Shown piece by piece: positions 1 to 64,000 of a DNA stretch of 64,000 bases (position 1 is its first letter; each line of letters begins with the position of its first letter). Location: contig JAMWBK010000003.1 of assembly GCA_029953675.1 (NCBI GenBank), forward strand, positions 1 to 64,000. The letters run 5' to 3'. Under the pieces are notes generated by a model that did not search any database, was not told where the DNA came from, and saw only the letters and a program-made list of their open reading frames with translations. The position numbers were made by a program, and so were the translations under genes. The DNA is from Rhodosorus marinus CCMP1338 (lineage: Eukaryota; Plantae; Rhodophyta).

Positions 1-435
1 AATCGAGACTTTTACAAAAATGCTCGTCTTGCCTGCTTCCAGATTCTCCAACTCTTAGGGATCGTCCAAGGACAGGTGTTGTCGTAGCTGCCCCCAACCA
101 ACCCCTGCTGTCCCCCGCCCTTAAAGTAGGTGGGCAGCAGCGGGGAGGGAAAGCCGGTCCCATCTTATCGAAAGATTAGCATGAAAATGCTGCCTTGATT
201 GCTTTCCAATTGCGTATCAGCAATAGAGGCGATTGGTTGCCGCTGGTGTTTTTGAGTAGAGTCTGGATGATAGCAACTTGTACACCGCGTCGCATCTGAA
301 ATTTAGGTCAGTGGGTTGTGGCCAGCACCAGCGTTCGCTTTGTATTAGTTCGGCAAGAACTCAAAAAGTGGATTGGACTGAGACTAGCACTTTTGGGTAA
401 TGTGATCCGGCGCAACTACCTCGTGGATGTGTGCA

Positions 436-1085
436 ATAACGCAGATTTTTGGCGCCCACCTGCTCGCTAGTTGCCCAGCAGTGAAAGGTGCTCGAACCCG
501 CCGCCATACACGGATCTTGAACCTGTTATACCGGGAACTTCGGCCTATAGTCCGGCAAGCCGGTCTGGAAATCGAACGTGAGAAACCTTTACCCGTCGCG
601 GACTTTCAAAAATGATGAACGCCGCCGTGCTTAGCCGACCTGGTGATCACCTGTGACGACAGCCGCCGTACCACATACGTTGATGCTTGCTGTTCCTAAC
701 CCTCAAGCTGGTCTTGTTATCTTTCCCCGGCTGTGGGGAGCGCCGTGGATCTGCCGCCGACCAGCATGAGACGCCGCAAAGAGATCAAATACGCGGGGGC
801 TTTGTCTTCCCCCGGTGTTCGTGCTTCGGCACTAGCACATCCTTTGCTTGGTACCCCTGATCATTGAGTGCTTCGGGTTCATGGACTCTGTTGGTTCTCG
901 CTGGCTTCGGGAGTTGTTCCGCCCGAACGCCCTGACCGTCTTCAAATGTCGTTGTTTACCCGCTTAAGTTTCCTGCTGTGGCGCATGAATGCCGCTTTGA
1001 TGTTGGAGGCGCACTTGAGTACTTCGCCGCGCTTAGTCTTTTTTACCCTCGGGGTTTTTTTCAGCCTCCGATTAAACCATTCGTT
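436..1085 (+). mobile_element. Family C non-LTR retrotransposon, 3' fragment (Zn-knuckle end, RLE domain, 3' tail)
   Basis: Near-identical to the reverse complement of 43653-44290 (GAHLLASC..RRHTR..DLVI..YVD..IIECFG), with many small insertions; ends ATTAAACCATTCGTTTC. Confidence 0.9.
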
Positions 1086-1677
1086 TCCTTTGAGAACCGC
1101 TGAATATTATCTTATCTATTCTGAACTGGCCTTTCGAGTGGTTTGGATTAGTGAATTCTATGGTTAATCCGAGAGTGAAAGAAAAATAAACCCGCGGGGA
1201 AAGAAAGGAAAGCCTGACTTTCTGCGTCTGTCCTCGTGTTTGACTCGTTTGCTTGCTATGGCGTATGATCGCTGCTTTTGATGTTGGAAGCGCGCGATCA
1301 CTTCCCTGCGCTCGAGTCTTGGATTTTCCCCTCAGGGATTTTTCCTTTCAGCGTATCCGAAGAGACAAAATTCATTCAATATATCCTGTTCACTGTTTTT
1401 TAAAAGAACGAAGCCAGTTTATTGAGTTTTGCTTCAAGGTATAACTGACGGAAGCTGGGTGAAGGCCTACTGTGGTGTGAGAACTGGGCCATACTTCGGC
1501 GCCAAGGCCAAGGATATTTAAATCCTCTCTTCTGGGAGGTATTTTCTGCGATTGGGTATTTACTCAACCTGGATAAACGCAGCTGCACAAAGGGAACTGT
1601 CGCGAGATTGCGGGAACAAGCAGACATGGAGATCTAGAATTGGAACGCTGGAAAGGGAATACAACTAGCTAGGAAGG

Positions 1678-2245
1678 ATGAAGACCTTGTACACAACGAC
1701 GGGGTTCCTCGCGGTTGGTTTCTGGCTTGCAATTGTAACGGTCGAGTCCGGGGATTGCGCCGCGAACATCCTCAGTTTCAAAAGCAGGATTAGAGTTTTG
1801 ACCACTGGTGGGGAAACCAACCGCCGGGTAATATCCAATATGTTGCAGAGATGTACACTGGAACAGGTGTGAATACGAATGTGTACCAAGCTTCCACGTG
1901 TAGAGGCAAAAAACTACGCCCCACTTGTGAGGTTGACGAGTGTGATACTTAAAGTCTGGGCCGACTGCAACGAAGGAAACGTTCCCAATGGAAAAACCAA
2001 GTTTCCGATCATCTTAGACGCGGAGGATATCGATCAGGATAACCCAGTCTTCGATATTCCGGTTAACGAGATGCCGATTCTTAACTACTTGTCTCAGGAC
2101 TTCATCTGCATGGTCGGAGCATTCAGAGGATTCGCCATGGTACGGAGAGGAACCTCAGGATTTCCATGAAGCGCAGTATACCGGTGACCAATGCCCAGAG
2201 TGAACGCCTAAGGGATCCAACGGGATAACTCAGCGCCCAATTTTG
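1678..2245 (+). pseudogene. Truncated, disrupted paralog of the secreted protein at 4053-5180 (first domain only)
   Basis: MKTLYTTTGFLAVGFWLAIVTVESGDC and KFPIILDAEDIDQDNPVFDIPV..ICMVGAFRG align with the 375-aa ORF; internal stop and frameshifts; upstream DNA is also homologous. Confidence 0.85.
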
Positions 2246-3129
2246 GTTCAGGGAGCGCGACGGGATAAAAATCACAGAGGCAGTTTCAAATAGAAATCGA
2301 TAGGATGAGGAAGCGATTTAAAACGCCGAGGATACCGAGGCCCCCAGAGTGGGGGCTGTGGAGTGGGGGAAGAAATGTCCTCACGATCTGCCAATAGAAA
2401 CCTCCTCCTCCACCTCCCTCCCTCCCTTTGTCTTGTGTTGCCTTGTCTGTATCTGAAAAAATCACCTTCAGTAAAATCCCAAGTTTTTACAGCGAGCTCC
2501 GCGCAGAGCACATGCAGGGGGACACTCAGCAGGTCTAATTGGCTCTGATCCGCAATTCTCCGGCTACTAGGTACCGAACTGGAGGAGTTTCCACCTCCTC
2601 TAACCTGGGCACTGCGCAGCAGCAGATTACTGCCGTACAGAAACCTACGACCAACACGGATCCTGAACGAGGTGAGGCGTTCGCCCTATCGTCGTCCCGG
2701 AGCCCTAAGGAAGGTGGGGACACACAGTGGATATACAGACCGAATCCGCGAACTGGTCGTACCCTTACAACAAGGCATAGAGTCAGCGGTGGATGCGAAC
2801 GCTCACTCCATGCGATATAGGCCCATCTCTCGTGCCACCTGCAGCAGTTGTCTTACGGCTCGACCCGGAGAATGCTCTCAACCGCCGCAACCACTGGCCA
2901 CCATCTCCGAGATGCTGGAAGCGGTGCGCCTGTTTGGGCTACGTAAATGACATTTAAGACTCCCCTACGTTCTTTGGCTGTCGTGCTACTCACAAACCAT
3001 GTCACACCGATACCAATTGCATGTCACATCGGCTGTAGAACAAACTGATCTGCGTGGACACTGGTGTTAGGTGCCCTATCCATGGCGCGTTTTCTGGTGT
3101 AAAAACCCCGGTCTAACCATAGTAGCCAT

Positions 3130-3335
3130 CCATGACGACGTTGGCCGGGTGACGAGGGCAGAGTGGTTCCAGCCTTTCATTAAGGAAATTTCTTATCATC
3201 TTGAAAACTCAAGCGTGGAGTGGCTGCGGAAATGAGTTACAGATCATCCTGCTGAGTATTTGGTACTCCTACGCCGATTGAGCGTCGCTGTTTGCCGAGA
3301 TTCTAGCAACATGCTCGCGGAGACGCACCACCGTA
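3130..3335 (+). mobile_element. Degraded A/B-type retrotransposon 3' fragment
   Basis: TTCCAGCCTTTCATT..GAGTGGCTGCGGAAATG..GAGTATTTGGTACTCCT matches the A/B ORF2 C-terminus. Confidence 0.7.
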
Positions 3336-4052
3336 GCACGCTTTTTTCGCTAGTTCAGGCTATATTAGAAGTCCACTGCATTTCTAGTTTCACCAATTTT
3401 TCTGCCTGGGCTTAGTGTTTAGAAAGTTCTCGCGTGTGGTTGAACCGCGAAAAAGATAAGTTGTTTTCCCTTGATGGAGAACGAGATATGCGCCTCGCAC
3501 CGTGCAATTTCTTTGTTGGGATGGAGATACCTCTCAAGCCCTCGTCCACGCCAACTATTACGCACACGTTCAAGTATTGATTCAGACCTATGATCCCGCA
3601 CGGCGTTCAACCCCTTTTCCGTTTTCTGAGCAGCTCTCACGTGCGGCACCCGGAGGACGTTGTGCTACTCCAGGGTTGCTATCTCTGACTAAACGATGGT
3701 GCATGGCGTTACACATGGGGTTGGTTTGATTCCTGTTGGGTATCTAACCATTTAAGTTCTGAATTTTATTCACATATGCATGACACACATTATACTGCCG
3801 TATTACGGTAAAGTTTACGACCCCTGAACCTGGGTCCGATGTTAAACTCCGCGTACAAACCGCCGAAGCGGTCATGGCAGTCTGCTAGTTTCGCAAAGTT
3901 TTGTTTGCTGCTTGCGGTTATAGGTGACCCATGAACATAGAATCACGGTTCACGTAGCAGATCAGCTGTGCGATGGATTCCCGGGCGTAGTGGGGTTGCC
4001 CGAGGAAAATACGACGAACCCATCTCCAATCCAGGCGCTCTTTCCGAATCAG

Positions 4053-5180
4053 TTACCTCCACTTCGTGTTGACTGGGCATCCGTTGAATGGTATCACCTC
4101 CAGATCGGGACATTGCCCCACATCAGGATCCAAGAAATACCCATTACCGCTCTCATCCGAGGCCTCAATCGTGCTCAGGAACAGCATGTCCTCGATGGAG
4201 GTACAGTTTGGCATATCGGTCAACATGGAGGGGCAGATATCCCACTCCAAGGGGCTGTCCGGGGCTACTGAAGTTGCGATTTGGAACTCTTGGTTGTTTT
4301 CCCAGATTGTCTTCAGATCCTGGTCCGCTCCCCATAGGCCCAAGTACATGCCGGTTATGCTCTGCCCCTGTTCGCCCGAGTTGAATTTGATTACGAGGTG
4401 GAAGCAGCGCTCGCCGTTCACAGATGAAGTGCTGTAAGTCGCGGTTGCAACATTGGTGCCTGTAAATCTATTAAGCAAACTGAAGGTAGAGATGCAGTTT
4501 GTTTTCTTTCCGCAAGTGAACGTTGGCTCAAGCCCGGTCGCCTCAATGTCCTTCTCGCAGTTGTAGAAGGGAGAAGGAGTCGGCGACGGCGACGGGGTGC
4601 CGTCGACCCATATAACGCCAATTGGGCACTGAGTTATCCCGTCGGGTCCCTTAGGCGTCGATGCTGGGCATTGACTACCGCTAGGTTGCTTCGTGGAGAT
4701 CCTGAGGTTCGTCTCCGTATCTCCAACGAATCCCCTGAACGCCCCAACCATGCAGATGGAGTCTTGAGAAAGGCAGTTGGGAATCGGCATAGCTGTAACC
4801 GGAATCTCGAAGACTAGGTTATCCTGATCGATATCATCCCCGTCCAAGGCGATCTGAAACTTGCTTTTTCCACTCGGAACGCTTCCTTCCTTGCAGTCGG
4901 GCCAGACTCCAAGTCTCACTCTCGTCATATTCACAAGTTGGGCGTGGTTTTCCACCTCCACCTCGAAACTTGGTATCCCGTTTGTAATCAAACCTGTTCT
5001 GGTGTTCATCGTTGCAATGTAATTGACCCTACCCGGCGGACCACCAGTGGTCAAAAAATTAGTCCTCCTTTGAAAGTAAGGATATTCACCCTTCGGGTCG
5101 CAATCCCCGGACTCGGCAGCTGCAATTGCAGCCAAGAAACCAGCAGCGAGAAGCATCGTCGTTGTGTGCCAGGTCTTCAT
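4053..5180 (-). CDS. Predicted secreted Cys-rich protein, 375 aa, two related domains joined by a PSPSPTPSP linker
   Basis: Uninterrupted ATG ORF, hydrophobic N-terminal signal ending AAA/ES, two domains sharing (R/Y)LG(V/L)W..(K/E)FQIA; pseudogene paralog at 1678. Confidence 0.85.
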   Translation of the reverse strand: MKTWHTTTMLLAAGFLAAIAAAESGDCDPKGEYPYFQRRTNFLTTGGPPGRVNYIATMNTRTGLITNGIPSFEVEVENHAQLVNMTRVRLGVWPDCKEGSVPSGKSKFQIALDGDDIDQDNLVFEIPVTAMPIPNCLSQDSICMVGAFRGFVGDTETNLRISTKQPSGSQCPASTPKGPDGITQCPIGVIWVDGTPSPSPTPSPFYNCEKDIEATGLEPTFTCGKKTNCISTFSLLNRFTGTNVATATYSTSSVNGERCFHLVIKFNSGEQGQSITGMYLGLWGADQDLKTIWENNQEFQIATSVAPDSPLEWDICPSMLTDMPNCTSIEDMLFLSTIEASDESGNGYFLDPDVGQCPDLEVIPFNGCPVNTKWR

Positions 5181-5340
5181 CCTTGCTAGCTAGTGGTTTT
5201 CCCTTTCCAGACCTACTAATTCTAGATCCCCTTATCTGCTTGTGCCGAATTCTCCCCGTCACCTCCCGATGCTATGCGGCTGCGTTTATCCGGCTTAAGT
5301 AAATACCGAATCGCACAAAACACCTCCAGAAGATTTAAAG

Positions 5341-5482
5341 ATCCTCGGCCTTGGGAAGTCAACGAGTTTTTTGGGAAGTGCGGCCCTGTTCTGACACATG
5401 TCTGCCTTCATTATCCTCGGCCTTGGGAAGTCAACGAGTTTTTTGGGAAGTGCGGCCCTGTTATGACACATGTCTGCCTTCA
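5341..5482. repeat. Tandem duplication, 72-bp period, 2 copies, upstream of the 375-aa gene
   Basis: ATCCTCGGCCTTGGGAAGTCAACGAG.. starts at 5341 and 5413; one substitution between copies. Confidence 0.95.
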
Positions 5483-6301
5483 CCAATTCCGTCGCCGTCA
5501 CCCAAGAAAACCAATAGACGGGTTTTGCCGCAAAAAAACTGTAAACAGGATATGTTCGAACCAATGGATCGATGATCGGATAGTTTAATTGGACACCCAA
5601 GACTGACGATTACCAGGGAATTCATGCTCGCCGAGGTCACCGTCAAGTTTGTCTACCTCATTGATTCGATAGTCCGCTTTCTGGCATAATCCGGGTTGTG
5701 ATTTTGGAGGTGGGCGGTCTTGGCAGTAAGGTTGTGCCAAGTGGGTGGGGTTTTTGCCAGGTGGGTTGGGTTCTTCGCTGTTTACAACCCACCCAACCCC
5801 TTAAACCCCCTTGTTTTCGCACGTTTAACCACTTCCGGGTCGCGTAAACAGTGAAAAACCAGACCAACTGGCACCTACAACCCTATTGACAGCGTGTAGT
5901 CTTTTTTTCCCCTCCGTGTTTTTTTTTCAATCCCGGATTGCACAAATTCCTTCTTTCCCTAACAAACAGCAAACTGGGTACGTTCGAAACCAGCCGTCCA
6001 CTGACACCTTGTTCAGGTACCAGAAACAAATTCATTCAGATACGGTAGGACCACCACCCGTCTGACAAACAATTAAACGATGATTTTATTTTATTTATTG
6101 GATAAACAAAAGGAGATCAAATGGAGTAAGCAAACTTTCTATTTTTATACTTGGATTCTATAAATATCCACCAGTAATAAGTATTCTGCTATCTTAACGG
6201 ATTATGAACGATTGACCTGAGCACGAAATCTCTTCTGTTTGCGTAAAATTTGAATATATATCTTTGTTAAGTATACCGAAGCGGGCGGAATCCTGAATTG
6301 G

Positions 6302-7230
6302 TTGGTGGTTCTACTGGGCTTATTAGCATAGCCTGAAGCGATACGCAAGGCGTGAAATGGAACTAAGAACTAGGGAGGGAAGCGTGCAAACCCAGGCGCC
6401 GATGGCGCGCCTAAGTGGTTTTACTGGCTTTCCAAACCTGAAGCGCTGCGCAAGGCGTGAAAGGGAGAAGGGACTAGGGGGAAAAGCGTGCAACGTAGGC
6501 GGCGATTGTGCGCCACGGCGAACATGCTGCGAGATTATCGCCTGAGAGCGACACCCAAACGGCGTGGGAGTCCCAGATATTCAACTAGTCAGTAAACATT
6601 TCAGCAGCCACTCCAAGCTGAACCTTTCCAGATGCCCAAAACTTTCCACAATGAAAGGCTAGAACCTTTGAGAACGGTTCTCGGCCCGGGGGAGACTGGC
6701 CATGCTCTCAGCATACCGCCATTCCTGCAGCCGGCGAAGTACGGAAGCTGCTGCCCACCGAGCGGAGAGCGGCAGAGGCGGGATAAGTACTTGACACAGG
6801 GTCTGTGACAGCGAGGTCCACATATGCTGAGCGTCTGCCGACGGGATCCGATACCAGGTGGTTTTACGAACCAGGAGATTTGCGATGCGGGGGTGGCAGA
6901 GGCTGATCGAGGCAGTTCCGATTCAAACTCAAGCGTGTAACCATGTGGCCAGCCCTGGTCAAATGTTCGCTCAGGATGTACTTCAGACGGGTGTCGCGTT
7001 TCGTTCAATGACCGTTCAGCATTCCACAAGAGGCCACAGCTTGGTAGCCACAACCGTCAATACGAGTCTCACAGCCTTGGCAGAAGGAAAGGCGATTAGA
7101 GTGCCAAGGGTCCTGTGGCAAACCCAGATAGATTCTTGCGGCAGACCGGGGCTGGAAGGTGTCCAGACGTTGCGCCGGTGACGGGGTGAGAGTGTTTAAC
7201 CACAGGTGAGATAGACGAACTCTCAAGCGG
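6302..7230 (-). mobile_element. Two stacked A/B-type retrotransposon 3' ends (6302-6410 and 6411-7230)
   Basis: Two 3'UTR-plus-tail motifs; internal part aligns with the Zn-knuckle/RLE coding region of family A. Confidence 0.85.
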
Positions 7231-7244
7231 CGAAGACAAGCCAC

Positions 7245-7428
7245 AGTTGTGGGCGGTATGAGTTGTTCCGCGAACGCCCTGACCGTCTCCAATCGTTGTT
7301 TACCCGCTTAAGTTTCCTGCTGTGGCGCATGAATGCCGCTTTGATGTTGGAGGCGCGAGTACTTTGCCGCGCTTAGTCTTTTTTTCCCCTCGGGGTTTTT
7401 TTTTCAGCCTCCGATTAAACCATTCATT
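7245..7428 (+). mobile_element. Family C 3' end
   Basis: TTGTTCCGCGAACGCCCTGACC..ATTAAACCATTCATTCA matches the C terminus. Confidence 0.9.
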
Positions 7429-7429
7429 C

Positions 7430-7760
7430 ATGAGCGGAGAGTTGAGCGAGATTGCGTGAGCTGTACAGTGTTGACCCGAGGTGAGGCTAGGCTGAATCAC
7501 ATCAGTGCGTGCGCTGCAAATTCTGCTCATACCCGGGTAACCTGCCGCGGGCGACCTCAAGACCATACGAGCACTGAAAGTGGTAACCACAACCGTCAAT
7601 ATGACTTTCACAGCCTTGGCAGAAGCAATGGCGACTAGAGCGCGAAGGGCCTGCGGCAAACCGAGGTGGTCCTTGCCGCAGTCCGGAACTCGAAGGCGTC
7701 CAGACGTTGGCCCTTTGACGAGGGCTGAATGGTTAACCACAAGGAGGGAGGGGGGAAGAT
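7430..7760 (-). mobile_element. A/B-type ORF2 fragment (pre-nuclease region)
   Basis: Translates ARTDVIQPSLTSGQHCTAHAISLNSPL, homologous to SRTDVIQHSLTWGQHSAAHTVMLNSPL. Confidence 0.75.
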
Positions 7761-7788
7761 AGGTCAATTGGGAGAGTAGGGATTGATT

Positions 7789-8482
7789 GCAGACTGAGGA
7801 TAGAATTTTTTACGCCGCGTAGCGCTGAAGGCTGTTTTAGTTAACCAACCAATCACCAGCACGGCTAAACAGTCTTCGACGAAAAGCAAGCAGACGTAGA
7901 CGACCTATTCCTCAGATGTTTTCGAAAATTCCATATCGACAAGGCACTGCTTATACGGAGGCGTCGAGGTTTTCGGTTTTTGAGTTCTCCAGGTTCGGGT
8001 TTTGAGTCGCTTTCGGTCACGATTGTGTTCTTCCGTGGGAGGCGCTTCCTTTGGTTGCCCTTCCCCCCGCTGTTTCGCGTTGTGCAATTGAAGTTGAAAG
8101 CGGCCTTAGCAGTTCAACTCTGGAGTCTTATTCTCGAGAGATTAACCCAATGAGTATGAAGCAGGGAGATTTGATTCCAGAGTTGAACTCCTAATGCCGC
8201 TTTCAACTTTGATGGCGGGTCCTATAGTCAGGTAAATATAGCCAACTTTAAGCAGGATGGAAAGTTTTGTAAAGGGTTAGATCGTTCCTGATCACCGTTC
8301 AGAAGACGTGAACCTTGTCGATATGGAATATCCGAAAACATCTGAGGAACAGGTCGTCTACGTCTGATTGCTTTCCGTCGAAGACTATTTAGCCGTGCTG
8401 ATGATTGGTTGGTTAACTTTCACAGCATTCAGCGCCACGCAGGGCGTAAAGAGTGATGTAAAAAGTTTTTTCCTCAGTCCGC
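7789..8482. repeat. Foldback structure: ~155-170 bp outer inverted arms (7789-7944 / 8313-8482) enclosing a ~37-bp inner inverted repeat (~8091-8208)
   Basis: Direct reverse-complement comparison of the arms; no TSD found. Confidence 0.9.
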
Positions 8483-8790
8483 TGGAATGCCGTGGATTTG
8501 CCGCTGCCCGTATGAGACGTCGCAAATAGGAAAAACATGCGGGGGCTTTGCTTCCGTGCTTCAGCTCAAGCTCATCGCCTGGTAGTTCTGGTCATTTTGA
8601 GTTCTTCGGCTTTATGAATTTCGTTGGTTCTCGTTGGCTTCGGGAGATGGGCGCGAAGGCCCTGACCGTTTCTCCCCTTTTTGGCCCGTTTTCAGGTTCC
8701 CGCAGTGGCGTGTTAACGCTGCAATGATGTTGGAGGGGCACGGTCTTCGCCGCACGTTCAGCTTTTTTTCTTTCAGTCTCCAATTAAACG
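8483..8790 (+). mobile_element. Diverged family C 3' fragment
   Basis: GCCGTGGATTTGCCGCTGCC..TGGTTCTCGTTGGCTTCGGGAG..GTTGGAGG matches the C 3' end. Confidence 0.75.
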
Positions 8791-8990
8791 AATTCACGCA
8801 ATCACATCCTCTGGAATTAGTTGTTTTTATTGGGAATGATGCTACGGGTGTGATTAGTGCATCGGCAGTTCTAGAGGCAGTATTTCCCCCCGAGGAGAAA
8901 CACTGAGGGGATCCATTCTAAATACAAGTCCTCCCTTAGGTGTTTCCTAAAGGTTTGTTTGCAAATTTGACTGCGCCAACAACAATATAT

Positions 8991-9987
8991 CTATTTCGTT
9001 GGGAGGTAGGCGATGTCGTAGCTGTCGATTTCAACGGCGTCCGAAGATACTGGGCAGCCATTGTCTGCCAGCGTGTACCTTGTCAGCGCATTACCGCTGG
9101 CGTAAAGGGAACCCTCGAACTCCACCATACCGCCCCCCGCGCCACCTCCAATATCCGACTCACACACCGGATCAATGTCCGACCCGCTCACGTCGTAGAC
9201 CTGGAAGCGAGTTACTTCCGCCACAGCCAGTAAACAGAGTCTTTGAATCCGCGGAGAGTTTCACCGTGTGGGCGCAAGATGTGCTCACAGACTTCAACGT
9301 TTCCATCGTATCCGCATCGAATCGACCGATTTGGTTCTGGTAAGTTGCGAACAGATCGGAATTTTTCATGATCGAAAGTCGCGGAGCGGTAGGCAGGTTC
9401 ACCCTCACGCCTTTCTTGAAGTTGTTAGACACGTCGTACTGCATGATTAGTGACACTCCACCAGAGTGAGGTACAAACTGCGAAGTGTACAAGTATTTGT
9501 CAGTGAGAACGGCGTCGGTTATAGTGGCCGCGTACATGCCCGATTGGATGGAGGGAATGGTGTGCTCAAACTCCAGCGTCTTTGGGTTTGCGAGAATGAC
9601 CCTTGAATTACCGTATGAGTAATACGGGCAGATCAAGAGCACGTAGTCAGCGTGTTCCGGATCCGAGGAACCCCTTATGGAGAGTCCAGATGGGCAGTAC
9701 TGAAACCAGAGCTTGTCACTTGTTCGGTACAGTTTTCCGCTTGAACTAATCCCCCATCGTTGAACGTTTGCATAGTTGGTGTTCGTGTAGACATAGTTTT
9801 TATATCTATGCACGTCCGTAAAATACTCTCCGTCTGGATCGGAGATCGTCTGAATTGGTGTCGTCGAAGACGACATGTCGCTAGAGTCGAAGACGGCAAG
9901 CGTCCCGCTCGATGTTATTGTCACGACGCTGTCACAGAGCACCGAGCCAAGCAGGCTCAGCATGATACATCCAAACAACACCCTCAT
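8991..9987 (-). CDS. Predicted secreted beta-propeller-like protein (~331 aa) with one +1 frameshift near 9216
   Basis: Signal-like MRVLFGCIMLSLLGSVLC; repeated short beta-strand blades; ORFs 9172-10065 and 8991-9224 join (TGCGG-VTRFQVYDV) if one A is removed. The fold is an inference. Confidence 0.65.
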
Positions 9988-10621
9988 TCTGCCGCTCTGA
10001 TTTTCTGACCCGCCCGAAGAATATTCTGCCTCCGTTCTTTGCCTGTTCAAACTTAAGTTGTCCACAGATAATTGGGCTGCTCCCTTTCAAATTCTCTCAA
10101 GAGTTTGCTTATCTTGCGCATCCTTCATCCCGCAACAACTGCTGATAGAACAAGGTCACGGGGCCTTTATAACCGTTCCTTGGAACTCTCAGCGGCGGCC
10201 ACCCTGGCACTAGGACATTTCCTTGATCTTCATTTGCTAAAAAAAACCGCCCACCAGGGCTTCACACAACGATGTCCTGATAGCTTAATAGGACACCCAA
10301 GACTAGCGATTTCCACGGAAAGCATGGTCGCCCAGGTGTTCCTGAGATGTTCACTTTCAGCTTGCTACCGTCAGCTTGCTACCTTACTGATGGGGTAGTC
10401 CGCTTGCTCCGGTGTTGAACAACTCTGTGGACTTCTCCAGAAGTGTCCTGCTATGGGGTATGAACGTGTGATTTAATGTTGTACGAGCGCGATCTTCGCA
10501 GCTCGTAGTTTTGTTTTCCACTTGGTTTTTATTTTTTTTAAATCCCCGATTGCACAATTTCATTCAATTGTTCGGTAGCGATGTTAGGAAAACCACCATT
10601 CTTCGGTACTTCGCCAACTGA

Positions 10622-11045
10622 ATGAACGACTGTGTTGCGAGCATGGCCGGTCTCCCTGGGCGGAGGGCCGGTCTCCCTGGGCGGAGGGCCGTTCTCACAG
10701 GTTCCAGCCTTCATTTGGGAGAGCTCGAGCAGGGAAAAGTCGAGCTTGGAGTGGATACAGAAATGTTTTACAGACTAGTTGAATATCTGGGACTCCTACA
10801 CCGTACAAGTGCCACTCTCTTTCGATATTTAAACAGCGTGCTGGCCGAGGCGCGCAATCGGCGCGCAATCGGCGTCCGGGTTTGCACGCTTTCTCCCTTG
10901 CTCCTAGCTCGCTTTCACGCCCTGCGTAGCGCTTCAGGCTATGCTAGTAATAAAGCATCTTCACGCCTTGCGTAGCGCTTCAGGCTATGCTAGTAAAGTC
11001 CAGTAATAAAGCCCAGTAATAAAGCCCAATAAAAACCACCACCAT
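10622..11045 (+). mobile_element. A/B-type 3' fragment with a duplicated 3'UTR and compound tail
   Basis: Two copies of CACGCC(C/T)TGCGTAGCGCTTCAGGCTATGCTAGTAA followed by AGTAATAAAGCCC repeats and AAAACCACCACCA. Confidence 0.85.
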
Positions 11046-11159
11046 TCAATTGTGTACAACCTTTCTTGTCACAAGTAGTGGCGCTTGTGTGATGTGTAGT
11101 ACTTGTCCTAGTAAATCCTCTCCCTCCCGGTCTTCGATGATTTTTTATCGCACTACAAA

Positions 11160-11188
11160 TGGTGGTGGTGGTGGTGGTGGTTTTACTA
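11160..11188 (-). repeat. (CCA)7 tail preceded by AGTAAAA, appended to a deleted C-like 3' end
   Basis: (TGG)7 followed by TTTTACT on the + strand. Confidence 0.85.
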
Positions 11189-11766
11189 AGTTGAATGAAT
11201 TCGAGTTTGTTTAGCCGGAGACTGCACAGCAAGAAACTTAAACGGGTAAGCGAGTTAATGTATGACTCCGAAACAATATAGAAGTTCTGTGTTCACGACT
11301 TCATTTTCGCTTCTTTTTGTGTGGATATGGCAGTCAATATGGCGATCGACATGCTGACGTCATGTCTATTATTTAAACAAAACACAGGAACTGTTTCATG
11401 ATTAATGAAATATTTTCTGGTTCAGCTAAATATACTCAAAAATCTGGATGTTCGTCCAAACTTGTATCGTGCAGATTGATTAGGTGACCCAGATAACCCT
11501 TCCAGCACCTACCATCCTGACAGCAGCGCAGCGTACAACGTCGAGATGCTCACCAGCGGTTATTTCCCGAAGGTATCCATATGTACAGCAAAACCAAAGG
11601 ACTCCCTGTCGAACCAGCATATATTCCCGAAGGGATTTGCCGCCCTTGCAACGTCGCTTCCAAATAAAACGCAGCGTCCGCATGCCGATTGGAAAGAGGG
11701 TCGATGATTAGATTCGTCCCCTATTCAGTTTGGAATTGTCACTTCTATTTTAAGGTGTAGTATGCT

Positions 11767-11920
11767 GGTTTTACTGGCATAGCCTGATGCGCTACGCAAA
11801 ACGGAAAGGGAAACTAGGTGGGGCTAGGGAGAAGCGCATGTAAGCCCAGGCGACAGTGGCACGCCTCGGCGAGTATGCTGCTAGAATAGATTTTAACAAA
11901 AACCATTTTCTGATTGTGTC
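11767..11920 (-). mobile_element. B-type 3' end
   Basis: GGTTTTACTGGCATAGCCTGATGCGCTACGCAAAAC 3'UTR and tail. Confidence 0.75.
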
Positions 11921-12329
11921 AGCTTTTGCGTACGATTTCTTCTGGATGAATTGGTTGAATCGGAGCCGAAAGTGGTGGTTGTGTTCACGATTTCCTCTGT
12001 GTCTTTTTGTCGCGGACATGGCGATATGCCGGCCGTCATGTTGAAAGAGGCACAAGACTGAGAAGATCGTGCTCCCTTTCAATATCGATGAAGTGGTTTG
12101 CAAACATGATAGAAACGTTCGTACCGGCACAGCAGGAAGCTCAGATGGGAAGACAGTGAGCATAGGCAGTTCGTCGCGTTCGCCGAATTGTTTCCGTAGC
12201 CAGCCGGAACCAACTGAATCCATAAACCTTTTTTTGGTACTTACAACGGATTTCCTTACGTCACATCTGTCCGAGGTACGACCTGTGTGAACACTCGAAT
12301 AGAGCTGGCCGCACGGTCGAGGCCTGGGG

Positions 12330-12412
12330 CTAGTGTTGCGCTGCATCAGGCAGCTGCCTAATAAAGGATGCAGCTAGTCTGGGGCTAGTAAAGTCTGGGG
12401 TTAGCTGCCCAG
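12330..12412 (+). mobile_element. Family D 3' terminus with TAGTCTGGGG tail units
   Basis: TAGTGTTGCGCTGCATCAGGCAGCTGCC matches the D termini at 15670-15710 and 16853-16890. Confidence 0.7.
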
Positions 12413-12619
12413 TAAATTTTACTGGTAGTATTGACTGTTTCGCACTGGGGACTCGACCTCGAGGGCGCCATGGTTCACTGTGTGAGTAGCTTTAAATGTA
12501 TCAATGCCGTACAAGAGGTATCTGATGAGATGCGCTTCGTTCTGAGAGTTCATTACTAATTGCAAAGCTTCTGGTTTTGGGTCAAACTGCTCTTGGCTTA
12601 AGGATAGATTTACTTGTTT

Positions 12620-12697
12620 CCTTTTACGTCTTGCGTTGCGCATCAGGCTATGTAAGTAAAACCACCACCACCACCACCACCACCACCACCACCACCA
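12620..12697 (+). repeat. Isolated B-type 3'UTR with a (CCA)12 tail
   Basis: TTTTACGTCTTGCGTTGCGCATCAGGCTATGTAAGTAAAA followed by 12 CCA units. Confidence 0.85.
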
Positions 12698-12789
12698 CTA
12701 AAGGAGCCCGGACCCGCAGACACATGAGGATCTTGGACCTGTTCTATTGGGAACTCGGCCGGTTATTGAATAAATTTATTTATTCGGAG

Positions 12790-13090
12790 ACTGAAGAAAA
12801 ACCCCGGGGGGAAAAACAAGACTAAGCGCGGCGAAGATCGCGCGCCTGCAACATCAAAGCAGTGTTCATACGCCACAACGAGAAACTTAAACGGGTAAAC
12901 AACGACGGAAGACGGTCATAGCGTTCACCGAACACTTCCCGAAGCCAACGAGAACCAACGGAACCCAGAAACCCAAAGCATTCAATGACCAGAGTACGAG
13001 GCGATTGTTGAGGCAAGCGTTGACAAGATTTATCGCGCGAAGCGACTGTGACGCCTTGACAACACTCTACCTGTTTGCTCAGGTTTGCAT
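12790..13090 (-). mobile_element. Family C-like 3' fragment
   Basis: Translates LVIECFGFLGSVGSRWLREVFGERYDRLPSLFTRLSF. Confidence 0.85.
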
Positions 13091-13299
13091 ACAGTGAAGA
13101 AAGACCACGGCGGCCTCCAAACATACAACACGGACGTTGATGGCGCAGTTCATCATTAGTGCTCTTGGACAGACCGAGGACAGGTCAGATTGAGAAAGAA
13201 AGATTTCTGTTAACAAACTAATGGTCAATGTACGGTTATTCTTTAGCATCCGTTGGCTTCGCAGAGTGTTCTGGGGTTACGTAACCGCCCCGGCCGGAT

Positions 13300-13900
13300 C
13301 TGGAGCGGTATTCGGCCAACTCGGGCCCAGCCGGCGTTTAGCCGACGACGGGGAGAGGGAAAGCACGAATGAGGGCAGTGAGAGGTGCAGAGCAGCCCAA
13401 AACACTCTCCCCCCCAACCCGAACGGTCGGAGGTCTGACGGAGGCACGCACGTTCGAAGGGAATTCGCCAGGTACGCGGTCAGCATGGACAGGCGCTTCT
13501 CCTCCCAAGCAACAATAAGAAGCCTGGTCAGTTTCGAGACGATGCATGTTATGACGCTTCGTTGCAGTTGGCGATAGTGGCACGTTGCTGAATGCACCCA
13601 CGCGCATCCAGCGTTCCACGAGCGGAGAGGTGGCAACGCCATCCACCAGAAATGCTGGTGAAACTCTAGCCATCACAAAAGAGTTTGGCGAGGAAAATTC
13701 GCACTGCAAAAACCCCTCTAAAAGGTAAGTCACCTAACCAGAGCCCCGGAAAAGCACCAGCCGCAACCCAAGGGAAGGAGAGAAAGCCCTGCAGACCAAC
13801 CTCACGACCTAAAAAACCCAAACTCATTAGAAACCCAGGGGAAAACCGACGGAAGACACGCCTGCCACAGAAAAAACACTATGACTGCCAAAAAAAGTCC
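13300..13900 (-). mobile_element. Family C-like 5'UTR and ORF1 N-terminus (ATG 13673)
   Basis: MARVSP start; CIVSKLTRLLIVAWEEKRLSMLTAYL aligns with C ORF1 ICSKLTSPLVTASQEHRLPLLIAYL. Confidence 0.65.
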
Positions 13901-14125
13901 GAACCAAACACCATGCACCCTCAAGAACCCAAATCTGTCGCTGAGTTTATGCGCCTCGAATTCGAGCTTCGGTCATCGCCTGATGCCCCTGTTTAGGGAT
14001 CGGCCGGCATCCGCGGATCTTGAACGTGGGAAGCCCTTGCCTGTCGCAAACTACTAAAATGATGAATGTCGGAAGTTGACCTCGTTGTCACCTGACGATA
14101 GCCACCGTACGACGTACGTTGATCT

Positions 14126-14395
14126 GGGCTTTACTTAGACTTTACTAGCATAGCCTAACGCGCTACGCAAACCGTGAAAAGTAACTAAGAACTAGGTAGG
14201 GAAGCGTGCAAACCCAGGCGCCGATGGCGCGCCTCGGCAAGCATGCTGCTCGAATATCGCCACAGAGAGACACTTAAACGCCGCAAAAGTTCCAAATATT
14301 CAACGGGATGCTCAATGAAACATTTCCGCAACCACTCAAAACCCGACTTCTCCACGTGACCAAAGCTTTCCACGATGAAATCTTTACTAGCATAG
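14126..14395 (-). mobile_element. B-type 3' end inserted in a family C fragment (14030-14125) at TYVDL
   Basis: Tail GGGCTTTACT.. abuts TACGTTGATCT; encodes FIVESFGHVEKSG..RRLGLHASLPSS. Confidence 0.85.
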
Positions 14396-15618
14396 GGAGC
14401 CCGTGCTACCTGTCGGTTGGTGGTGGTCGAGAGCTGGGGTAGTTCAGGGTCCTCGAAAGGTACCCTGGTGCCGGTGTCAGGTGTCTTCTGGGCGTGGGCA
14501 TGGATACTGGCCAGAGTTCGGTCGAGTTCTGCCCGAACGTGGCCGAGCAGGGCCTCCCGAGCGTTGGGGGAGAGGCCCCTACGGCGCTCAACGATCCGCT
14601 GGATACGGCGATAGCGCCGCAGGTTGTGGATCAGGGCCACTCGCGGGTAGTCCTCGGGCCGATGGCGGAGTTTCTCGCGCATACTCAGGTAGTCCATGGA
14701 GCTCGCAGAGAGCTTGACTGCCTGAATGCGTTCGGCTGGGTGGAGGTTGCCGGTAGTGGGGTAGAAGGCGCCTGCGTTCACTGCGTCGCGGACCCGTGGT
14801 AGGGCAGTCCGGTGTGCAATGATGTGCACGTGGTGATCGAAATAATCGAGTTGCAGCAGCGTGTTCTTCTGCAGGCCGGCAAGGCGCTCGATATCCCAGG
14901 CGTGGTGGGCCTTGCTCTTGGTTCCGTCGCGAGGTCGTGCATTGAGTAGCACAAATGCGTCAATATCTTCCTTGCTCGCGAACTCCAGACCTTGAATACT
15001 CGCGAAAAATGATCGATTCGCGGCTGCCGGGGTCTGGTTACCTCGGACACGTGTCGACCAACTCATTGGCTGGCTGCTAGGTCGAGGTGTCGGGCGTGTG
15101 CGGTCATTGGCTGCTGCGAGATCGGGATATGCATCAGCATCGAGATCGCGCGCGTCGGGAGATCTGGGGCGGGCTGCTGTGCTGGCGTAGGATGCCGGTT
15201 CGTAGACAGGTAGGGGGCGCGGTGTCTGGGTAGGTCGTTGGGGCGTTGTAGTCAGAGTGTGAAGGAGCTGAGCCTCGTTGCCACTGGCATGGGCTTGTGC
15301 AGCAAGTTCCATGAATTTCAGCATCAGGGCGTTGTACTTCGTGGCTTTGGCTTGGGGAACGTCGAGGTGTAGTTGCAGCGGTCCACAGCTCATTGAGATC
15401 TTCAGATGGTGAGTGCTGGTGTCCGGCGCCGCAGTAGCAGGTGCAGTTGGGAGAGTAGCAGCAGGATCAGGTTCTCGCCCGGTACAATTTTGGGTAGAAG
15501 CATCGTGCATAGGTTCGTCCGATTGTAGGGGGTTTATGCCTCTTCCGTCCGGAGGCAGCGCCTCGGGAAACGTCATTTCCAAATCAACTCCTTGTAAAAC
15601 ACTCCAAGTTCGCGTCAA
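14396..15618 (-). CDS. Family D ORF1-like protein, fused in frame to the B 3' fragment (ORF 14185-15618)
   Basis: HLKISMSCGP, SWSTRVRG and HNLRRYRRIQRIVERR correspond to motifs of A and C ORF1. Confidence 0.6.
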
Positions 15619-15644
15619 TGAACTTAAATTTCAAAGTCCGAAAA

Positions 15645-16113
15645 CCCTACGCAGACTAACGTAACTGTAAGCTTTATTGGGCAGCCGCCTAATGCGGCGT
15701 AACACTGAGTCTATCACTAACTAGAGAATTACTTACAATAACCCCGCTACCGGGGTCGCATGCCGTAGCATGCGACCCCGGTAGCGTTCTAAAGAAAAAA
15801 CAGGGACCACTGGATTGTCCAGCTGGTCCACACGCAGAGCGCCTAGTGCGACTTCTGCGTTCCCCTGCCAAAGGTGCCTGTTTAGCTGAGCGCGTACGTC
15901 GCTCAACTCCTCGCTACGATGTAGGAGGTGCTTGCAGCCATCCCGTAAAAAATCTTGTGCCAACTTCCCTGTCCGCCCAAACGTCTCAATCGCAATCGGG
16001 ACGAATTTGTCGCTGGGTTTCTCCACCGCCATTGCTTCCTTGTAGTGTGCCAATTTATAATTCTCCGCCATCTTCGCTGCATACCCGCTCTCCCCACTCC
16101 CGCGCCTCAAGTA
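15645..16113 (-). mobile_element. Family D 3' fragment (RLE C-terminus, 3'UTR, tail)
   Basis: KLAHY..FVPIAIETFGRTG is an RLE C-terminal motif; terminus shared with 16780-17085. Confidence 0.8.
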
Positions 16114-16114
16114 C

Positions 16115-16790
16115 TTACCCCAGACTAACGTAACCCCATGCATAGTGTCCTAGATCTCGGACACCTGTCCCTCCCTGGGGCGCAGGGAGCCAGGTTCCTA
16201 AATCATGGACGGCATAACTTCCTAGCAGACGACCGTTACGGTAACGGGTTTCGGGGCCGAGGTGGTTGCCTACGGCCTGTCGCGGGAGATCTCGCGGGAG
16301 ATCATGCGGAGATGGTGCAGAATTCGTAGTAGCGGCTCCACCTTCCCACATACCCGGTTTCCGGGACAACTCCGTAAGGCGTCCGGTGACACCTTGCAGC
16401 TCTTGCGAGCTGTTGACCCTCGAGTACAGTTGAAAAACGGCTTTGTAGAAGTCTGTAATTTCGGACGCAGCGATGCCCAGGTCCTGGTAGCATCTGTCGA
16501 AGCTACGCAGTTGATGCAAGAATGTGGCTGCCGGGTCGGTTGCGGCTGCAGACTCGGTCCGCGTTCTTGCTTGAACATCGCCTGCTTGTGGTTCCGTCGG
16601 TGTCTCCTGCACGTCGCCATCAGACTGGTGCTGGTGCCTTTGCAAAACTTCCCGGGTGCCCGAGGGGTCCGGGCCCTGAATGACAAGAAGTTCGGGGTAC
16701 GGCCCGCGTGCCTCCCTCACGATCATCTTCGAACTTTCTTACGAGCTTTTGTTGTTGTCTTCCGTACGAACTTTACCTTTTACCCCAGAC
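16115..16790 (-). mobile_element. Possible ORF1-like fragment ending in a D-type tail
   Basis: 203-aa ORF (low-complexity part, then helical segment); ends in GGTTACGTTAGTCTGGGGT. Homology is weak. Confidence 0.35.
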
Positions 16791-17085
16791 TCCAGACTAA
16801 TAAACCCCAGACTAACGGTGTGTACTATTACACGTAGTAACGTAACCGTAAGCTTTACTGGGCAGCTGCCTACTGCAGCGCAACACTACGTCTAATCCTA
16901 TCTAGGGAAAACCTTACTGGAACCCCGCTACCGGGGTCTCATGCTACGTTCAAAAGAAAAAACATTCACCAGCGGATTCTCCAGCTGGTCCACGCGCAAA
17001 GCGCCTAATGCTATCTCTGCGTTACCTCGCCATAGTTGCCGGTAACCCCAGAACTCGTCAAGTTGAAAGTCGCGATATTCTAGCA
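16780..17085 (-). mobile_element. Second family D 3' end
   Basis: Aligns with 15645-15880 (CCAGCTGGTCCACGCGCAAAGCGCCTA, CCCCGCTACCGGGGTC); tail of TAGTCTGGGG units. Confidence 0.8.
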
Positions 17086-17089
17086 TCAT

Positions 17090-17206
17090 GCTTGCCGAGG
17101 CGCGGCACTGGCGCCTGGATTTGCGCGCTTCCCTCCCTAGTTCTTAGTTACTATTCATGCCTTGCATAGCGCTTCAGGTTTTGCCGGTAGAAACCAGCTT
17201 ATAAGG
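17090..17206 (+). mobile_element. B-type 3' end
   Basis: GGCGCCTGGATTTGCGCGCTTCCCTCCCTAGTTCTTAG..GTAGAAACC. Confidence 0.75.
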
Positions 17207-17291
17207 CAGACAACCACTGCAAGGGCACTGCAAGCGCAGCAGCGGGAGGGGTGTAGAGGAGTATGTTCCTCTTCGCTTTTTTCAGTATGCC

Positions 17292-18713
17292 TTACTGGAA
17301 ACGCTTCTTCAAAACACACTTGGCCAAACCTTCTCTGAGTTCGGTGACAAACGCTCTCAGTCTTGCTTTGGAAACTTTTCCCTTAAGGTTCTGTGCCAGT
17401 GCCTTAAGCTGCTCTTCAACTTCGGCCTTGTTCAATCCAACTTGGGACCCGATGCCATCGATGCGGGCGGTTATCCCGGAGATATCGTCCATGCTCTTGG
17501 ATTGTAGATCCAAAATTGTGAGAATTTCGTCGTCTATTCTGGCAATGTCACCCGTAGAGTCGAGCTTCGATGTTAGCCTCGTCTCTAATTCGCCGATGAG
17601 CTGTACCATTTCCCCGAGGGACGGTCTGCCGTTCAGAGCGATCCCCAGGTCGGTCACGTTTTGCACTAGCTGGGCAATCTCTTCGTCTAACTCCGTCTTC
17701 AGGTTCGCGACCGACGCGTCAGTGTCTGCTAGTGCCTTAACTTGCTCTTCAACTTCGGCCTTGTTCAATCCAACTTGGGACTCGATGCCGTCGATGCGGG
17801 CGGTTATCCCGGATATATCGTTCATGCTCTGGGATTGTAGATCCACAATTGCGAGAATTTCGGCGTCTATTCTGGCAATGTCACCCGAACTGTCGAGCTT
17901 CGATGTTAGCCTCGTCTCTAATTCGCCGATGAGCTGCAACACTTCATCGAGAGAGGGTCTGCTGTTGACAACAATCTCCAAGTCGGCCACTTTTTGCAGC
18001 AGCTGGTCAATCTCGTCGTCTACCTCCGTCTCCAGTCTCGAGATCGAGGCGTCATTTTTGGCATTTGTTATTTCCAGGCCCGTTGAGAGGCCTGTTGAGA
18101 GACTTGCTACTTCGTTCTGCAAGGAATTGATCACGCTCAATAGGCTGCTCACGTCCTGCGTGTTAGTCAAGCCTTGGGAGACCCGAGCAACCTCTTGGTC
18201 TAGCTTCACCTCCGGAGTTCCCACCGACCAAGCAGCATTTGCGTTTGCTGAAGCAAACTCCTGTGAGAACTTGTCCTCAAGTCTAGCATCTTCCTCATTA
18301 ACAGTTTGGTCCGTCCCAGCCTCCAATTCTTTGACCCGTGTAATCGTCGCTTTTAGTTCGGATTCCATCCGAAGAGCGCGTGCGTTGGCCGCGTTCAGTT
18401 CCGACTCCAGGGAATCATGGCTCGCAAAAGTTTGTTCCACAAAATGCTTCAATGCTGCAACATATTGAGGAGCCACAAGTCCACGATCCATTGCTTCTGC
18501 ACGGAACAAAGCATCCAATTGGGGAGGATAAACGCCGTCGAGAGCCGGGTCATCGCTACCTAACCTCTCGGGTAAATTGGACGCCAGTGTTCCGTCCTTC
18601 AAACCTCTCGTGAGGTGCTCATCTTGCAGTTGAGTGGACTTGGCGGGAGCCGCAAAGCAACCACATAGAATCGCAAGCAATCCCACAACCCTGAACAAGC
18701 ACTTTGCTTTCAT
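17292..18713 (-). CDS. Predicted secreted coiled-coil protein, 473 aa, two tandem 111-aa repeats
   Basis: Intact ORF, signal-like N-terminus, heptad-rich, 333-bp DNA period (TTGTTCAATCCAACTTGGGA at 17428 and 17761). Confidence 0.85.
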   Translation of the reverse strand: MKAKCLFRVVGLLAILCGCFAAPAKSTQLQDEHLTRGLKDGTLASNLPERLGSDDPALDGVYPPQLDALFRAEAMDRGLVAPQYVAALKHFVEQTFASHDSLESELNAANARALRMESELKATITRVKELEAGTDQTVNEEDARLEDKFSQEFASANANAAWSVGTPEVKLDQEVARVSQGLTNTQDVSSLLSVINSLQNEVASLSTGLSTGLEITNAKNDASISRLETEVDDEIDQLLQKVADLEIVVNSRPSLDEVLQLIGELETRLTSKLDSSGDIARIDAEILAIVDLQSQSMNDISGITARIDGIESQVGLNKAEVEEQVKALADTDASVANLKTELDEEIAQLVQNVTDLGIALNGRPSLGEMVQLIGELETRLTSKLDSTGDIARIDDEILTILDLQSKSMDDISGITARIDGIGSQVGLNKAEVEEQLKALAQNLKGKVSKARLRAFVTELREGLAKCVLKKRFQ

Positions 18714-19504
18714 CTCTTTCTACAGCCCTCCTCACTCTTCTTGCCTCCCTTTACAATTCCTTCCCCAACTGGCGGCCATCTTGTAGTGCCTGCCGCACAT
18801 CCTTAGCAACCTACTTATAGTTTTCGACTAACTCCAGCAAACCACCTCAGCTCACCTCTAGTCCAAGCAGGCTCGATCAACTTTCTACGAGACTGCTTTC
18901 GAAGAAGAGTCATTTTTAGGGATTCAATGGATTCACAACTGCCATCGCGTAGTCAGGTTCCGATCAGATGCCCAATGCCCTGTCAGAATCCGCAAGTAGC
19001 CTCAATGCAGTGGTTAAACCATTCGTTCGAATGCTGTGGTGGGCAAAAAAAGGAGGCAGTTTTCTAAAAAAATAGAAAGGCAGTTGTGCACGATGCGGCC
19101 GTCTGGAAACAAAAAGGAGAAAAAAACACGATGCGGCGTCTGAAAAAAAAAAGCTGCGGTTGTTGAAACAAATAACCATTTACAAGAGTTTCCACTTTTT
19201 TTTCCCGGTTTGGAGGGATGCGCGTATGGTCGTAGAGAACACGACCCTCCCTGCTTACACTTTCCACCTCGATGGGTTTTTGGAGCGGCCCAGGATTTCT
19301 CGTAGTCTCCTGCTCTGACCGGCGTTGCTCTGCAAGGGCCACCTTTTTTTCCCTAGACAACAGTCCCCAACGGACAAAAGCATATCTGCAATGAATGAAC
19401 GAATGAATGCGTCTGAATTTCTCGTGTCTTGCTCCGCATCTCAGATTCAGATGAACATTACTAGCTGGATACCACCACACACCCCTTATTCTACCATTAA
19501 CGGT

Positions 19505-19790
19505 TTAATCGGAGGTCAAAAGAAAAAAAAAACGAGGTGAAAAAGGGGCACCGCGAAGCTCGCGTGCCTCCAATAACAACGTTGCGTTCATACGTCGAAG
19601 CAAGAAACTCAATCGAAAAAACAGAGATTGTAAGCGGTCCGGACGTTCACGGACCATCTCCCGACGCCAGCGAGATCCAATGGGGTCTACAACCCCAAAG
19701 GATTCGATGATGAGAGGAATCAGGCGCTGTGGAAGAGCCGATGCGCAGACGTCGGGGGTAGACGTTGCCCTCGCATACTTCACATTTTAT
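19505..19790 (-). mobile_element. Family C-like 3' fragment
   Basis: Translates LIPLIIESFGVVDPIGSRWRREMVRERPDRLQSLF. Confidence 0.8.
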
Positions 19791-20599
19791 GCCGACGCAT
19801 ACTGGCAGCGGCAAAACTATGGCGCTCTCCTTCGGTCGGCATGTACGACTGGCCTGGTGACGCGTTCTAAGTTAACGTGTGTCTTGATCCAAAATACCGG
19901 CTCTAAATCCTTTTTTAAAAATATTTTATCTATTTTGGATACTTCCGCTCTAGATCTAATCCTTAAGGAGGAAGGTCGTAACTATATATAGGCGTTCGGT
20001 TCATGACTTGGGGATGCTAGACTACTATTATTAGCCCCGCGCGTACAATACCTTGCCCACAGTCAGCCGTCTCGTCCGTCCCTATGTTTTGTACTTGTGA
20101 TCGTTATTCTTAGCTCACCAATATGTTTAGCAAGATGTCACGTCAGAACGCCACAAAAACTCCGCCGGTAAAGGCTACGTAGGGACCTCGCATAAATCCC
20201 CTTTTTCTTTTGCACGATTCTTGAAGCTGATCGTTGTACCTCTGGGGGAAAGCTTCTCAATATATTTAGCAGACCAGCAGAGACTCTGGACTTTTGTCGC
20301 ACTTTTTTGCCTCTGGAACTTGAGGGAGAGTAGAAGTTCAGCGGATGCGGGAGCTTTGAGTGTTGCTGGCCAAGACTGGACTGGACTTTACAAGCAAGAC
20401 TAGCAATGGCTCTTTTCTCTAAAGCTTCCCAACCAAGATTCTAAGGGGAAAACGTGCATAATTAATATAACTTCTGTCAGCAAATTCAGAAAACTGCGAC
20501 ATACAATATTTTTGACCCGCTTATTCAGAAATAGATCCTACCCAGGCGGAAATTGGGGGGGAGTATGAAGATCCTCGTATGGTACCCTCGAGGTCCGTG

Positions 20600-20835
20600 C
20601 ATCGGCTCACCGTTTGGTCCTTCTCATCATCGAATCCTTTGGGACTTTTGACACCATCGGATCCCGTTGGATTCGGGAGATATTCCGCCAACGCGCGGAC
20701 CCGTCTACTATCTTTCTTTACGCGATTGAGTTTCTCGCTGTGGCGAGTGAATGCTGCCTTGAATATTCGAAGCCCGCGGCCTTCGAGTTGTAAACCCTTT
20801 TTTCCCTCAGTTTTTTTTTCTCTTAGCCTCCGATC
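20600..20835 (+). mobile_element. Family C-like 3' fragment
   Basis: Translates ..NPLGLLTPSDPVGFGRYSANARTRLLSFFTRLSFSLWRVNAAL; T-rich 3'UTR. Confidence 0.7.
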
Positions 20836-21811
20836 ACACTGCCCGATAGGAGCCTTGAGTATTCTGGTGGCCAAGGCTAGCTCAACTCCTCTTCATTAAA
20901 GCCTACCAAACCAAGATTTTGTGGGAAAACGTGTACAATTATTCTAATTTATTTCTCCTAATTCAGAAAACTGTGAGAGCGTTTCTCCTAATTCAGAAAA
21001 CTGTGAGAGCGTTGCAATATGGGTAACCCGTTCATTCAGAATAGACGGTTTCGGTTTTTTTTTGGTCTACGTTGCGGAGGTAGGGACTGAGCGGCGCTGC
21101 TCAAGGGAAGATTTTTTTTTTTGGAAAAACCCTTTTCCATTAAAAAAAGCAGGAAACACTCTCGTCTACCAACTACCAGGAGAAGGAATTATGCAATCTG
21201 GGTTTTCCTCTTGTGCGCCTAGTTTCGAGAGCTGGTCCCCGATATGTGGTCCCCGATATGGGTTGTACTCTGCCTCGGGATACCAGATGGGACCCGGAGA
21301 GGGGGAGAGAAGACGCTGTATCGGCACTTGCGTTTCAGTCAAATGCAATTGAAACTTGGTAAATGGCGCGTTCAAAATACTGCACTAAAAGTGAAATCCG
21401 CATATGTGAATCTTCTTTCCCTCTCATCGGACCACCGACCCGGGGCAGGTATTTTCTCTGGTCAACCCGAAAGCGACGAGGAAACTAATGCATGGTTTGT
21501 CCCTACCAAGCAATTTCAGCATGTCAATTGATTTGATCGACATGCTTAAAAGTCCCTGAGCAATAGGATGCACACACTGCAGAGAAGTAAAAACTCAATC
21601 GTGTAGACAGCTATATATATATACATACTGCGCGAAAGGAAGTGCTATGTCAATTGGGTTTTGCAGATGTGTTTCCCTAGCACGTGAATGGCAACCACAG
21701 ATCGCGTCGCTACCAAAAGCTAAAAGCGTGGACGAGACGGTAAGGAGAAGGGAAGAGGGACTGTAGGTTTTCTGGTTTAAAGAGTGGTGATTGGATACGG
21801 CATAGGAGAAG

Positions 21812-23162
21812 ATGGGACCGTACGCGCTGTTACTCTTCGTGGTTGTGGCGGTTCAAGCGGTGGCTCATGCTCAAGATTGTTCCGCGGACCCATTGGCTGG
21901 AGCGTTTGAAATTTCAGAGTTCTGTAGGCCCCTTCGCAACAGAGATGGTGTCCGGTTTGGCGAAGTATGTACGGACACCAAGCTGAACGACAAAAAAATT
22001 GATCCCGGGGCATTGTTCTCGCCGAGTTGTATCAGAGCCAAGTTTAGGACTGATGATGGATATGAATTGAACCTGATCCGAGCTGGAGCGCACTTCAATG
22101 AGCCCCCAACCGGGCAGGATAGATTTACTTCTCGCCGGAACATCGACAGATGGAAGACGAAGAACGAGGTGACGGATTCGATCAGATTCGCTAGGGTTCT
22201 GATTTGTCCCGAAGAATTGCAAGGACAGACTGATTGTTGCGGGCAGAGCGTCGGGTTGCTCGCTTCCGCGGTCGTCAGTAAGATAGGCAATAGTGACGAG
22301 CAATTCCGGGTTTTCCTGAGCGCCGAGGACAACGATGATCTGTGCACGGTGAGGGATAGCGACAACACGACTGCCTGTGACGTTATGATTGCTTGCCCAC
22401 CGTGCGAGGCGCTTCATTGTCGAGGGCCAGGAGGAGTCTGTGAGGATACCCTTGCATTTGAATGCCCCATCGGCGAGGTAAGTCACGTCGCAAAATCTGA
22501 ACCCGTTTCAGGGGTCGTTTTCTCGCCCGAAGTCTCAGCTCTGACGATTTAGTGAACACTGTGGGATACGACTAACTTTGCTAGCAACCACCAATATCTA
22601 GGAACCATTTTCTCGACAGGATGAATTCTGCGATTGTTCGCAATTGGCGACATCCTCGCCAGCTCCTTCGGATGGTCCTGTACAATTGAAGTGCTCTAAG
22701 CACAACGTGTATATGCTCTCGGGCTTCTCATTCTTCATCCTGGACATGGGTCCGCTTACTCTCCCGGGTGCGCTTCCTCTCGAGGCCTGTTTATCTCTTC
22801 GGGACATTATTAGGCGCGGAGGACCTTGCAACGAACCGGTCGAAAATGGCGCGATCGGGGTCATGTGGTGTTATAATTCGGATCCCGTAACGAATCCCTC
22901 AGTATTTGGGTGTCCCATCTGTTCAGAATTAGACTTCATAAGTCAGGATTGCGCAGTTAACCCCCCCTCCTCCCCTGGGACACTCTCCAGCGTTGCTGTG
23001 TGGTGGGTCTGTCATGAAGAAGGAGGCGACCCATTAGAAACTCTGATAACGTGCGCATCAGAGTACGCGGACGGACGAAACGACTGTCGGTTCGAAGATG
23101 GTGCAGACTGTAATTGTCCGGCAACCATTCCTGCTCCTGTGCTCCCTCCAACAAACTCTTAG
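21812..23162 (+). CDS. Secreted Cys-rich family member, 2 exons (21812-22477; 22602 or 22620 to 23162)
   Basis: Signal peptide; GAG/GTAAGT donor at 22478, ACTAAC branch at 22571, in-frame acceptors; the phase-0 join links ORFs 21812 and 22644. Confidence 0.75.
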
Positions 23163-23989
23163 TCCTGCTGACTTATGCTAGCTGTTCCCTATAGAAAGTA
23201 ATCTTCTACCCCGCTCTGGAGTCTCCTTAGCCTCGCCCCTCTTGCTTTCCTTGAGCATCCCTAGCGCTAAGTTCGGCAGTTGGACTAAACGGAAACAGCA
23301 AAAACCATTCAGCATCTCTTGCGCTAGATTCGGTGGAAGCTGGCCCTTCTTCGCCACTGTGCTGATCCCCGGTTGGACTATCATCTCCGGTGCCTGGCCT
23401 TTCCTTTCGGCGCCGTTCTTGCCACTAAGGCGGATGCAATCACCTTGATAGAGTTGGATACGTTGTTTGGAAGTCTTCTTATCCTCCAGGGTCTCCCACA
23501 CGAGCAGCTGGATACTGTGAAAACCCAAATTTAGTCTGGGGCTACGTTGGTCTGGGGCTTTGGAATGAGCACCATTGTGCATTCCAAAGCTTGGTCAGCA
23601 ACCCATGAATCTCCCCGGAAAACCGAGCTCGAATACGGTCCGCCGCGGGCTCCGGGTCGGGAGTCTGGCTGCGTGAAATACCAACGCTGACACCAAAAAA
23701 AGGGTTACGATAGTCTGGGGTTTCGTTAAGTCTGAAGTGGGTTTATTAGCATAGCCTGAAGCAATAAGTGGCATACTGCTTATGAGTCGAAATCAGGAAT
23801 CATCTTTTGTTGGGGAACCCCCACCGGGTGGGGAGGAACGGACACCTCCAAGACATCCTTCGAAAAAGAAAAAAGGTACCCCCGGAGATACCCATCATAA
23901 CCGAAGGTTTGCTTGCAACGGCTTTTTTTGCGCTTACGGCTTTTCGCTGTTGTCGCCGTTTTTTTTTGTTCCAAGAACGAATGAAATGG

Positions 23990-24120
23990 ATTTACAGTCT
24001 CCTCGGAGACTGAAAGAAAAACGCGTTGAGCGGAAAAAGCAGGCTAAGCACAGCGAAGATCGCGCCTCCAGCATCCAAGTGCATACTCTACAGCCAGAAA
24101 CCTAAACCGGCAAGCAACGA
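23990..24120 (-). mobile_element. Family C-like 3' end
   Basis: GCGAAGATCGCGCCTCCAGCATC..GAAACCTAAACCGG matches the C terminus. Confidence 0.65.
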
Positions 24121-24601
24121 TTGGAGACGTTTATAAGGGGGGAGTATCATTGCATCACGGCCGTTAGGCGCTTCGCAGGGCAAAATTGAATGCTAGTCTG
24201 GGGTTGGAGGGAGAGCGAAAATGAGATGCGGTTGGAATGTTCTCCCCTGAAGTATCCATTTACCTAAAGCAAAGCCGTTGAAAACCGAGGCTAGGGACTT
24301 CGTTGGGGACTTCGTTCTTTCCCCCCTCATACTGCAGGTCTGGGGTGCGCGTTATTATGTATGTGTACCAACCACTATCTATCGTCGACTAAGCGTTTCG
24401 CTCTGAGGACTTAAGCAGGGAGCTCGGAGGTAGTCGGCGTCGGTTTTGTCGATGGTGCTAGGCGTTGGTGCTGGTGCTAGATTTGCTTCTCCAAGACACG
24501 CTAGGAGACTAGTAAAGTCCAGGAGAGTGGTGTAAGTTTTTTTGCTTTTCTTGGAAAGCTTGGCTTGGTTTTCAGGAAAGGGGAGTTTTATTATTGGAAC
24601 G

Positions 24602-25130
24602 ATGAGCTTGAGGTGGGTAGTGGTTTTGGTGGGCATTTTGCATTTGGTGTGGGGAGATACCATCTACGATACATGCGCAAGTTTTGCTCTTCCTGACCCA
24701 TCGGGCATTCTGCCAAACGGAACTCCTTTAGTGTTGAAACGAGGGTTCTCTGGGGTGAGTCTTACTGCAGGAAGCTGACGCTTGGAGAGCTGGATGGGAA
24801 GATCCCCAACCTGTGCGTACGGAATCAGAACCCCAAAGACCAACTTCCGACGGGCTGCGTCAGGTTAACATTGAGGCATGTTAACCCAGGTATAATCAAG
24901 AAGATGAGAGTAGGTATCCACCCAGATTGCAACAACATCCCAATCAACAACAAGTACAGATTTCAAAGGAGGAGGAGTATTACGAAGCCGGGCGGTAGAG
25001 GAGGGAATATCAGGTCGATTAGTATCTGCTTTGACGACATTCCTGCGACCGAAACGTGCTGCGAAACAAAACAGTACCTGGTTTTTGAGGCGATCCTCGA
25101 AATTGCAGGCGCCAGTGCAAAAGCCCGATG
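24602..25130 (+). pseudogene. Secreted Cys-rich family member, frameshifted in the G run at 24752-24755 and truncated by element A copy 1
   Basis: Signal MSLRWVVVLVGILHLVWG; CVRLTL..MRVGIH..RFQRRRS..ICFDDI..CCE family motifs; element 5'UTR starts near 25131. Confidence 0.8.
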
Positions 25131-25381
25131 GGAGGAGTTGTTGTCGAGGATTGGAGTTTTGTTTCTTTTTCGGTCGGGAGCGTGTTCGTTTACGGGAAGC
25201 GCTTCCTCTGGTACGCCTTCCCCTCCATTTTCCGCGGGGCGTCGTTTGCATTTGCAACTACTTCTGTCTTCCGGGTGGGTGTGTTGCGGGGCCTTTCCTA
25301 TTTGGGTTGGGTTTGGTCGATTATTCTCTCGGTGCGGTTTCATATTGGTGGTGCAACGTTTCCTTTGCGCATTCCCTCAGG

Positions 25382-26791
25382 ATGCTAGAGATATCTCCGC
25401 GCTCGACGGAGCCTCCTCCCAAGGAGGCACTGCCAGGTGGGGGACTCCGTGTTCGCCTCAGCTGCGGCACCTTTTCTTCCGAGGTTGACTTGGAAGGCGC
25501 TTCTGGCACCCAGGCGCCTGCACTTATCTCCGCTGTCATCAGCCTGATCACGGCTGCGAGTGATCGTGGAGTGCTCCCTCAGCTCACCCAGAAGCTAGGT
25601 GGGCTGGAATCGGGATTGCTGGCCAGGTCAAATTCAAATTCGGACGAGAATTTGAATTGCACCAGAGTGGCAGCGTTGGCCGAAGGCAGTCAACATCAGG
25701 TCAATCAACATGAACCTGTCCCGGGACAGGCGAGGGCGGTTGCTTCTGCGCGGGACAGTACGACGTTGGGGAGCGGCAGGCCGGGCCAAAACGCGCTTCA
25801 GCGCTCGGGGACTCGAGGCAATGGTGGTGGTGACTGTGCGGCAACCGGTGTGGAGGAGACTGCAGCTGTGGACTTCCCTCTCTTGGACCAGCCCTCAGGT
25901 GGTCACCAGCTCCCGGCTACTTCGGGGGCACGTGGTGGCCGCAAGGGGGGCGCTTCGTACGCATCAGTCTTGCGGAAGGGCACTACTGCCACACGTACGG
26001 CGGCTATGCTCCGTTTCCTACCATCTCGCGAGCCTCAGGATGGGCCTGTGGAGACCACTCTCCAATTTCTGTGGGTGCGAAATGTCCGGCCCCAGACTAC
26101 ACGAGGACAGGTTCCGTCTATGCGAGACTTCCGAGACACTTTTGCGGAATCGTTAGGGTGCAGCCAGGGTGATTTCTTCTTCGCAAACTATGAGAGCCGC
26201 GATGTGCTTTTTTTGGTCTCCGCAACCGCCGCCAAGTACCTGGAGGCCTTGCTGGCGAAGCCTACCGAGCAGTGGCCTGAGAGCGCCCGGTGGCTGCGCT
26301 GCAACCCGCAGGTGGTTTTGCACTTGGATTTTGACCGTTTCTCGGGTAATCTCCTGTCTCCGGGAGAAACGGCAGGGCTCTCTGAGCATGAGAGCAGCGT
26401 GAAGGCGGCAGCGATCCATTGGCTACGGATTCAGCGCCTTGAGAGGATCTTGTTGGAGCGGTTCCGGTCGGGCCCTCGTCACCTGCGCATGGCGGTGTCC
26501 AGCTTCTTCGATCTGGAGAGGCGACTTGTGCTGACTTCGCGCTACAAGACAGAGCTGCAGCGGGTGGGGATTTTGGAGGGCTCTGCTTCCAGCACCACTT
26601 CCAGCGAGAGTGGTGAGGCAGGGGAGCAGACTGAGGGCATGGCGGTGGAGGACGCCCAGGTTACTTTGCTGAAGCCCGCGGGATCCGTTCCGCGAGCCTC
26701 GCGGAGTGGGCGGCTCACGACTTTGGTGCGGATAGGAGGTAAGAGAGCGAGGACCGACTCCCCCGGGTCTAAGGGGGAGAAGCACGATTAG
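25382..26791 (+). CDS. Family A ORF1 (469 aa), copy 1, open
   Basis: ATG chosen from the start homologous in A, B and C (MLEISP / MVGISP / MAGVPP / MVGVSP); function unknown. Confidence 0.8.
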   Translation: MLEISPRSTEPPPKEALPGGGLRVRLSCGTFSSEVDLEGASGTQAPALISAVISLITAASDRGVLPQLTQKLGGLESGLLARSNSNSDENLNCTRVAALAEGSQHQVNQHEPVPGQARAVASARDSTTLGSGRPGQNALQRSGTRGNGGGDCAATGVEETAAVDFPLLDQPSGGHQLPATSGARGGRKGGASYASVLRKGTTATRTAAMLRFLPSREPQDGPVETTLQFLWVRNVRPQTTRGQVPSMRDFRDTFAESLGCSQGDFFFANYESRDVLFLVSATAAKYLEALLAKPTEQWPESARWLRCNPQVVLHLDFDRFSGNLLSPGETAGLSEHESSVKAAAIHWLRIQRLERILLERFRSGPRHLRMAVSSFFDLERRLVLTSRYKTELQRVGILEGSASSTTSSESGEAGEQTEGMAVEDAQVTLLKPAGSVPRASRSGRLTTLVRIGGKRARTDSPGSKGEKHD

Positions 26792-26822
26792 CGCTCCAGG
26801 CACGGCTGCGAGGTCGCCACCT

Positions 26823-29800
26823 ATGGATCTACAGTGTTATGTCCAGGAGGGCGGAGACTGGAGACTGGGGCATTTGGCGTACGCGTTTTCGGAGTTGGCT
26901 CCGGCGGTGGATTTCTTTGGAAGGAGGCTCGCTTCCCCTCCGTGGGGGCATTCCCCCAGTCGTCCTCCCTCGTGGAGACCTTCTAGTAGCTGGAACCATT
27001 CTCGATTTCATCTTCACGAGCCTGGCTCGCAACATTCGGGACACAGTCATTTGGGTTTTCCTGGGGGTCATACCGCGCCTGATTCTGGCCCCCATTCACA
27101 CATCGGAGCGCAGATGGCGAGTACGAGACCGACTGGCCCTGTTCTTGAAGGGAGACTTCGAAGTACTACAGCGCAGCTATTTGGCGTCGTCAGCACCATC
27201 CGCCCGTCGGACTCGGTATGGCACAGTGTCGCCCGTACCGGCTCGAGTACAGAAATTGGTAGCAGTGGGCGATTTAAGTCGAGCGGCGCGGGTTTTGGAG
27301 GGCCAGGCGCCTGTCCTCCCCTACGATGAGAGTCTCGCCCAGACGGTGTCGTCTTTGTTCCCTGAGTCCGACGTGGACTTGTCCCCTGAATTCGACGTAT
27401 TCTTGGACCGTCCGGAGTTGGCCAGGTTTCGCATCTATCTGACGCGCAGTGAGTCTGACCTGGAGGATTTGCTTCGTACCTCGCGTCGGGGACGCTGTCC
27501 CGGACCCTCCGGACTAAGAACAGAGCTATTGCAGGCCCTGAGCCAGCCTGGCCAGATCGCGCTTCTGAGGATCCTTAACAAGTTGTTCCAGGGCGTATCG
27601 GGTGCGTCTGCGCCATGGGAACATCTCCGGCAGGCACAGCTTTGCTTGCTCACGAAACCTGACCACCAACCGGCCCACCCGCGTCTCCGGCCGATCGGGA
27701 TGGTGGAGAGCCTACGGAAGTTAGCCGGGAGGTGGCTATGCCAGCGCCTTCGCCAGCGAGTCACAGCTTTCATGACGCCCTTGCAAGTAGGGGTGGGATT
27801 TTCTGGGGGTTGCGAACTGATCACCCATGGGATCGAGCTAGAACGCGCCAGTAGGCCGGAGTGGGGAGTCTTGGTGGTTGATTTCCGGAACGCATTCAAC
27901 AGCGTGTCGCGGACGCATGCGCTAGAGGTGCTCCGACGGGTGTTTCCGGAGGCGTGGCCGCTTCTATCGGGTATTTACGGAGGGAGAGCCTCCCCTACTT
28001 GACAACGGAGGGCACTGTTTTTCAAGCATATACTGGCGTCCAACAAGGCGACCCTTGCGGACCTCTTCTTCATGCCTGTGCCCTACAGATCGTACTTTTA
28101 CGTCTTTTGACTGAGGTCTCGGATCTTCGAATATGCGCGCACCACGATGACGTAACATTGCTGGGCACCCCTGACGCCCTGGCTAGGGGGCTGACCGCGA
28201 TCGAAGCGATTGCACGTCGCGTCGGTTTGACTGTGGAAACAGAAAAATGTCGCTTTCTCCCCCCGAGGGACGTGTCGCTGACCTCTCTGCCACCCACTCT
28301 GCGACTAATCAGCGAACGTGAAGGGTTCGAACACCACGGCGTCGGATTGGGGACTGACAACTTTGTCCAAGCATCCTGTGAGCGAATTTTGGCACGGCAC
28401 CCCATTGAGCACCTACCCGACAGCATGCTGCAATCGGCCTGCTTGCTTTCCCGCTTTTGTGCCGGTCCCAGACTCAACTACTGTTTGCGCAGCCTGCCTC
28501 CAGCTTGGGGCTCGTGGATCGCGGCTAAAGCCGACGAAATGACCCTGCAACACCGGGGAACGCTCTTGGATGAGCCCCTCGATCTTGAAGCTGCTCCCGA
28601 CGGGGACTTGATTCGTGCACAGATCGCTCTACCGTTGCGATTAGGGGGATTCGGCGTCGCAGACCGTGGGCTGGTATGCTCGCCAGCGGCGGCTGCCTCC
28701 TGGGCTACCGCGCTGCGAACGTTGGTGACCTTCCAGAGGCGAAGTGCCTGCCTCTTGGCTCGAGCTTTGACCAACGAGGATCCAGTGACCCTGCCGCCCC
28801 CCCTTTTGACAATTTATGATGGTCTTCAACACGCGTTCAGGAGGTGCAACGCCGTGCCGGACGCAAATAGGTCCCGCTTTCGTTCCTGGAGGGAGCTGTT
28901 ATGGGGACGAGCTGAAGCGATTGAGAATTCTCCCCTCCACCGAGTTCTTGCCGATGACGGAGAGGCTAGCCCCGGGTCACCTGTTGCAGACTACCCGGAT
29001 TTGAGCCGATTTTGGAGCTCCCGCACTGATGTGATTCAACATAGCCTCACCTGGGGCCAACACAGCGCCGCTCACACAGTCATGCTGAATTATCCTCTCA
29101 CGCCGCCTACCACTGCCGCTCGTCTCCGCGGCATGGGAGGCCACCTCTCGCACTTGTGGTTAACCACTCTACCGTCGTCATTGAATCATCGTCTCGATGC
29201 TTTCCAGTTCCGTTCTGCCGCACGCATCTATCTCGGTTTGCCACAGGCTCCGTGGCACTCTAATCGGCCGTCTTTCTGTCAGGGATGTGAGAGCCGGATT
29301 GACGCTTGTGGCCACCACTTCCTGGGTTCCTGCGGACTGTTGAGAGGTCTCCGTACGAGGCGTCACACTCGCCTCAAGTACATCCTCAGCGAATTTTTGA
29401 CTCGGATAGGGCATACGGTTGAGGTTGAGTCGGAACTGCCCAGATCAATCTCGGACTCTGCACCGTCCCGTTGTATAGCCGCTCTCCTCGTCTCCGACGC
29501 TGCTGCCAGACGCTCAACATATGTGTACCTTGCAATTACCTGCCCCGTGGCCAGCGCCCACCTCACCGCAGCCGCCCGCCGCCGGGGGGCCGCGGCTTCA
29601 GCCCTTCGAAGAGTTAAGGAACGACGGTATGCTGAGAGCATGGCCAGTCTGCCTTGCGCTGAGGGTCGCTCTCACCGGTTCCAGCCATTCAATGTGGAAA
29701 GCTTTGGTCACGTGGATAAGTCGGGTTGAGAGTGGTTGCGGAAATGTTTTGCTGAGCATCCTACTGAATATTTGGCGCTCTTGAGGCGTTTAAGTGTCTC

Positions 29801-29882
29801 CCTTTGGCGATATTCCAGCGACATGCTTTCCGAGGCGCGCCATCGGCGCCTGGGGTTGCATGCTTCCCTCCCTAGTCATTAG
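26823..29882 (+). pseudogene. Family A ORF2 (RT-RLE), copy 1, disrupted
   Basis: LRPIGMVESLRK, QVGVGFSGGCE, VDFRNAFNSVSR, GVQQGDP, HHDD, C-x2-C-x9-H-x4-C, RRHT, FNVESFG. Confidence 0.9.
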
Positions 29883-30109
29883 TTCATCTTCACGCCTTGC
29901 GTAGCGCTTCAGGCTATGCTAGTAAAGTACAGTCCAGTAAAGTCCAGTAGAGCAGGGCTCCGCACCGGATTATTGCAGGCCTTGGGCAAAGCTGGCCAGA
30001 GTGGTAACAAGCGGAGTAAAGCCCAGTAAAGCCCAGTAAATCACAATAAAGCCAATAAAGCCAGTAAAACCACCAGTTGCATACCATGTCCTTATTAGCT
30101 GCTCTTTTG

Positions 30110-33100
30110 TTTGAGACACATGGATGCGTTGCAAAACACCCTCGCTTGTACTTGCACCGTGCTACCTACGGCCGATTTCTTGCGCAGATGGTCTAATCTT
30201 CCCGAGATCGCGCCCGCCTGCGTAGTCTTGGAGGGTGGATTAGCTGGACTTTACTGGACTTTACTAGCATAGCCTGAAGCGCTACGCAAGGCGTGAAGAT
30301 GAAATAATAACTGGACTTTACTAGCATAGCCTGAAGCGCTACGCAAGGCGTGAAGATGAACTAATAACTAGGGAGGGAAGCATGCAACCCCAGGCGCCGA
30401 TGGCGCGCCTCGGAAAGCATGTCGCTGGAATATCGCCAAAGGGAGACACTTAAACGCCTCAAGAGCGCCAAATATTCAGTAGGATGCTCAGCAAAACATT
30501 TCCGCAACCACTCTAAACCCGACTTATCCACGTGACCAAAGCTTTCCACAATGAATGGCTGGAACCGGTGAGAGCGACCCTCAGCGCAAGGCAGACTGGC
30601 CATGCTCTCAGCATACCGTCGTTCCTTAACTCTTCGAAGGGCTGAAGCCGCGGCCCCCCGGGCGGCGGGCGGCTGCGGTGAGGTGGGCGCTGGCCACGGG
30701 GCAGGTAATCGCAAGGTCCACATATGTTGAGCGTCTGGCAGCAGCGTCGGAGACGAGGAGATCGGCTATACAACGGGGCGGTGCAGAGTCCGAGATGGAT
30801 CTGGGCAGTTCCGACTCAACCTCAACCGTATGCCCTATCCGAGTCAAAGATTCGCTGAGGATGTACTTGAGGCGAGTGTGACGCCTCGTACGGAGACCTC
30901 GCAACAGTCCGCAGGAACCCAGGAAGTGGTAGCCACAAGCGTCAATCCGGCTCTCACATCCCTGACAGAAAGACGGCCGATTAGAGTGCCACGGAGCCTG
31001 TGGAAAACCGAGATAGATGCGTGCGGCAGAACGGAACTGGAAAGCATCGAGACGATGACTCAATGACGACGGTAGAGTGGTTAACCACAAGTGCGAGAGG
31101 TGGCCTCCCATGCCGCGGAGACGAGCGGCAGTGGTAGGCGGCGTGAGAGGAGAATTGAGCATGACTGTGTGAGCGGCACTGTGTTGGCCCCAGGTGAGGC
31201 TATGTTGAATCACATCAGTGCGGGAGCTCCACAATCGGCTCAAACCCGGGTAGTCTGCAACAGGGGACCCGGGGCTAGCCTCTCCGTCATCGGCAAGAAC
31301 TCGGTGGAGGGGAGAATCCTCAATCGCTTCAGCTCGTCCCCATAACAGCTCCCTCCAGGAACGAAAGCGGGACCGATTTGCGTCCGGCACGGCGTTGCAC
31401 CTCCTGAACGCGTGTTGAAGACCATCATAAATTGTCAAAAGCGGAGGGCGGCAGGGTCACTGGATCCTCGTTGGTCAAAGCTCGAGCCAAGAGGCAGGCA
31501 CTTCGCATCCGGAAGGTCACCAACGTTCGCAGCGCGGTAGCCCAGGAGGCAACCGCCGCTGGCGAGCATACCAGCCCACGGTCTGCGACGCCGAATCCCC
31601 CTAATCGCAACGGTAGAGCGATCTGTGCACGAATAAAGTCCCTGTCGGGAGCAGCTTCAAGATCGAGGGGCTCATCCAAGAGCGTTCCCCAGTGTTGCAG
31701 GGTCATTTCGTCGGCTTTAGCCGCGATCCACGAGCCCCAAGCTGGAGGCAGGCTGCGCAACCAGTAGTTGAGTCTGGGACCGGCACAAAAGCGGGAAAGC
31801 AAGCAGCCCGATTGCAGCATGCTGTCGGGTAGGTGCTCAATGGCGTCGGTGAGTTGCTTGTGCCGTGCCAAAACTCGCTCGCAGGATGCTTGGACAAAGT
31901 TGTCAGTCCCCAATCCGACGCCGTGGTGTTCGAACCCTTCACGTTCGCTGACTAGTCGCAGAGTGGGTGGCAGAGAGTTCAGCGACACGTCCCTCGGGGG
32001 GCGAAAGCGACATTTTTCTGTTTCCACAGTCAAACCGACGCGACGTGCAATCGCTTCGATCGCGGTCAGTCCCCTAGCCAGGGTGTCAGGGGTGCCCAGC
32101 AATGTTACGTCATCGTGGTACGCGCAGATTCGAAGATCCGAGACCTCAGTCGAAAGACGTAAAAGTACGAGCTGTAGGGCACAGGCATGAAGAAGAGGTC
32201 CGCAAGGGTCGCCTTGTTGGACGCCAGTATGTGCTTGAAAAACAGTGCCCTCCGTTGTCAAGTAGGGGAGGCTCTCCCCTCCGTAAATACCCGATAGAAG
32301 CGGCCACGCCTCCGGAAACACACGTCGGAGCACCTCTAGCGCATGCGTCCGCGACACGCTGTTGAATGCGTTCCGGAAATCAACCACCAAGACTCCCCAC
32401 TCCGGCCTACTGGCGCGTTCTAGCTCGATCCCATGGGTGATCAGTTCGCAACCCCAGAAAATCCCACCCCTACTTGCAAGGGCGCCATAAAAGCTGTGAC
32501 GCGCTGGCGAAGGCGCTGGCATAGCCACCTCCCGGCTAACTTCCGTAGGCTCTCCACCATCCCGATCGGCCGGAGACGCGGGTGGGCCGGCTGCTGGTCA
32601 GGTTTCGTGAGCAAGCAAAGCTGTGCCTGCCGGAGATGTTCCCATGGCGCGGACGCACCCGATACGCCCTGGAACAACTTGTTAAGGATCCTCAGAAGCG
32701 CGCTCTGGCCAGGCTGGCTCAGGGCCTGCAATAGCTCTGTTCTTAGTCCGGAGGGTCCAGGACAGCGTCCCCGACGCGAGGTACGAAGCAAATCCTCCAG
32801 GTCAGACTCACTGAGCGTCAGATCGATGCGAAACCTGGCCAACTCCGGACGGTCCAAGAATACGTCGAATTCAGGGGACAAGTCCACGTCGGACTCAGGG
32901 AACAAAGACGACACCGTCTGGGCGAGACTCTCATCGTAGGGGAGGACAGGCGCCTGGCCCTCCAAAACCCGCGCCGCTCGACTTAAATCGCCCACTGCTA
33001 CCAATTTCTGTACTCGAGCTGGCACGGGCGACACTGTGCCATGCCGAGTCCGACGGGCGGATGGTGCTGACGACGCCAAATAGCTGCGCTGTAGTACTTC

Positions 33101-36100
33101 GAAGTCTCCCTTCAAGAACAGGGCCAGTCGGTCTCGTACTCGCCATCTGCGCTCCGATGTGTGAATGGGGGCCAGAATCAGGCGCGGTATGACCCCCAGG
33201 AAAACCCAAATGACTGTGTCCCGAATGTTGCGAGCCAGGCTCGTGAAGATGAAATCGAGAATGGTTCCAGCTACCAGAAGGTCTCCACGAGGAAGGACGA
33301 CTGGGGGAATGCCCCCACGGAGGGGAAGCGAGCCTCCTTCCAAAGAAATCCACCGCCGGAGCCAACTCCGAAAACGCGTACGCCAAATGCCCCAGTCTCC
33401 GCCCTCCTTCAGGACATAAGACTGTAGATCCATAGGCTGCGACCTCGCAGCCGTGCCTGGAGCGCTAATCGTGCTTCTCCCCCTTAGACCCGGGGGAGTC
33501 GGTCCTCGCTCTCTTACCTCCTATCCGCACCAAAGTCGTGAGCCTCCCACTCCGCGAGGCTCGCGGAACGGATCCCGCGGGCTTCAGCAAAGTAACCTGG
33601 GCGTCCTCCACCGCCATGCCCTCAGTCTGCTCCCCTGCCTCACCACTCTCGCTGGAAGTGGTGCTGGAAGCAGAGCCCTCCAAAATCCCCACCCGCTGCA
33701 GCTCTGTCTTGTAGCGCGAAGTCAGCACAAGTCGCCTCTCCAGATCGAAGAAACTGGAAACCGCCATGCGCAGGTGACGAGGGCCCGACCGGAACCGCGC
33801 CAACAAGATCCTCTCAAGGCGCTGAATCCGTAGCCAATGGATCGCTGCCGCCTTCACGCTGCTCTCATGCTCAGAGAGCCCTGCCGTTTCTCCCGGAGAC
33901 AGGAAATTGCCCGAGAAACGGTCAAAATCCAAGTGCAAAACCACCTGCGGGTTGCAGCGCAGCCACCGGGCGCTCTCAGGCCACTGCTCGGTAGGCTTCG
34001 CCAGCAAGGCCTCCAGGTACTTGGCGGCGGTTGCGGAGACCAAAAACAGCACATCGCGGCCCTCATAGTTTGCGAAGAAGAAATCACCCCTGCTGCACCC
34101 TAACGATTCCGCAAAAGTGTCCCGGAAGTCTCGCATAGACGGAACCTGTCCTCGTGTAGTCTGGGGCCGGACATTTCGCACCCACAGAAATTGGAGAGTG
34201 GTCTCCACAGGTCCATCCTGAGGCTCGCGAGATGGTATGAAACGGAGCATAGCCGCCGTACGTGTGGCAGTGGTGCCCTTCCGCAAGACTGATGCGTACG
34301 AAGCGCCCCCTTGCGGCCACCACGTGCCCCCGAAGTAGCCGGGAGCTGGTGACCACCTGAGGGCTGGTCCAAGAGAGGGAAGTCCACAGCTGCAGTCTCC
34401 TCCACACCGGTTGCCGCACAGTCACCACCACCATTGCCTCGAGTCCCCGAGCGCTGAAGCGCGTTTTGGCCCGGCCTGCCGCTCCCCAACGTCGTACTGT
34501 CCCGCGCAGAAGCAACAGCCCTCGCCTGTCCCGGGACAGGTTCATGTTGATTGACCGGATGTTGACTGCCTTCAGCCAACGCTGCCACTCTGGGGCAATT
34601 CAAATTCTCGTCCGAATTTGAATTTGACCTGGCCAGCAATCCCGATTCCAGCCCACCTAGCTTCTGGGTGAGCTGAGGGAGCACTCCACGATCACTCGCA
34701 GCCGTGATCAGGCTGGTGACAGCGGAGATAAGTGCACGCGCCTGGGTGCCAGAAGCGTCTTCCAAGTCAACCTCGGAAGAAAAGGTGCCGCAGCTGAGGC
34801 GAACACGGAGTCCCCCACCTGGCAGTGCCTCCTTGGGAGGAGGCTCCGTCGAGTGCGGAGATATCCCTACCATCCTGAGGGAATCCGCCAAGGAAACGTT
34901 GCACCACCAATATGAAACCGCACCGAGAGAATAATCGACCAAACCCAACCCAAATAGGAAAGCCCCCGCAACTCACCCACCCGGAAGACAGAAGTAGTTG
35001 CAAATGCAAACGACGCCCCGCGGAAAATCGAGGGGAAGGCGTACCAGAGGAAGCGCTTCCCGTAAACGAACACGCTCGCGACCGGAAAAGAAACAAAACC
35101 CCAAATAATAACTAGGGAGGGAAGTATGCAACCCCAGGCGCCGATGGCGCGCCTCGGAAAGCATGTCGCTGGAATATCGCCAAAGGGTTTACTAGCATAG
35201 CCTGAAGCGCTACGCAAGGCGTGAAGATGAACTAATAACTAGGGAGGGAAGTATGCAACCCCAGGCGCCGATGGCGCGCCTCGGAAAGCATGTCGCTGGA
35301 ATATCGCCAAAGGGAGACACTTAAACGCCTCAAGAGCGCCAAATATTCAGTAGGATGCTCAGCAAAACATTTCCGTGGATTAGCTCGCAGTGGCTCACGA
35401 GCGTCCCCGCTTTTCAACCACTCACACTGGCAGATTTCGAGGTGCGCGCTTCTCTACGTTTATACCTGGGTTTGCATCAGCCGCGCTGGCCTTCCGGGAT
35501 GGGTTCGTCGTGCCCTCTAGGCTCTCAGAGCGAAGATACCGCGGATTTTGGCGCCCAACTATTCGCCAGCTGCCCCGCCGTGAAAGGCACCCGAACCCGA
35601 TACATACGCGGATCTTCAACCTGTTATACCGCGAACTTCGACCTATCGTATGGCAAGCCAGTGTTGAAATTGAACGTGAGAAGCCCCTGCCTGTCGCAGA
35701 CCACCAGAATGATGAACGCCTCGTCGCTGCCCTCGTGGTGACCTGTGACGATAGCCGCCGTACAACGTACGTTGGCCTTGCTGTTCCTAATCCTCAGGGA
35801 GGTCGCTATCTGCGGGCTGCGGGGGAGCGCCGTGGATTTGCCGCTGCCAATATGAGACTTCGCAAAGAGTTGAATATGCAAGTGCCTTGTCCTCCCCAGG
35901 CATTCGTGTTTTAGCTCTAGCTCATCGCCCGGTACCTCAGGCCATTGAGTGCTTTGGGTTTATGGATTCCGTTGGTTCTCGTTGGCTTCGGGAATTGTTC
36001 CGCGAACGCCTCGACCGTCTGTCCTCGTTATTTACCCGTTCAATTTTCTTGCCGTGGCGTATGAATGCTGCTTTTATGTTGGAGGCGCGCGATCTTCGCT

Positions 36101-36150
36101 GAGCTCAGTCTTTTTTTTCCTCTCGGGTTTGTGCTTTCAGCCTCCGATTA
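30110..36150 (+). mobile_element. Family C-like fragment (30110-30245 plus 35375-36150) split by the family A composite
   Basis: The two halves are collinear with C ORF2 (RLRSLGG.IS / SQWL); TSD GTGGATTAGCT at 30235-30245 and 35375-35385. Confidence 0.9.
30313..35102 (-). mobile_element. Family A copy 2, near full length; ORF1 34873-33465, ORF2 33433-30361
   Basis: Highly similar to copies 1 and 3; YHDD; about four 1-bp indels in or next to G/C runs; TSD AAATAATAACT at 30302-30312 and 35103-35113. Confidence 0.95.
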
Positions 36151-36494
36151 AGCCAACTCATTTATTTTGAAAGCAGTTTCTTGCTAACAAAAGAGCAAAA
36201 AATTGTGGATTACATTGTTTTGGATGATTCTCCTTTCCCCCATCGACTTTTATTGCCCCCTTTCCCGGACAGAACATGGGGATTGTTCATCCCCATTAAT
36301 TTTATGATCATCAAAACAGCGCTTTTTTTCAGCCTCCGATTAAACCATTCGTTCGTTTTTAGTGTCGACTTGTGCCGTCCAATAACGTTTATCGGACGGC
36401 ACCGATAATTCCTGATCTAGGTCATACTGCACTAATTTTGGTAAAAAAGCGCCATCCTCGACTCAAGTGTTTGCAGACAACCTTTGATGGGATC

Positions 36495-36682
36495 GAACGA
36501 ATGGTTTAATCGGAGGCTGAGGGGATGATGAATGAATGGTTTAATCGGAGGCTGAAAAAAAAAAAAAAAACCGAGGGGAAAAAAAGACTAAGCGCGGCGA
36601 AGTACTCGCGCCTCCAACATCAAAGCGGCATTCATGCGCCACAGCAGGAAACTTAAGCGGGTAAACAACGATTGAAGACGGA
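36495..36682 (-). mobile_element. Family C 3' end with a doubled terminus
   Basis: GAATGGTTTAATCGGAGGCTGA occurs twice (~36498 and ~36533). Confidence 0.9.
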
Positions 36683-36735
36683 TAGGGTACCTCCCTCTGA
36701 GCGATCAGAGAGGAGGGGCTATGAAGGAGCTGAAA

Positions 36736-37934
36736 CTACTTATTAGCACAATTGCACGTCCCGGTTGGACTAACTATAGTAATCGCGCAGGAGTTGTCCA
36801 CCCGATATTGATCAACGGTCTTACACTGATTTCCAATCTCATCAATGCACTCGCCTTTGGCCACGTTACAACAAGCACATTCACCGGTGGCAAGACGATA
36901 TCCCTGCAAGTAGGATTCAAGTGATCGAAGGTAAGTCTTCAGGTTTGGGAGTTCGAAATGATGAGTTGGGTATGGGAGAGTGTATTAAACAGGGCCGTAC
37001 CACTTCGCCTGAAATATCACATACATCCTGAACCAGCGCACACACAGGAAATAGAGTATCTGGAAAGCCTGGAAAGGAATTGAAAATACATCTATCCTCT
37101 GCACTACATGTACACGTGCACATACCCGTGTCATCCTCAAGGAACTGCGAAAGTAAATAAAGAAGGAGAGCACTGTTAAAACCATTCTGGAAACAGTTCC
37201 TGGTCTAAGAGTTACACAACAGAATATGCAAGTATGCTCACCGAAACTTCACTGCTACATACGATATCCGAGAACTTGTCTCTAGAGATACAAACAGGGT
37301 CAGCTCCAGGGTCCAGCTGGTACGAACACTGCGTTAAGGGATCACAGCTACATTGAATTGGCACCTCGCATACTGTGACGCCGGGTCCTTGGGCGTCTCC
37401 GTTCGTGCAGACCTCTCTACCGGCAAATGGCTCAGCCTTGATACTTTTCGAATCTCCTTCCTTGACGATGGCGTTGGTCACTAAATAGAGAGTGGAGTCT
37501 TCGCAACATCCGCGATCATCCGCTGCAATCTCATCTTGACATATGACCATGCTTAACTTTCGTACAAGAGTGTCGGCAGGAAGACCCTTCTTCCGCAGGT
37601 GCTTAGACACATTCCTTCGGTTGGGGTATTTCACTGGTGCAGAAATGAGCTCTCGCGTCGCAAAGAGACCCGCCCTGATACTCACCAGGCTAAACGAAGG
37701 GACTGCCGTGAAGGTTAACCTCACACACAAGGGATCCCTGTCGGGTTGGGCCCGAATACCAACGGTAGCGACTGTGACGCCCTCAAACCCGAGCTTCAAA
37801 GTGTTTTCACCCACGACCTCTATGGATCGACCCAGGCCGCCCTGAGCCACAGCAAGACATGTCTGGGCCTTCACGGATACCGTGATAAGCAACAAGATCC
37901 CAGAAAAACACAACCACGTCCTCATCCTCTTCAA
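36736..37934 (-). CDS. Secreted Cys-rich family member, 3 exons (37934-37242, 37144-37001, 36903-36736), ~334 aa
   Basis: Signal peptide; two 97-bp phase-0 GT-AG introns give a continuous Cys-rich frame to a TAG; the second donor could alternatively be the GTATGT slightly upstream. Confidence 0.75.
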
Positions 37935-38774
37935 TAACTACAAAACAACGAAAGAGCCTCTGGCCGAGTACACGGATGACCACCGCTGAAGAGCAGTAAA
38001 ACCTCGTTTTTACCAAGAACAGAACGACCAGGAAGTACGCGACAGATAACCACCCACACCTCTTCCACCAACCCTCCTTCCTCCCCGTACGAGCAACTGA
38101 CTCGCTCCTTAGACAATTTATGTCATGAGAAACGTCTAATGATTAGGGGAGAAAGTATGCCAGTCTTGAGCGGTGATAGGAGACCGGCCTATAAAGTTGA
38201 TCGTAACGTGCACGAGGGGCTTAAGCAAGACGATATTTGATGTCTTTGGGGTCGTTCACGTTCCCTTGGGATATGACAAAACAGCAAGAGTAACCCGACG
38301 TGAGACGCAATTCAACTGCTGGAAACGCAGAACTCGCACTAGGCTTTCTCGTGGGGATCAAGCCTAAACATATGGAGGTTTCTACAAAAACGTCCAACAG
38401 AAAAGTAAGCACACATACAATTGATACAACGGCGGAAAATACGAGTGTGCGCTCGCTCACATCTGAAAGAGCTTCCCCCCCAAAAAACCGTCGGAAAACG
38501 ATGCCGACATATCAGACGCTTGCTCTAAAATTTTTTCAATTCAGAAAACAGTGTGTCCGAAAAGTTTGTCATCCGTGCACATTCTCATGTGCCCACAAAA
38601 CCATCGTCCATATCTGAAAAAGCTTACAAAAAAAGCTGTTGTACAACAATTCATTTCCGTTGTTGGATAACGATGCAGAGAGATCAGATAGTTGTTTCAT
38701 TCAAAAAATGAAACAAAAGTTCTTCATCCGTGCCATATATGGCGTTCTAATATCTCCACCAAACCACTGATCGG

Positions 38775-39118
38775 ACGGATCTGCCGCCGCCAGTATGAGA
38801 CGCCGCAAAGAGATCAAATACGCGGGGCTTTGTCTTCCCCTGGTGTTCGTGCTTCGGCACTAGCACATCGCTTGGTACTCCTGATCATTGAGTGCTTTGG
38901 GTTCATGGACTCTGTTGGTTCTCGCTGGCTTCGGGAGTTGTTCCGCGAACGCCCTGACCGTCTTCAATCGTTGTTTATCCGCTTAAGTTTCCTGCTGTGG
39001 CGCATGAATGCCGCTTTGATGTTGGAGGCGCGAGTTCTTCGCCGCACTTAGTCTTTTTTTCTCCTCGGGGTTTTTTTCTTTCAGCCTTCGATTCCTCCGA
39101 TTAAACCATTCGTTCGAT
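38775..39118 (+). mobile_element. Family C 3' fragment
   Basis: Near-identical to 43653-43990; tail ATTAAACCATTCGTTCG. Confidence 0.9.
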
Positions 39119-39679
39119 CGAACGACACGAATAGTAGCTGTCATAAAAAGTACGATAAAATGATGTCTATGGAATATGCAATAAACGAAGAAAATCCACT
39201 CATCTTTCAACGAAAAGCTTTGGAAGATCTGTCCGATTTTGAGCAGTTTACTAGACAATGTTTTCAAAAGTTTTCAATCCAAATTCAAGTAATTCTTATT
39301 CGTTTATTTCTTATTTCGTTGCCTAACTTTTTTATCGGACAACTCAAGACAAACAGACAATCTCTTTCGGAGAAAAAAAAATCTCCGCTGGGCGCTTACC
39401 GATGAGACGATAAAAAGCTCCCAAATAGATGCAGTTTTCAGATATTGTCTGCACCCTCTCAATTCATATATAATTTAGCGGCTACCAAGTCTCTTTATGT
39501 AAAAGAGATAAGTTTCGAAGGATCCCGTTCGGATGGGTAAAAATATCGACTAAACTAAATATATCAGACGTTGTAAAGGAAAAACGGTTTTAGCTTTTAC
39601 GATTGGTCGGCTTTGGCTACCGGCATGCCGCATAATTCGTTTGGATAGTATTCGGGATTTGTCACGTGGGGAAGTGAAG

Positions 39680-39902
39680 TATTTTTGATCGAAGATTTCA
39701 AAGAAACAACCCCGTGGGGAAAAAAAGACTACGCGCGGCGAATAGAGCCCGTCTCCAACATTAAAGCAGCGTTCAGACGCCCCAGCAAGAAACTTAAACG
39801 GGTGTGTACAACGAGCACAGACTGTCAGGGCGTCGCCGAACAATTCCCAAAGCCAACGAGAACGGAATCCATTCGATTCCTTGGGAGGACGGTAAAGCAA
39901 GG
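39680..39902 (-). mobile_element. Degraded family C-like 3' fragment
   Basis: Translates ..GFRSRWLWELFG..; AAAAAAGACTACGCGCGGCGAA terminus. Confidence 0.65.
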
Positions 39903-40195
39903 CCAGGTCCAACGTTTGTTTGAGCTCCCGCTCGGAAGCGTTAAAAACATCGACTATACCAGGTCCAACGTTTGTTTGAGCTCCCGTTTGCAAGCGTTAA
40001 GAGCATCGACTATACCAGGTCCAACGTTTGTTTGAGCTCCCGTTCGGAAGTGTTAAAAACATCGACTATACCAGGTCCAACGTTTGTTTGAGCTCCCGTT
40101 TGGAAGGGTTAAGAGCATCGACTATTATATACCAGGTCCAACGTTTGTTTGAGCTCCCGTTCGGAAGTGTTAATAACGTCGATTAAACCAGGTCA
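39903..40195. repeat. Minisatellite, 56-bp unit x5 (one unit 61 bp), alternating A-B-A-B-A variants
   Basis: CCAGGTCCAACGTTTGTTTGAGCTCCCG at 39903, 39959, 40015, 40071 and 40132. Confidence 0.95.
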
Positions 40196-40199
40196 TGGT

Positions 40200-40700
40200 T
40201 TAGTGCGAAAAAACGGCTCGCCAGCCAGTCAGGCTTGGGTGCAGGTGGGCAGGGAGTCTAGTACAAGATGACATCGCCGATTGGAGCTCGAGAAACAAAC
40301 CACTCGCACTTTCAGAGATACTAGAGTGTCGATTATCGCTGGAAAGACTGACCTCCAAGTTTCGGAAAATCGACACACATGACGCGCTCAGCGTCGTGAG
40401 GGCGGTGCCCCTTCCCAAGACCCGACCGCGGCCGGTGGTTGGATAACAGCTCGGTTACAGAGGCTTAAACCACCCAGACATAGAGGGAGGCCCACTTGGC
40501 CACGAGCGATATCACGGGTGGGGTGCGGAAGATGACCCAACTCCTCATCTAAGAAATGTCCCAGCTCACCTCGGACAGAGTGCGCTACTCACGGAGGACT
40601 TATAAGCACTAGATGTCATTCGAATAAAGCCAGGAGATGCGTATAGATTCGTGTCCGTTTTTCTTGCGTGACAAGCTGCTCCACGGTATGGTAGCACTAC
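40200..40700 (-). mobile_element. Degraded family C ORF2 middle fragment
   Basis: Translates LFLELQSAMSSCTRLPAHLHPSLTGWRAVF, matching C LFLELQTALNSCTSLPETVQPRLPDWRAVF. Confidence 0.7.
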
Positions 40701-40724
40701 ACGCGGATGACACGCTATGTGTAG

Positions 40725-40890
40725 CTAGAGTTGCTCGGGTGTCGTTTACCGGCCTTGTTAGGACTTGACAGGTACTTAAGCGTTGGTTTCACCTTGTAGT
40801 CGATGGAATAGCTTGAAGTAAAAGATGACCAAAGAGGTCCAAAGGTTATCCAGAAATCAGTAGTCTGAACTTTGCTGTGAGCAAAAGCAA
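40725..40890 (+). mobile_element. Partial Copia LTR
   Basis: Aligns with the 3' half of the LTR at 50838-51000. Confidence 0.9.
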
Positions 40891-42093
40891 AAGACATAAC
40901 ACTCACAGTCCTAGTTTTATTTAAAACATCGTTTCATATATAAGATACACGAATAAATTTGTTCAATATTTTCGTGAAAACATGTCCATTAGCGGAGTTA
41001 ACGTTTAACCCCCGAAATTCCTTCCTGTCACGAACTGTTTTCGTTTTATTTTTTACTGACCAAATTGTCCTTATAAGTGGTGGTTTTACTGGTGGTAGTT
41101 TCTGATGGAAACCACCAGGTGCGCATCTAAGACTTGCGCGTGGGCGTGGTGGCCATGTAACCCCCACTCGGTACTCAGTTTTTTGGCAGTTGGATGTCGT
41201 CGTCTTGAATTTTTATCCGTTGTCTCTTTATCCTCTTCCCTGGAACTTCACATATGAAATCTTCTATCCGAAAATCTGTCTATCCGAAATTTTCGATGGA
41301 GGATAGAAGAAGACTTCAGATGGTTTCCCATGAAACCTGGTACCATGGCCTTTTCGATTCGAAATCTTGTTGTCCAAAAGGGGGTTCCATAGCAAGAGGC
41401 ACCACCCCGAACTGCCTCTTTTCCTTATCCAACCTGAGTATTTGTAGCTGTCCATCTATTTTACGTAGCTGCAGGCTGAATGACGTTGACGCTTAGTGCA
41501 GCCAATAACAACCTCAACTTCCGAGATGTTTCAATAATCACGGGGAAAAACAATTATGACGGAAAACTGTTTGCGGAAACGTATGGGTGAGCTTTTGAAA
41601 AATCAGGATTGAAGTAGCTTCGCAAGCGTTTCACGGACCATCCCATGGAGTATCTTTCCTTCCTCACCCCTCCCCGCGTCGGTTCGGTGTCGCTTTGTGG
41701 CCATATTCTAGAAAATGGTGGCTGTACCGGTTGTTACCACTATTGAATATTGCTACTCCTCCCTCCGTCTCGCCGGGGTGTTTAGTACGGCCCTGAATGG
41801 ACTTGCTGAAAAAAAAAACATAGGGAGGGGAAGGTCTTGACGTTATCGATCTGATGTTATGGCTGCTTTGCACAGATATTCACCAACAGTCTTGTACGTG
41901 TTTCACAGGATACCGAGTTGGCTATAAATAGAGCACTTGTCGATCTCTGGTCTGCTTGCACCCGGTGGTGAGGCAAGAAGGCTGCTGGGTTTGGCAATGT
42001 TTTCGGAGTGTAAGGAGAAAAGAGTATCTGGACGCCGAGGGAGTGGGGGGTTGGGAAGGATTTAGTTGGCGTAGTTTGAGCGTTGTGGACGAG

Positions 42094-42995
42094 ATGGTGA
42101 GAGTGGCCATCTTTTGTGTGTTCAGCCTGGCATTGCTGGGTATGGCGAGGTCCACCACGTGTTCTGATGAACCCGATTTCTCGCAATTTATTGCCTATAA
42201 TAGCAGTTATGACCTGGTCGACCGTGTTGGCGGGCGGTTCGGGGTGCTCAATGTGGCCGTGGAGGAGCGTCCAGACGCGAACTTCTTTAAAATGGATTTT
42301 ACTGCTTTGCCGGGCTTACTTCTGCGGAAAGTCAGGGTGGGCCTGTTCGCGTCTGGCGGGATAGATGTTGAGGGGAACAACAGATACACGAGGAGAAGGA
42401 ATTTTTCTAGGCTCAGCTCGGACCCAACTACAAATGAGGGGTCACTTAGGATAAAGGCCAGCGAGATCCCGGTGCTCGCGCCCGACATCACCTGCTGTGG
42501 AGCCCAGCTTGATTTTTACGCGTTCGCTCTGGTCCAACACCCGGGCGACTTTCCAGACGTGCGGGTGTTTATAAAACCGTCAGGTACTGACGTTTCATGC
42601 AGAGTGCCGAATCCGAAGAAACCGTTCCTGCAGATCTGCCCTATAGAAGCTTTCTGCACCACTTGCCTTCCGACCAAGTGCGAAATTCCGGGGACAAGCT
42701 CCCAATGCACGGAGCCCGAGTTGTTTACGGAAAAATGCCAACTGAATCAGGTTTGTCCACAGCTATTCTCTTGCCTCCGCTCTCGCGGACCACTTACCTA
42801 CGCCCAACACGCCAACCTATTTCTGAGTCTCAAACCTCTATGTGCTCACGTGCCTTTCAGAAAGGTATTCTTGACCCCTTGACAGGATTGTGTGGTTGCC
42901 AGCTCCTCAAGTGCCCCCTAGATCAGTGCATCGACTCCCATGCCTGTCTAAGCGTTTCAGCATTTCAACCACAGTGTCCTGTTAACATGGTATGA
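42094..42995 (+). CDS. Secreted Cys-rich family member, at least 2 exons (42094-42750, 42861-42995; possibly more after GTATGA at 42990)
   Basis: Signal MVRVAIFCVFSLALLGMARS; family motifs; phase-0 intron CAG/GTTTGT..TTTCAG joins to KGILDPLTGLCGC. Confidence 0.75.
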
Positions 42996-43652
42996 AGGAA
43001 ACGTCATCACCAAGGAATCCCCCACCAAAGGGGTGACAAATCTCAACCTCCAGTTACACAAACGAATTTCTAAGAGCATAGCTTTTTCTGTCCGTGTTTC
43101 CCTGAAGGTTGCAACTCAAGGGCGTGGCGGCCTGTGTGAATGTATGTTGGGGGGCCCTGTAAGGCCGGAGTAACCCCTGACTAACCTAATAGCATAGTTT
43201 TTGTTCCATCCCTTTGATATTGTTGGGTTTGTAAGAGGTGACGACCTGTTCATACGTACATCGGAAGTTGTCTGTGTGCTAGCTGTGTGCTTCTTCTAAG
43301 AGGAGACCGAGCTCTGTATAAATCAGGCTGTTACTATCCCAATTATCGTCATATATGATATGTAAATGAATGTATGCGCATTATATTAGATTAGGTATCA
43401 TGCATGAACGAGCAGCCCCAACGCGAATCCCACCCCGAATGCGAATCCCAGCCCGTCATCTTGGGTGACTAAAGCTAAGAGCTTGAACAATGGGTGCACT
43501 CCACCTCTGCCAGTGGACTATAAATTGTTCCTTTTGGCCTTATTCTCGCCGTGTCGCTTGGCACGCTCACACTTACGGATTTTCTCCCTAATTCGGCTCG
43601 CGGAAGCGAGCCTGCCAACCTCTCCTGCTCCACACCCACTTGGACAGTTTCG

Positions 43653-46600
43653 AAACGAATGGTTTAATCGGAGGCTGAAAAAAAAAACCCGAGGGGAAAA
43701 AAAGACTAAGCGCGGCGAAGTACTCGCGCCTCCAACATCAAAGCGGCATTCATGCGCCACAGCAGGAAACTTAAGCGGGTAAACAACGATTGAAGACGGT
43801 CAGGGCGTTCGCGGAACAACTCCCGAAGCCAGCGAGAACCAACAGAGTCCATGAACCCAAAGCACTCAATGATCAGGGGTACCAAGCGATGTGCTAGTGC
43901 CGAAGCACGAACACCAGGGGAAGACAAAGCCCCCGCGTATTTGATCTCTTTGCGGCGTCTCATGCTGGCGGCGGCAGATCCACGGCGCTCCCCCGCAGCC
44001 GGGAGATAACGACTAGCTTGAGGGTTAGGAACAGCAAGATCAACGTATGTGGTACGGCGGCTGTCGTCACAGGTGATCACCAGGTCGGCTACACGGCGTT
44101 CATCATTTTGAAAGTCCGCGACGGGTAAAGGTTTCTCACGTTCGATTTCCAGACCGGCTTGCCGGACTATAGGCCGAAGTTCCCGGTATAACAGGTTCAA
44201 GATCCGTGTATGGCGGCGGGTTCGAGCACCTTTCACCGCCGGGCAACTAGCGAGCAGGTGGGCGCCAAAATCTGCGTTGTCTTCAGTCTGAGAGCAGAGG
44301 GGGCACGACGAACCCATCTCGTACGGCCAAGGGGGCTGATGTAAGCCGAGGTATAAGCGCAGTGAAGTACGCACTTTGTAATCCGACAGTGTGAGTGGCG
44401 GAAAGGCTGGTACGGTCATGAGCCACTGAGAGCTAATAACCCCTCCAAGACTACGTAGGCGGGCGCGAGCGCGAGAAGATGAGACCATCTGCGCGAGGAG
44501 TCGGCCATATGCAGCACGGTGCAAGTCCCAAGAAAGGATATTTTGCAGCGCATCCGTGCGTGCTTGAGCTCGGCTCCCAGCGCGCTGGGAATCATCAGGA
44601 GGATCAACTGGAACTTCTTCTTCTGCGGCAACCACTGGGTCAATCTCCCCTAGAACAGGTTCAGGCGCAGGACGAATCCCCGGGGTGGAGCCTCGAGAGC
44701 GGTCAAATACAGCTCGCCAGTCAGGAAGACGGGGTTGAACGGTTTCGGGGAGACTAGTACAGGAATTCAGGGCGGTTTGGAGCTCCAGAAACAAGTCTTG
44801 GGCGCTTTCCGGTACGCTGGGAAGCAAGACACCCCGCGAGAGGCTCGCCATCAAATTGCGGAACTTCGAGATACCCAAGCTGGTCAAAGTGGGAAGTGCG
44901 GTTCCCCAGGCCCCTACTGCGGCTGCAGGTTGGACCACAACACGATTGCTGAGGCCCAGTCCCCCCAATCGCAATGGGAGGCCTACCTGGGCGCGCACAA
45001 CATCACAGGTGGGTCGCGGCAGAGCGCTCAGCTCTTCATCGAGAAAATACCCCAGGTCACGGAAACTTTCAGCATCCGCACGAGTGGCCAACCACCGGCC
45101 CCAATGAGTTGGAAGTGAGCGAAGCCAATAGGTTAACCGCTGACTGCAACAATACCGAAACAGCAACAACGAGCACTGGAGAAAGCCCGGAGGGAGCCGT
45201 CGAAGCTCTGCAACCAGCTGTCTGTGCTTACCGAGGAGCTGCAGCAACTCGCCTTCAACGAAGGACGGCGACCCGTAGGGGATGCCTAAGTGGACAAAAC
45301 CATCCGGTCTCCAAATATCCTGGAACGACGCAGGTACCTGCTGCTCTTGTGCAGCTACACCTCCCCAGTAGAACGATTCGTGATGATTAACTTCCAAGTC
45401 CCCCCGCGAAGCCAAGGAGCGGAGACTATCATAAGCGAGCGCTAGAGTATCAGGGGGCACAGGAGGCACACGTCGTCGTGGTATGCAACCGTACGAACCT
45501 GCGGGAATTCGGAGCGAAGACAAAGCAAGACGAGTTGTAGTCCACAGGCATGTAGGAAAGGGGACAAGGGATCACAAGAGAGAGAAGCGAAATAAAGACG
45601 TTCGAGGTCCTCAAAGTCGCCGGAAAGGAACATTTGCAGTTTTCGGCGAGGGTGGACCCGGCGAGGATGTGGGTTGAGGGGGACGGTAGAGGAGGTGAGC
45701 ACGAGACGGGGAAAAAAGAACAAGAGTTCCCAGCGAAGGGAGCAGTGAGGGTTCGCGGCGACCTGCTGCCAGAGAAAATCCAACACCAATCCTAGGGGCT
45801 TATGAAGTCGACGAGGGAGCCGTACGGCCGTGATCTGACGACAAAGGGGAAGGGAACCGTCCGGGTAGGAGGCGACAAGATGAGAAAACCACGAGAGAAC
45901 ACGCTCATGCCAGGCTGAGCGGTCACTGGTAAACAGGGGTAGACGGGACGACACGCACGCGGAGGAGGAAGACTCAGACATCGGGCCTCCCCTCAGTCGG
46001 GAAGGCAGATCGAATATCCGGAGGAGGTGCCTCGGAGGGAGGCTCAGGAGCCGCACGACGCTTACTTGGGGGGCGCACGAAGGTACAAAAAGACCTGAAG
46101 AAGGTAGACACAGGGTTTTCAGCAGCGGAGTCTTGACTGAGGGTGTCCAGAGCCAGCGGATTCGGAGAGGCCGATGGTGCTTCTGCCATGTCGGTGTCAC
46201 GAGCCTCGGAGACAGGGCGAGGGGAGGAAGGGTGCTCAAGAGTCGGCTGCAGAAGGTCAAATGCAGGGTGGGCTTCCAGCAGGGTGGCCTCAGTGGAGAG
46301 GAAGGCCTCTAGCGCGGTGCGGAGGACCCCGCGAGGAGGAAAACGCGCGAAGAGGCTCGCCTGTATGCGCGAGAGCCGCGCCGCATGAGTGTGTAGCGCG
46401 ACAACCGAAGCCCGCGAGGCATCCAGGTTTTGCAAGGCCGACGGAGGAACCCAGCCGGCGTCAAAACGATCGAACTCGACAAACAAAGAGACATGAGGAC
46501 GAGTCAGTATCATGTTGGCCAGAGCAGAGCGCTGGGGCGCGGGGGTGGTTACAAGCGATTGAAGGAACTGGTAAGCCGAGTCAGTAACAAGAAAACAGGC

Positions 46601-47480
46601 ATGAGGGCCCGTGAAGTCCACATATAGGAATTCAGACGGGGCGACCCCAAGGAGGAAGCCATGGTGTCGCGAAAATCGCGGTAGTGGACGGGCGCGCGGC
46701 CCCGACCACGAGAGGGGGTCTGGGGACGCACGTTCGTCATCCAAACAAAGTGGAACGGAGATAGTTGGCGAGAAGAGTCAATAGGGATGTGTTGTGGCAT
46801 CATACGCACCATTGCCGTCGTGCGTTGTTCAGAAGAGCCCCTGCGCAGGACCTGCGAATAGGTCGCACGTGGGGCACTGGAGGGAGCAGGATTCGGGCCC
46901 GACGCGGGCCCAGGAGGCGTCTGTCCTTGAATAGGGGTAGGCCAGTCGGAATCAGGAATGACCGGAGCGGAGCGCTCGGGTCGGGTGGAGGCAGGCCCCG
47001 CTGTACCGTGCGGATCCGCGGGGACGGGCACCGGGGGTATGGGGCAGGCGCGGAGGCGGAGAAGCGCTCCAAATAGGCGATCAGCAGGGGCAGGCGGTGT
47101 TCCTGGGAAGCAGTCACAAGAGGACTCGTCAGTTTCGAGCAGATCCCATGGGCTAACTCGTCAGCGCAGTCCGTGAGGGTGGCCGCGGTACTAAACCCGC
47201 CCACGCTGAGCTCCACGCGCGCTGAGAGAACGGCTCCGTCCGCCGGAATGGGTGGGGAAACCCCAACCATAACGATTGGAAGGTGTGAAAAACCGATTCC
47301 CCCACGAAACCCCCAAAAAGAGAACTTGTTCCCAACGTTTGCAACCAAAGAAAAACCACCACGACCTCCAAGGGGCGCTAGCAACCCCCAGCACGCACCA
47401 CACCACTAGAAGATGCGGGGGAAAGGCTGCAGAAAGAAGCGCCTCCCACCGAAGAACACAATTGCGACTCAAAACCACCA
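43653..47480 (-). mobile_element. Family C RLE-type non-LTR element; ORF1 47270-45974 (two frameshifts), ORF2 45981-43706 with an internal RT deletion near 45578
   Basis: YHDD, C-x2-C-x11-H-x4-C, RRHTR, VADLVI..YVDLAV..KEIKY..IIECFG; ORF2 ATG overlaps the ORF1 stop (ATGTCTGA); sequence jumps from LYFASL to CDPLSP. Confidence 0.92.
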
Positions 47481-47829
47481 AACAGTTGAGGTACCCAACT
47501 TGATATGTTCCTGCTAAAGCACTTTATTAAGAGTACAGTTTAGTGAGCGACGACTCATTCCCTACCAAAACGAGAGGGTTTGCCCCAGAAGCGGACCGCC
47601 CTTCATACAGGTCCTTTTCATATACGCCCTGGAACTGGCTCTTGAAGATCTCACCGCGGATTGGAAGCACCTTTTCAACCAGTTAATTCGGACGAGAATC
47701 GATCAAAGTTTAGTTACTTCAGGGAGAAGCCATGGGGACGCAATGAGGCCGTCGTGTAGGCTACTGAGCGCTAAGTTTGCAACAAGCCCCTTCGCATTCT
47801 AATCGCCCTTCCTTTTGCCAAGGGTGTGG

Positions 47830-48380
47830 CAGCCGTATCGACGGATGTGGGTACCATTTTCTGGGCTCTCCCGGACTGCTGTGAGGTCATCGCGCGAAGA
47901 GACACACGCGCCTGAAATACATCCTGAGCTAACACCTGACAAGAGTCTCTACACAGTCGAGGTGGAATCGGCGCTTCCTAATACACCCTTCGCAACCACC
48001 TCTATTCTTTGCATCGCAGATCTCCTGATCTCGGACGCAGCCCCCAGACGCTCAGCATATGTGGACCTCGCCCTGTCACTTGCCCCGTGTCCGGTACTAA
48101 TCTCCCTTCTGCCGCTCTCCGCAGGTGGGCAGCGGCTTCCGTACCTCGCCGGGTAAAGGAACGACGGTACGCTGAGAGCATGGCCAGTCTTCCCGGGAAG
48201 AGGGCCAGTCTCACAGGTTCCAGCCTTTCATTGTGGAAACCTTTGGGCACCCGGAGAAGTCAAGCTCGGAGTGGCTACGTAAGTGTTTCGCAGAATATCC
48301 TGAAGAATATCTGGTGCTCCTCCGCCGTTCAAGTATTGCACTCTGGCGGTATTCTAGCAACATGCTCGCCAACGCGCGTC
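47830..48380 (+). mobile_element. Diverged A/B-type Zn-knuckle/RLE fragment
   Basis: Translates VEVESALP..CIADLLISDAAPRRSAYVDLA..KERRYAESMASL. Confidence 0.85.
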
Positions 48381-48733
48381 ACTGCCGCGCGACCCGAACA
48401 GCTGTCGGTCCTGTTTTTGCCGTACTTGATCCTGTGGTTGCTGAGAAAGCAGAAGTCCCTCATGATCCTCCAGATGGTGGACCGAGCTCTGCGAGTCACG
48501 TCTCCGCACGCACGGATGCATTGCAAAACCCACGCTTTCTTGGGACTTGCATCGTGCTGCCTACGGCCGACTCCTTCCGCAGATGGTCTCCTCTTTCTGA
48601 GATCGCGCCCGCCGGCGTAGCCTTGGAGGGTGTATCAGCTCACAGTGGCTCATGAGCGTCCCCGCTTTTCCGCCACTCATACTGACAGATTTCGAAGTGC
48701 GTGTTGCTTTTGCGGTGAGCAAAAGCAACATTG

Positions 48734-48747
48734 GGTTATGAGCCCAG
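48734..48747 (+). promoter_or_regulatory. Primer-binding site GGTTATGAGCCCAG (internal, half-molecule tRNA-iMet type)
   Basis: 3 nt after the LTR end; same motif class as the Drosophila copia and yeast Ty5 PBS. Confidence 0.8.
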
Positions 48748-49023
48748 AGTTCGAGACTAGGATACAAAATGATTTCTGAGGAAAGGCAGTTGACACCTAG
48801 ACTGGCAGAGGTAAACTATCCCGAGTGGTGCTTCCGGATAAAGAGGGCAGCCACCAAGCGGGGGCCGGCGGTCCTGGAGGCGCTGACGGACGGCGTGCAA
48901 CACGCAGCGGAACCGCCATCCTCAATCACGAGATCCTAACAAGGAGAACACACCCCGGAAAAGGTCAAGAGTCCGGAGGTAAGAACAAGTACCAGAACAA
49001 CGCGGAGACCGAACTGGTTTACT

Positions 49024-50695
49024 GTGAGTCAGCTGGAGGCGCTACGCGCAGAAGCGGTAGATCCAGACACATACCTCGAAGCCGTCAATGGCGTTGACGG
49101 AAGGGAGTGGAGAGATTCTGTGGACAAGGAGCTTGAGGTATTGAAACGATCAGGTACCTGGCAGTTCTCGGAGGTGCCGGAAGGAAGGAGACCACTGGCA
49201 ACAAAGTGGGTCTTCACCACGAAGAAGGATGCCTGGGGGAAACCCACCAAACGGAAGGCAAGGTTAGTGGCAAAGGGATTTTTACAAAGGCCCGGCGTGG
49301 ATTACATGGAACTATACGCACCAGTAGTCCGATGCAGCAGCCTTCGGCTCCTACTCTCCGTTGTGGTTCAGAGTAAGTTACATTTAAGGCAGTTCGACAT
49401 CGAGGCTGCATACCTCCACGGGAAATTGGAGGAAGAACTGTACCTTCAACTTCCAGAAGGAGTATCACCACCAGGTAAGATGAGAAGGACGGCGTTGAGA
49501 TTGATTAAGGCCATCTACGGCCTGAAGCAAGCTGGGAGAGTATGGAATCAAACCCCTTGACAAAGTAGTCAGGAGAATGGGTCTTCAACCCACGAAACTG
49601 GAGCCTTGTGTGTATCTGAATGAGGAGCGTACACTGTACATCTCAGTGTACGTTGGCTATGCTAGTAAAGTCTAGTTATTAGTTCATCTTCACGCCTTGC
49701 GTAGCGCTTCAGGCTATGCTAGTAAAGTCCAGTAAAGTCCAGTGTACGTGGACGATCTTATCATGGCAGCACCGGACAGTAAGGACATCGATCGCGCCAT
49801 AGAGCTCATCAAGGCTCACTTCCCGGTGAAGGCACTAGGCGAGGTCAGAGACTTGTTGGGCGTGAGATTATCGTACGACAGGGAACTGGGTGTGCTGAAG
49901 CTAAGCCAGCCTGGACTATCTCAGCGAGTCTACAACGAAGCTGGCGTAGGTCGATTTGTTAGTACACCCCTCGACGCAGGAAGCGTGGTCGGTGCGGATG
50001 ACGGAAAGGAAATACGACAAGCGGGTCAGTATCGAGCTCTTGTGGGAAAGGTGATGTATCTGGCAACAATGACCCGACCGGATCTCAGCTACGCGGTGAG
50101 GTACCTGGCACAATCCTCAGCGTCCCCGACTCAACGGAGATGGAAAAGCCTGATGCACCTGTGCAGATATATTGGCGCAACGGCCAATGCGGAGCTGACG
50201 TACAGGACTACTTCGACGCCTGAAGTCGTCAGCTACAGCGACGCGAGCTTCGGACACGAGCAAGGCAGGACATCTGTCACAGGCTACACAACATTGTATG
50301 GGGGAAACCTAATTAGCTGGGGGTCGAAAAAGCAGAGCATCGTAGCGCAGTCGACCTGTGAGGCGGAACTCATTGCAGCAAACGAAGGGGGACGATTCTC
50401 GGTATGGGCAGATAACCTACTACATGAGTTAGGCGAGGTGACAGAAGCACCTCTGATGAAAGTGGACAACAGCGGGGTCTTGGCGTTAGTAACGACCAAA
50501 GGAGTGACTCCGAGAACAAAACACTTGGAGATCAAGCAACTGTGGCTACAAGATCAAATTCAACGGGGGAGCGTGAGAATAGAGTACTGTCCTACGGAAT
50601 ACATGATCGCTGACCACCTGACGAAGACGGTCACCGGCAAACGACTGAGGGAGCTCACAAAGTTATGTGGATTAGAGTTGGTTGGATCCGCCTGA
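49024..50695 (+). pseudogene. pol: Copia pol RT-RNaseH remnant, frameshifted at 49553-49556 and interrupted at YVDD
   Basis: KARLVAKG, QFDIEAAYLHG, LIKAIYGLKQAGRVW, YVDD, RPDLSYAV, YSDASF, STCEAELIA, TKHLEIK. Confidence 0.92.
49654..49739 (+). mobile_element. 86-bp family A 3'-end insertion within Copia RT
   Basis: 18-nt tail piece plus a full 3'UTR and tail; flanked by CAGTGTACGT at 49644-49653 and 49740-49749. Confidence 0.92.
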
Positions 50696-51435
50696 GGGGG
50701 AGGATGTTGGATCAGCAGCAGTCAAGCATCAAATCTGAGCAAGTCACAGGGGAGGAATTGTCCGTGGGTACAAACAGGTTCGGATTGTAAGCAGCATGAT
50801 ATGGGTACAAACCAGTTCTAGGTTGTCAGTCGTTAGGCCTAGAGTTGCTTGGGTATCGTTGACCTGCCTTGTTAGGACTTGACAGGTATTTGAGAGTTGG
50901 TTTCACCTTGTAGTCGATGGGATAGCTTGAAGTAAAAGATGACCAAAGAGGTCCAAAGGTTATCCAGAAATCAGTAGTCTGAAATTTGCGGTGAGCAGAA
51001 GCAACAGTGCGCACTTCTTTACGTTTACACCTCGGTTTGGAGCAGCCGCCCTGGGCTTCCCGAGATCGCGCCCGCCTGCGTAGTCTTCGAGGGTGTATCA
51101 GCTGGTTTTATTCGCGTAGCCTAAAGCGCCACGCAAAGCATGAAAGGGAACTAAGAACTAGGTAGGGAAGCGTGCAAGCCCAAGCGTCAATGGCGCGCCT
51201 CGGCAAGCATGCTGCTCGAATATCGCCACAGAGAGACACTTAAACCCCGCTAAAGTTCCAAGTATTCAACAGGATGCTCAGTAAAACATTTCCGCAACCA
51301 CTCCAAACCCGAGTTCTCCACGTGACCAAGGCTTTACGCAATGAAAGGCTTGAACCGGTGGCAGCGACCCTCAGCGCGAGGCACACTGGACTTTACTAGC
51401 ATAGCCTGAAGCGCTACGCAAGGCGTGAAGATGAA

Positions 51436-54400
51436 CTAATAACTAGGGAGGGAAGCATGCAACCCCAGGCGCCGATGGCGCGCCTCGGAAAGCATGTCGC
51501 TGGAATATCGCCAAAGGGAGACACTTAAACGCCTCAAGAGCGCCAAATATTCAGTAGGATGCTCAGCAAAACATTTCCGCAACCACTCTAAACCCGACTT
51601 ATCCACGTGACCAAAGCTTTCCACAATGAATGGCTGGAACCGGTGAGAGCGACCCTCAGCGCAAGGCAGACTGGCCATGCTCTCAGCATACCGTCGTTCC
51701 TTAACTCTTCGAAGGGCTGAAGCCGCGGCCCCCCGGCGGCGGGCGGCTGCGGTGAGGTGGGCGCTGGCCACGGGGCAGGTAATCGCAAGGTCCACATATG
51801 TTGAGCGTCTGGTAGCAGCGTCGGAGACGAGGAGATCGGCTATACAACGGGGCGGTGCAGAGTCCGAGATGGATCTGGGCAGTTCCGACTCAACCTCAAC
51901 CGTATGCCCTATCCGAGTCAAAGATTCGCTGAGGATGTACTTGAGGCGAGTGTGACGCCTCGTACGGAGACCTCGCAACAGTCCGCAGGAACCCAGGAAG
52001 TGGTAGCCACAAGCGTCAATCCGGCTCTCACATCCCTGACAGAAAGACGGCCGATTAGAGTGCCACGGAGCCTGTGGCAAACCGAGATAGATCCGTGCGG
52101 CAGAACGGAACTGGAAAGCATCGAGACGATGACTCAATGACGACGGTAGAGTGGTTAACCACAAGTGCGAGAGGTGGCCTCCCATGCCGCGGAGACGAGC
52201 GGCAGTGGTAGGCGGCGTGAGAGGAGAATTGAGCATGACTGTGTGAGCGGCACTGTGTTGGCCCCAGGTGAGGCTATGTTGAATCACATCAGTGCGGGAG
52301 CTCCACAATCGGCTCAAACCCGGGTAGTCTGCAACAGGGGACCCGGGGCTAGCCTCTCCGTCATCGGCAAGAACTCGGTCGAGGGGAGAATCCTCAATCG
52401 CTTCAGCTCGTCCCCATAACAGCTCCCTCCAGGAACGAAAGCGGGACCGATTTGCGTCCGGCACGGCGTTGCACCTCCTGAACGCGTGTTGAAGACCATC
52501 ATAAATTGTCAAAAGCGGGGGCGGCAGGGTCACTGGATCCTCGTTGGTCAAAGCTCGAGCCAAGAGGCAGGCACTTCGCATCCGGAAGGTCACCAACGTT
52601 CGCAGCGCGGTAGCCCAGGAGGCAACCGCCGCTGGCGAGCATACCAGCCCACGGTCTGCGACGCCGAATCCCCCTAATCGCAACGGTAGAGCGATCTGTG
52701 CACGAATCAAGTCCCTGTCGGGAGCAGCTTCAAGATCGAGGGCTCATCCAAGAGCGTTCCCCAGTGTTGCAGGGTCATTTCGTCGGCTTTAGCCGCGATC
52801 CACGAGCCCCAAGCTGGAGGCAGGCTGCGCAACCAGTAGTTGAGTCTGGGACCGGCACAAAAGCGGGAAAGCAAGCAGGCCGATTGCAGCATGCTGTCGG
52901 GTAGGTGCTCAATGGCGTCGGTGAGTTGCTTGTGCCGTGCCAAAACTCGCTCGCAGGATGCTTGGACAAAGTTGTCAGTCCCCAATCCGACGCCGTGGTG
53001 TTCGAACCCTTCACGTTCGCTGATTAGTCGCAGAGTGGGTGGCAGAGAGTTCAGCGACACGTCCCTCGGGGGGGAGAAAGCGACATTTTTCTGTTTCCAC
53101 AGTCAAACCGACGCGACGTGCAATCGCTTCGATCGCGGTCAGTCCCCTAGCCAGGGTGTCAGGGGTGCCCAGCAATGTTACGTCATCGTGGTACGCGCAG
53201 ATTCGAAGATCCGAGACCTCAGTCGAAAGACGTAAAAGTACGAGCTGTAGGGCACAGGCATGAAGAAGAGGTCCGCAAGGGTCGCCTTGTTGGACGCCAG
53301 TATGTGCTTGAAAAACAGTGCCCTCCGTTGTCAAGTAGGGGAGGCTCTCCCCTCCGTAAATACCCGATAGAAACGGCCACGCCTCCGGAAACACACGTCG
53401 GAGCACCTCTAGCGCATGCGTCCGCGACACGCTGTTGAATGCGTTCCGGAAATCAACCACCAAGACTCCCCACTCCGGCCTACTGGCGCGTTCTAGCTCG
53501 ATCCCATGGGTGATCAGTTCGCAACCCCCAGAAAATCCCACCCCTACTTGCAAGGGCGCCATAAAAGCTGTGACGCGCTGGCGAAGGCGCTGGCATAGCC
53601 ACCTCCCGGCTAACTTCCGTAGGCTCTCCACCATCCCGATCGGCCGGAGACGCGGGTGGGCCGGCTGCTGGTCAGGTTTCGTGAGCAAGCAAAGCTGTGC
53701 CTGCCGGAGATGTTCCCATGGCGCGGACGCACCCGATACGCCCTGGAACAACTTGTTAAGGATCCTCAGAAGCGCGCTCTGGCCAGGCTGGCTCAGGGCC
53801 TGCAATAGCTCTGTTCTTAGTCCGGAGGGTCCAGGACAGCGTCCCCGACGCGAGGTACGAAGCAAATCCTCCAGGTCAGACTCACTGAGCGTCAGATCGA
53901 TGCGAAACCTGGCCAACTCCGGACGGTCCAAGAATACCTCGAATTCAGGGGACAAATCCACGTCGGACTCAGGGAACAAAGACGACACCGTCTGGGCGAG
54001 ACTATCATCGTAGGGGAGGACAGGCGCCTGGCCCTCCAAAACCCGCGCCGCTCGACTTAAATCGCCCACTGCTACCAATTTCTGTACTCGAGCTGGCACG
54101 GGCGACACTGTGCCATGCCGAGTCCGACGGGCGGATGGTGCTGACGACGCCAAATAGCTGCGCTGTAGTACTTCGAAGTCTCCCTTCAAGAACAGGGCCA
54201 GTCGGTCTCGTACTCGCCATCTGCGCTCCGATGTGTGAATGGGGGCCAGAATCAGGCGCGGCATGACCCCCAGAAAAACCCAAATGACTGTGTCCCGAAT
54301 GTTGCGAGCCAGGCTCGTGAAGATGAAATCGAGAATGGTTCCAGCTACCAGAAGGTCTCCACGAGGAAGGACGACTGGGGGAATGCCCCCACGGAGGGGA

Positions 54401-54507
54401 AGCGAGCCTCCTTCCAAAGAAATCCACCGCCGGAGCCAACTCCGAAAACGCGTACGCCAAATGCCCCAGTCTCCGCCCTCCTTCAGGACATAAGACTGTA
54501 GATCCAT
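51436..54507 (-). CDS. Family A ORF2, RT plus Zn-knuckle plus RLE (~1023 aa after correcting two homopolymer indels)
   Basis: All RT motifs with YHDD, CCHC knuckle, RLE; 3072 bp with compensating +1/-1 indels. Confidence 0.85.
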
Positions 54508-54539
54508 AGGCTGCGACCTCGCAGCCGTGCCTGGAAGCG

Positions 54540-55949
54540 CTAATCGTGCTTCTCCCCCTTAGACCCGGGGGAGTCGGTCCTCGCTCTCTTACCTCCTATC
54601 CGCACCAAAGTCGTGAGCCTCCCACTCCGCGAGGCTCGCGGAACGGATCCCGCGGGCTTCAGCAAAGTAACCTGGGCGTCCTCCACCGCCATGCCCTCAG
54701 TCTGCTCCCCTGCCTCACCACTCTCGCTGGAAGTAGTGCTGGAAGCAGAGCCCTCCAAAATCCCCACCCGCTGCAGCTCTGTCTTGTAGCGCGAAGTCAG
54801 CACAAGTCGCCTCTCCAGATCGAAGAAACTGGAAACCGCCATGCGCAGGTGACGAGGGCCCGACCGGAACCGCGCCAACAAGATCCTCTCAAGGCGCTGA
54901 ATCCGTAGCCAATGGATCGCTGCCGCCTTCACGCTGCTCTCATGCTCAGAGAGCCCTGCCGTTTCTCCCGGAGACAGGAAATTGCCCGAGAAACGGTCAA
55001 AATCCAAGTGCAAAACCACCTGCGGGTTGCAGCGCAGCCACCGGGCGCTCTCAGGCCACTGCTCGGTAGGCTTCGCCAGCAAGGCCTCCAGGTACTTGGC
55101 GGCGGTTACGGAGACCAAAAACAGCACATCGCGGCCCTCATAGTTTGCGAAGAAGAAATCACCCCTGCTGCACCCTAACGATTCCGCAAAAGTGTCCCGG
55201 AAGTCTCGCATAGACGGAACCTGTCCTCGTGTAGTCTGGGGCCGGACATTTCGCACCCACAGAAATTGGAGAGTGGTCTCCACAGGTCCATCCTGAGGCT
55301 CGCGAGATGGTATGAAACGGAGCATAGCCGCCGTACGTGTGGCAGTGGTGCCCTTCCGCAAGACTGATGCGTACGAAGCGCCCCCCTTGCGGCCACCACG
55401 TGCCCCCGAAGTAGCCGGGAGCTGGTGACCACCTGAGGGCTGGTCCAAGAGAGGGAAGTCCACAGCTGCAGTCTCCTCCACACCGGTTGCCGCACAGACA
55501 CCACCACCATTGCCTCGAGTCCCCGAGCGCTGAAGCGCGTTTTGGCCCGGCCTGCCGCTCCCCAACGTCGTACTGTCCCGCGCAGAAGCAACAGCCCTCG
55601 CCTGTCCCGGGACAGGTTCATGTTGATTGACCGGATGTTGACTGCCTTCAGCCAACGCTGCCACTCTGGCGCAATTCAAATTCTCGTCCGAATTTGAATT
55701 TGACCTGGCCAGCAATCCCGATTCCAGCCCACCTAGCTTCTGGGTGAGCTGAGGGAGCACTCCACGATCACTCGCGGCCGTGATCAGGCTGGTGACAGCG
55801 GAGATAAGTGAACGCGCCTGGGTGCCAGAAGCGCCTTCCAAGTCAACCTCGGAAGAAAACGTGCCGCAGCTGAGGCGAACACGGAGTCCCCCACCTGGCA
55901 GTGCCTCCTTGGGAGGAGGCTCCGTCGAGTGCGGAGATATCCCTACCAT
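54540..55949 (-). CDS. Family A ORF1 (469 aa), copy 3, intact
   Basis: Open frame from MVGISP to GSKGEKHD-stop. Confidence 0.85.
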   Translation of the reverse strand: MVGISPHSTEPPPKEALPGGGLRVRLSCGTFSSEVDLEGASGTQARSLISAVTSLITAASDRGVLPQLTQKLGGLESGLLARSNSNSDENLNCARVAALAEGSQHPVNQHEPVPGQARAVASARDSTTLGSGRPGQNALQRSGTRGNGGGVCAATGVEETAAVDFPLLDQPSGGHQLPATSGARGGRKGGASYASVLRKGTTATRTAAMLRFIPSREPQDGPVETTLQFLWVRNVRPQTTRGQVPSMRDFRDTFAESLGCSRGDFFFANYEGRDVLFLVSVTAAKYLEALLAKPTEQWPESARWLRCNPQVVLHLDFDRFSGNFLSPGETAGLSEHESSVKAAAIHWLRIQRLERILLARFRSGPRHLRMAVSSFFDLERRLVLTSRYKTELQRVGILEGSASSTTSSESGEAGEQTEGMAVEDAQVTLLKPAGSVPRASRSGRLTTLVRIGGKRARTDSPGSKGEKHD

Positions 55950-57411
55950 CCTAAGGGAATCCGCCAAGGAAACGTTGCACCACCAATATGAAACCGCACC
56001 GAGAGAATAATCGACCAAACCCAACCCAAATAGGAAAGGCCCCGCAACTCACCCACCCGGAAGACAGAAGTAGTTGCAAATGCAAACGACGCCCCGCGGA
56101 AAATCGAGGGGAAGGCGTACCAGAGGAAGCGCTTCCCGTAAACGAACACGCTCGCGACCGAAAAAGAAACAAAACCCCAATCCTCGACAACTAGCATAGC
56201 CTCGATACCCCACTTGAACCCACCGAGGCACACTGGCCATACTCTCGTTCCTTCACTAGGCGAAGGGCCGAAGCAGCTGCTCCCCGGCGGCGGGCGGCGG
56301 CCGCGAGATGGGCGCTTGCCACAGGGCATGTAATCGCGAGGTCAACATTAACCGAGCGTCTGGCGGCAGCATCGGAGACAAGGAGATCTGCGATACAGCG
56401 CGGCGGTGCCCTATCCGAGAACGATCTGGGTAGTTCTGATTCCACCTCAACCGTATGCCCTACCCGAGTCAAACATTCGCTGAGGATGTACTTGAAGCAA
56501 GTGTAACGCCTCGTACGAAGACCTCTCAACAGTCCGCATGAACCTAAGAAATGGTAACCACAAGCATCGATCCGACTCTCACATCCCTGACAGAAAGACG
56601 GCCGATTAGAGTGCCACGGAGCTTATGGCAAACCCCGGTAAATCCGTGGGGCGGAGCGAAACTGGAAGGCATCCAGACGGTGACCCAGTGATGACGGCAG
56701 GGTCGTTACTATCATAGCCTGATGCGCTACTCAAAACGTAGAAGGAAACTGGGGACTAGGAAGAGGCGTATGTAAGCCCAGGCGACGGTAGAATGCTTTC
56801 TCAACAGGTGGAACGCTTTTTCACTAGAACTTAGTTCCTTTTCACTACAGCGGCTTCGATACAGTGAATAAATTTGATACACTAAGAGCATTTTGCGCAG
56901 TGAGCGACTTCTAAGTCAAAATCACTTTCAATCAAAAATATTTAACGGATACACTACAACCAAAAATTACTGTGAACTTCATCAACGCCTGTTGCAGAGC
57001 ATCATAGATACTCAAAAGCGGTGGCGGAAGGGTCACGGGCTCTTCGCTAGTCAGTGCTCTAGCCAAAAGGCAGGCACTTCGCATCCGAAAACTCACCAAG
57101 GTGCGAAGCGCGGTAGCCCAGAAGGCGACCGCCGCAGCCGAGCCTACGAGTCCATGGTCGGCCACTTCAAATCCGCCTAATCGTAAAGGTAGGGAAATCT
57201 GGCCACGAATTAGGTCCCTGTCGGGAGCCGCTTCCACATCCAGGGGTTCATCCAAGATCGTTCCCCAGTGCTTCGGCGTCGCCTCTCGTCCGCCATGTCT
57301 GCCATCCACGAGCCCCAGTGCGGTGGAAGGCTTCGCAGCCAGTAATTCAGTCGGGCCGGGACAAAAGCGGGAAAGCAGGCAAGCCGATTGGAGCATGCTG
57401 TCGACATTCCA

Positions 57412-57528
57412 GCGACATGCTTTCCGAGGCGCGCCATCGGCGCCTGGGGTTGCATGCTTCCCTCCCTAGTTATTAGTTCATCTTCACGCCTTGCGTAGCG
57501 CTTCAGGCTATGCTAGTAAAGTCCAGTC
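57412..57528 (+). mobile_element. Family A 3' end inserted antisense into family B
   Basis: ATTCCAGCGACATGC..GGCTATGCTAGTAAAGTCC; no clear TSD. Confidence 0.88.
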
Positions 57529-59127
57529 CGTTAGGCGCTCAATGGTGTCAGTGAGCTGCTTATGGCGTGCTGAAACTCGTTCGCAAGAGTCTTAGACAAA
57601 GTTGTCACTCCCCAAACCGACGCCATGGTGCTCGAGCCCCGCACGTTCACCAAAGGCTCGGAGACTAGCTGGCAGGGAACCCCCCGAAACTTCACGTGCG
57701 GTGAGAAAACGGCACTTTTCGGGTTCCACGGTCAGATCTACTCCACGTGCGATTGCTTCGATCTGGGTCAATCCCCGAGCCAAGTTTTCCTCAGGGGTGC
57801 CCAGCAACGTCACGTCGTGATGGTAGGCACAGATGCGAAGCTCCGGCACCTCAGCCGCCAGTCGCTGGAGCACGAGCAGCAAGGCACAGGCGTGAAGTAC
57901 CGGCCCACAAGGATCACCCTGCTGAACGCCAGTACGTGCTGCAAAAACAGAGCCCTGCGTTGTCAAGTACGGGAGGCTCCCCCTTCCGTAAATACCGGAT
58001 CAGAACGGCCAAGCCTCTGGGAATACCCTTCGAATCACCTCCAGAGCATGCGTCCGCGAGACGCTGTTGAACGCCTTACGGAAGTCAACCACCAAAACGC
58101 CCCAATCCGGCCTACTGGCTCGCTCGAGGTCGATCGCATGAGTGATCAGCTCGCAACCCCCAGAAAATCCCACCCCTACCTGCCAAGGCGCCATAAAAGC
58201 GGTGACTCGCTGGCGTACGCGCTGGCATAGCCACCTCCCGGCGAGTTTCCGTAGACTCTCGACCTTGCCGATCGGCCGGAGACGCGGGTGTGCCGGCTGG
58301 TGATCGGGCTTCGTTAGCAGGCGAAGCTGTGCCAGTTGCAGATGGTCCCAAGGGGCAGATGCACCCCCTGCACCCTGGAACAGCGTATTCAGGATCTTCA
58401 CCAATGCATTCTAGCCAGGCTTCCTCAAGGCCTGCAGTAATTCCGTTCGTAGCCCAGAAGGTCCAGGGCGGCGTCCACGCCGGGAGGTCCAGAGCAAATC
58501 CTCCAGATCAGACTCACGGAGAGTCAGGTCGATGCGGAACCTGGCCAACTCTGGACGGTCTAAGAATGCCTCGAATTCGGGCAGCAAGTCCACGTCGGAC
58601 GAGGAACAACGCCGACACAGTCTGGTCGAGGCTCTCGTCGTTGGGGAGTACATTCACCTGGCCCTCCAAGACCCGTGCCCCTCGACTCAGGTCACCAACC
58701 GCCAACAATTTCCGCACTCGAGTCGTCCGAGGCGAGGCTGTCCCAGCACGAGTCCTCCGGCCGGATGCCTCGGATGACGCCAAGTAGCTCTGCTGCAACA
58801 CCTCAAATTCCCCCTTCAGGAACTTGGTCAGTCGTTCTCGGACGCGCCATCTGCTCTCCGATGTGTGAGTGGGAGCCAGAATCAGGCGCGGCATGATCCC
58901 CAAAAATTCCCACATAACGACGTCCCGTGGATTACGCGCCAAACTCTGGAAAATAAAATCCAGGATTGTCCCGGCCATGGAGAGCTCTCCTCGAGGGAGT
59001 ACAAGGCGCGGAATCCTTCCCCGGAGGGATAGGGAGCCTCCTTCCAAAGAAATCCATCGCCGGAGCCAACTCCGCAGGCGCGTGCGCCAGATGCCCCAGT
59101 CTCCGCTTTCCTTCAGGACATAAGACT

Positions 59128-60128
59128 GGCTTTACTAGTATAGCCTGAAACGCTACGCAAACCGTGAAAAGGAACTAAGAACTAGGTAGGGAAGCGTTCA
59201 AACCCAGGCGCCAATGGCGCGCCTCGGCAAGCATGCTGCTCCAATATCGCCACAGAAAGACACTTAAACGCCGCAAAAGTACCAAGTATTCAACAGGATC
59301 CTCAGTGAAACATTTCCGCAACCACTCTAAACCCGACTTCTCCACGTGAGCAAAGCTTTCCACAATGAAAGGCTGGAACCGGTGGGAGCGACCCTCAGCG
59401 CGAGGCAGACTGGCCATACTCTCAGCATACCGTCGTTCTTTCACTCGGCGAAGGGTCGAAGCAGCTGCTCCCCGGCGGCGAACGGCGGCCGTGAGATGGG
59501 CGCTTGCCATAGGGCATGTAATCGCGAGGTCAACATTAACTGAGCGTCTGGCGGCAGCATCGGAGACAAGGAGATCTGCGATACAGCGCGGCGGTGCCCT
59601 ATCCGAGAACGATCTGGGTAGTTTCGATTCCACCTCAATCGTATGCCCTACCCGAGTCAAACATTCGCTGAGGATGTACTTGAAGCGAGTTTGACGCCTC
59701 GTACGAAGACCTCTCAACAGTCCGCATGAACCTAAGAAATGGTAACCACAAGCATCGATCCGACTCTCACATCCCTGACAGAAAGACGGCCGATTAGAGT
59801 GCCACGGGGCTTGTGGCAAACCCAGGTAAATCCGTGGGGCGGTGCGAAACTGGAACGCATCCAGACGGTGACCCAGTGAACCCAGTGATGACGGCAGGGT
59901 CGTTAACCACAAATGTGATAGATGGCCTCCCATGCCGCCGAGGCGCGCGGCGGTAGTAGGCGGTGTGAGGGGAGAGTTGAGCAAGATTGCGTGAGCGGCC
60001 CTGTGTTGGCCCCAGGTGAGGCTATGTTGAATCACATCAGTGCGCGAGTGGCGATCCCGCCGGGAATTGAACCCGGGTCTCCCGCGTGACAGGCGGGTGT
60101 ACTGACCCCTATACGACAGGAACCTCAT
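59128..60128 (-). mobile_element. tRNA-Asp / family B 3'-end chimeric retrocopy (SINE-like architecture), 1001 bp
   Basis: 5 nt, then a 75-nt tRNA, then ~920 bp of B 3' end and tail; TSD GACATAAGACT at 59117-59127 and 60129-60139. Confidence 0.9.
60049..60123 (-). tRNA. trnD-GTC: tRNA-Asp(GTC), full length with 3' CCA, interpreted as a reverse-transcribed copy
   Basis: Cloverleaf: GTTCCTG/CGGGATC acceptor (one T-T mismatch), GTA/TAC D stem, CCCGC-CT GTC AC-GCGGG, CCGGG-TTCAATT-CCCGG, G73, CCA. Confidence 0.93.
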
Positions 60129-61734
60129 GACATAAGACTGCAGGTCCATCGGCTGCCACCTCGCAGCCGTGCCCGGCGAGCTAATCGTGCTTTTCCCCCT
60201 TAGACCCGGGGGAACCGGTCCTATCGCGCTTGCCTCCTAACCTCACCAAACTGGTCAACCGGCCACTCTGCGAGGCTCGCGCGATGGCTCCCCCGGGATT
60301 CAACAAAGTAATAGGGGCGTTCTCCACCGACATGCCCACCGGCTCCCCTTCCTCGCCACTCGCACTGCAAGTGGTGCTTGGAGCGAAGCCCTCTAATACT
60401 CCCAAACTCCGTAGCTCTGCCTTGTGATTTGAGGTCAGCACAAGGTGCCTCTCCCGGTCAAAAAGGTAGAGGCGGCTGCGCGCAGATGGCGTGGACCCGA
60501 CGCAAAACGCTCCAAAAGTATTCGCCCCATGCGATGAATGCGAAACCAATGGATGGCTGCAGCTTTCGCACTGGTGTCGTTGTCGTGCTCAGATAGGCCT
60601 ACTGTTTCTCCGGGAGAGAGGAAAGTGCTCGAAAAACGAATGCAATACGACCTGGGGTTGAGAACGCAACCAGCAGGCGCTCTCCGGCCCCTGCTCGGTA
60701 GGCTTCTCTAGCAGGGCCTGCAGGTATGTGGCCGCGGTTTCAGTGACCACAAAGAGGACATCGCGACCCTTACAATTGGCGAAGATGAAGTCTTCGCGGC
60801 TACACCCCAAGGACACTCGGCAAAAGTATCTCGAAAATCTCGCATGGACGAGACCTAGCCCCGTGTAGTCTGGGGCCGAACGTTGCGCACTCAGAGGAAT
60901 TGCAACTTAGCCGCCGCAGGTCCGCCCTGCTACTCGCGAGAGGGCAAAAATCTTAGCATAACCGCCGTCCGTGCGGCTGTGGAACCCTTCCGCAAAACTG
61001 AGACGTAAGAAGGGCCCCCCCTTGGGACCACCGCGTGCCCCCGCCGTGGCCTGGAGCAGTGCTGCCCCATGACGGGAAAATCCGCTCCCGCTGAGGGAGC
61101 ATTCGAAGGATTAGGCAGCTCTGCACCCCTCTCCGAAGAGGCGCCAGCCGCGGAACCACCTTTGTCACCTCCAGATCCCGGAGCTCCATCGCCTGTCCGG
61201 GGACAGGTTGTTGATTGACCTGGTGAAGTTGACTGTCTTCCGTTTCAACTTGGCCACCCAGCTGGAATTCAAATTCTCACCCGACCAGCCGCCTAGCTTC
61301 TGGGTAAGCTGAGGAATGACACCTCGATCGCCCGCGGCCGTGATCAGGCTTGTTACAGCAGAGAGCAGGGCACGCACTTGCGTAGCAGAGGTGCCCTGTA
61401 ACTCCACCTGCGTGGAGAAAGGGCCCGCACGAAGAGACACTCTGTGTCCACCCTCAGTAGACACCTCTGCCCGCGGGATCTCCGGACCCTCAGGAGTGGA
61501 GTGCGGAGGGACCCCGGCCATCACGGAATAATGTGTTGAACAGGAGTTTCTCGAAGGAACCCGACGAAAAAAAAACGCACAAACCAGCGCTTCAGACCTA
61601 AAACCTGGATCGAACACACCCAAAGGGGGAGAATCCTCGACAAGCAACCACGAAACCCGAAAAAGCGGGGGCAAAGACAGCGAGAGGATGCGCCTGCAAC
61701 GAGGAACACTCTCGAAGCTTAACACGACTCCACT

Positions 61735-62900
61735 GGCTTCATTGGGCTTTACTAGCATTTTTAGCATAGCCCCAAGCGCTACTCAAAGCGTGAAGCCTAA
61801 AGCGTCAAGGAAAGCGTGCAAAGCGTCGAAAGGAACTAAGAACTAGGTAGGGAAGCGTGCAAACCCAGGCGCCGATAGCGCGCCTCGGCCAGCATACTGC
61901 TCGAATGTCGCCACAGAGAGACACTTAAACGACGCAAAAGTACCAAGTATTCAACAGGATCCTCAGCGATATTTCCGCAACCACTACAAACCCGACTTCT
62001 CCACGTGACCAAAGCTTTCCACAATGAAAGGCTGGAACCGGTGGGAGCGTCCCTCAGCGCGAGGCAGACTGGCCATACTCTCAGCATACCGTCGTTCTTT
62101 CACTCGGCGAAGGGTCGAAGCAGCTGCTCCCCGGCGGCGAGCGGCGGCCGTGAAATGGGCGCTTGCTACAGGGCATGTAATCGCGAGGTCAACATAAACT
62201 GAGCGTCTGGCGGCAGCGTCGGAGACAAGGAGATCTGCGATACAGCGCGGCGGTGCCCTATCCGAGAACGATCTGGGTAGTTCCGTATGCCCTACCCGAG
62301 TCAAACATTCGCTGAGGATGTACTCGAAGCGAGTGTGACGCCTCGTACGAAGACCTCTCAACAGTCCACTTGAACCTAAGAAATGGTAACCACAAGCATA
62401 GATCCGACTCCCACATCCCCGACAGAAAGACGGCCGATTAGAGTGCCACGGAGCTTGTGGCAAACCCAGATAGATCCGTGCAGCAGAGCGGAACTGAAAG
62501 GCATCCAGACGGTGACCCAGTGACAAAGGCAACCTGGTTAACCACAAGTGCGACAGGTTGTCTCCCATGCCTCGGAGGCGAGCGGCTGCGGTAGGCGGTG
62601 TGAGGGAAGGGTTGAGCAAGATTGCGTGAGCGGCACTGTGTTGGCCTCAGGTGAGGCTATGTTGAATCACATCAGTGCGCGAGCTCCACAATCGGCTCAG
62701 ACCTGGGTGATCGGCAACCGGTGACCCGGGGCTGGCTTCCCCCTCGTCGGCAAGCACTCTGTCGATGGGAGAGTCCGCGATCGCCTCAGTTCGTCCCCAT
62801 AAGAGTTCCTTCTAGCAGCGAAATCGGGATCGGCTCTCGTCCGGCACGGGGTTGTACTTACTGAACGCCTGTTGCAGAGCATCATAGATGCTCGTCCGCT
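61735..62900 (-). mobile_element. Family B 3' fragment (RLE region) with a stuttered tail
   Basis: 211-aa ORF 61984-62619 with CRGC..H..RRHTR..CIADLLV..FIVESFG. Confidence 0.88.
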
Positions 62901-62973
62901 TTGGCTGCCATCCACGAGCCCCAATGTGGTGGAAGGCTTACGCCGTTTAAGTGTCTCTCTGTGGCGATATTCT

Positions 62974-64000
62974 GGGCTGTACTGGGCTTTACTGGCTTTA
63001 CTGGCTTTACTGGGCTTTACTGGACTGGACTTTACTAGCATAGCCTGAAGCGCTACGCAAGGCGTGAAGATGAACTAATAACTAGGGAGGGAAGTATGCA
63101 ACCCCAGGCGCCGATGGCGCCTCGGAAAGCATGTCGCTGGAATATCGCCAAAGGGAGACACTTAAACGCCTCAAGAGCGCCAAATATTCAGAAGGATGCT
63201 CAGCAAAACATTTCCGCAACCACTCTAAACCCGACTTATCGACGTGACCAAAGCTTTCCACAATGAATGGCTGGAACCGGTGAGAGCGACCCTCAGCGCA
63301 AGGCAGACTGGCCATGCTCTCAGCATACCGTCGTTCCTTAACTCTTCGAAGGGCTGAAGCCGCGGCCCCCCGGCGGCGGGCGGCTGCGGTGAGGTGGGCG
63401 CTGGCCACGGGGCAGGTAATCGCAAGGTCCACATATGTTGAGCGTCTGGCAGCAGCGTCGGAGACGAGGAGATCGGCTATACAACGGGGCGGTGCAGAGT
63501 CCGAGATTGATCTGGGCAGTTCCGACTCAACCTCAACCGTATGCCCTATCCGAGTCAAATATTCGCTGAGGATGTACTTGAGGCGAGTGTGACGCCTCGT
63601 ACGGAGACCTCGCAACAGTCCGCAGGAACCCAGGAAGTGGTAGCCACAAGCGTCAATCCGGCTCTCACATCCCTGACAGAAAGACGGCCGATTAGAGTGC
63701 CACGGAGCCTGTGGCAAACCGAGATAGATCCGTGCGGCAGAACGGAACTGGAAAGCATCGAGACGATGACTCAATGACGACGGTAGAGTGGTTAACCACA
63801 AGTGCGAGAGGTGGCCTCCCATGCCGCGGAGACGAGCGGCAGTGGTAGGCGGCGTGAGAGGAGAATTGAGCATGACTGTGTGAGCGGCACTGTGTTGGCC
63901 CCAGGTGAGGCTATGTTGAATCACATCAGTGCGGGAGCTCCACAATCGGCTCAAACCCGGGTAGTCTGCAACAGGTGACCCGGGGCTAGCCTCTCCGTCA
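62974..64000 (-). mobile_element. Family A copy 4, 3' part, runs off the window end; long compound tail
   Basis: Near-identical to the 3' ends of copies 2 and 3; tail of about 7 (AGTAAAGCC/GCCC/GTCC)-type units at 62974-63040. Confidence 0.92.

Follow-up and report, generated by a model that had tools for sequence, protein, structure and literature searches.

How does a complete tRNA come to stand, base against base, in front of the 3' end of a retrotransposon, and has the resulting composite gone on to move as a unit? Both questions are raised by an insertion at 59113-60140 (minus strand) of a stretch of 64,000 nucleotides, referred to below as the window. Read on the minus strand, the insertion runs in the order target-site duplication, a single G, a 72-nt tRNA-Asp (GTC), CCA, about 920 nt of element 3' end, and the duplication again. 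The upstream copy of the duplication occupies 60125-60140 and is followed, by direct reading of the sequence, by the G at 60124. Next come a full-length, intronless tRNA-Asp of cytosolic type (60052-60123), the CCA that directly adjoins the element (60049-60051), the 5'-truncated 3' end of an RLE-class non-LTR retrotransposon (59129-60048), and the downstream copy of the duplication, CAGTCTTATGTCCTGA (59113-59128). The tRNA is in sense and lies 5' of a sense element, the two together forming a unit of 995 nt. The sequence that received the insertion, copy IV, itself belongs to the same element family and is older and diverged. It aligns upstream at 60141-61375 and downstream at 57526-59112 (both minus strand) and is 75-81% identical to the young reference copy.

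ARAGORN reports one tRNA in the 64-kb window, a tRNA-Asp with anticodon GTC at 60049-60123 (minus strand, 75 nt including CCA), and the Rfam tRNA model RF00005 matches 60052-60123 over its full length, positions 1-71 of 71, scoring 55.5 bits where the gathering threshold is 29. These two results bear out the complete 72-nt tRNA-Asp plus CCA of the preliminary description. Its further claim, that leader and trailer are both missing, also holds, in that there is no trailer and only 1-5 nt at most precede tRNA position 1; the RNA is represented in processed form, in sense and with its native 3' end. No other tRNA-like sequence was found in the window by Rfam at E<=1, and a sub-threshold match to MIR161 in the same range was regarded as chance. 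An alternative register for the tRNA (acceptor TCCTGTC/GGCGGGA) was rejected, as it would remove positions 8-9. The acceptor stem contains one non-standard pair, U2.U71, which is probably a later substitution; should it not be a later mutation, the mismatch is left without explanation. A metagenome scan with the 3' half of the tRNA returned two contigs with a genuine tRNA-Asp gene of a different marine eukaryote. This related nuclear gene is identical over the 39 nt of the search pattern, which runs from the anticodon arm to the 3' strand of the acceptor, and there ACGAAATTTTT rather than CCA follows, with a T-run trailer. Since a gene identical over the pattern does not encode CCA and does have such a trailer, we read the CCA at 60049-60051, on sequence grounds, as the post-transcriptionally added 3' end of a mature tRNA.

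On the other side of the CCA, homology to the element begins at the very next base, as judged from alignment with five longer copies; the junction reads ...GGCGGGATCGCCA|CTCGCGCACTGATG..., with the CCA side to the left and the element side to the right. Only one of seven bases on the tRNA side matches the element sequence replaced there, and no bases are shared across the join. Given this low match, and homology that starts after the CCA, the junction lacks microhomology. One duplication encloses the tRNA and the element part together, and no repeat flanking either part alone was found at the locus. The direct repeat, CAGTCTTATGTC, is exact over 12 nt (60140-60129 and 59128-59117), and by a repeat search it reaches 16 nt, one of them mismatched (60125-60140 versus 59113-59128), the upstream bases at 60125-60128 (ATGA) agreeing with the target CTGA at three of four positions. 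Three paralogous copies of the host sequence run uninterrupted through the site as ...CTACAGTCTTATGTCCTGAAGG..., namely copy I at 26850-26860 (plus strand, by alignment), copy II at 33409-33424 (minus strand) and copy III at 54483-54498, the last two by both BLAST and alignment; at these two, BLAST aligns the flanks with an overlap of 16 nt. All three empty sites are paralogous (75-80% identical), neither allelic nor orthologous. If the duplication is taken as only 12 nt, an unexplained stretch, ATGAG (60124-60128), is left between it and the tRNA. The 16-nt repeat with one mismatch and the 16-nt overlap of the flanks suggest that most of this stretch is probably decayed duplication, which leaves the G at 60124, probably an untemplated addition. 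The preliminary description had given an 11-bp duplication followed by ATGAG; the repeat itself stands, and its length and the extra bases, apart from one G, do not. Its central observation, a tRNA and a retrotransposon 3' end inside one duplication, is confirmed by the repeat search and the three empty sites. A single duplication around both parts, at a site that is empty in three paralogs, argues for a single event.

The element part, from 60048 to about 59129, shares 84-90% identity with the 3' ends of five or more longer family copies in the window and corresponds to reference positions of about 3879-4795 of 4795, the whole retrotransposon being ~4.8 kb long. An intact 290-codon ORF remnant (60047-59178, minus strand) encodes a CCHC motif and an RLE endonuclease domain; its stop codon (59177-59175) is followed by a short 3' UTR and by one partial unit of the (CCAGTAAAGY)n repeat with which other family copies end. 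Alignment to the longer copies thus upholds what had been described as ~920 bp of family 3' end with 3' UTR and tail, the tail amounting to one partial unit. Because this tail ends in CAGT, which are also the first four bases of the duplication, the 3' limit of the element is ambiguous by 4 nt (to 59125). The chimera's element part falls in an older subfamily, not in the young one of 99% identity, and carries 13 private substitutions in 661 compared columns (~2%). Such a level is consistent with one mismatch in the tRNA and one in the duplication, and the ~2% of substitutions accumulated since insertion probably include both the U2.U71 mismatch and the single mismatch of the duplication.

To which class of retrotransposon does this family belong? 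The element ORF matches Pfam RVT_1 at 6e-16, and in the PDB its reverse transcriptase (RT) matches R2 proteins best (2e-11), with L1 ORF2p behind them at about 6e-8. Towards the C-terminus, a CCHC motif precedes a PD-(D/E)xK restriction-like endonuclease, with C87, C90, H100, E137, D155, D170 and K200 invariant in the C-terminal alignment and R115-H116 nearly so. A profile of this domain, built from the window copies and 13 distant homologs, matches the endonuclease region of R2 (9nl3 and 9dou, E=2e-15; 8gh6, 2e-7); the similarity is significant only as a profile, the single-sequence domain reaching an E-value of about 0.4. No APE endonuclease (Pfam Exo_endo_phos) was found in the ORFs of the long copies in the window, and Pfam detected no APE domain in eight full-size homologs of about 950-1450 aa. 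Taken together, the R2 matches of the RT, the endonuclease profile at E=2e-15 and the failure to find an APE domain bear out the earlier assignment to the RLE class, and the protein sequence places the element among the R2-like non-LTR retrotransposons. The 591-aa RT/RLE ORF is not an orphan. A word-index protein search with this query came back empty, but a full HMMER scan with the same query found 1823 relatives, which marks the empty result as a false negative. At the protein level the nearest relatives are transcripts from Rhodosorus marinus, a red alga, and a literature search found no paper on Rhodosorus retrotransposons. The locus also draws notice to an RLE LINE family, apparently red algal and so far uncharacterised, whose tail is a 10-nt repeat. 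As to target choice, nick sites follow (C/G)AG(T); one site in another repeat family was used by two independent insertions, and others lie at several unrelated sites.

Further insertions of this family, which is represented by at least 20 fragments in the 64-kb window, are also composite. A four-piece concatemer at 30253-35375 (minus strand, from alignment and repeats) lies within one duplication, AGCTAATCCA; its pieces are a 3' fragment of 188 nt, 85 nt from within the 3' UTR, a near-full copy of 4795 nt and a further 3' fragment of 60 nt, the last two each carrying a tail. The site is empty in two paralogs (44431-44437 and 48631-48640). At 49646-49745 (plus strand), alignment reveals a two-piece insertion in one duplication, CAGTGTACGT, made up of a T and two 3'-end fragments, one of 17 nt and one of 62 nt, the latter with a tail. 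Copy III, a full-length young copy aligned at 51385-56224 (minus strand) with duplication GTGCCTCG, has 33 extra nucleotides at its 5' junction (56224-56192), including GCTATGCTAG from the element's own 3' UTR. Judging by these other multi-piece insertions within single duplications, template jumping onto RNA 3' ends looks habitual for this RT. Not every array need be a jump, and the reading of all tandem 3'-fragment arrays in this way was dropped: at 10956-11004 a young, 100%-identical fragment stands behind an old copy of 83% identity, an order better explained by later insertion into the tail. A crude automatic search around 15 other copies gave clean duplications for only a few. Copies as short as 49-62 nt integrate, which implies that the last ~60 nt suffice for initiation.

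We conclude that the insertion is very probably a chimeric retrocopy, produced in one target-primed reverse-transcription (TPRT) event by an RLE-class (R2-like) non-LTR retrotransposon, and that the host of this event was probably a red alga related to Rhodosorus. The element endonuclease would have nicked an older member of its own family just past ...CAGT, where the target CAGT could pair with the element RNA, whose repeat tail ends in CCAGT. The RT would then have reverse-transcribed ~920 nt from the 3' end of this RNA, a step to which the anatomy of the insertion bears direct witness. To judge from the same anatomy, it would next have left the element RNA for a mature cytosolic tRNA-Asp, resumed at the 3'-terminal CCA without any pairing, copied this tRNA to nucleotide 1 and added one untemplated base, or five at most; joining of the cDNA to the upstream target would yield the duplication of 12-16 bp. 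A sense tRNA 5' of a sense element is the order expected if minus-strand cDNA ran from the element RNA onto the tRNA 3' end. A jump of the RT onto a mature tRNA, copied to its first base, had been proposed beforehand, and the single duplication, the empty sites and the CCA abutting without microhomology all agree with that proposal. The RT of B. mori R2 is known to make sequential template jumps and to produce full-length cDNAs of native modified tRNAs (PMC12140624). The product here is a dead-on-arrival insertion within another dead element. Within the window, this locus would probably be where the chimera arose, as opposed to a descendant of one made earlier.

The same anatomy could, in principle, have been reached by way of an already amplified composite, that is, a tRNA-Asp-headed SINE or long non-autonomous element mobilised by the RLE LINE and transcribed by Pol III from the internal promoter of the tRNA. 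We consider this very unlikely. The head does contain a good B box, GGTTCAATTCC, and an A-box region, TCGTATAGGGG, that is typical of tRNA-Asp and matches six of the nine specified consensus positions; the 3' UTR and tail, the end that the RT uses, are those of the autonomous LINE family, of which copies of 49-62 nt integrate; and a template-switch model of SINE birth is available in the literature (PMC5786205). Nevertheless, the tRNA is the sole tRNA-like sequence in 64 kb among the family fragments (Rfam, E<=1). A search of 5.8 billion proteins, including Rhodosorus transcriptomes, with the junction peptide retrieves ordinary element copies only and no second chimera, and the metagenome scan with the tRNA 3' half gave real tRNA genes only and no chimera. 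Within the 995-nt unit, two sense-strand TTTT runs at unit positions 846 and 954 (59278 and 59170), 150 and 42 nt before its 3' end, come ahead of the end of the 3' UTR and the tail, and the element part is an arbitrary 5' truncation with an intact ORF fragment rather than a trimmed SINE body.

Less likely again is an origin in two events or a rearrangement, whether a tRNA retropseudogene and a truncated element inserted side by side, ectopic recombination, or mis-assembly. The locus lies in a dense nest of insertions, family tails attract new insertions (as at 10956-11004), and the junctions and structure are known from one assembly. The duplication, however, is shared by both parts, with none for either; the join sets the 3' CCA of the tRNA base-exactly against internal element sequence; the paralogous empty sites lack both parts; and mis-assembly would not produce a 16-nt duplication that matches the empty site. 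The least likely of the three alternatives makes the tRNA a primer, whose 3' CCA-OH began plus-strand synthesis on the first-strand cDNA and whose RNA was later turned into DNA. Priming of this kind would give an identical linear order, sense tRNA-CCA joined to sense element, and tRNA fragments have been reported to prime L1 ORF2p reactions (bioRxiv 10.1101/2025.02.02.635956). At this junction, though, complementarity between the 3' end of the tRNA and the cDNA is lacking, with one match in seven bases, and an extra RNA-to-DNA conversion step would be required, whereas homology-free end-to-end jumping is documented behaviour of R2-type RTs (PMC12140624) and also accounts for the sibling concatemers of element fragments.

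With the template-jump reading preferred, there remains the suggestion in the preliminary description that the chimera is a candidate newborn SINE. What defines a SINE is that it amplifies as a unit, and neither the 64-kb window nor the protein and metagenome searches yielded multiple dispersed copies of the composite with different duplications. By its length and its T runs, the unit also falls short of one that Pol III could transcribe through to the 3' end. A single tRNA-like sequence, no second chimera, a length of ~1 kb, internal T4 runs, private substitutions at ~2% and membership of the older subfamily all tell against the suggestion, which we do not retain. There is only a slight chance that the chimera or a genomic sibling functions as a non-autonomous element, driven by Pol III and mobilised by a red algal LINE of the RLE class; were this so, it would represent a tRNA-headed SINE at the outset of its formation, in a class of LINE and a eukaryotic lineage with few or none described.

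The locus belongs instead to a kind already known, the LINE/small-RNA chimeric retrocopies, of which it has all the marks: one duplication, a processed sense RNA, a truncated LINE with tail and an empty (paralogous) site. For the U6/L1 chimeras of mammals, a template switch of the LINE RT during TPRT is the accepted cause (PMC4476161; bioRxiv 10.1101/2025.02.02.635956). These and other small-RNA/LINE-1 chimeras likewise join a processed sense RNA base-exactly to a 5'-truncated LINE within one duplication. They differ in that the enzyme is of the APE-class L1 type rather than RLE-class, the tail is poly(A) rather than a 10-nt repeat, and the captured RNA is U6, whereas here it is a tRNA, in an apparently red algal host. 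Closer in content are the tRNA/LINE-1 chimeras known from 21 primate loci, in which tRNA and LINE sequence also lie within one duplication (9-19 bp); these mostly contain half-length antisense tRNAs and are attributed to twin priming (bioRxiv 10.1101/2025.02.02.635956). The tRNA described here is, by contrast, in sense, of full length and terminated by CCA, features that speak for the RT having jumped end to end onto a mature tRNA that was intact. In the retropseudogenes of the Magnaporthe grisea MGL-LINE, copies of two or three RNAs are fused directly in one insertion, which is attributed to single or double template jumps (PMC2104539). To the tripartite examples among them our four-piece concatemer at 30253-35375 runs parallel, although there the host is a fungus, the LINE is of another clade and the partner RNA is WEIRD, not a tRNA.

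The template-switch model for SINE2 elements predicts, as its first step, just such a tRNA head joined to the 3' tail of the partner LINE (Kojima 2018, PMC5786205); unlike SINE2, the present case is one copy of ~1 kb with T4 runs ahead of its 3' end and no trimming of the middle body. The chimera and the concatemers together illustrate the first step of the model, and the chimera, being too long and having internal T runs, also illustrates why most such products stop there. There is ample in vitro documentation of template jumping by R2-type RTs, and tRNA sequencing now makes use of it in OTTR, in which the RLE-class RT of Bombyx R2 jumps onto RNA 3' ends without homology and copies tRNAs end to end (PMC12140624). 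The OTTR enzyme is an engineered Bombyx R2 acting in vitro, whereas here we have the in vivo genomic footprint of a distant relative. Genomic footprints of template jumping are mostly known for the APE-class L1; this locus supplies an in vivo case for an RLE-class element, the base-exact capture of a full-length, CCA-bearing tRNA beside sibling concatemers.

Read on the minus strand from 60140 to 59113, the chimera comprises CAGTCTTATGTC, ATGAG, a 72-nt tRNA, CCA, about 920 nt of retrotransposon ending ...GGCTATACTAGTAAAGC, and CAGTCTTATGTC repeated, which is the order of target-site duplication, ATGAG, tRNA-Asp, CCA, element end and duplication given in the preliminary description. ARAGORN calls a tRNA-Asp (GTC) including CCA at 60049-60123 (-), the sole tRNA called in the whole window, and the Rfam tRNA model aligns end to end with 60052-60123 (55.5 bits; gathering score, 29), with U2.U71 as the only non-standard pair. 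The anticodon, T and D arms are of the eukaryotic cytosolic tRNA-Asp type. In a metagenome scan, a 39-nt pattern spanning the anticodon arm through the acceptor 3' strand was matched exactly by a genuine nuclear-type tRNA-Asp gene in two marine contigs, where the discriminator base is followed by ACGAAATTTTTCTTTTT, without CCA. Because this pattern-identical gene lacks CCA, that of the chimera is best read as a post-transcriptional addition. The marine gene (L001, 329-426, plus strand; L002, about 3664-3761, minus strand) carries a 28-nt D-loop insertion, a non-canonical intron position, and a T5 trailer, and is not called by ARAGORN.

The remainder of the chimera (59125-60048) is 84-90% identical, by BLAST against the window, to several members of a single family at their 3' ends. 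These include three copies of about 4.8 kb, namely copy I (25140-29933, plus strand), copy II (35104-30310, minus strand) and copy III (56191-51385, minus strand), as well as a copy cut by the window end (64000-63024) and a 1.1-kb truncated copy (62886-61818). As aligned with five family copies, identity begins at CTC(G/C)CGCACTGATG, the first base past CCA; upstream of this point, full copies read ...GATTGTGGAG whereas the chimera reads ...GGGATCGCCA, and no microhomology is found at the CCA/element join. From the junction to the stop, 290 codons are open and encode the element's C-terminal domain.

The chimera is flanked on both sides by copy IV, an older and diverged member of the family, and the three long copies retain the insertion site intact (...GGATCTACAGTCTTATGTCCTGAAGGAGGGCGG...) as paralogous empty sites. 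By BLAST, the two flank alignments share a 16-nt overlap at 33409-33424 and 54483-54498, and a repeat search lengthens the duplication to 16 nt if one mismatch is allowed (plus strand, TCA[G/T]GACATAAGACTG). The direct repeat described earlier thus stands, but its length of 11 bp does not: the duplication is 12 nt where exact and most likely 16 nt, if one mismatch is accepted. With 12 exact matches given, three or more matches in the next four positions have a chance probability of about 0.05. ATGAG is likewise present before the tRNA, but most of it is probably decayed duplication; a 16-nt duplication leaves a single G before tRNA position 1. Neither the tRNA alone nor the element part alone has a duplication of its own at this locus. 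Copy IV (about 51107-61375, minus strand) seems to have been a single full-length old element, now interrupted by three nested insertions, namely the tRNA chimera (59129-60124), an opposite-strand fragment of 129 nt (57399-57527) and the 4.8-kb young copy III (51385-56224).

RVT_1 is the only Pfam match in the long-copy ORFs, which show no APE domain. Against solved structures, the reverse transcriptase matches R2 proteins best (2e-11), ahead of L1 ORF2p, and the C-terminal domain alone is collinear with R2 over the CCHC, RH, E, PD and D motifs, at an E-value of about 0.4. Among 1.84 billion representative proteins, a full HMMER scan identified 1823 relatives. Rhodosorus marinus, a red alga, supplies the closest of them as transcripts (68-89% amino-acid identity), and a Pyropia vietnamensis protein comes next. 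By protein similarity, Rhodosorus or a close relative is the probable source of the window. Pfam scans of eight full-size relatives (about 950-1450 aa) gave a central RVT_1 in seven and no match at all in the eighth, with no APE domain in any. Their C-termini carry the same domain, and in an alignment of two window copies with 13 relatives C87, C90, H100, E137, D155, D170 and K200 are invariant and R115-H116 nearly so. In the chimera, RQ replaces this RH motif (residue 116; 59700-59705, minus strand), one of the private changes of a dead copy. The C-terminal profile matches the R2 endonuclease region (9nl3 and 9dou, E=2e-15; 9nl2, 2e-12; Bombyx R2, 8gh6, 2e-7), and this match places the element in the RLE class, the partner class named in the preliminary description; the assignment is at the level of class rather than clade. 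The CpG observed/expected ratio is 0.95, indicating no depletion.

Composite insertions recur elsewhere in the family. The array at 35375-30253 (-) contains four pieces inside a single duplication AGCTAATCCA. In order, these are a 3' fragment of 188 nt, an internal piece of the 3' UTR of 85 nt, a tailed copy of 4795 nt and a tailed 3' fragment of 60 nt; each matches the young reference copy at 97.6-100% identity. Its target is empty in two flanking-repeat paralogs (44431-44437 and 48631-48640), and it looks like the product of serial template jumps in one integration event. At 49646-49745 (+), a T, a 17-nt 3'-end fragment and a 62-nt 3'-end fragment with tail lie inside a single 10-nt duplication CAGTGTACGT; this insertion is directly upstream of a copia-type RVT_2 ORF (49742-50692). 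At the 5' junction of full-length copy III, 33 additional nt (56192-56224, minus strand) lie inside the duplication GTGCCTCG; 10 of them (GCTATGCTAG) derive from the 3' UTR of the element itself, and the other 23 read GTGGGTTCAAGTGGGGTATCGAG. Such footprints, as expected from continuous cDNA synthesis over discontinuous templates, suggest that jumping is habitual in this family. The Bombyx R2 reverse transcriptase performs such synthesis in vitro and has been used for full-length cDNAs of native tRNAs (PMC12140624). A tandem array is not always a jump, because at 10956-11004 a young 49-nt fragment lies behind an older copy; family tails also draw later insertions.

The family ends in (CCAGTAAAGY)n, units of about 10 nt in variable number finishing ...CCAG(T), without poly(A), as at 62975-63029, 10999-11040 and 29928-29950; behind the copy ending at 63024-63029 the repeat runs on below to about 62975. 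The element end in the chimera is ...AGTAAAGC and the duplication begins CAGT, so that four bases are assignable to either tail or target. The same ambiguity occurs at three other resolved insertions: CAGT|GTACGT at 49646, CCAGT|GTGCCTCG at copy III and (C/G)AG|CTAATCCA at the array. This sharing at four insertions fits priming in which the nicked target would pair with the tail of the element RNA. Preferred target sites are usual for RLE elements. The array and old copy IV, from two different LINE subfamilies, occupy the same position in another repeat family (...GAG|CT(A/G)AT(C/A)CACCCTC..., at 30245-30252 and 51099-51106), which lacks a Pfam match and whose copies near 44431 and 48631 are empty. 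Such sharing hints at a preferred site here. The long copies at 25140-29933 (+) and 30253-35375 (-), 97-99% identical, lie tail to tail about 320 bp apart and form an inverted repeat of roughly 10 kb.

The anatomy of the chimera gives its parts and their order, from which the jump itself is inferred. During TPRT, the enzyme would copy about 920 nt of the element RNA from the 3' end, leave it, resume on the terminal A of mature tRNA-Asp and copy it to G1, adding about one base, after which the cDNA would join the upstream target. Order, orientation and single duplication support the jump onto a mature tRNA proposed earlier. The same linear order would result if the tRNA had primed second-strand synthesis rather than serving as template, but this fits less well, there being no complementarity at the join and the sibling concatemers being left unaccounted for. 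Neither two independent insertions nor mis-assembly accounts for one 16-nt duplication agreeing with the empty site.

Within the sequences searched, the evidence is against the proposal that the template-jump product is a newborn SINE. Although at least 20 family fragments lie in the window, ARAGORN and Rfam find no further tRNA-like sequence there, and a 90-aa junction-spanning peptide matched four proteins, none chimeric, all being ordinary element copies with normal upstream sequence ...LSRLWSSRTDVIQ; neither search yielded a further copy of the junction. A hairpin at 8084-8213 (+) weakly resembles the plant MIR161 precursor in Rfam (36 bits; gathering score, 90; E=3.5e-4), probably by chance. 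The 995-nt chimeric unit has sense-strand TTTT at positions 846 and 954, both before the 3' UTR end and tail required by the reverse transcriptase. The chimera falls in the older subfamily: it shares 95% identity with copy IV, in which it is inserted, and 84-87% with the young copies, whose identity among themselves is 99%. Private substitutions number 13 in 661 compared columns, and this rate of about 2% would suffice to produce the one mismatch in the acceptor stem and the one in the duplication. SINE status is unsupported rather than impossible, since the B box is intact and family copies of only 49-62 nt integrate.

Chimeras of a small RNA with a LINE, enclosed in a single duplication, have been established both for L1 (U6/L1 among them) and for a fungal LINE (PMC2104539). 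Unlike these, the present locus involves an RLE-class enzyme and a probable red-algal host. Template switching has been put forward as a model for the origin of SINEs (PMC5786205). Most of the tRNA/L1 chimeras described in 2025 carry half-length, antisense tRNAs and were attributed to twin priming (bioRxiv 10.1101/2025.02.02.635956), whereas the tRNA described here is full-length, sense and bears CCA. The locus is a natural trace of a reaction otherwise documented in vitro.
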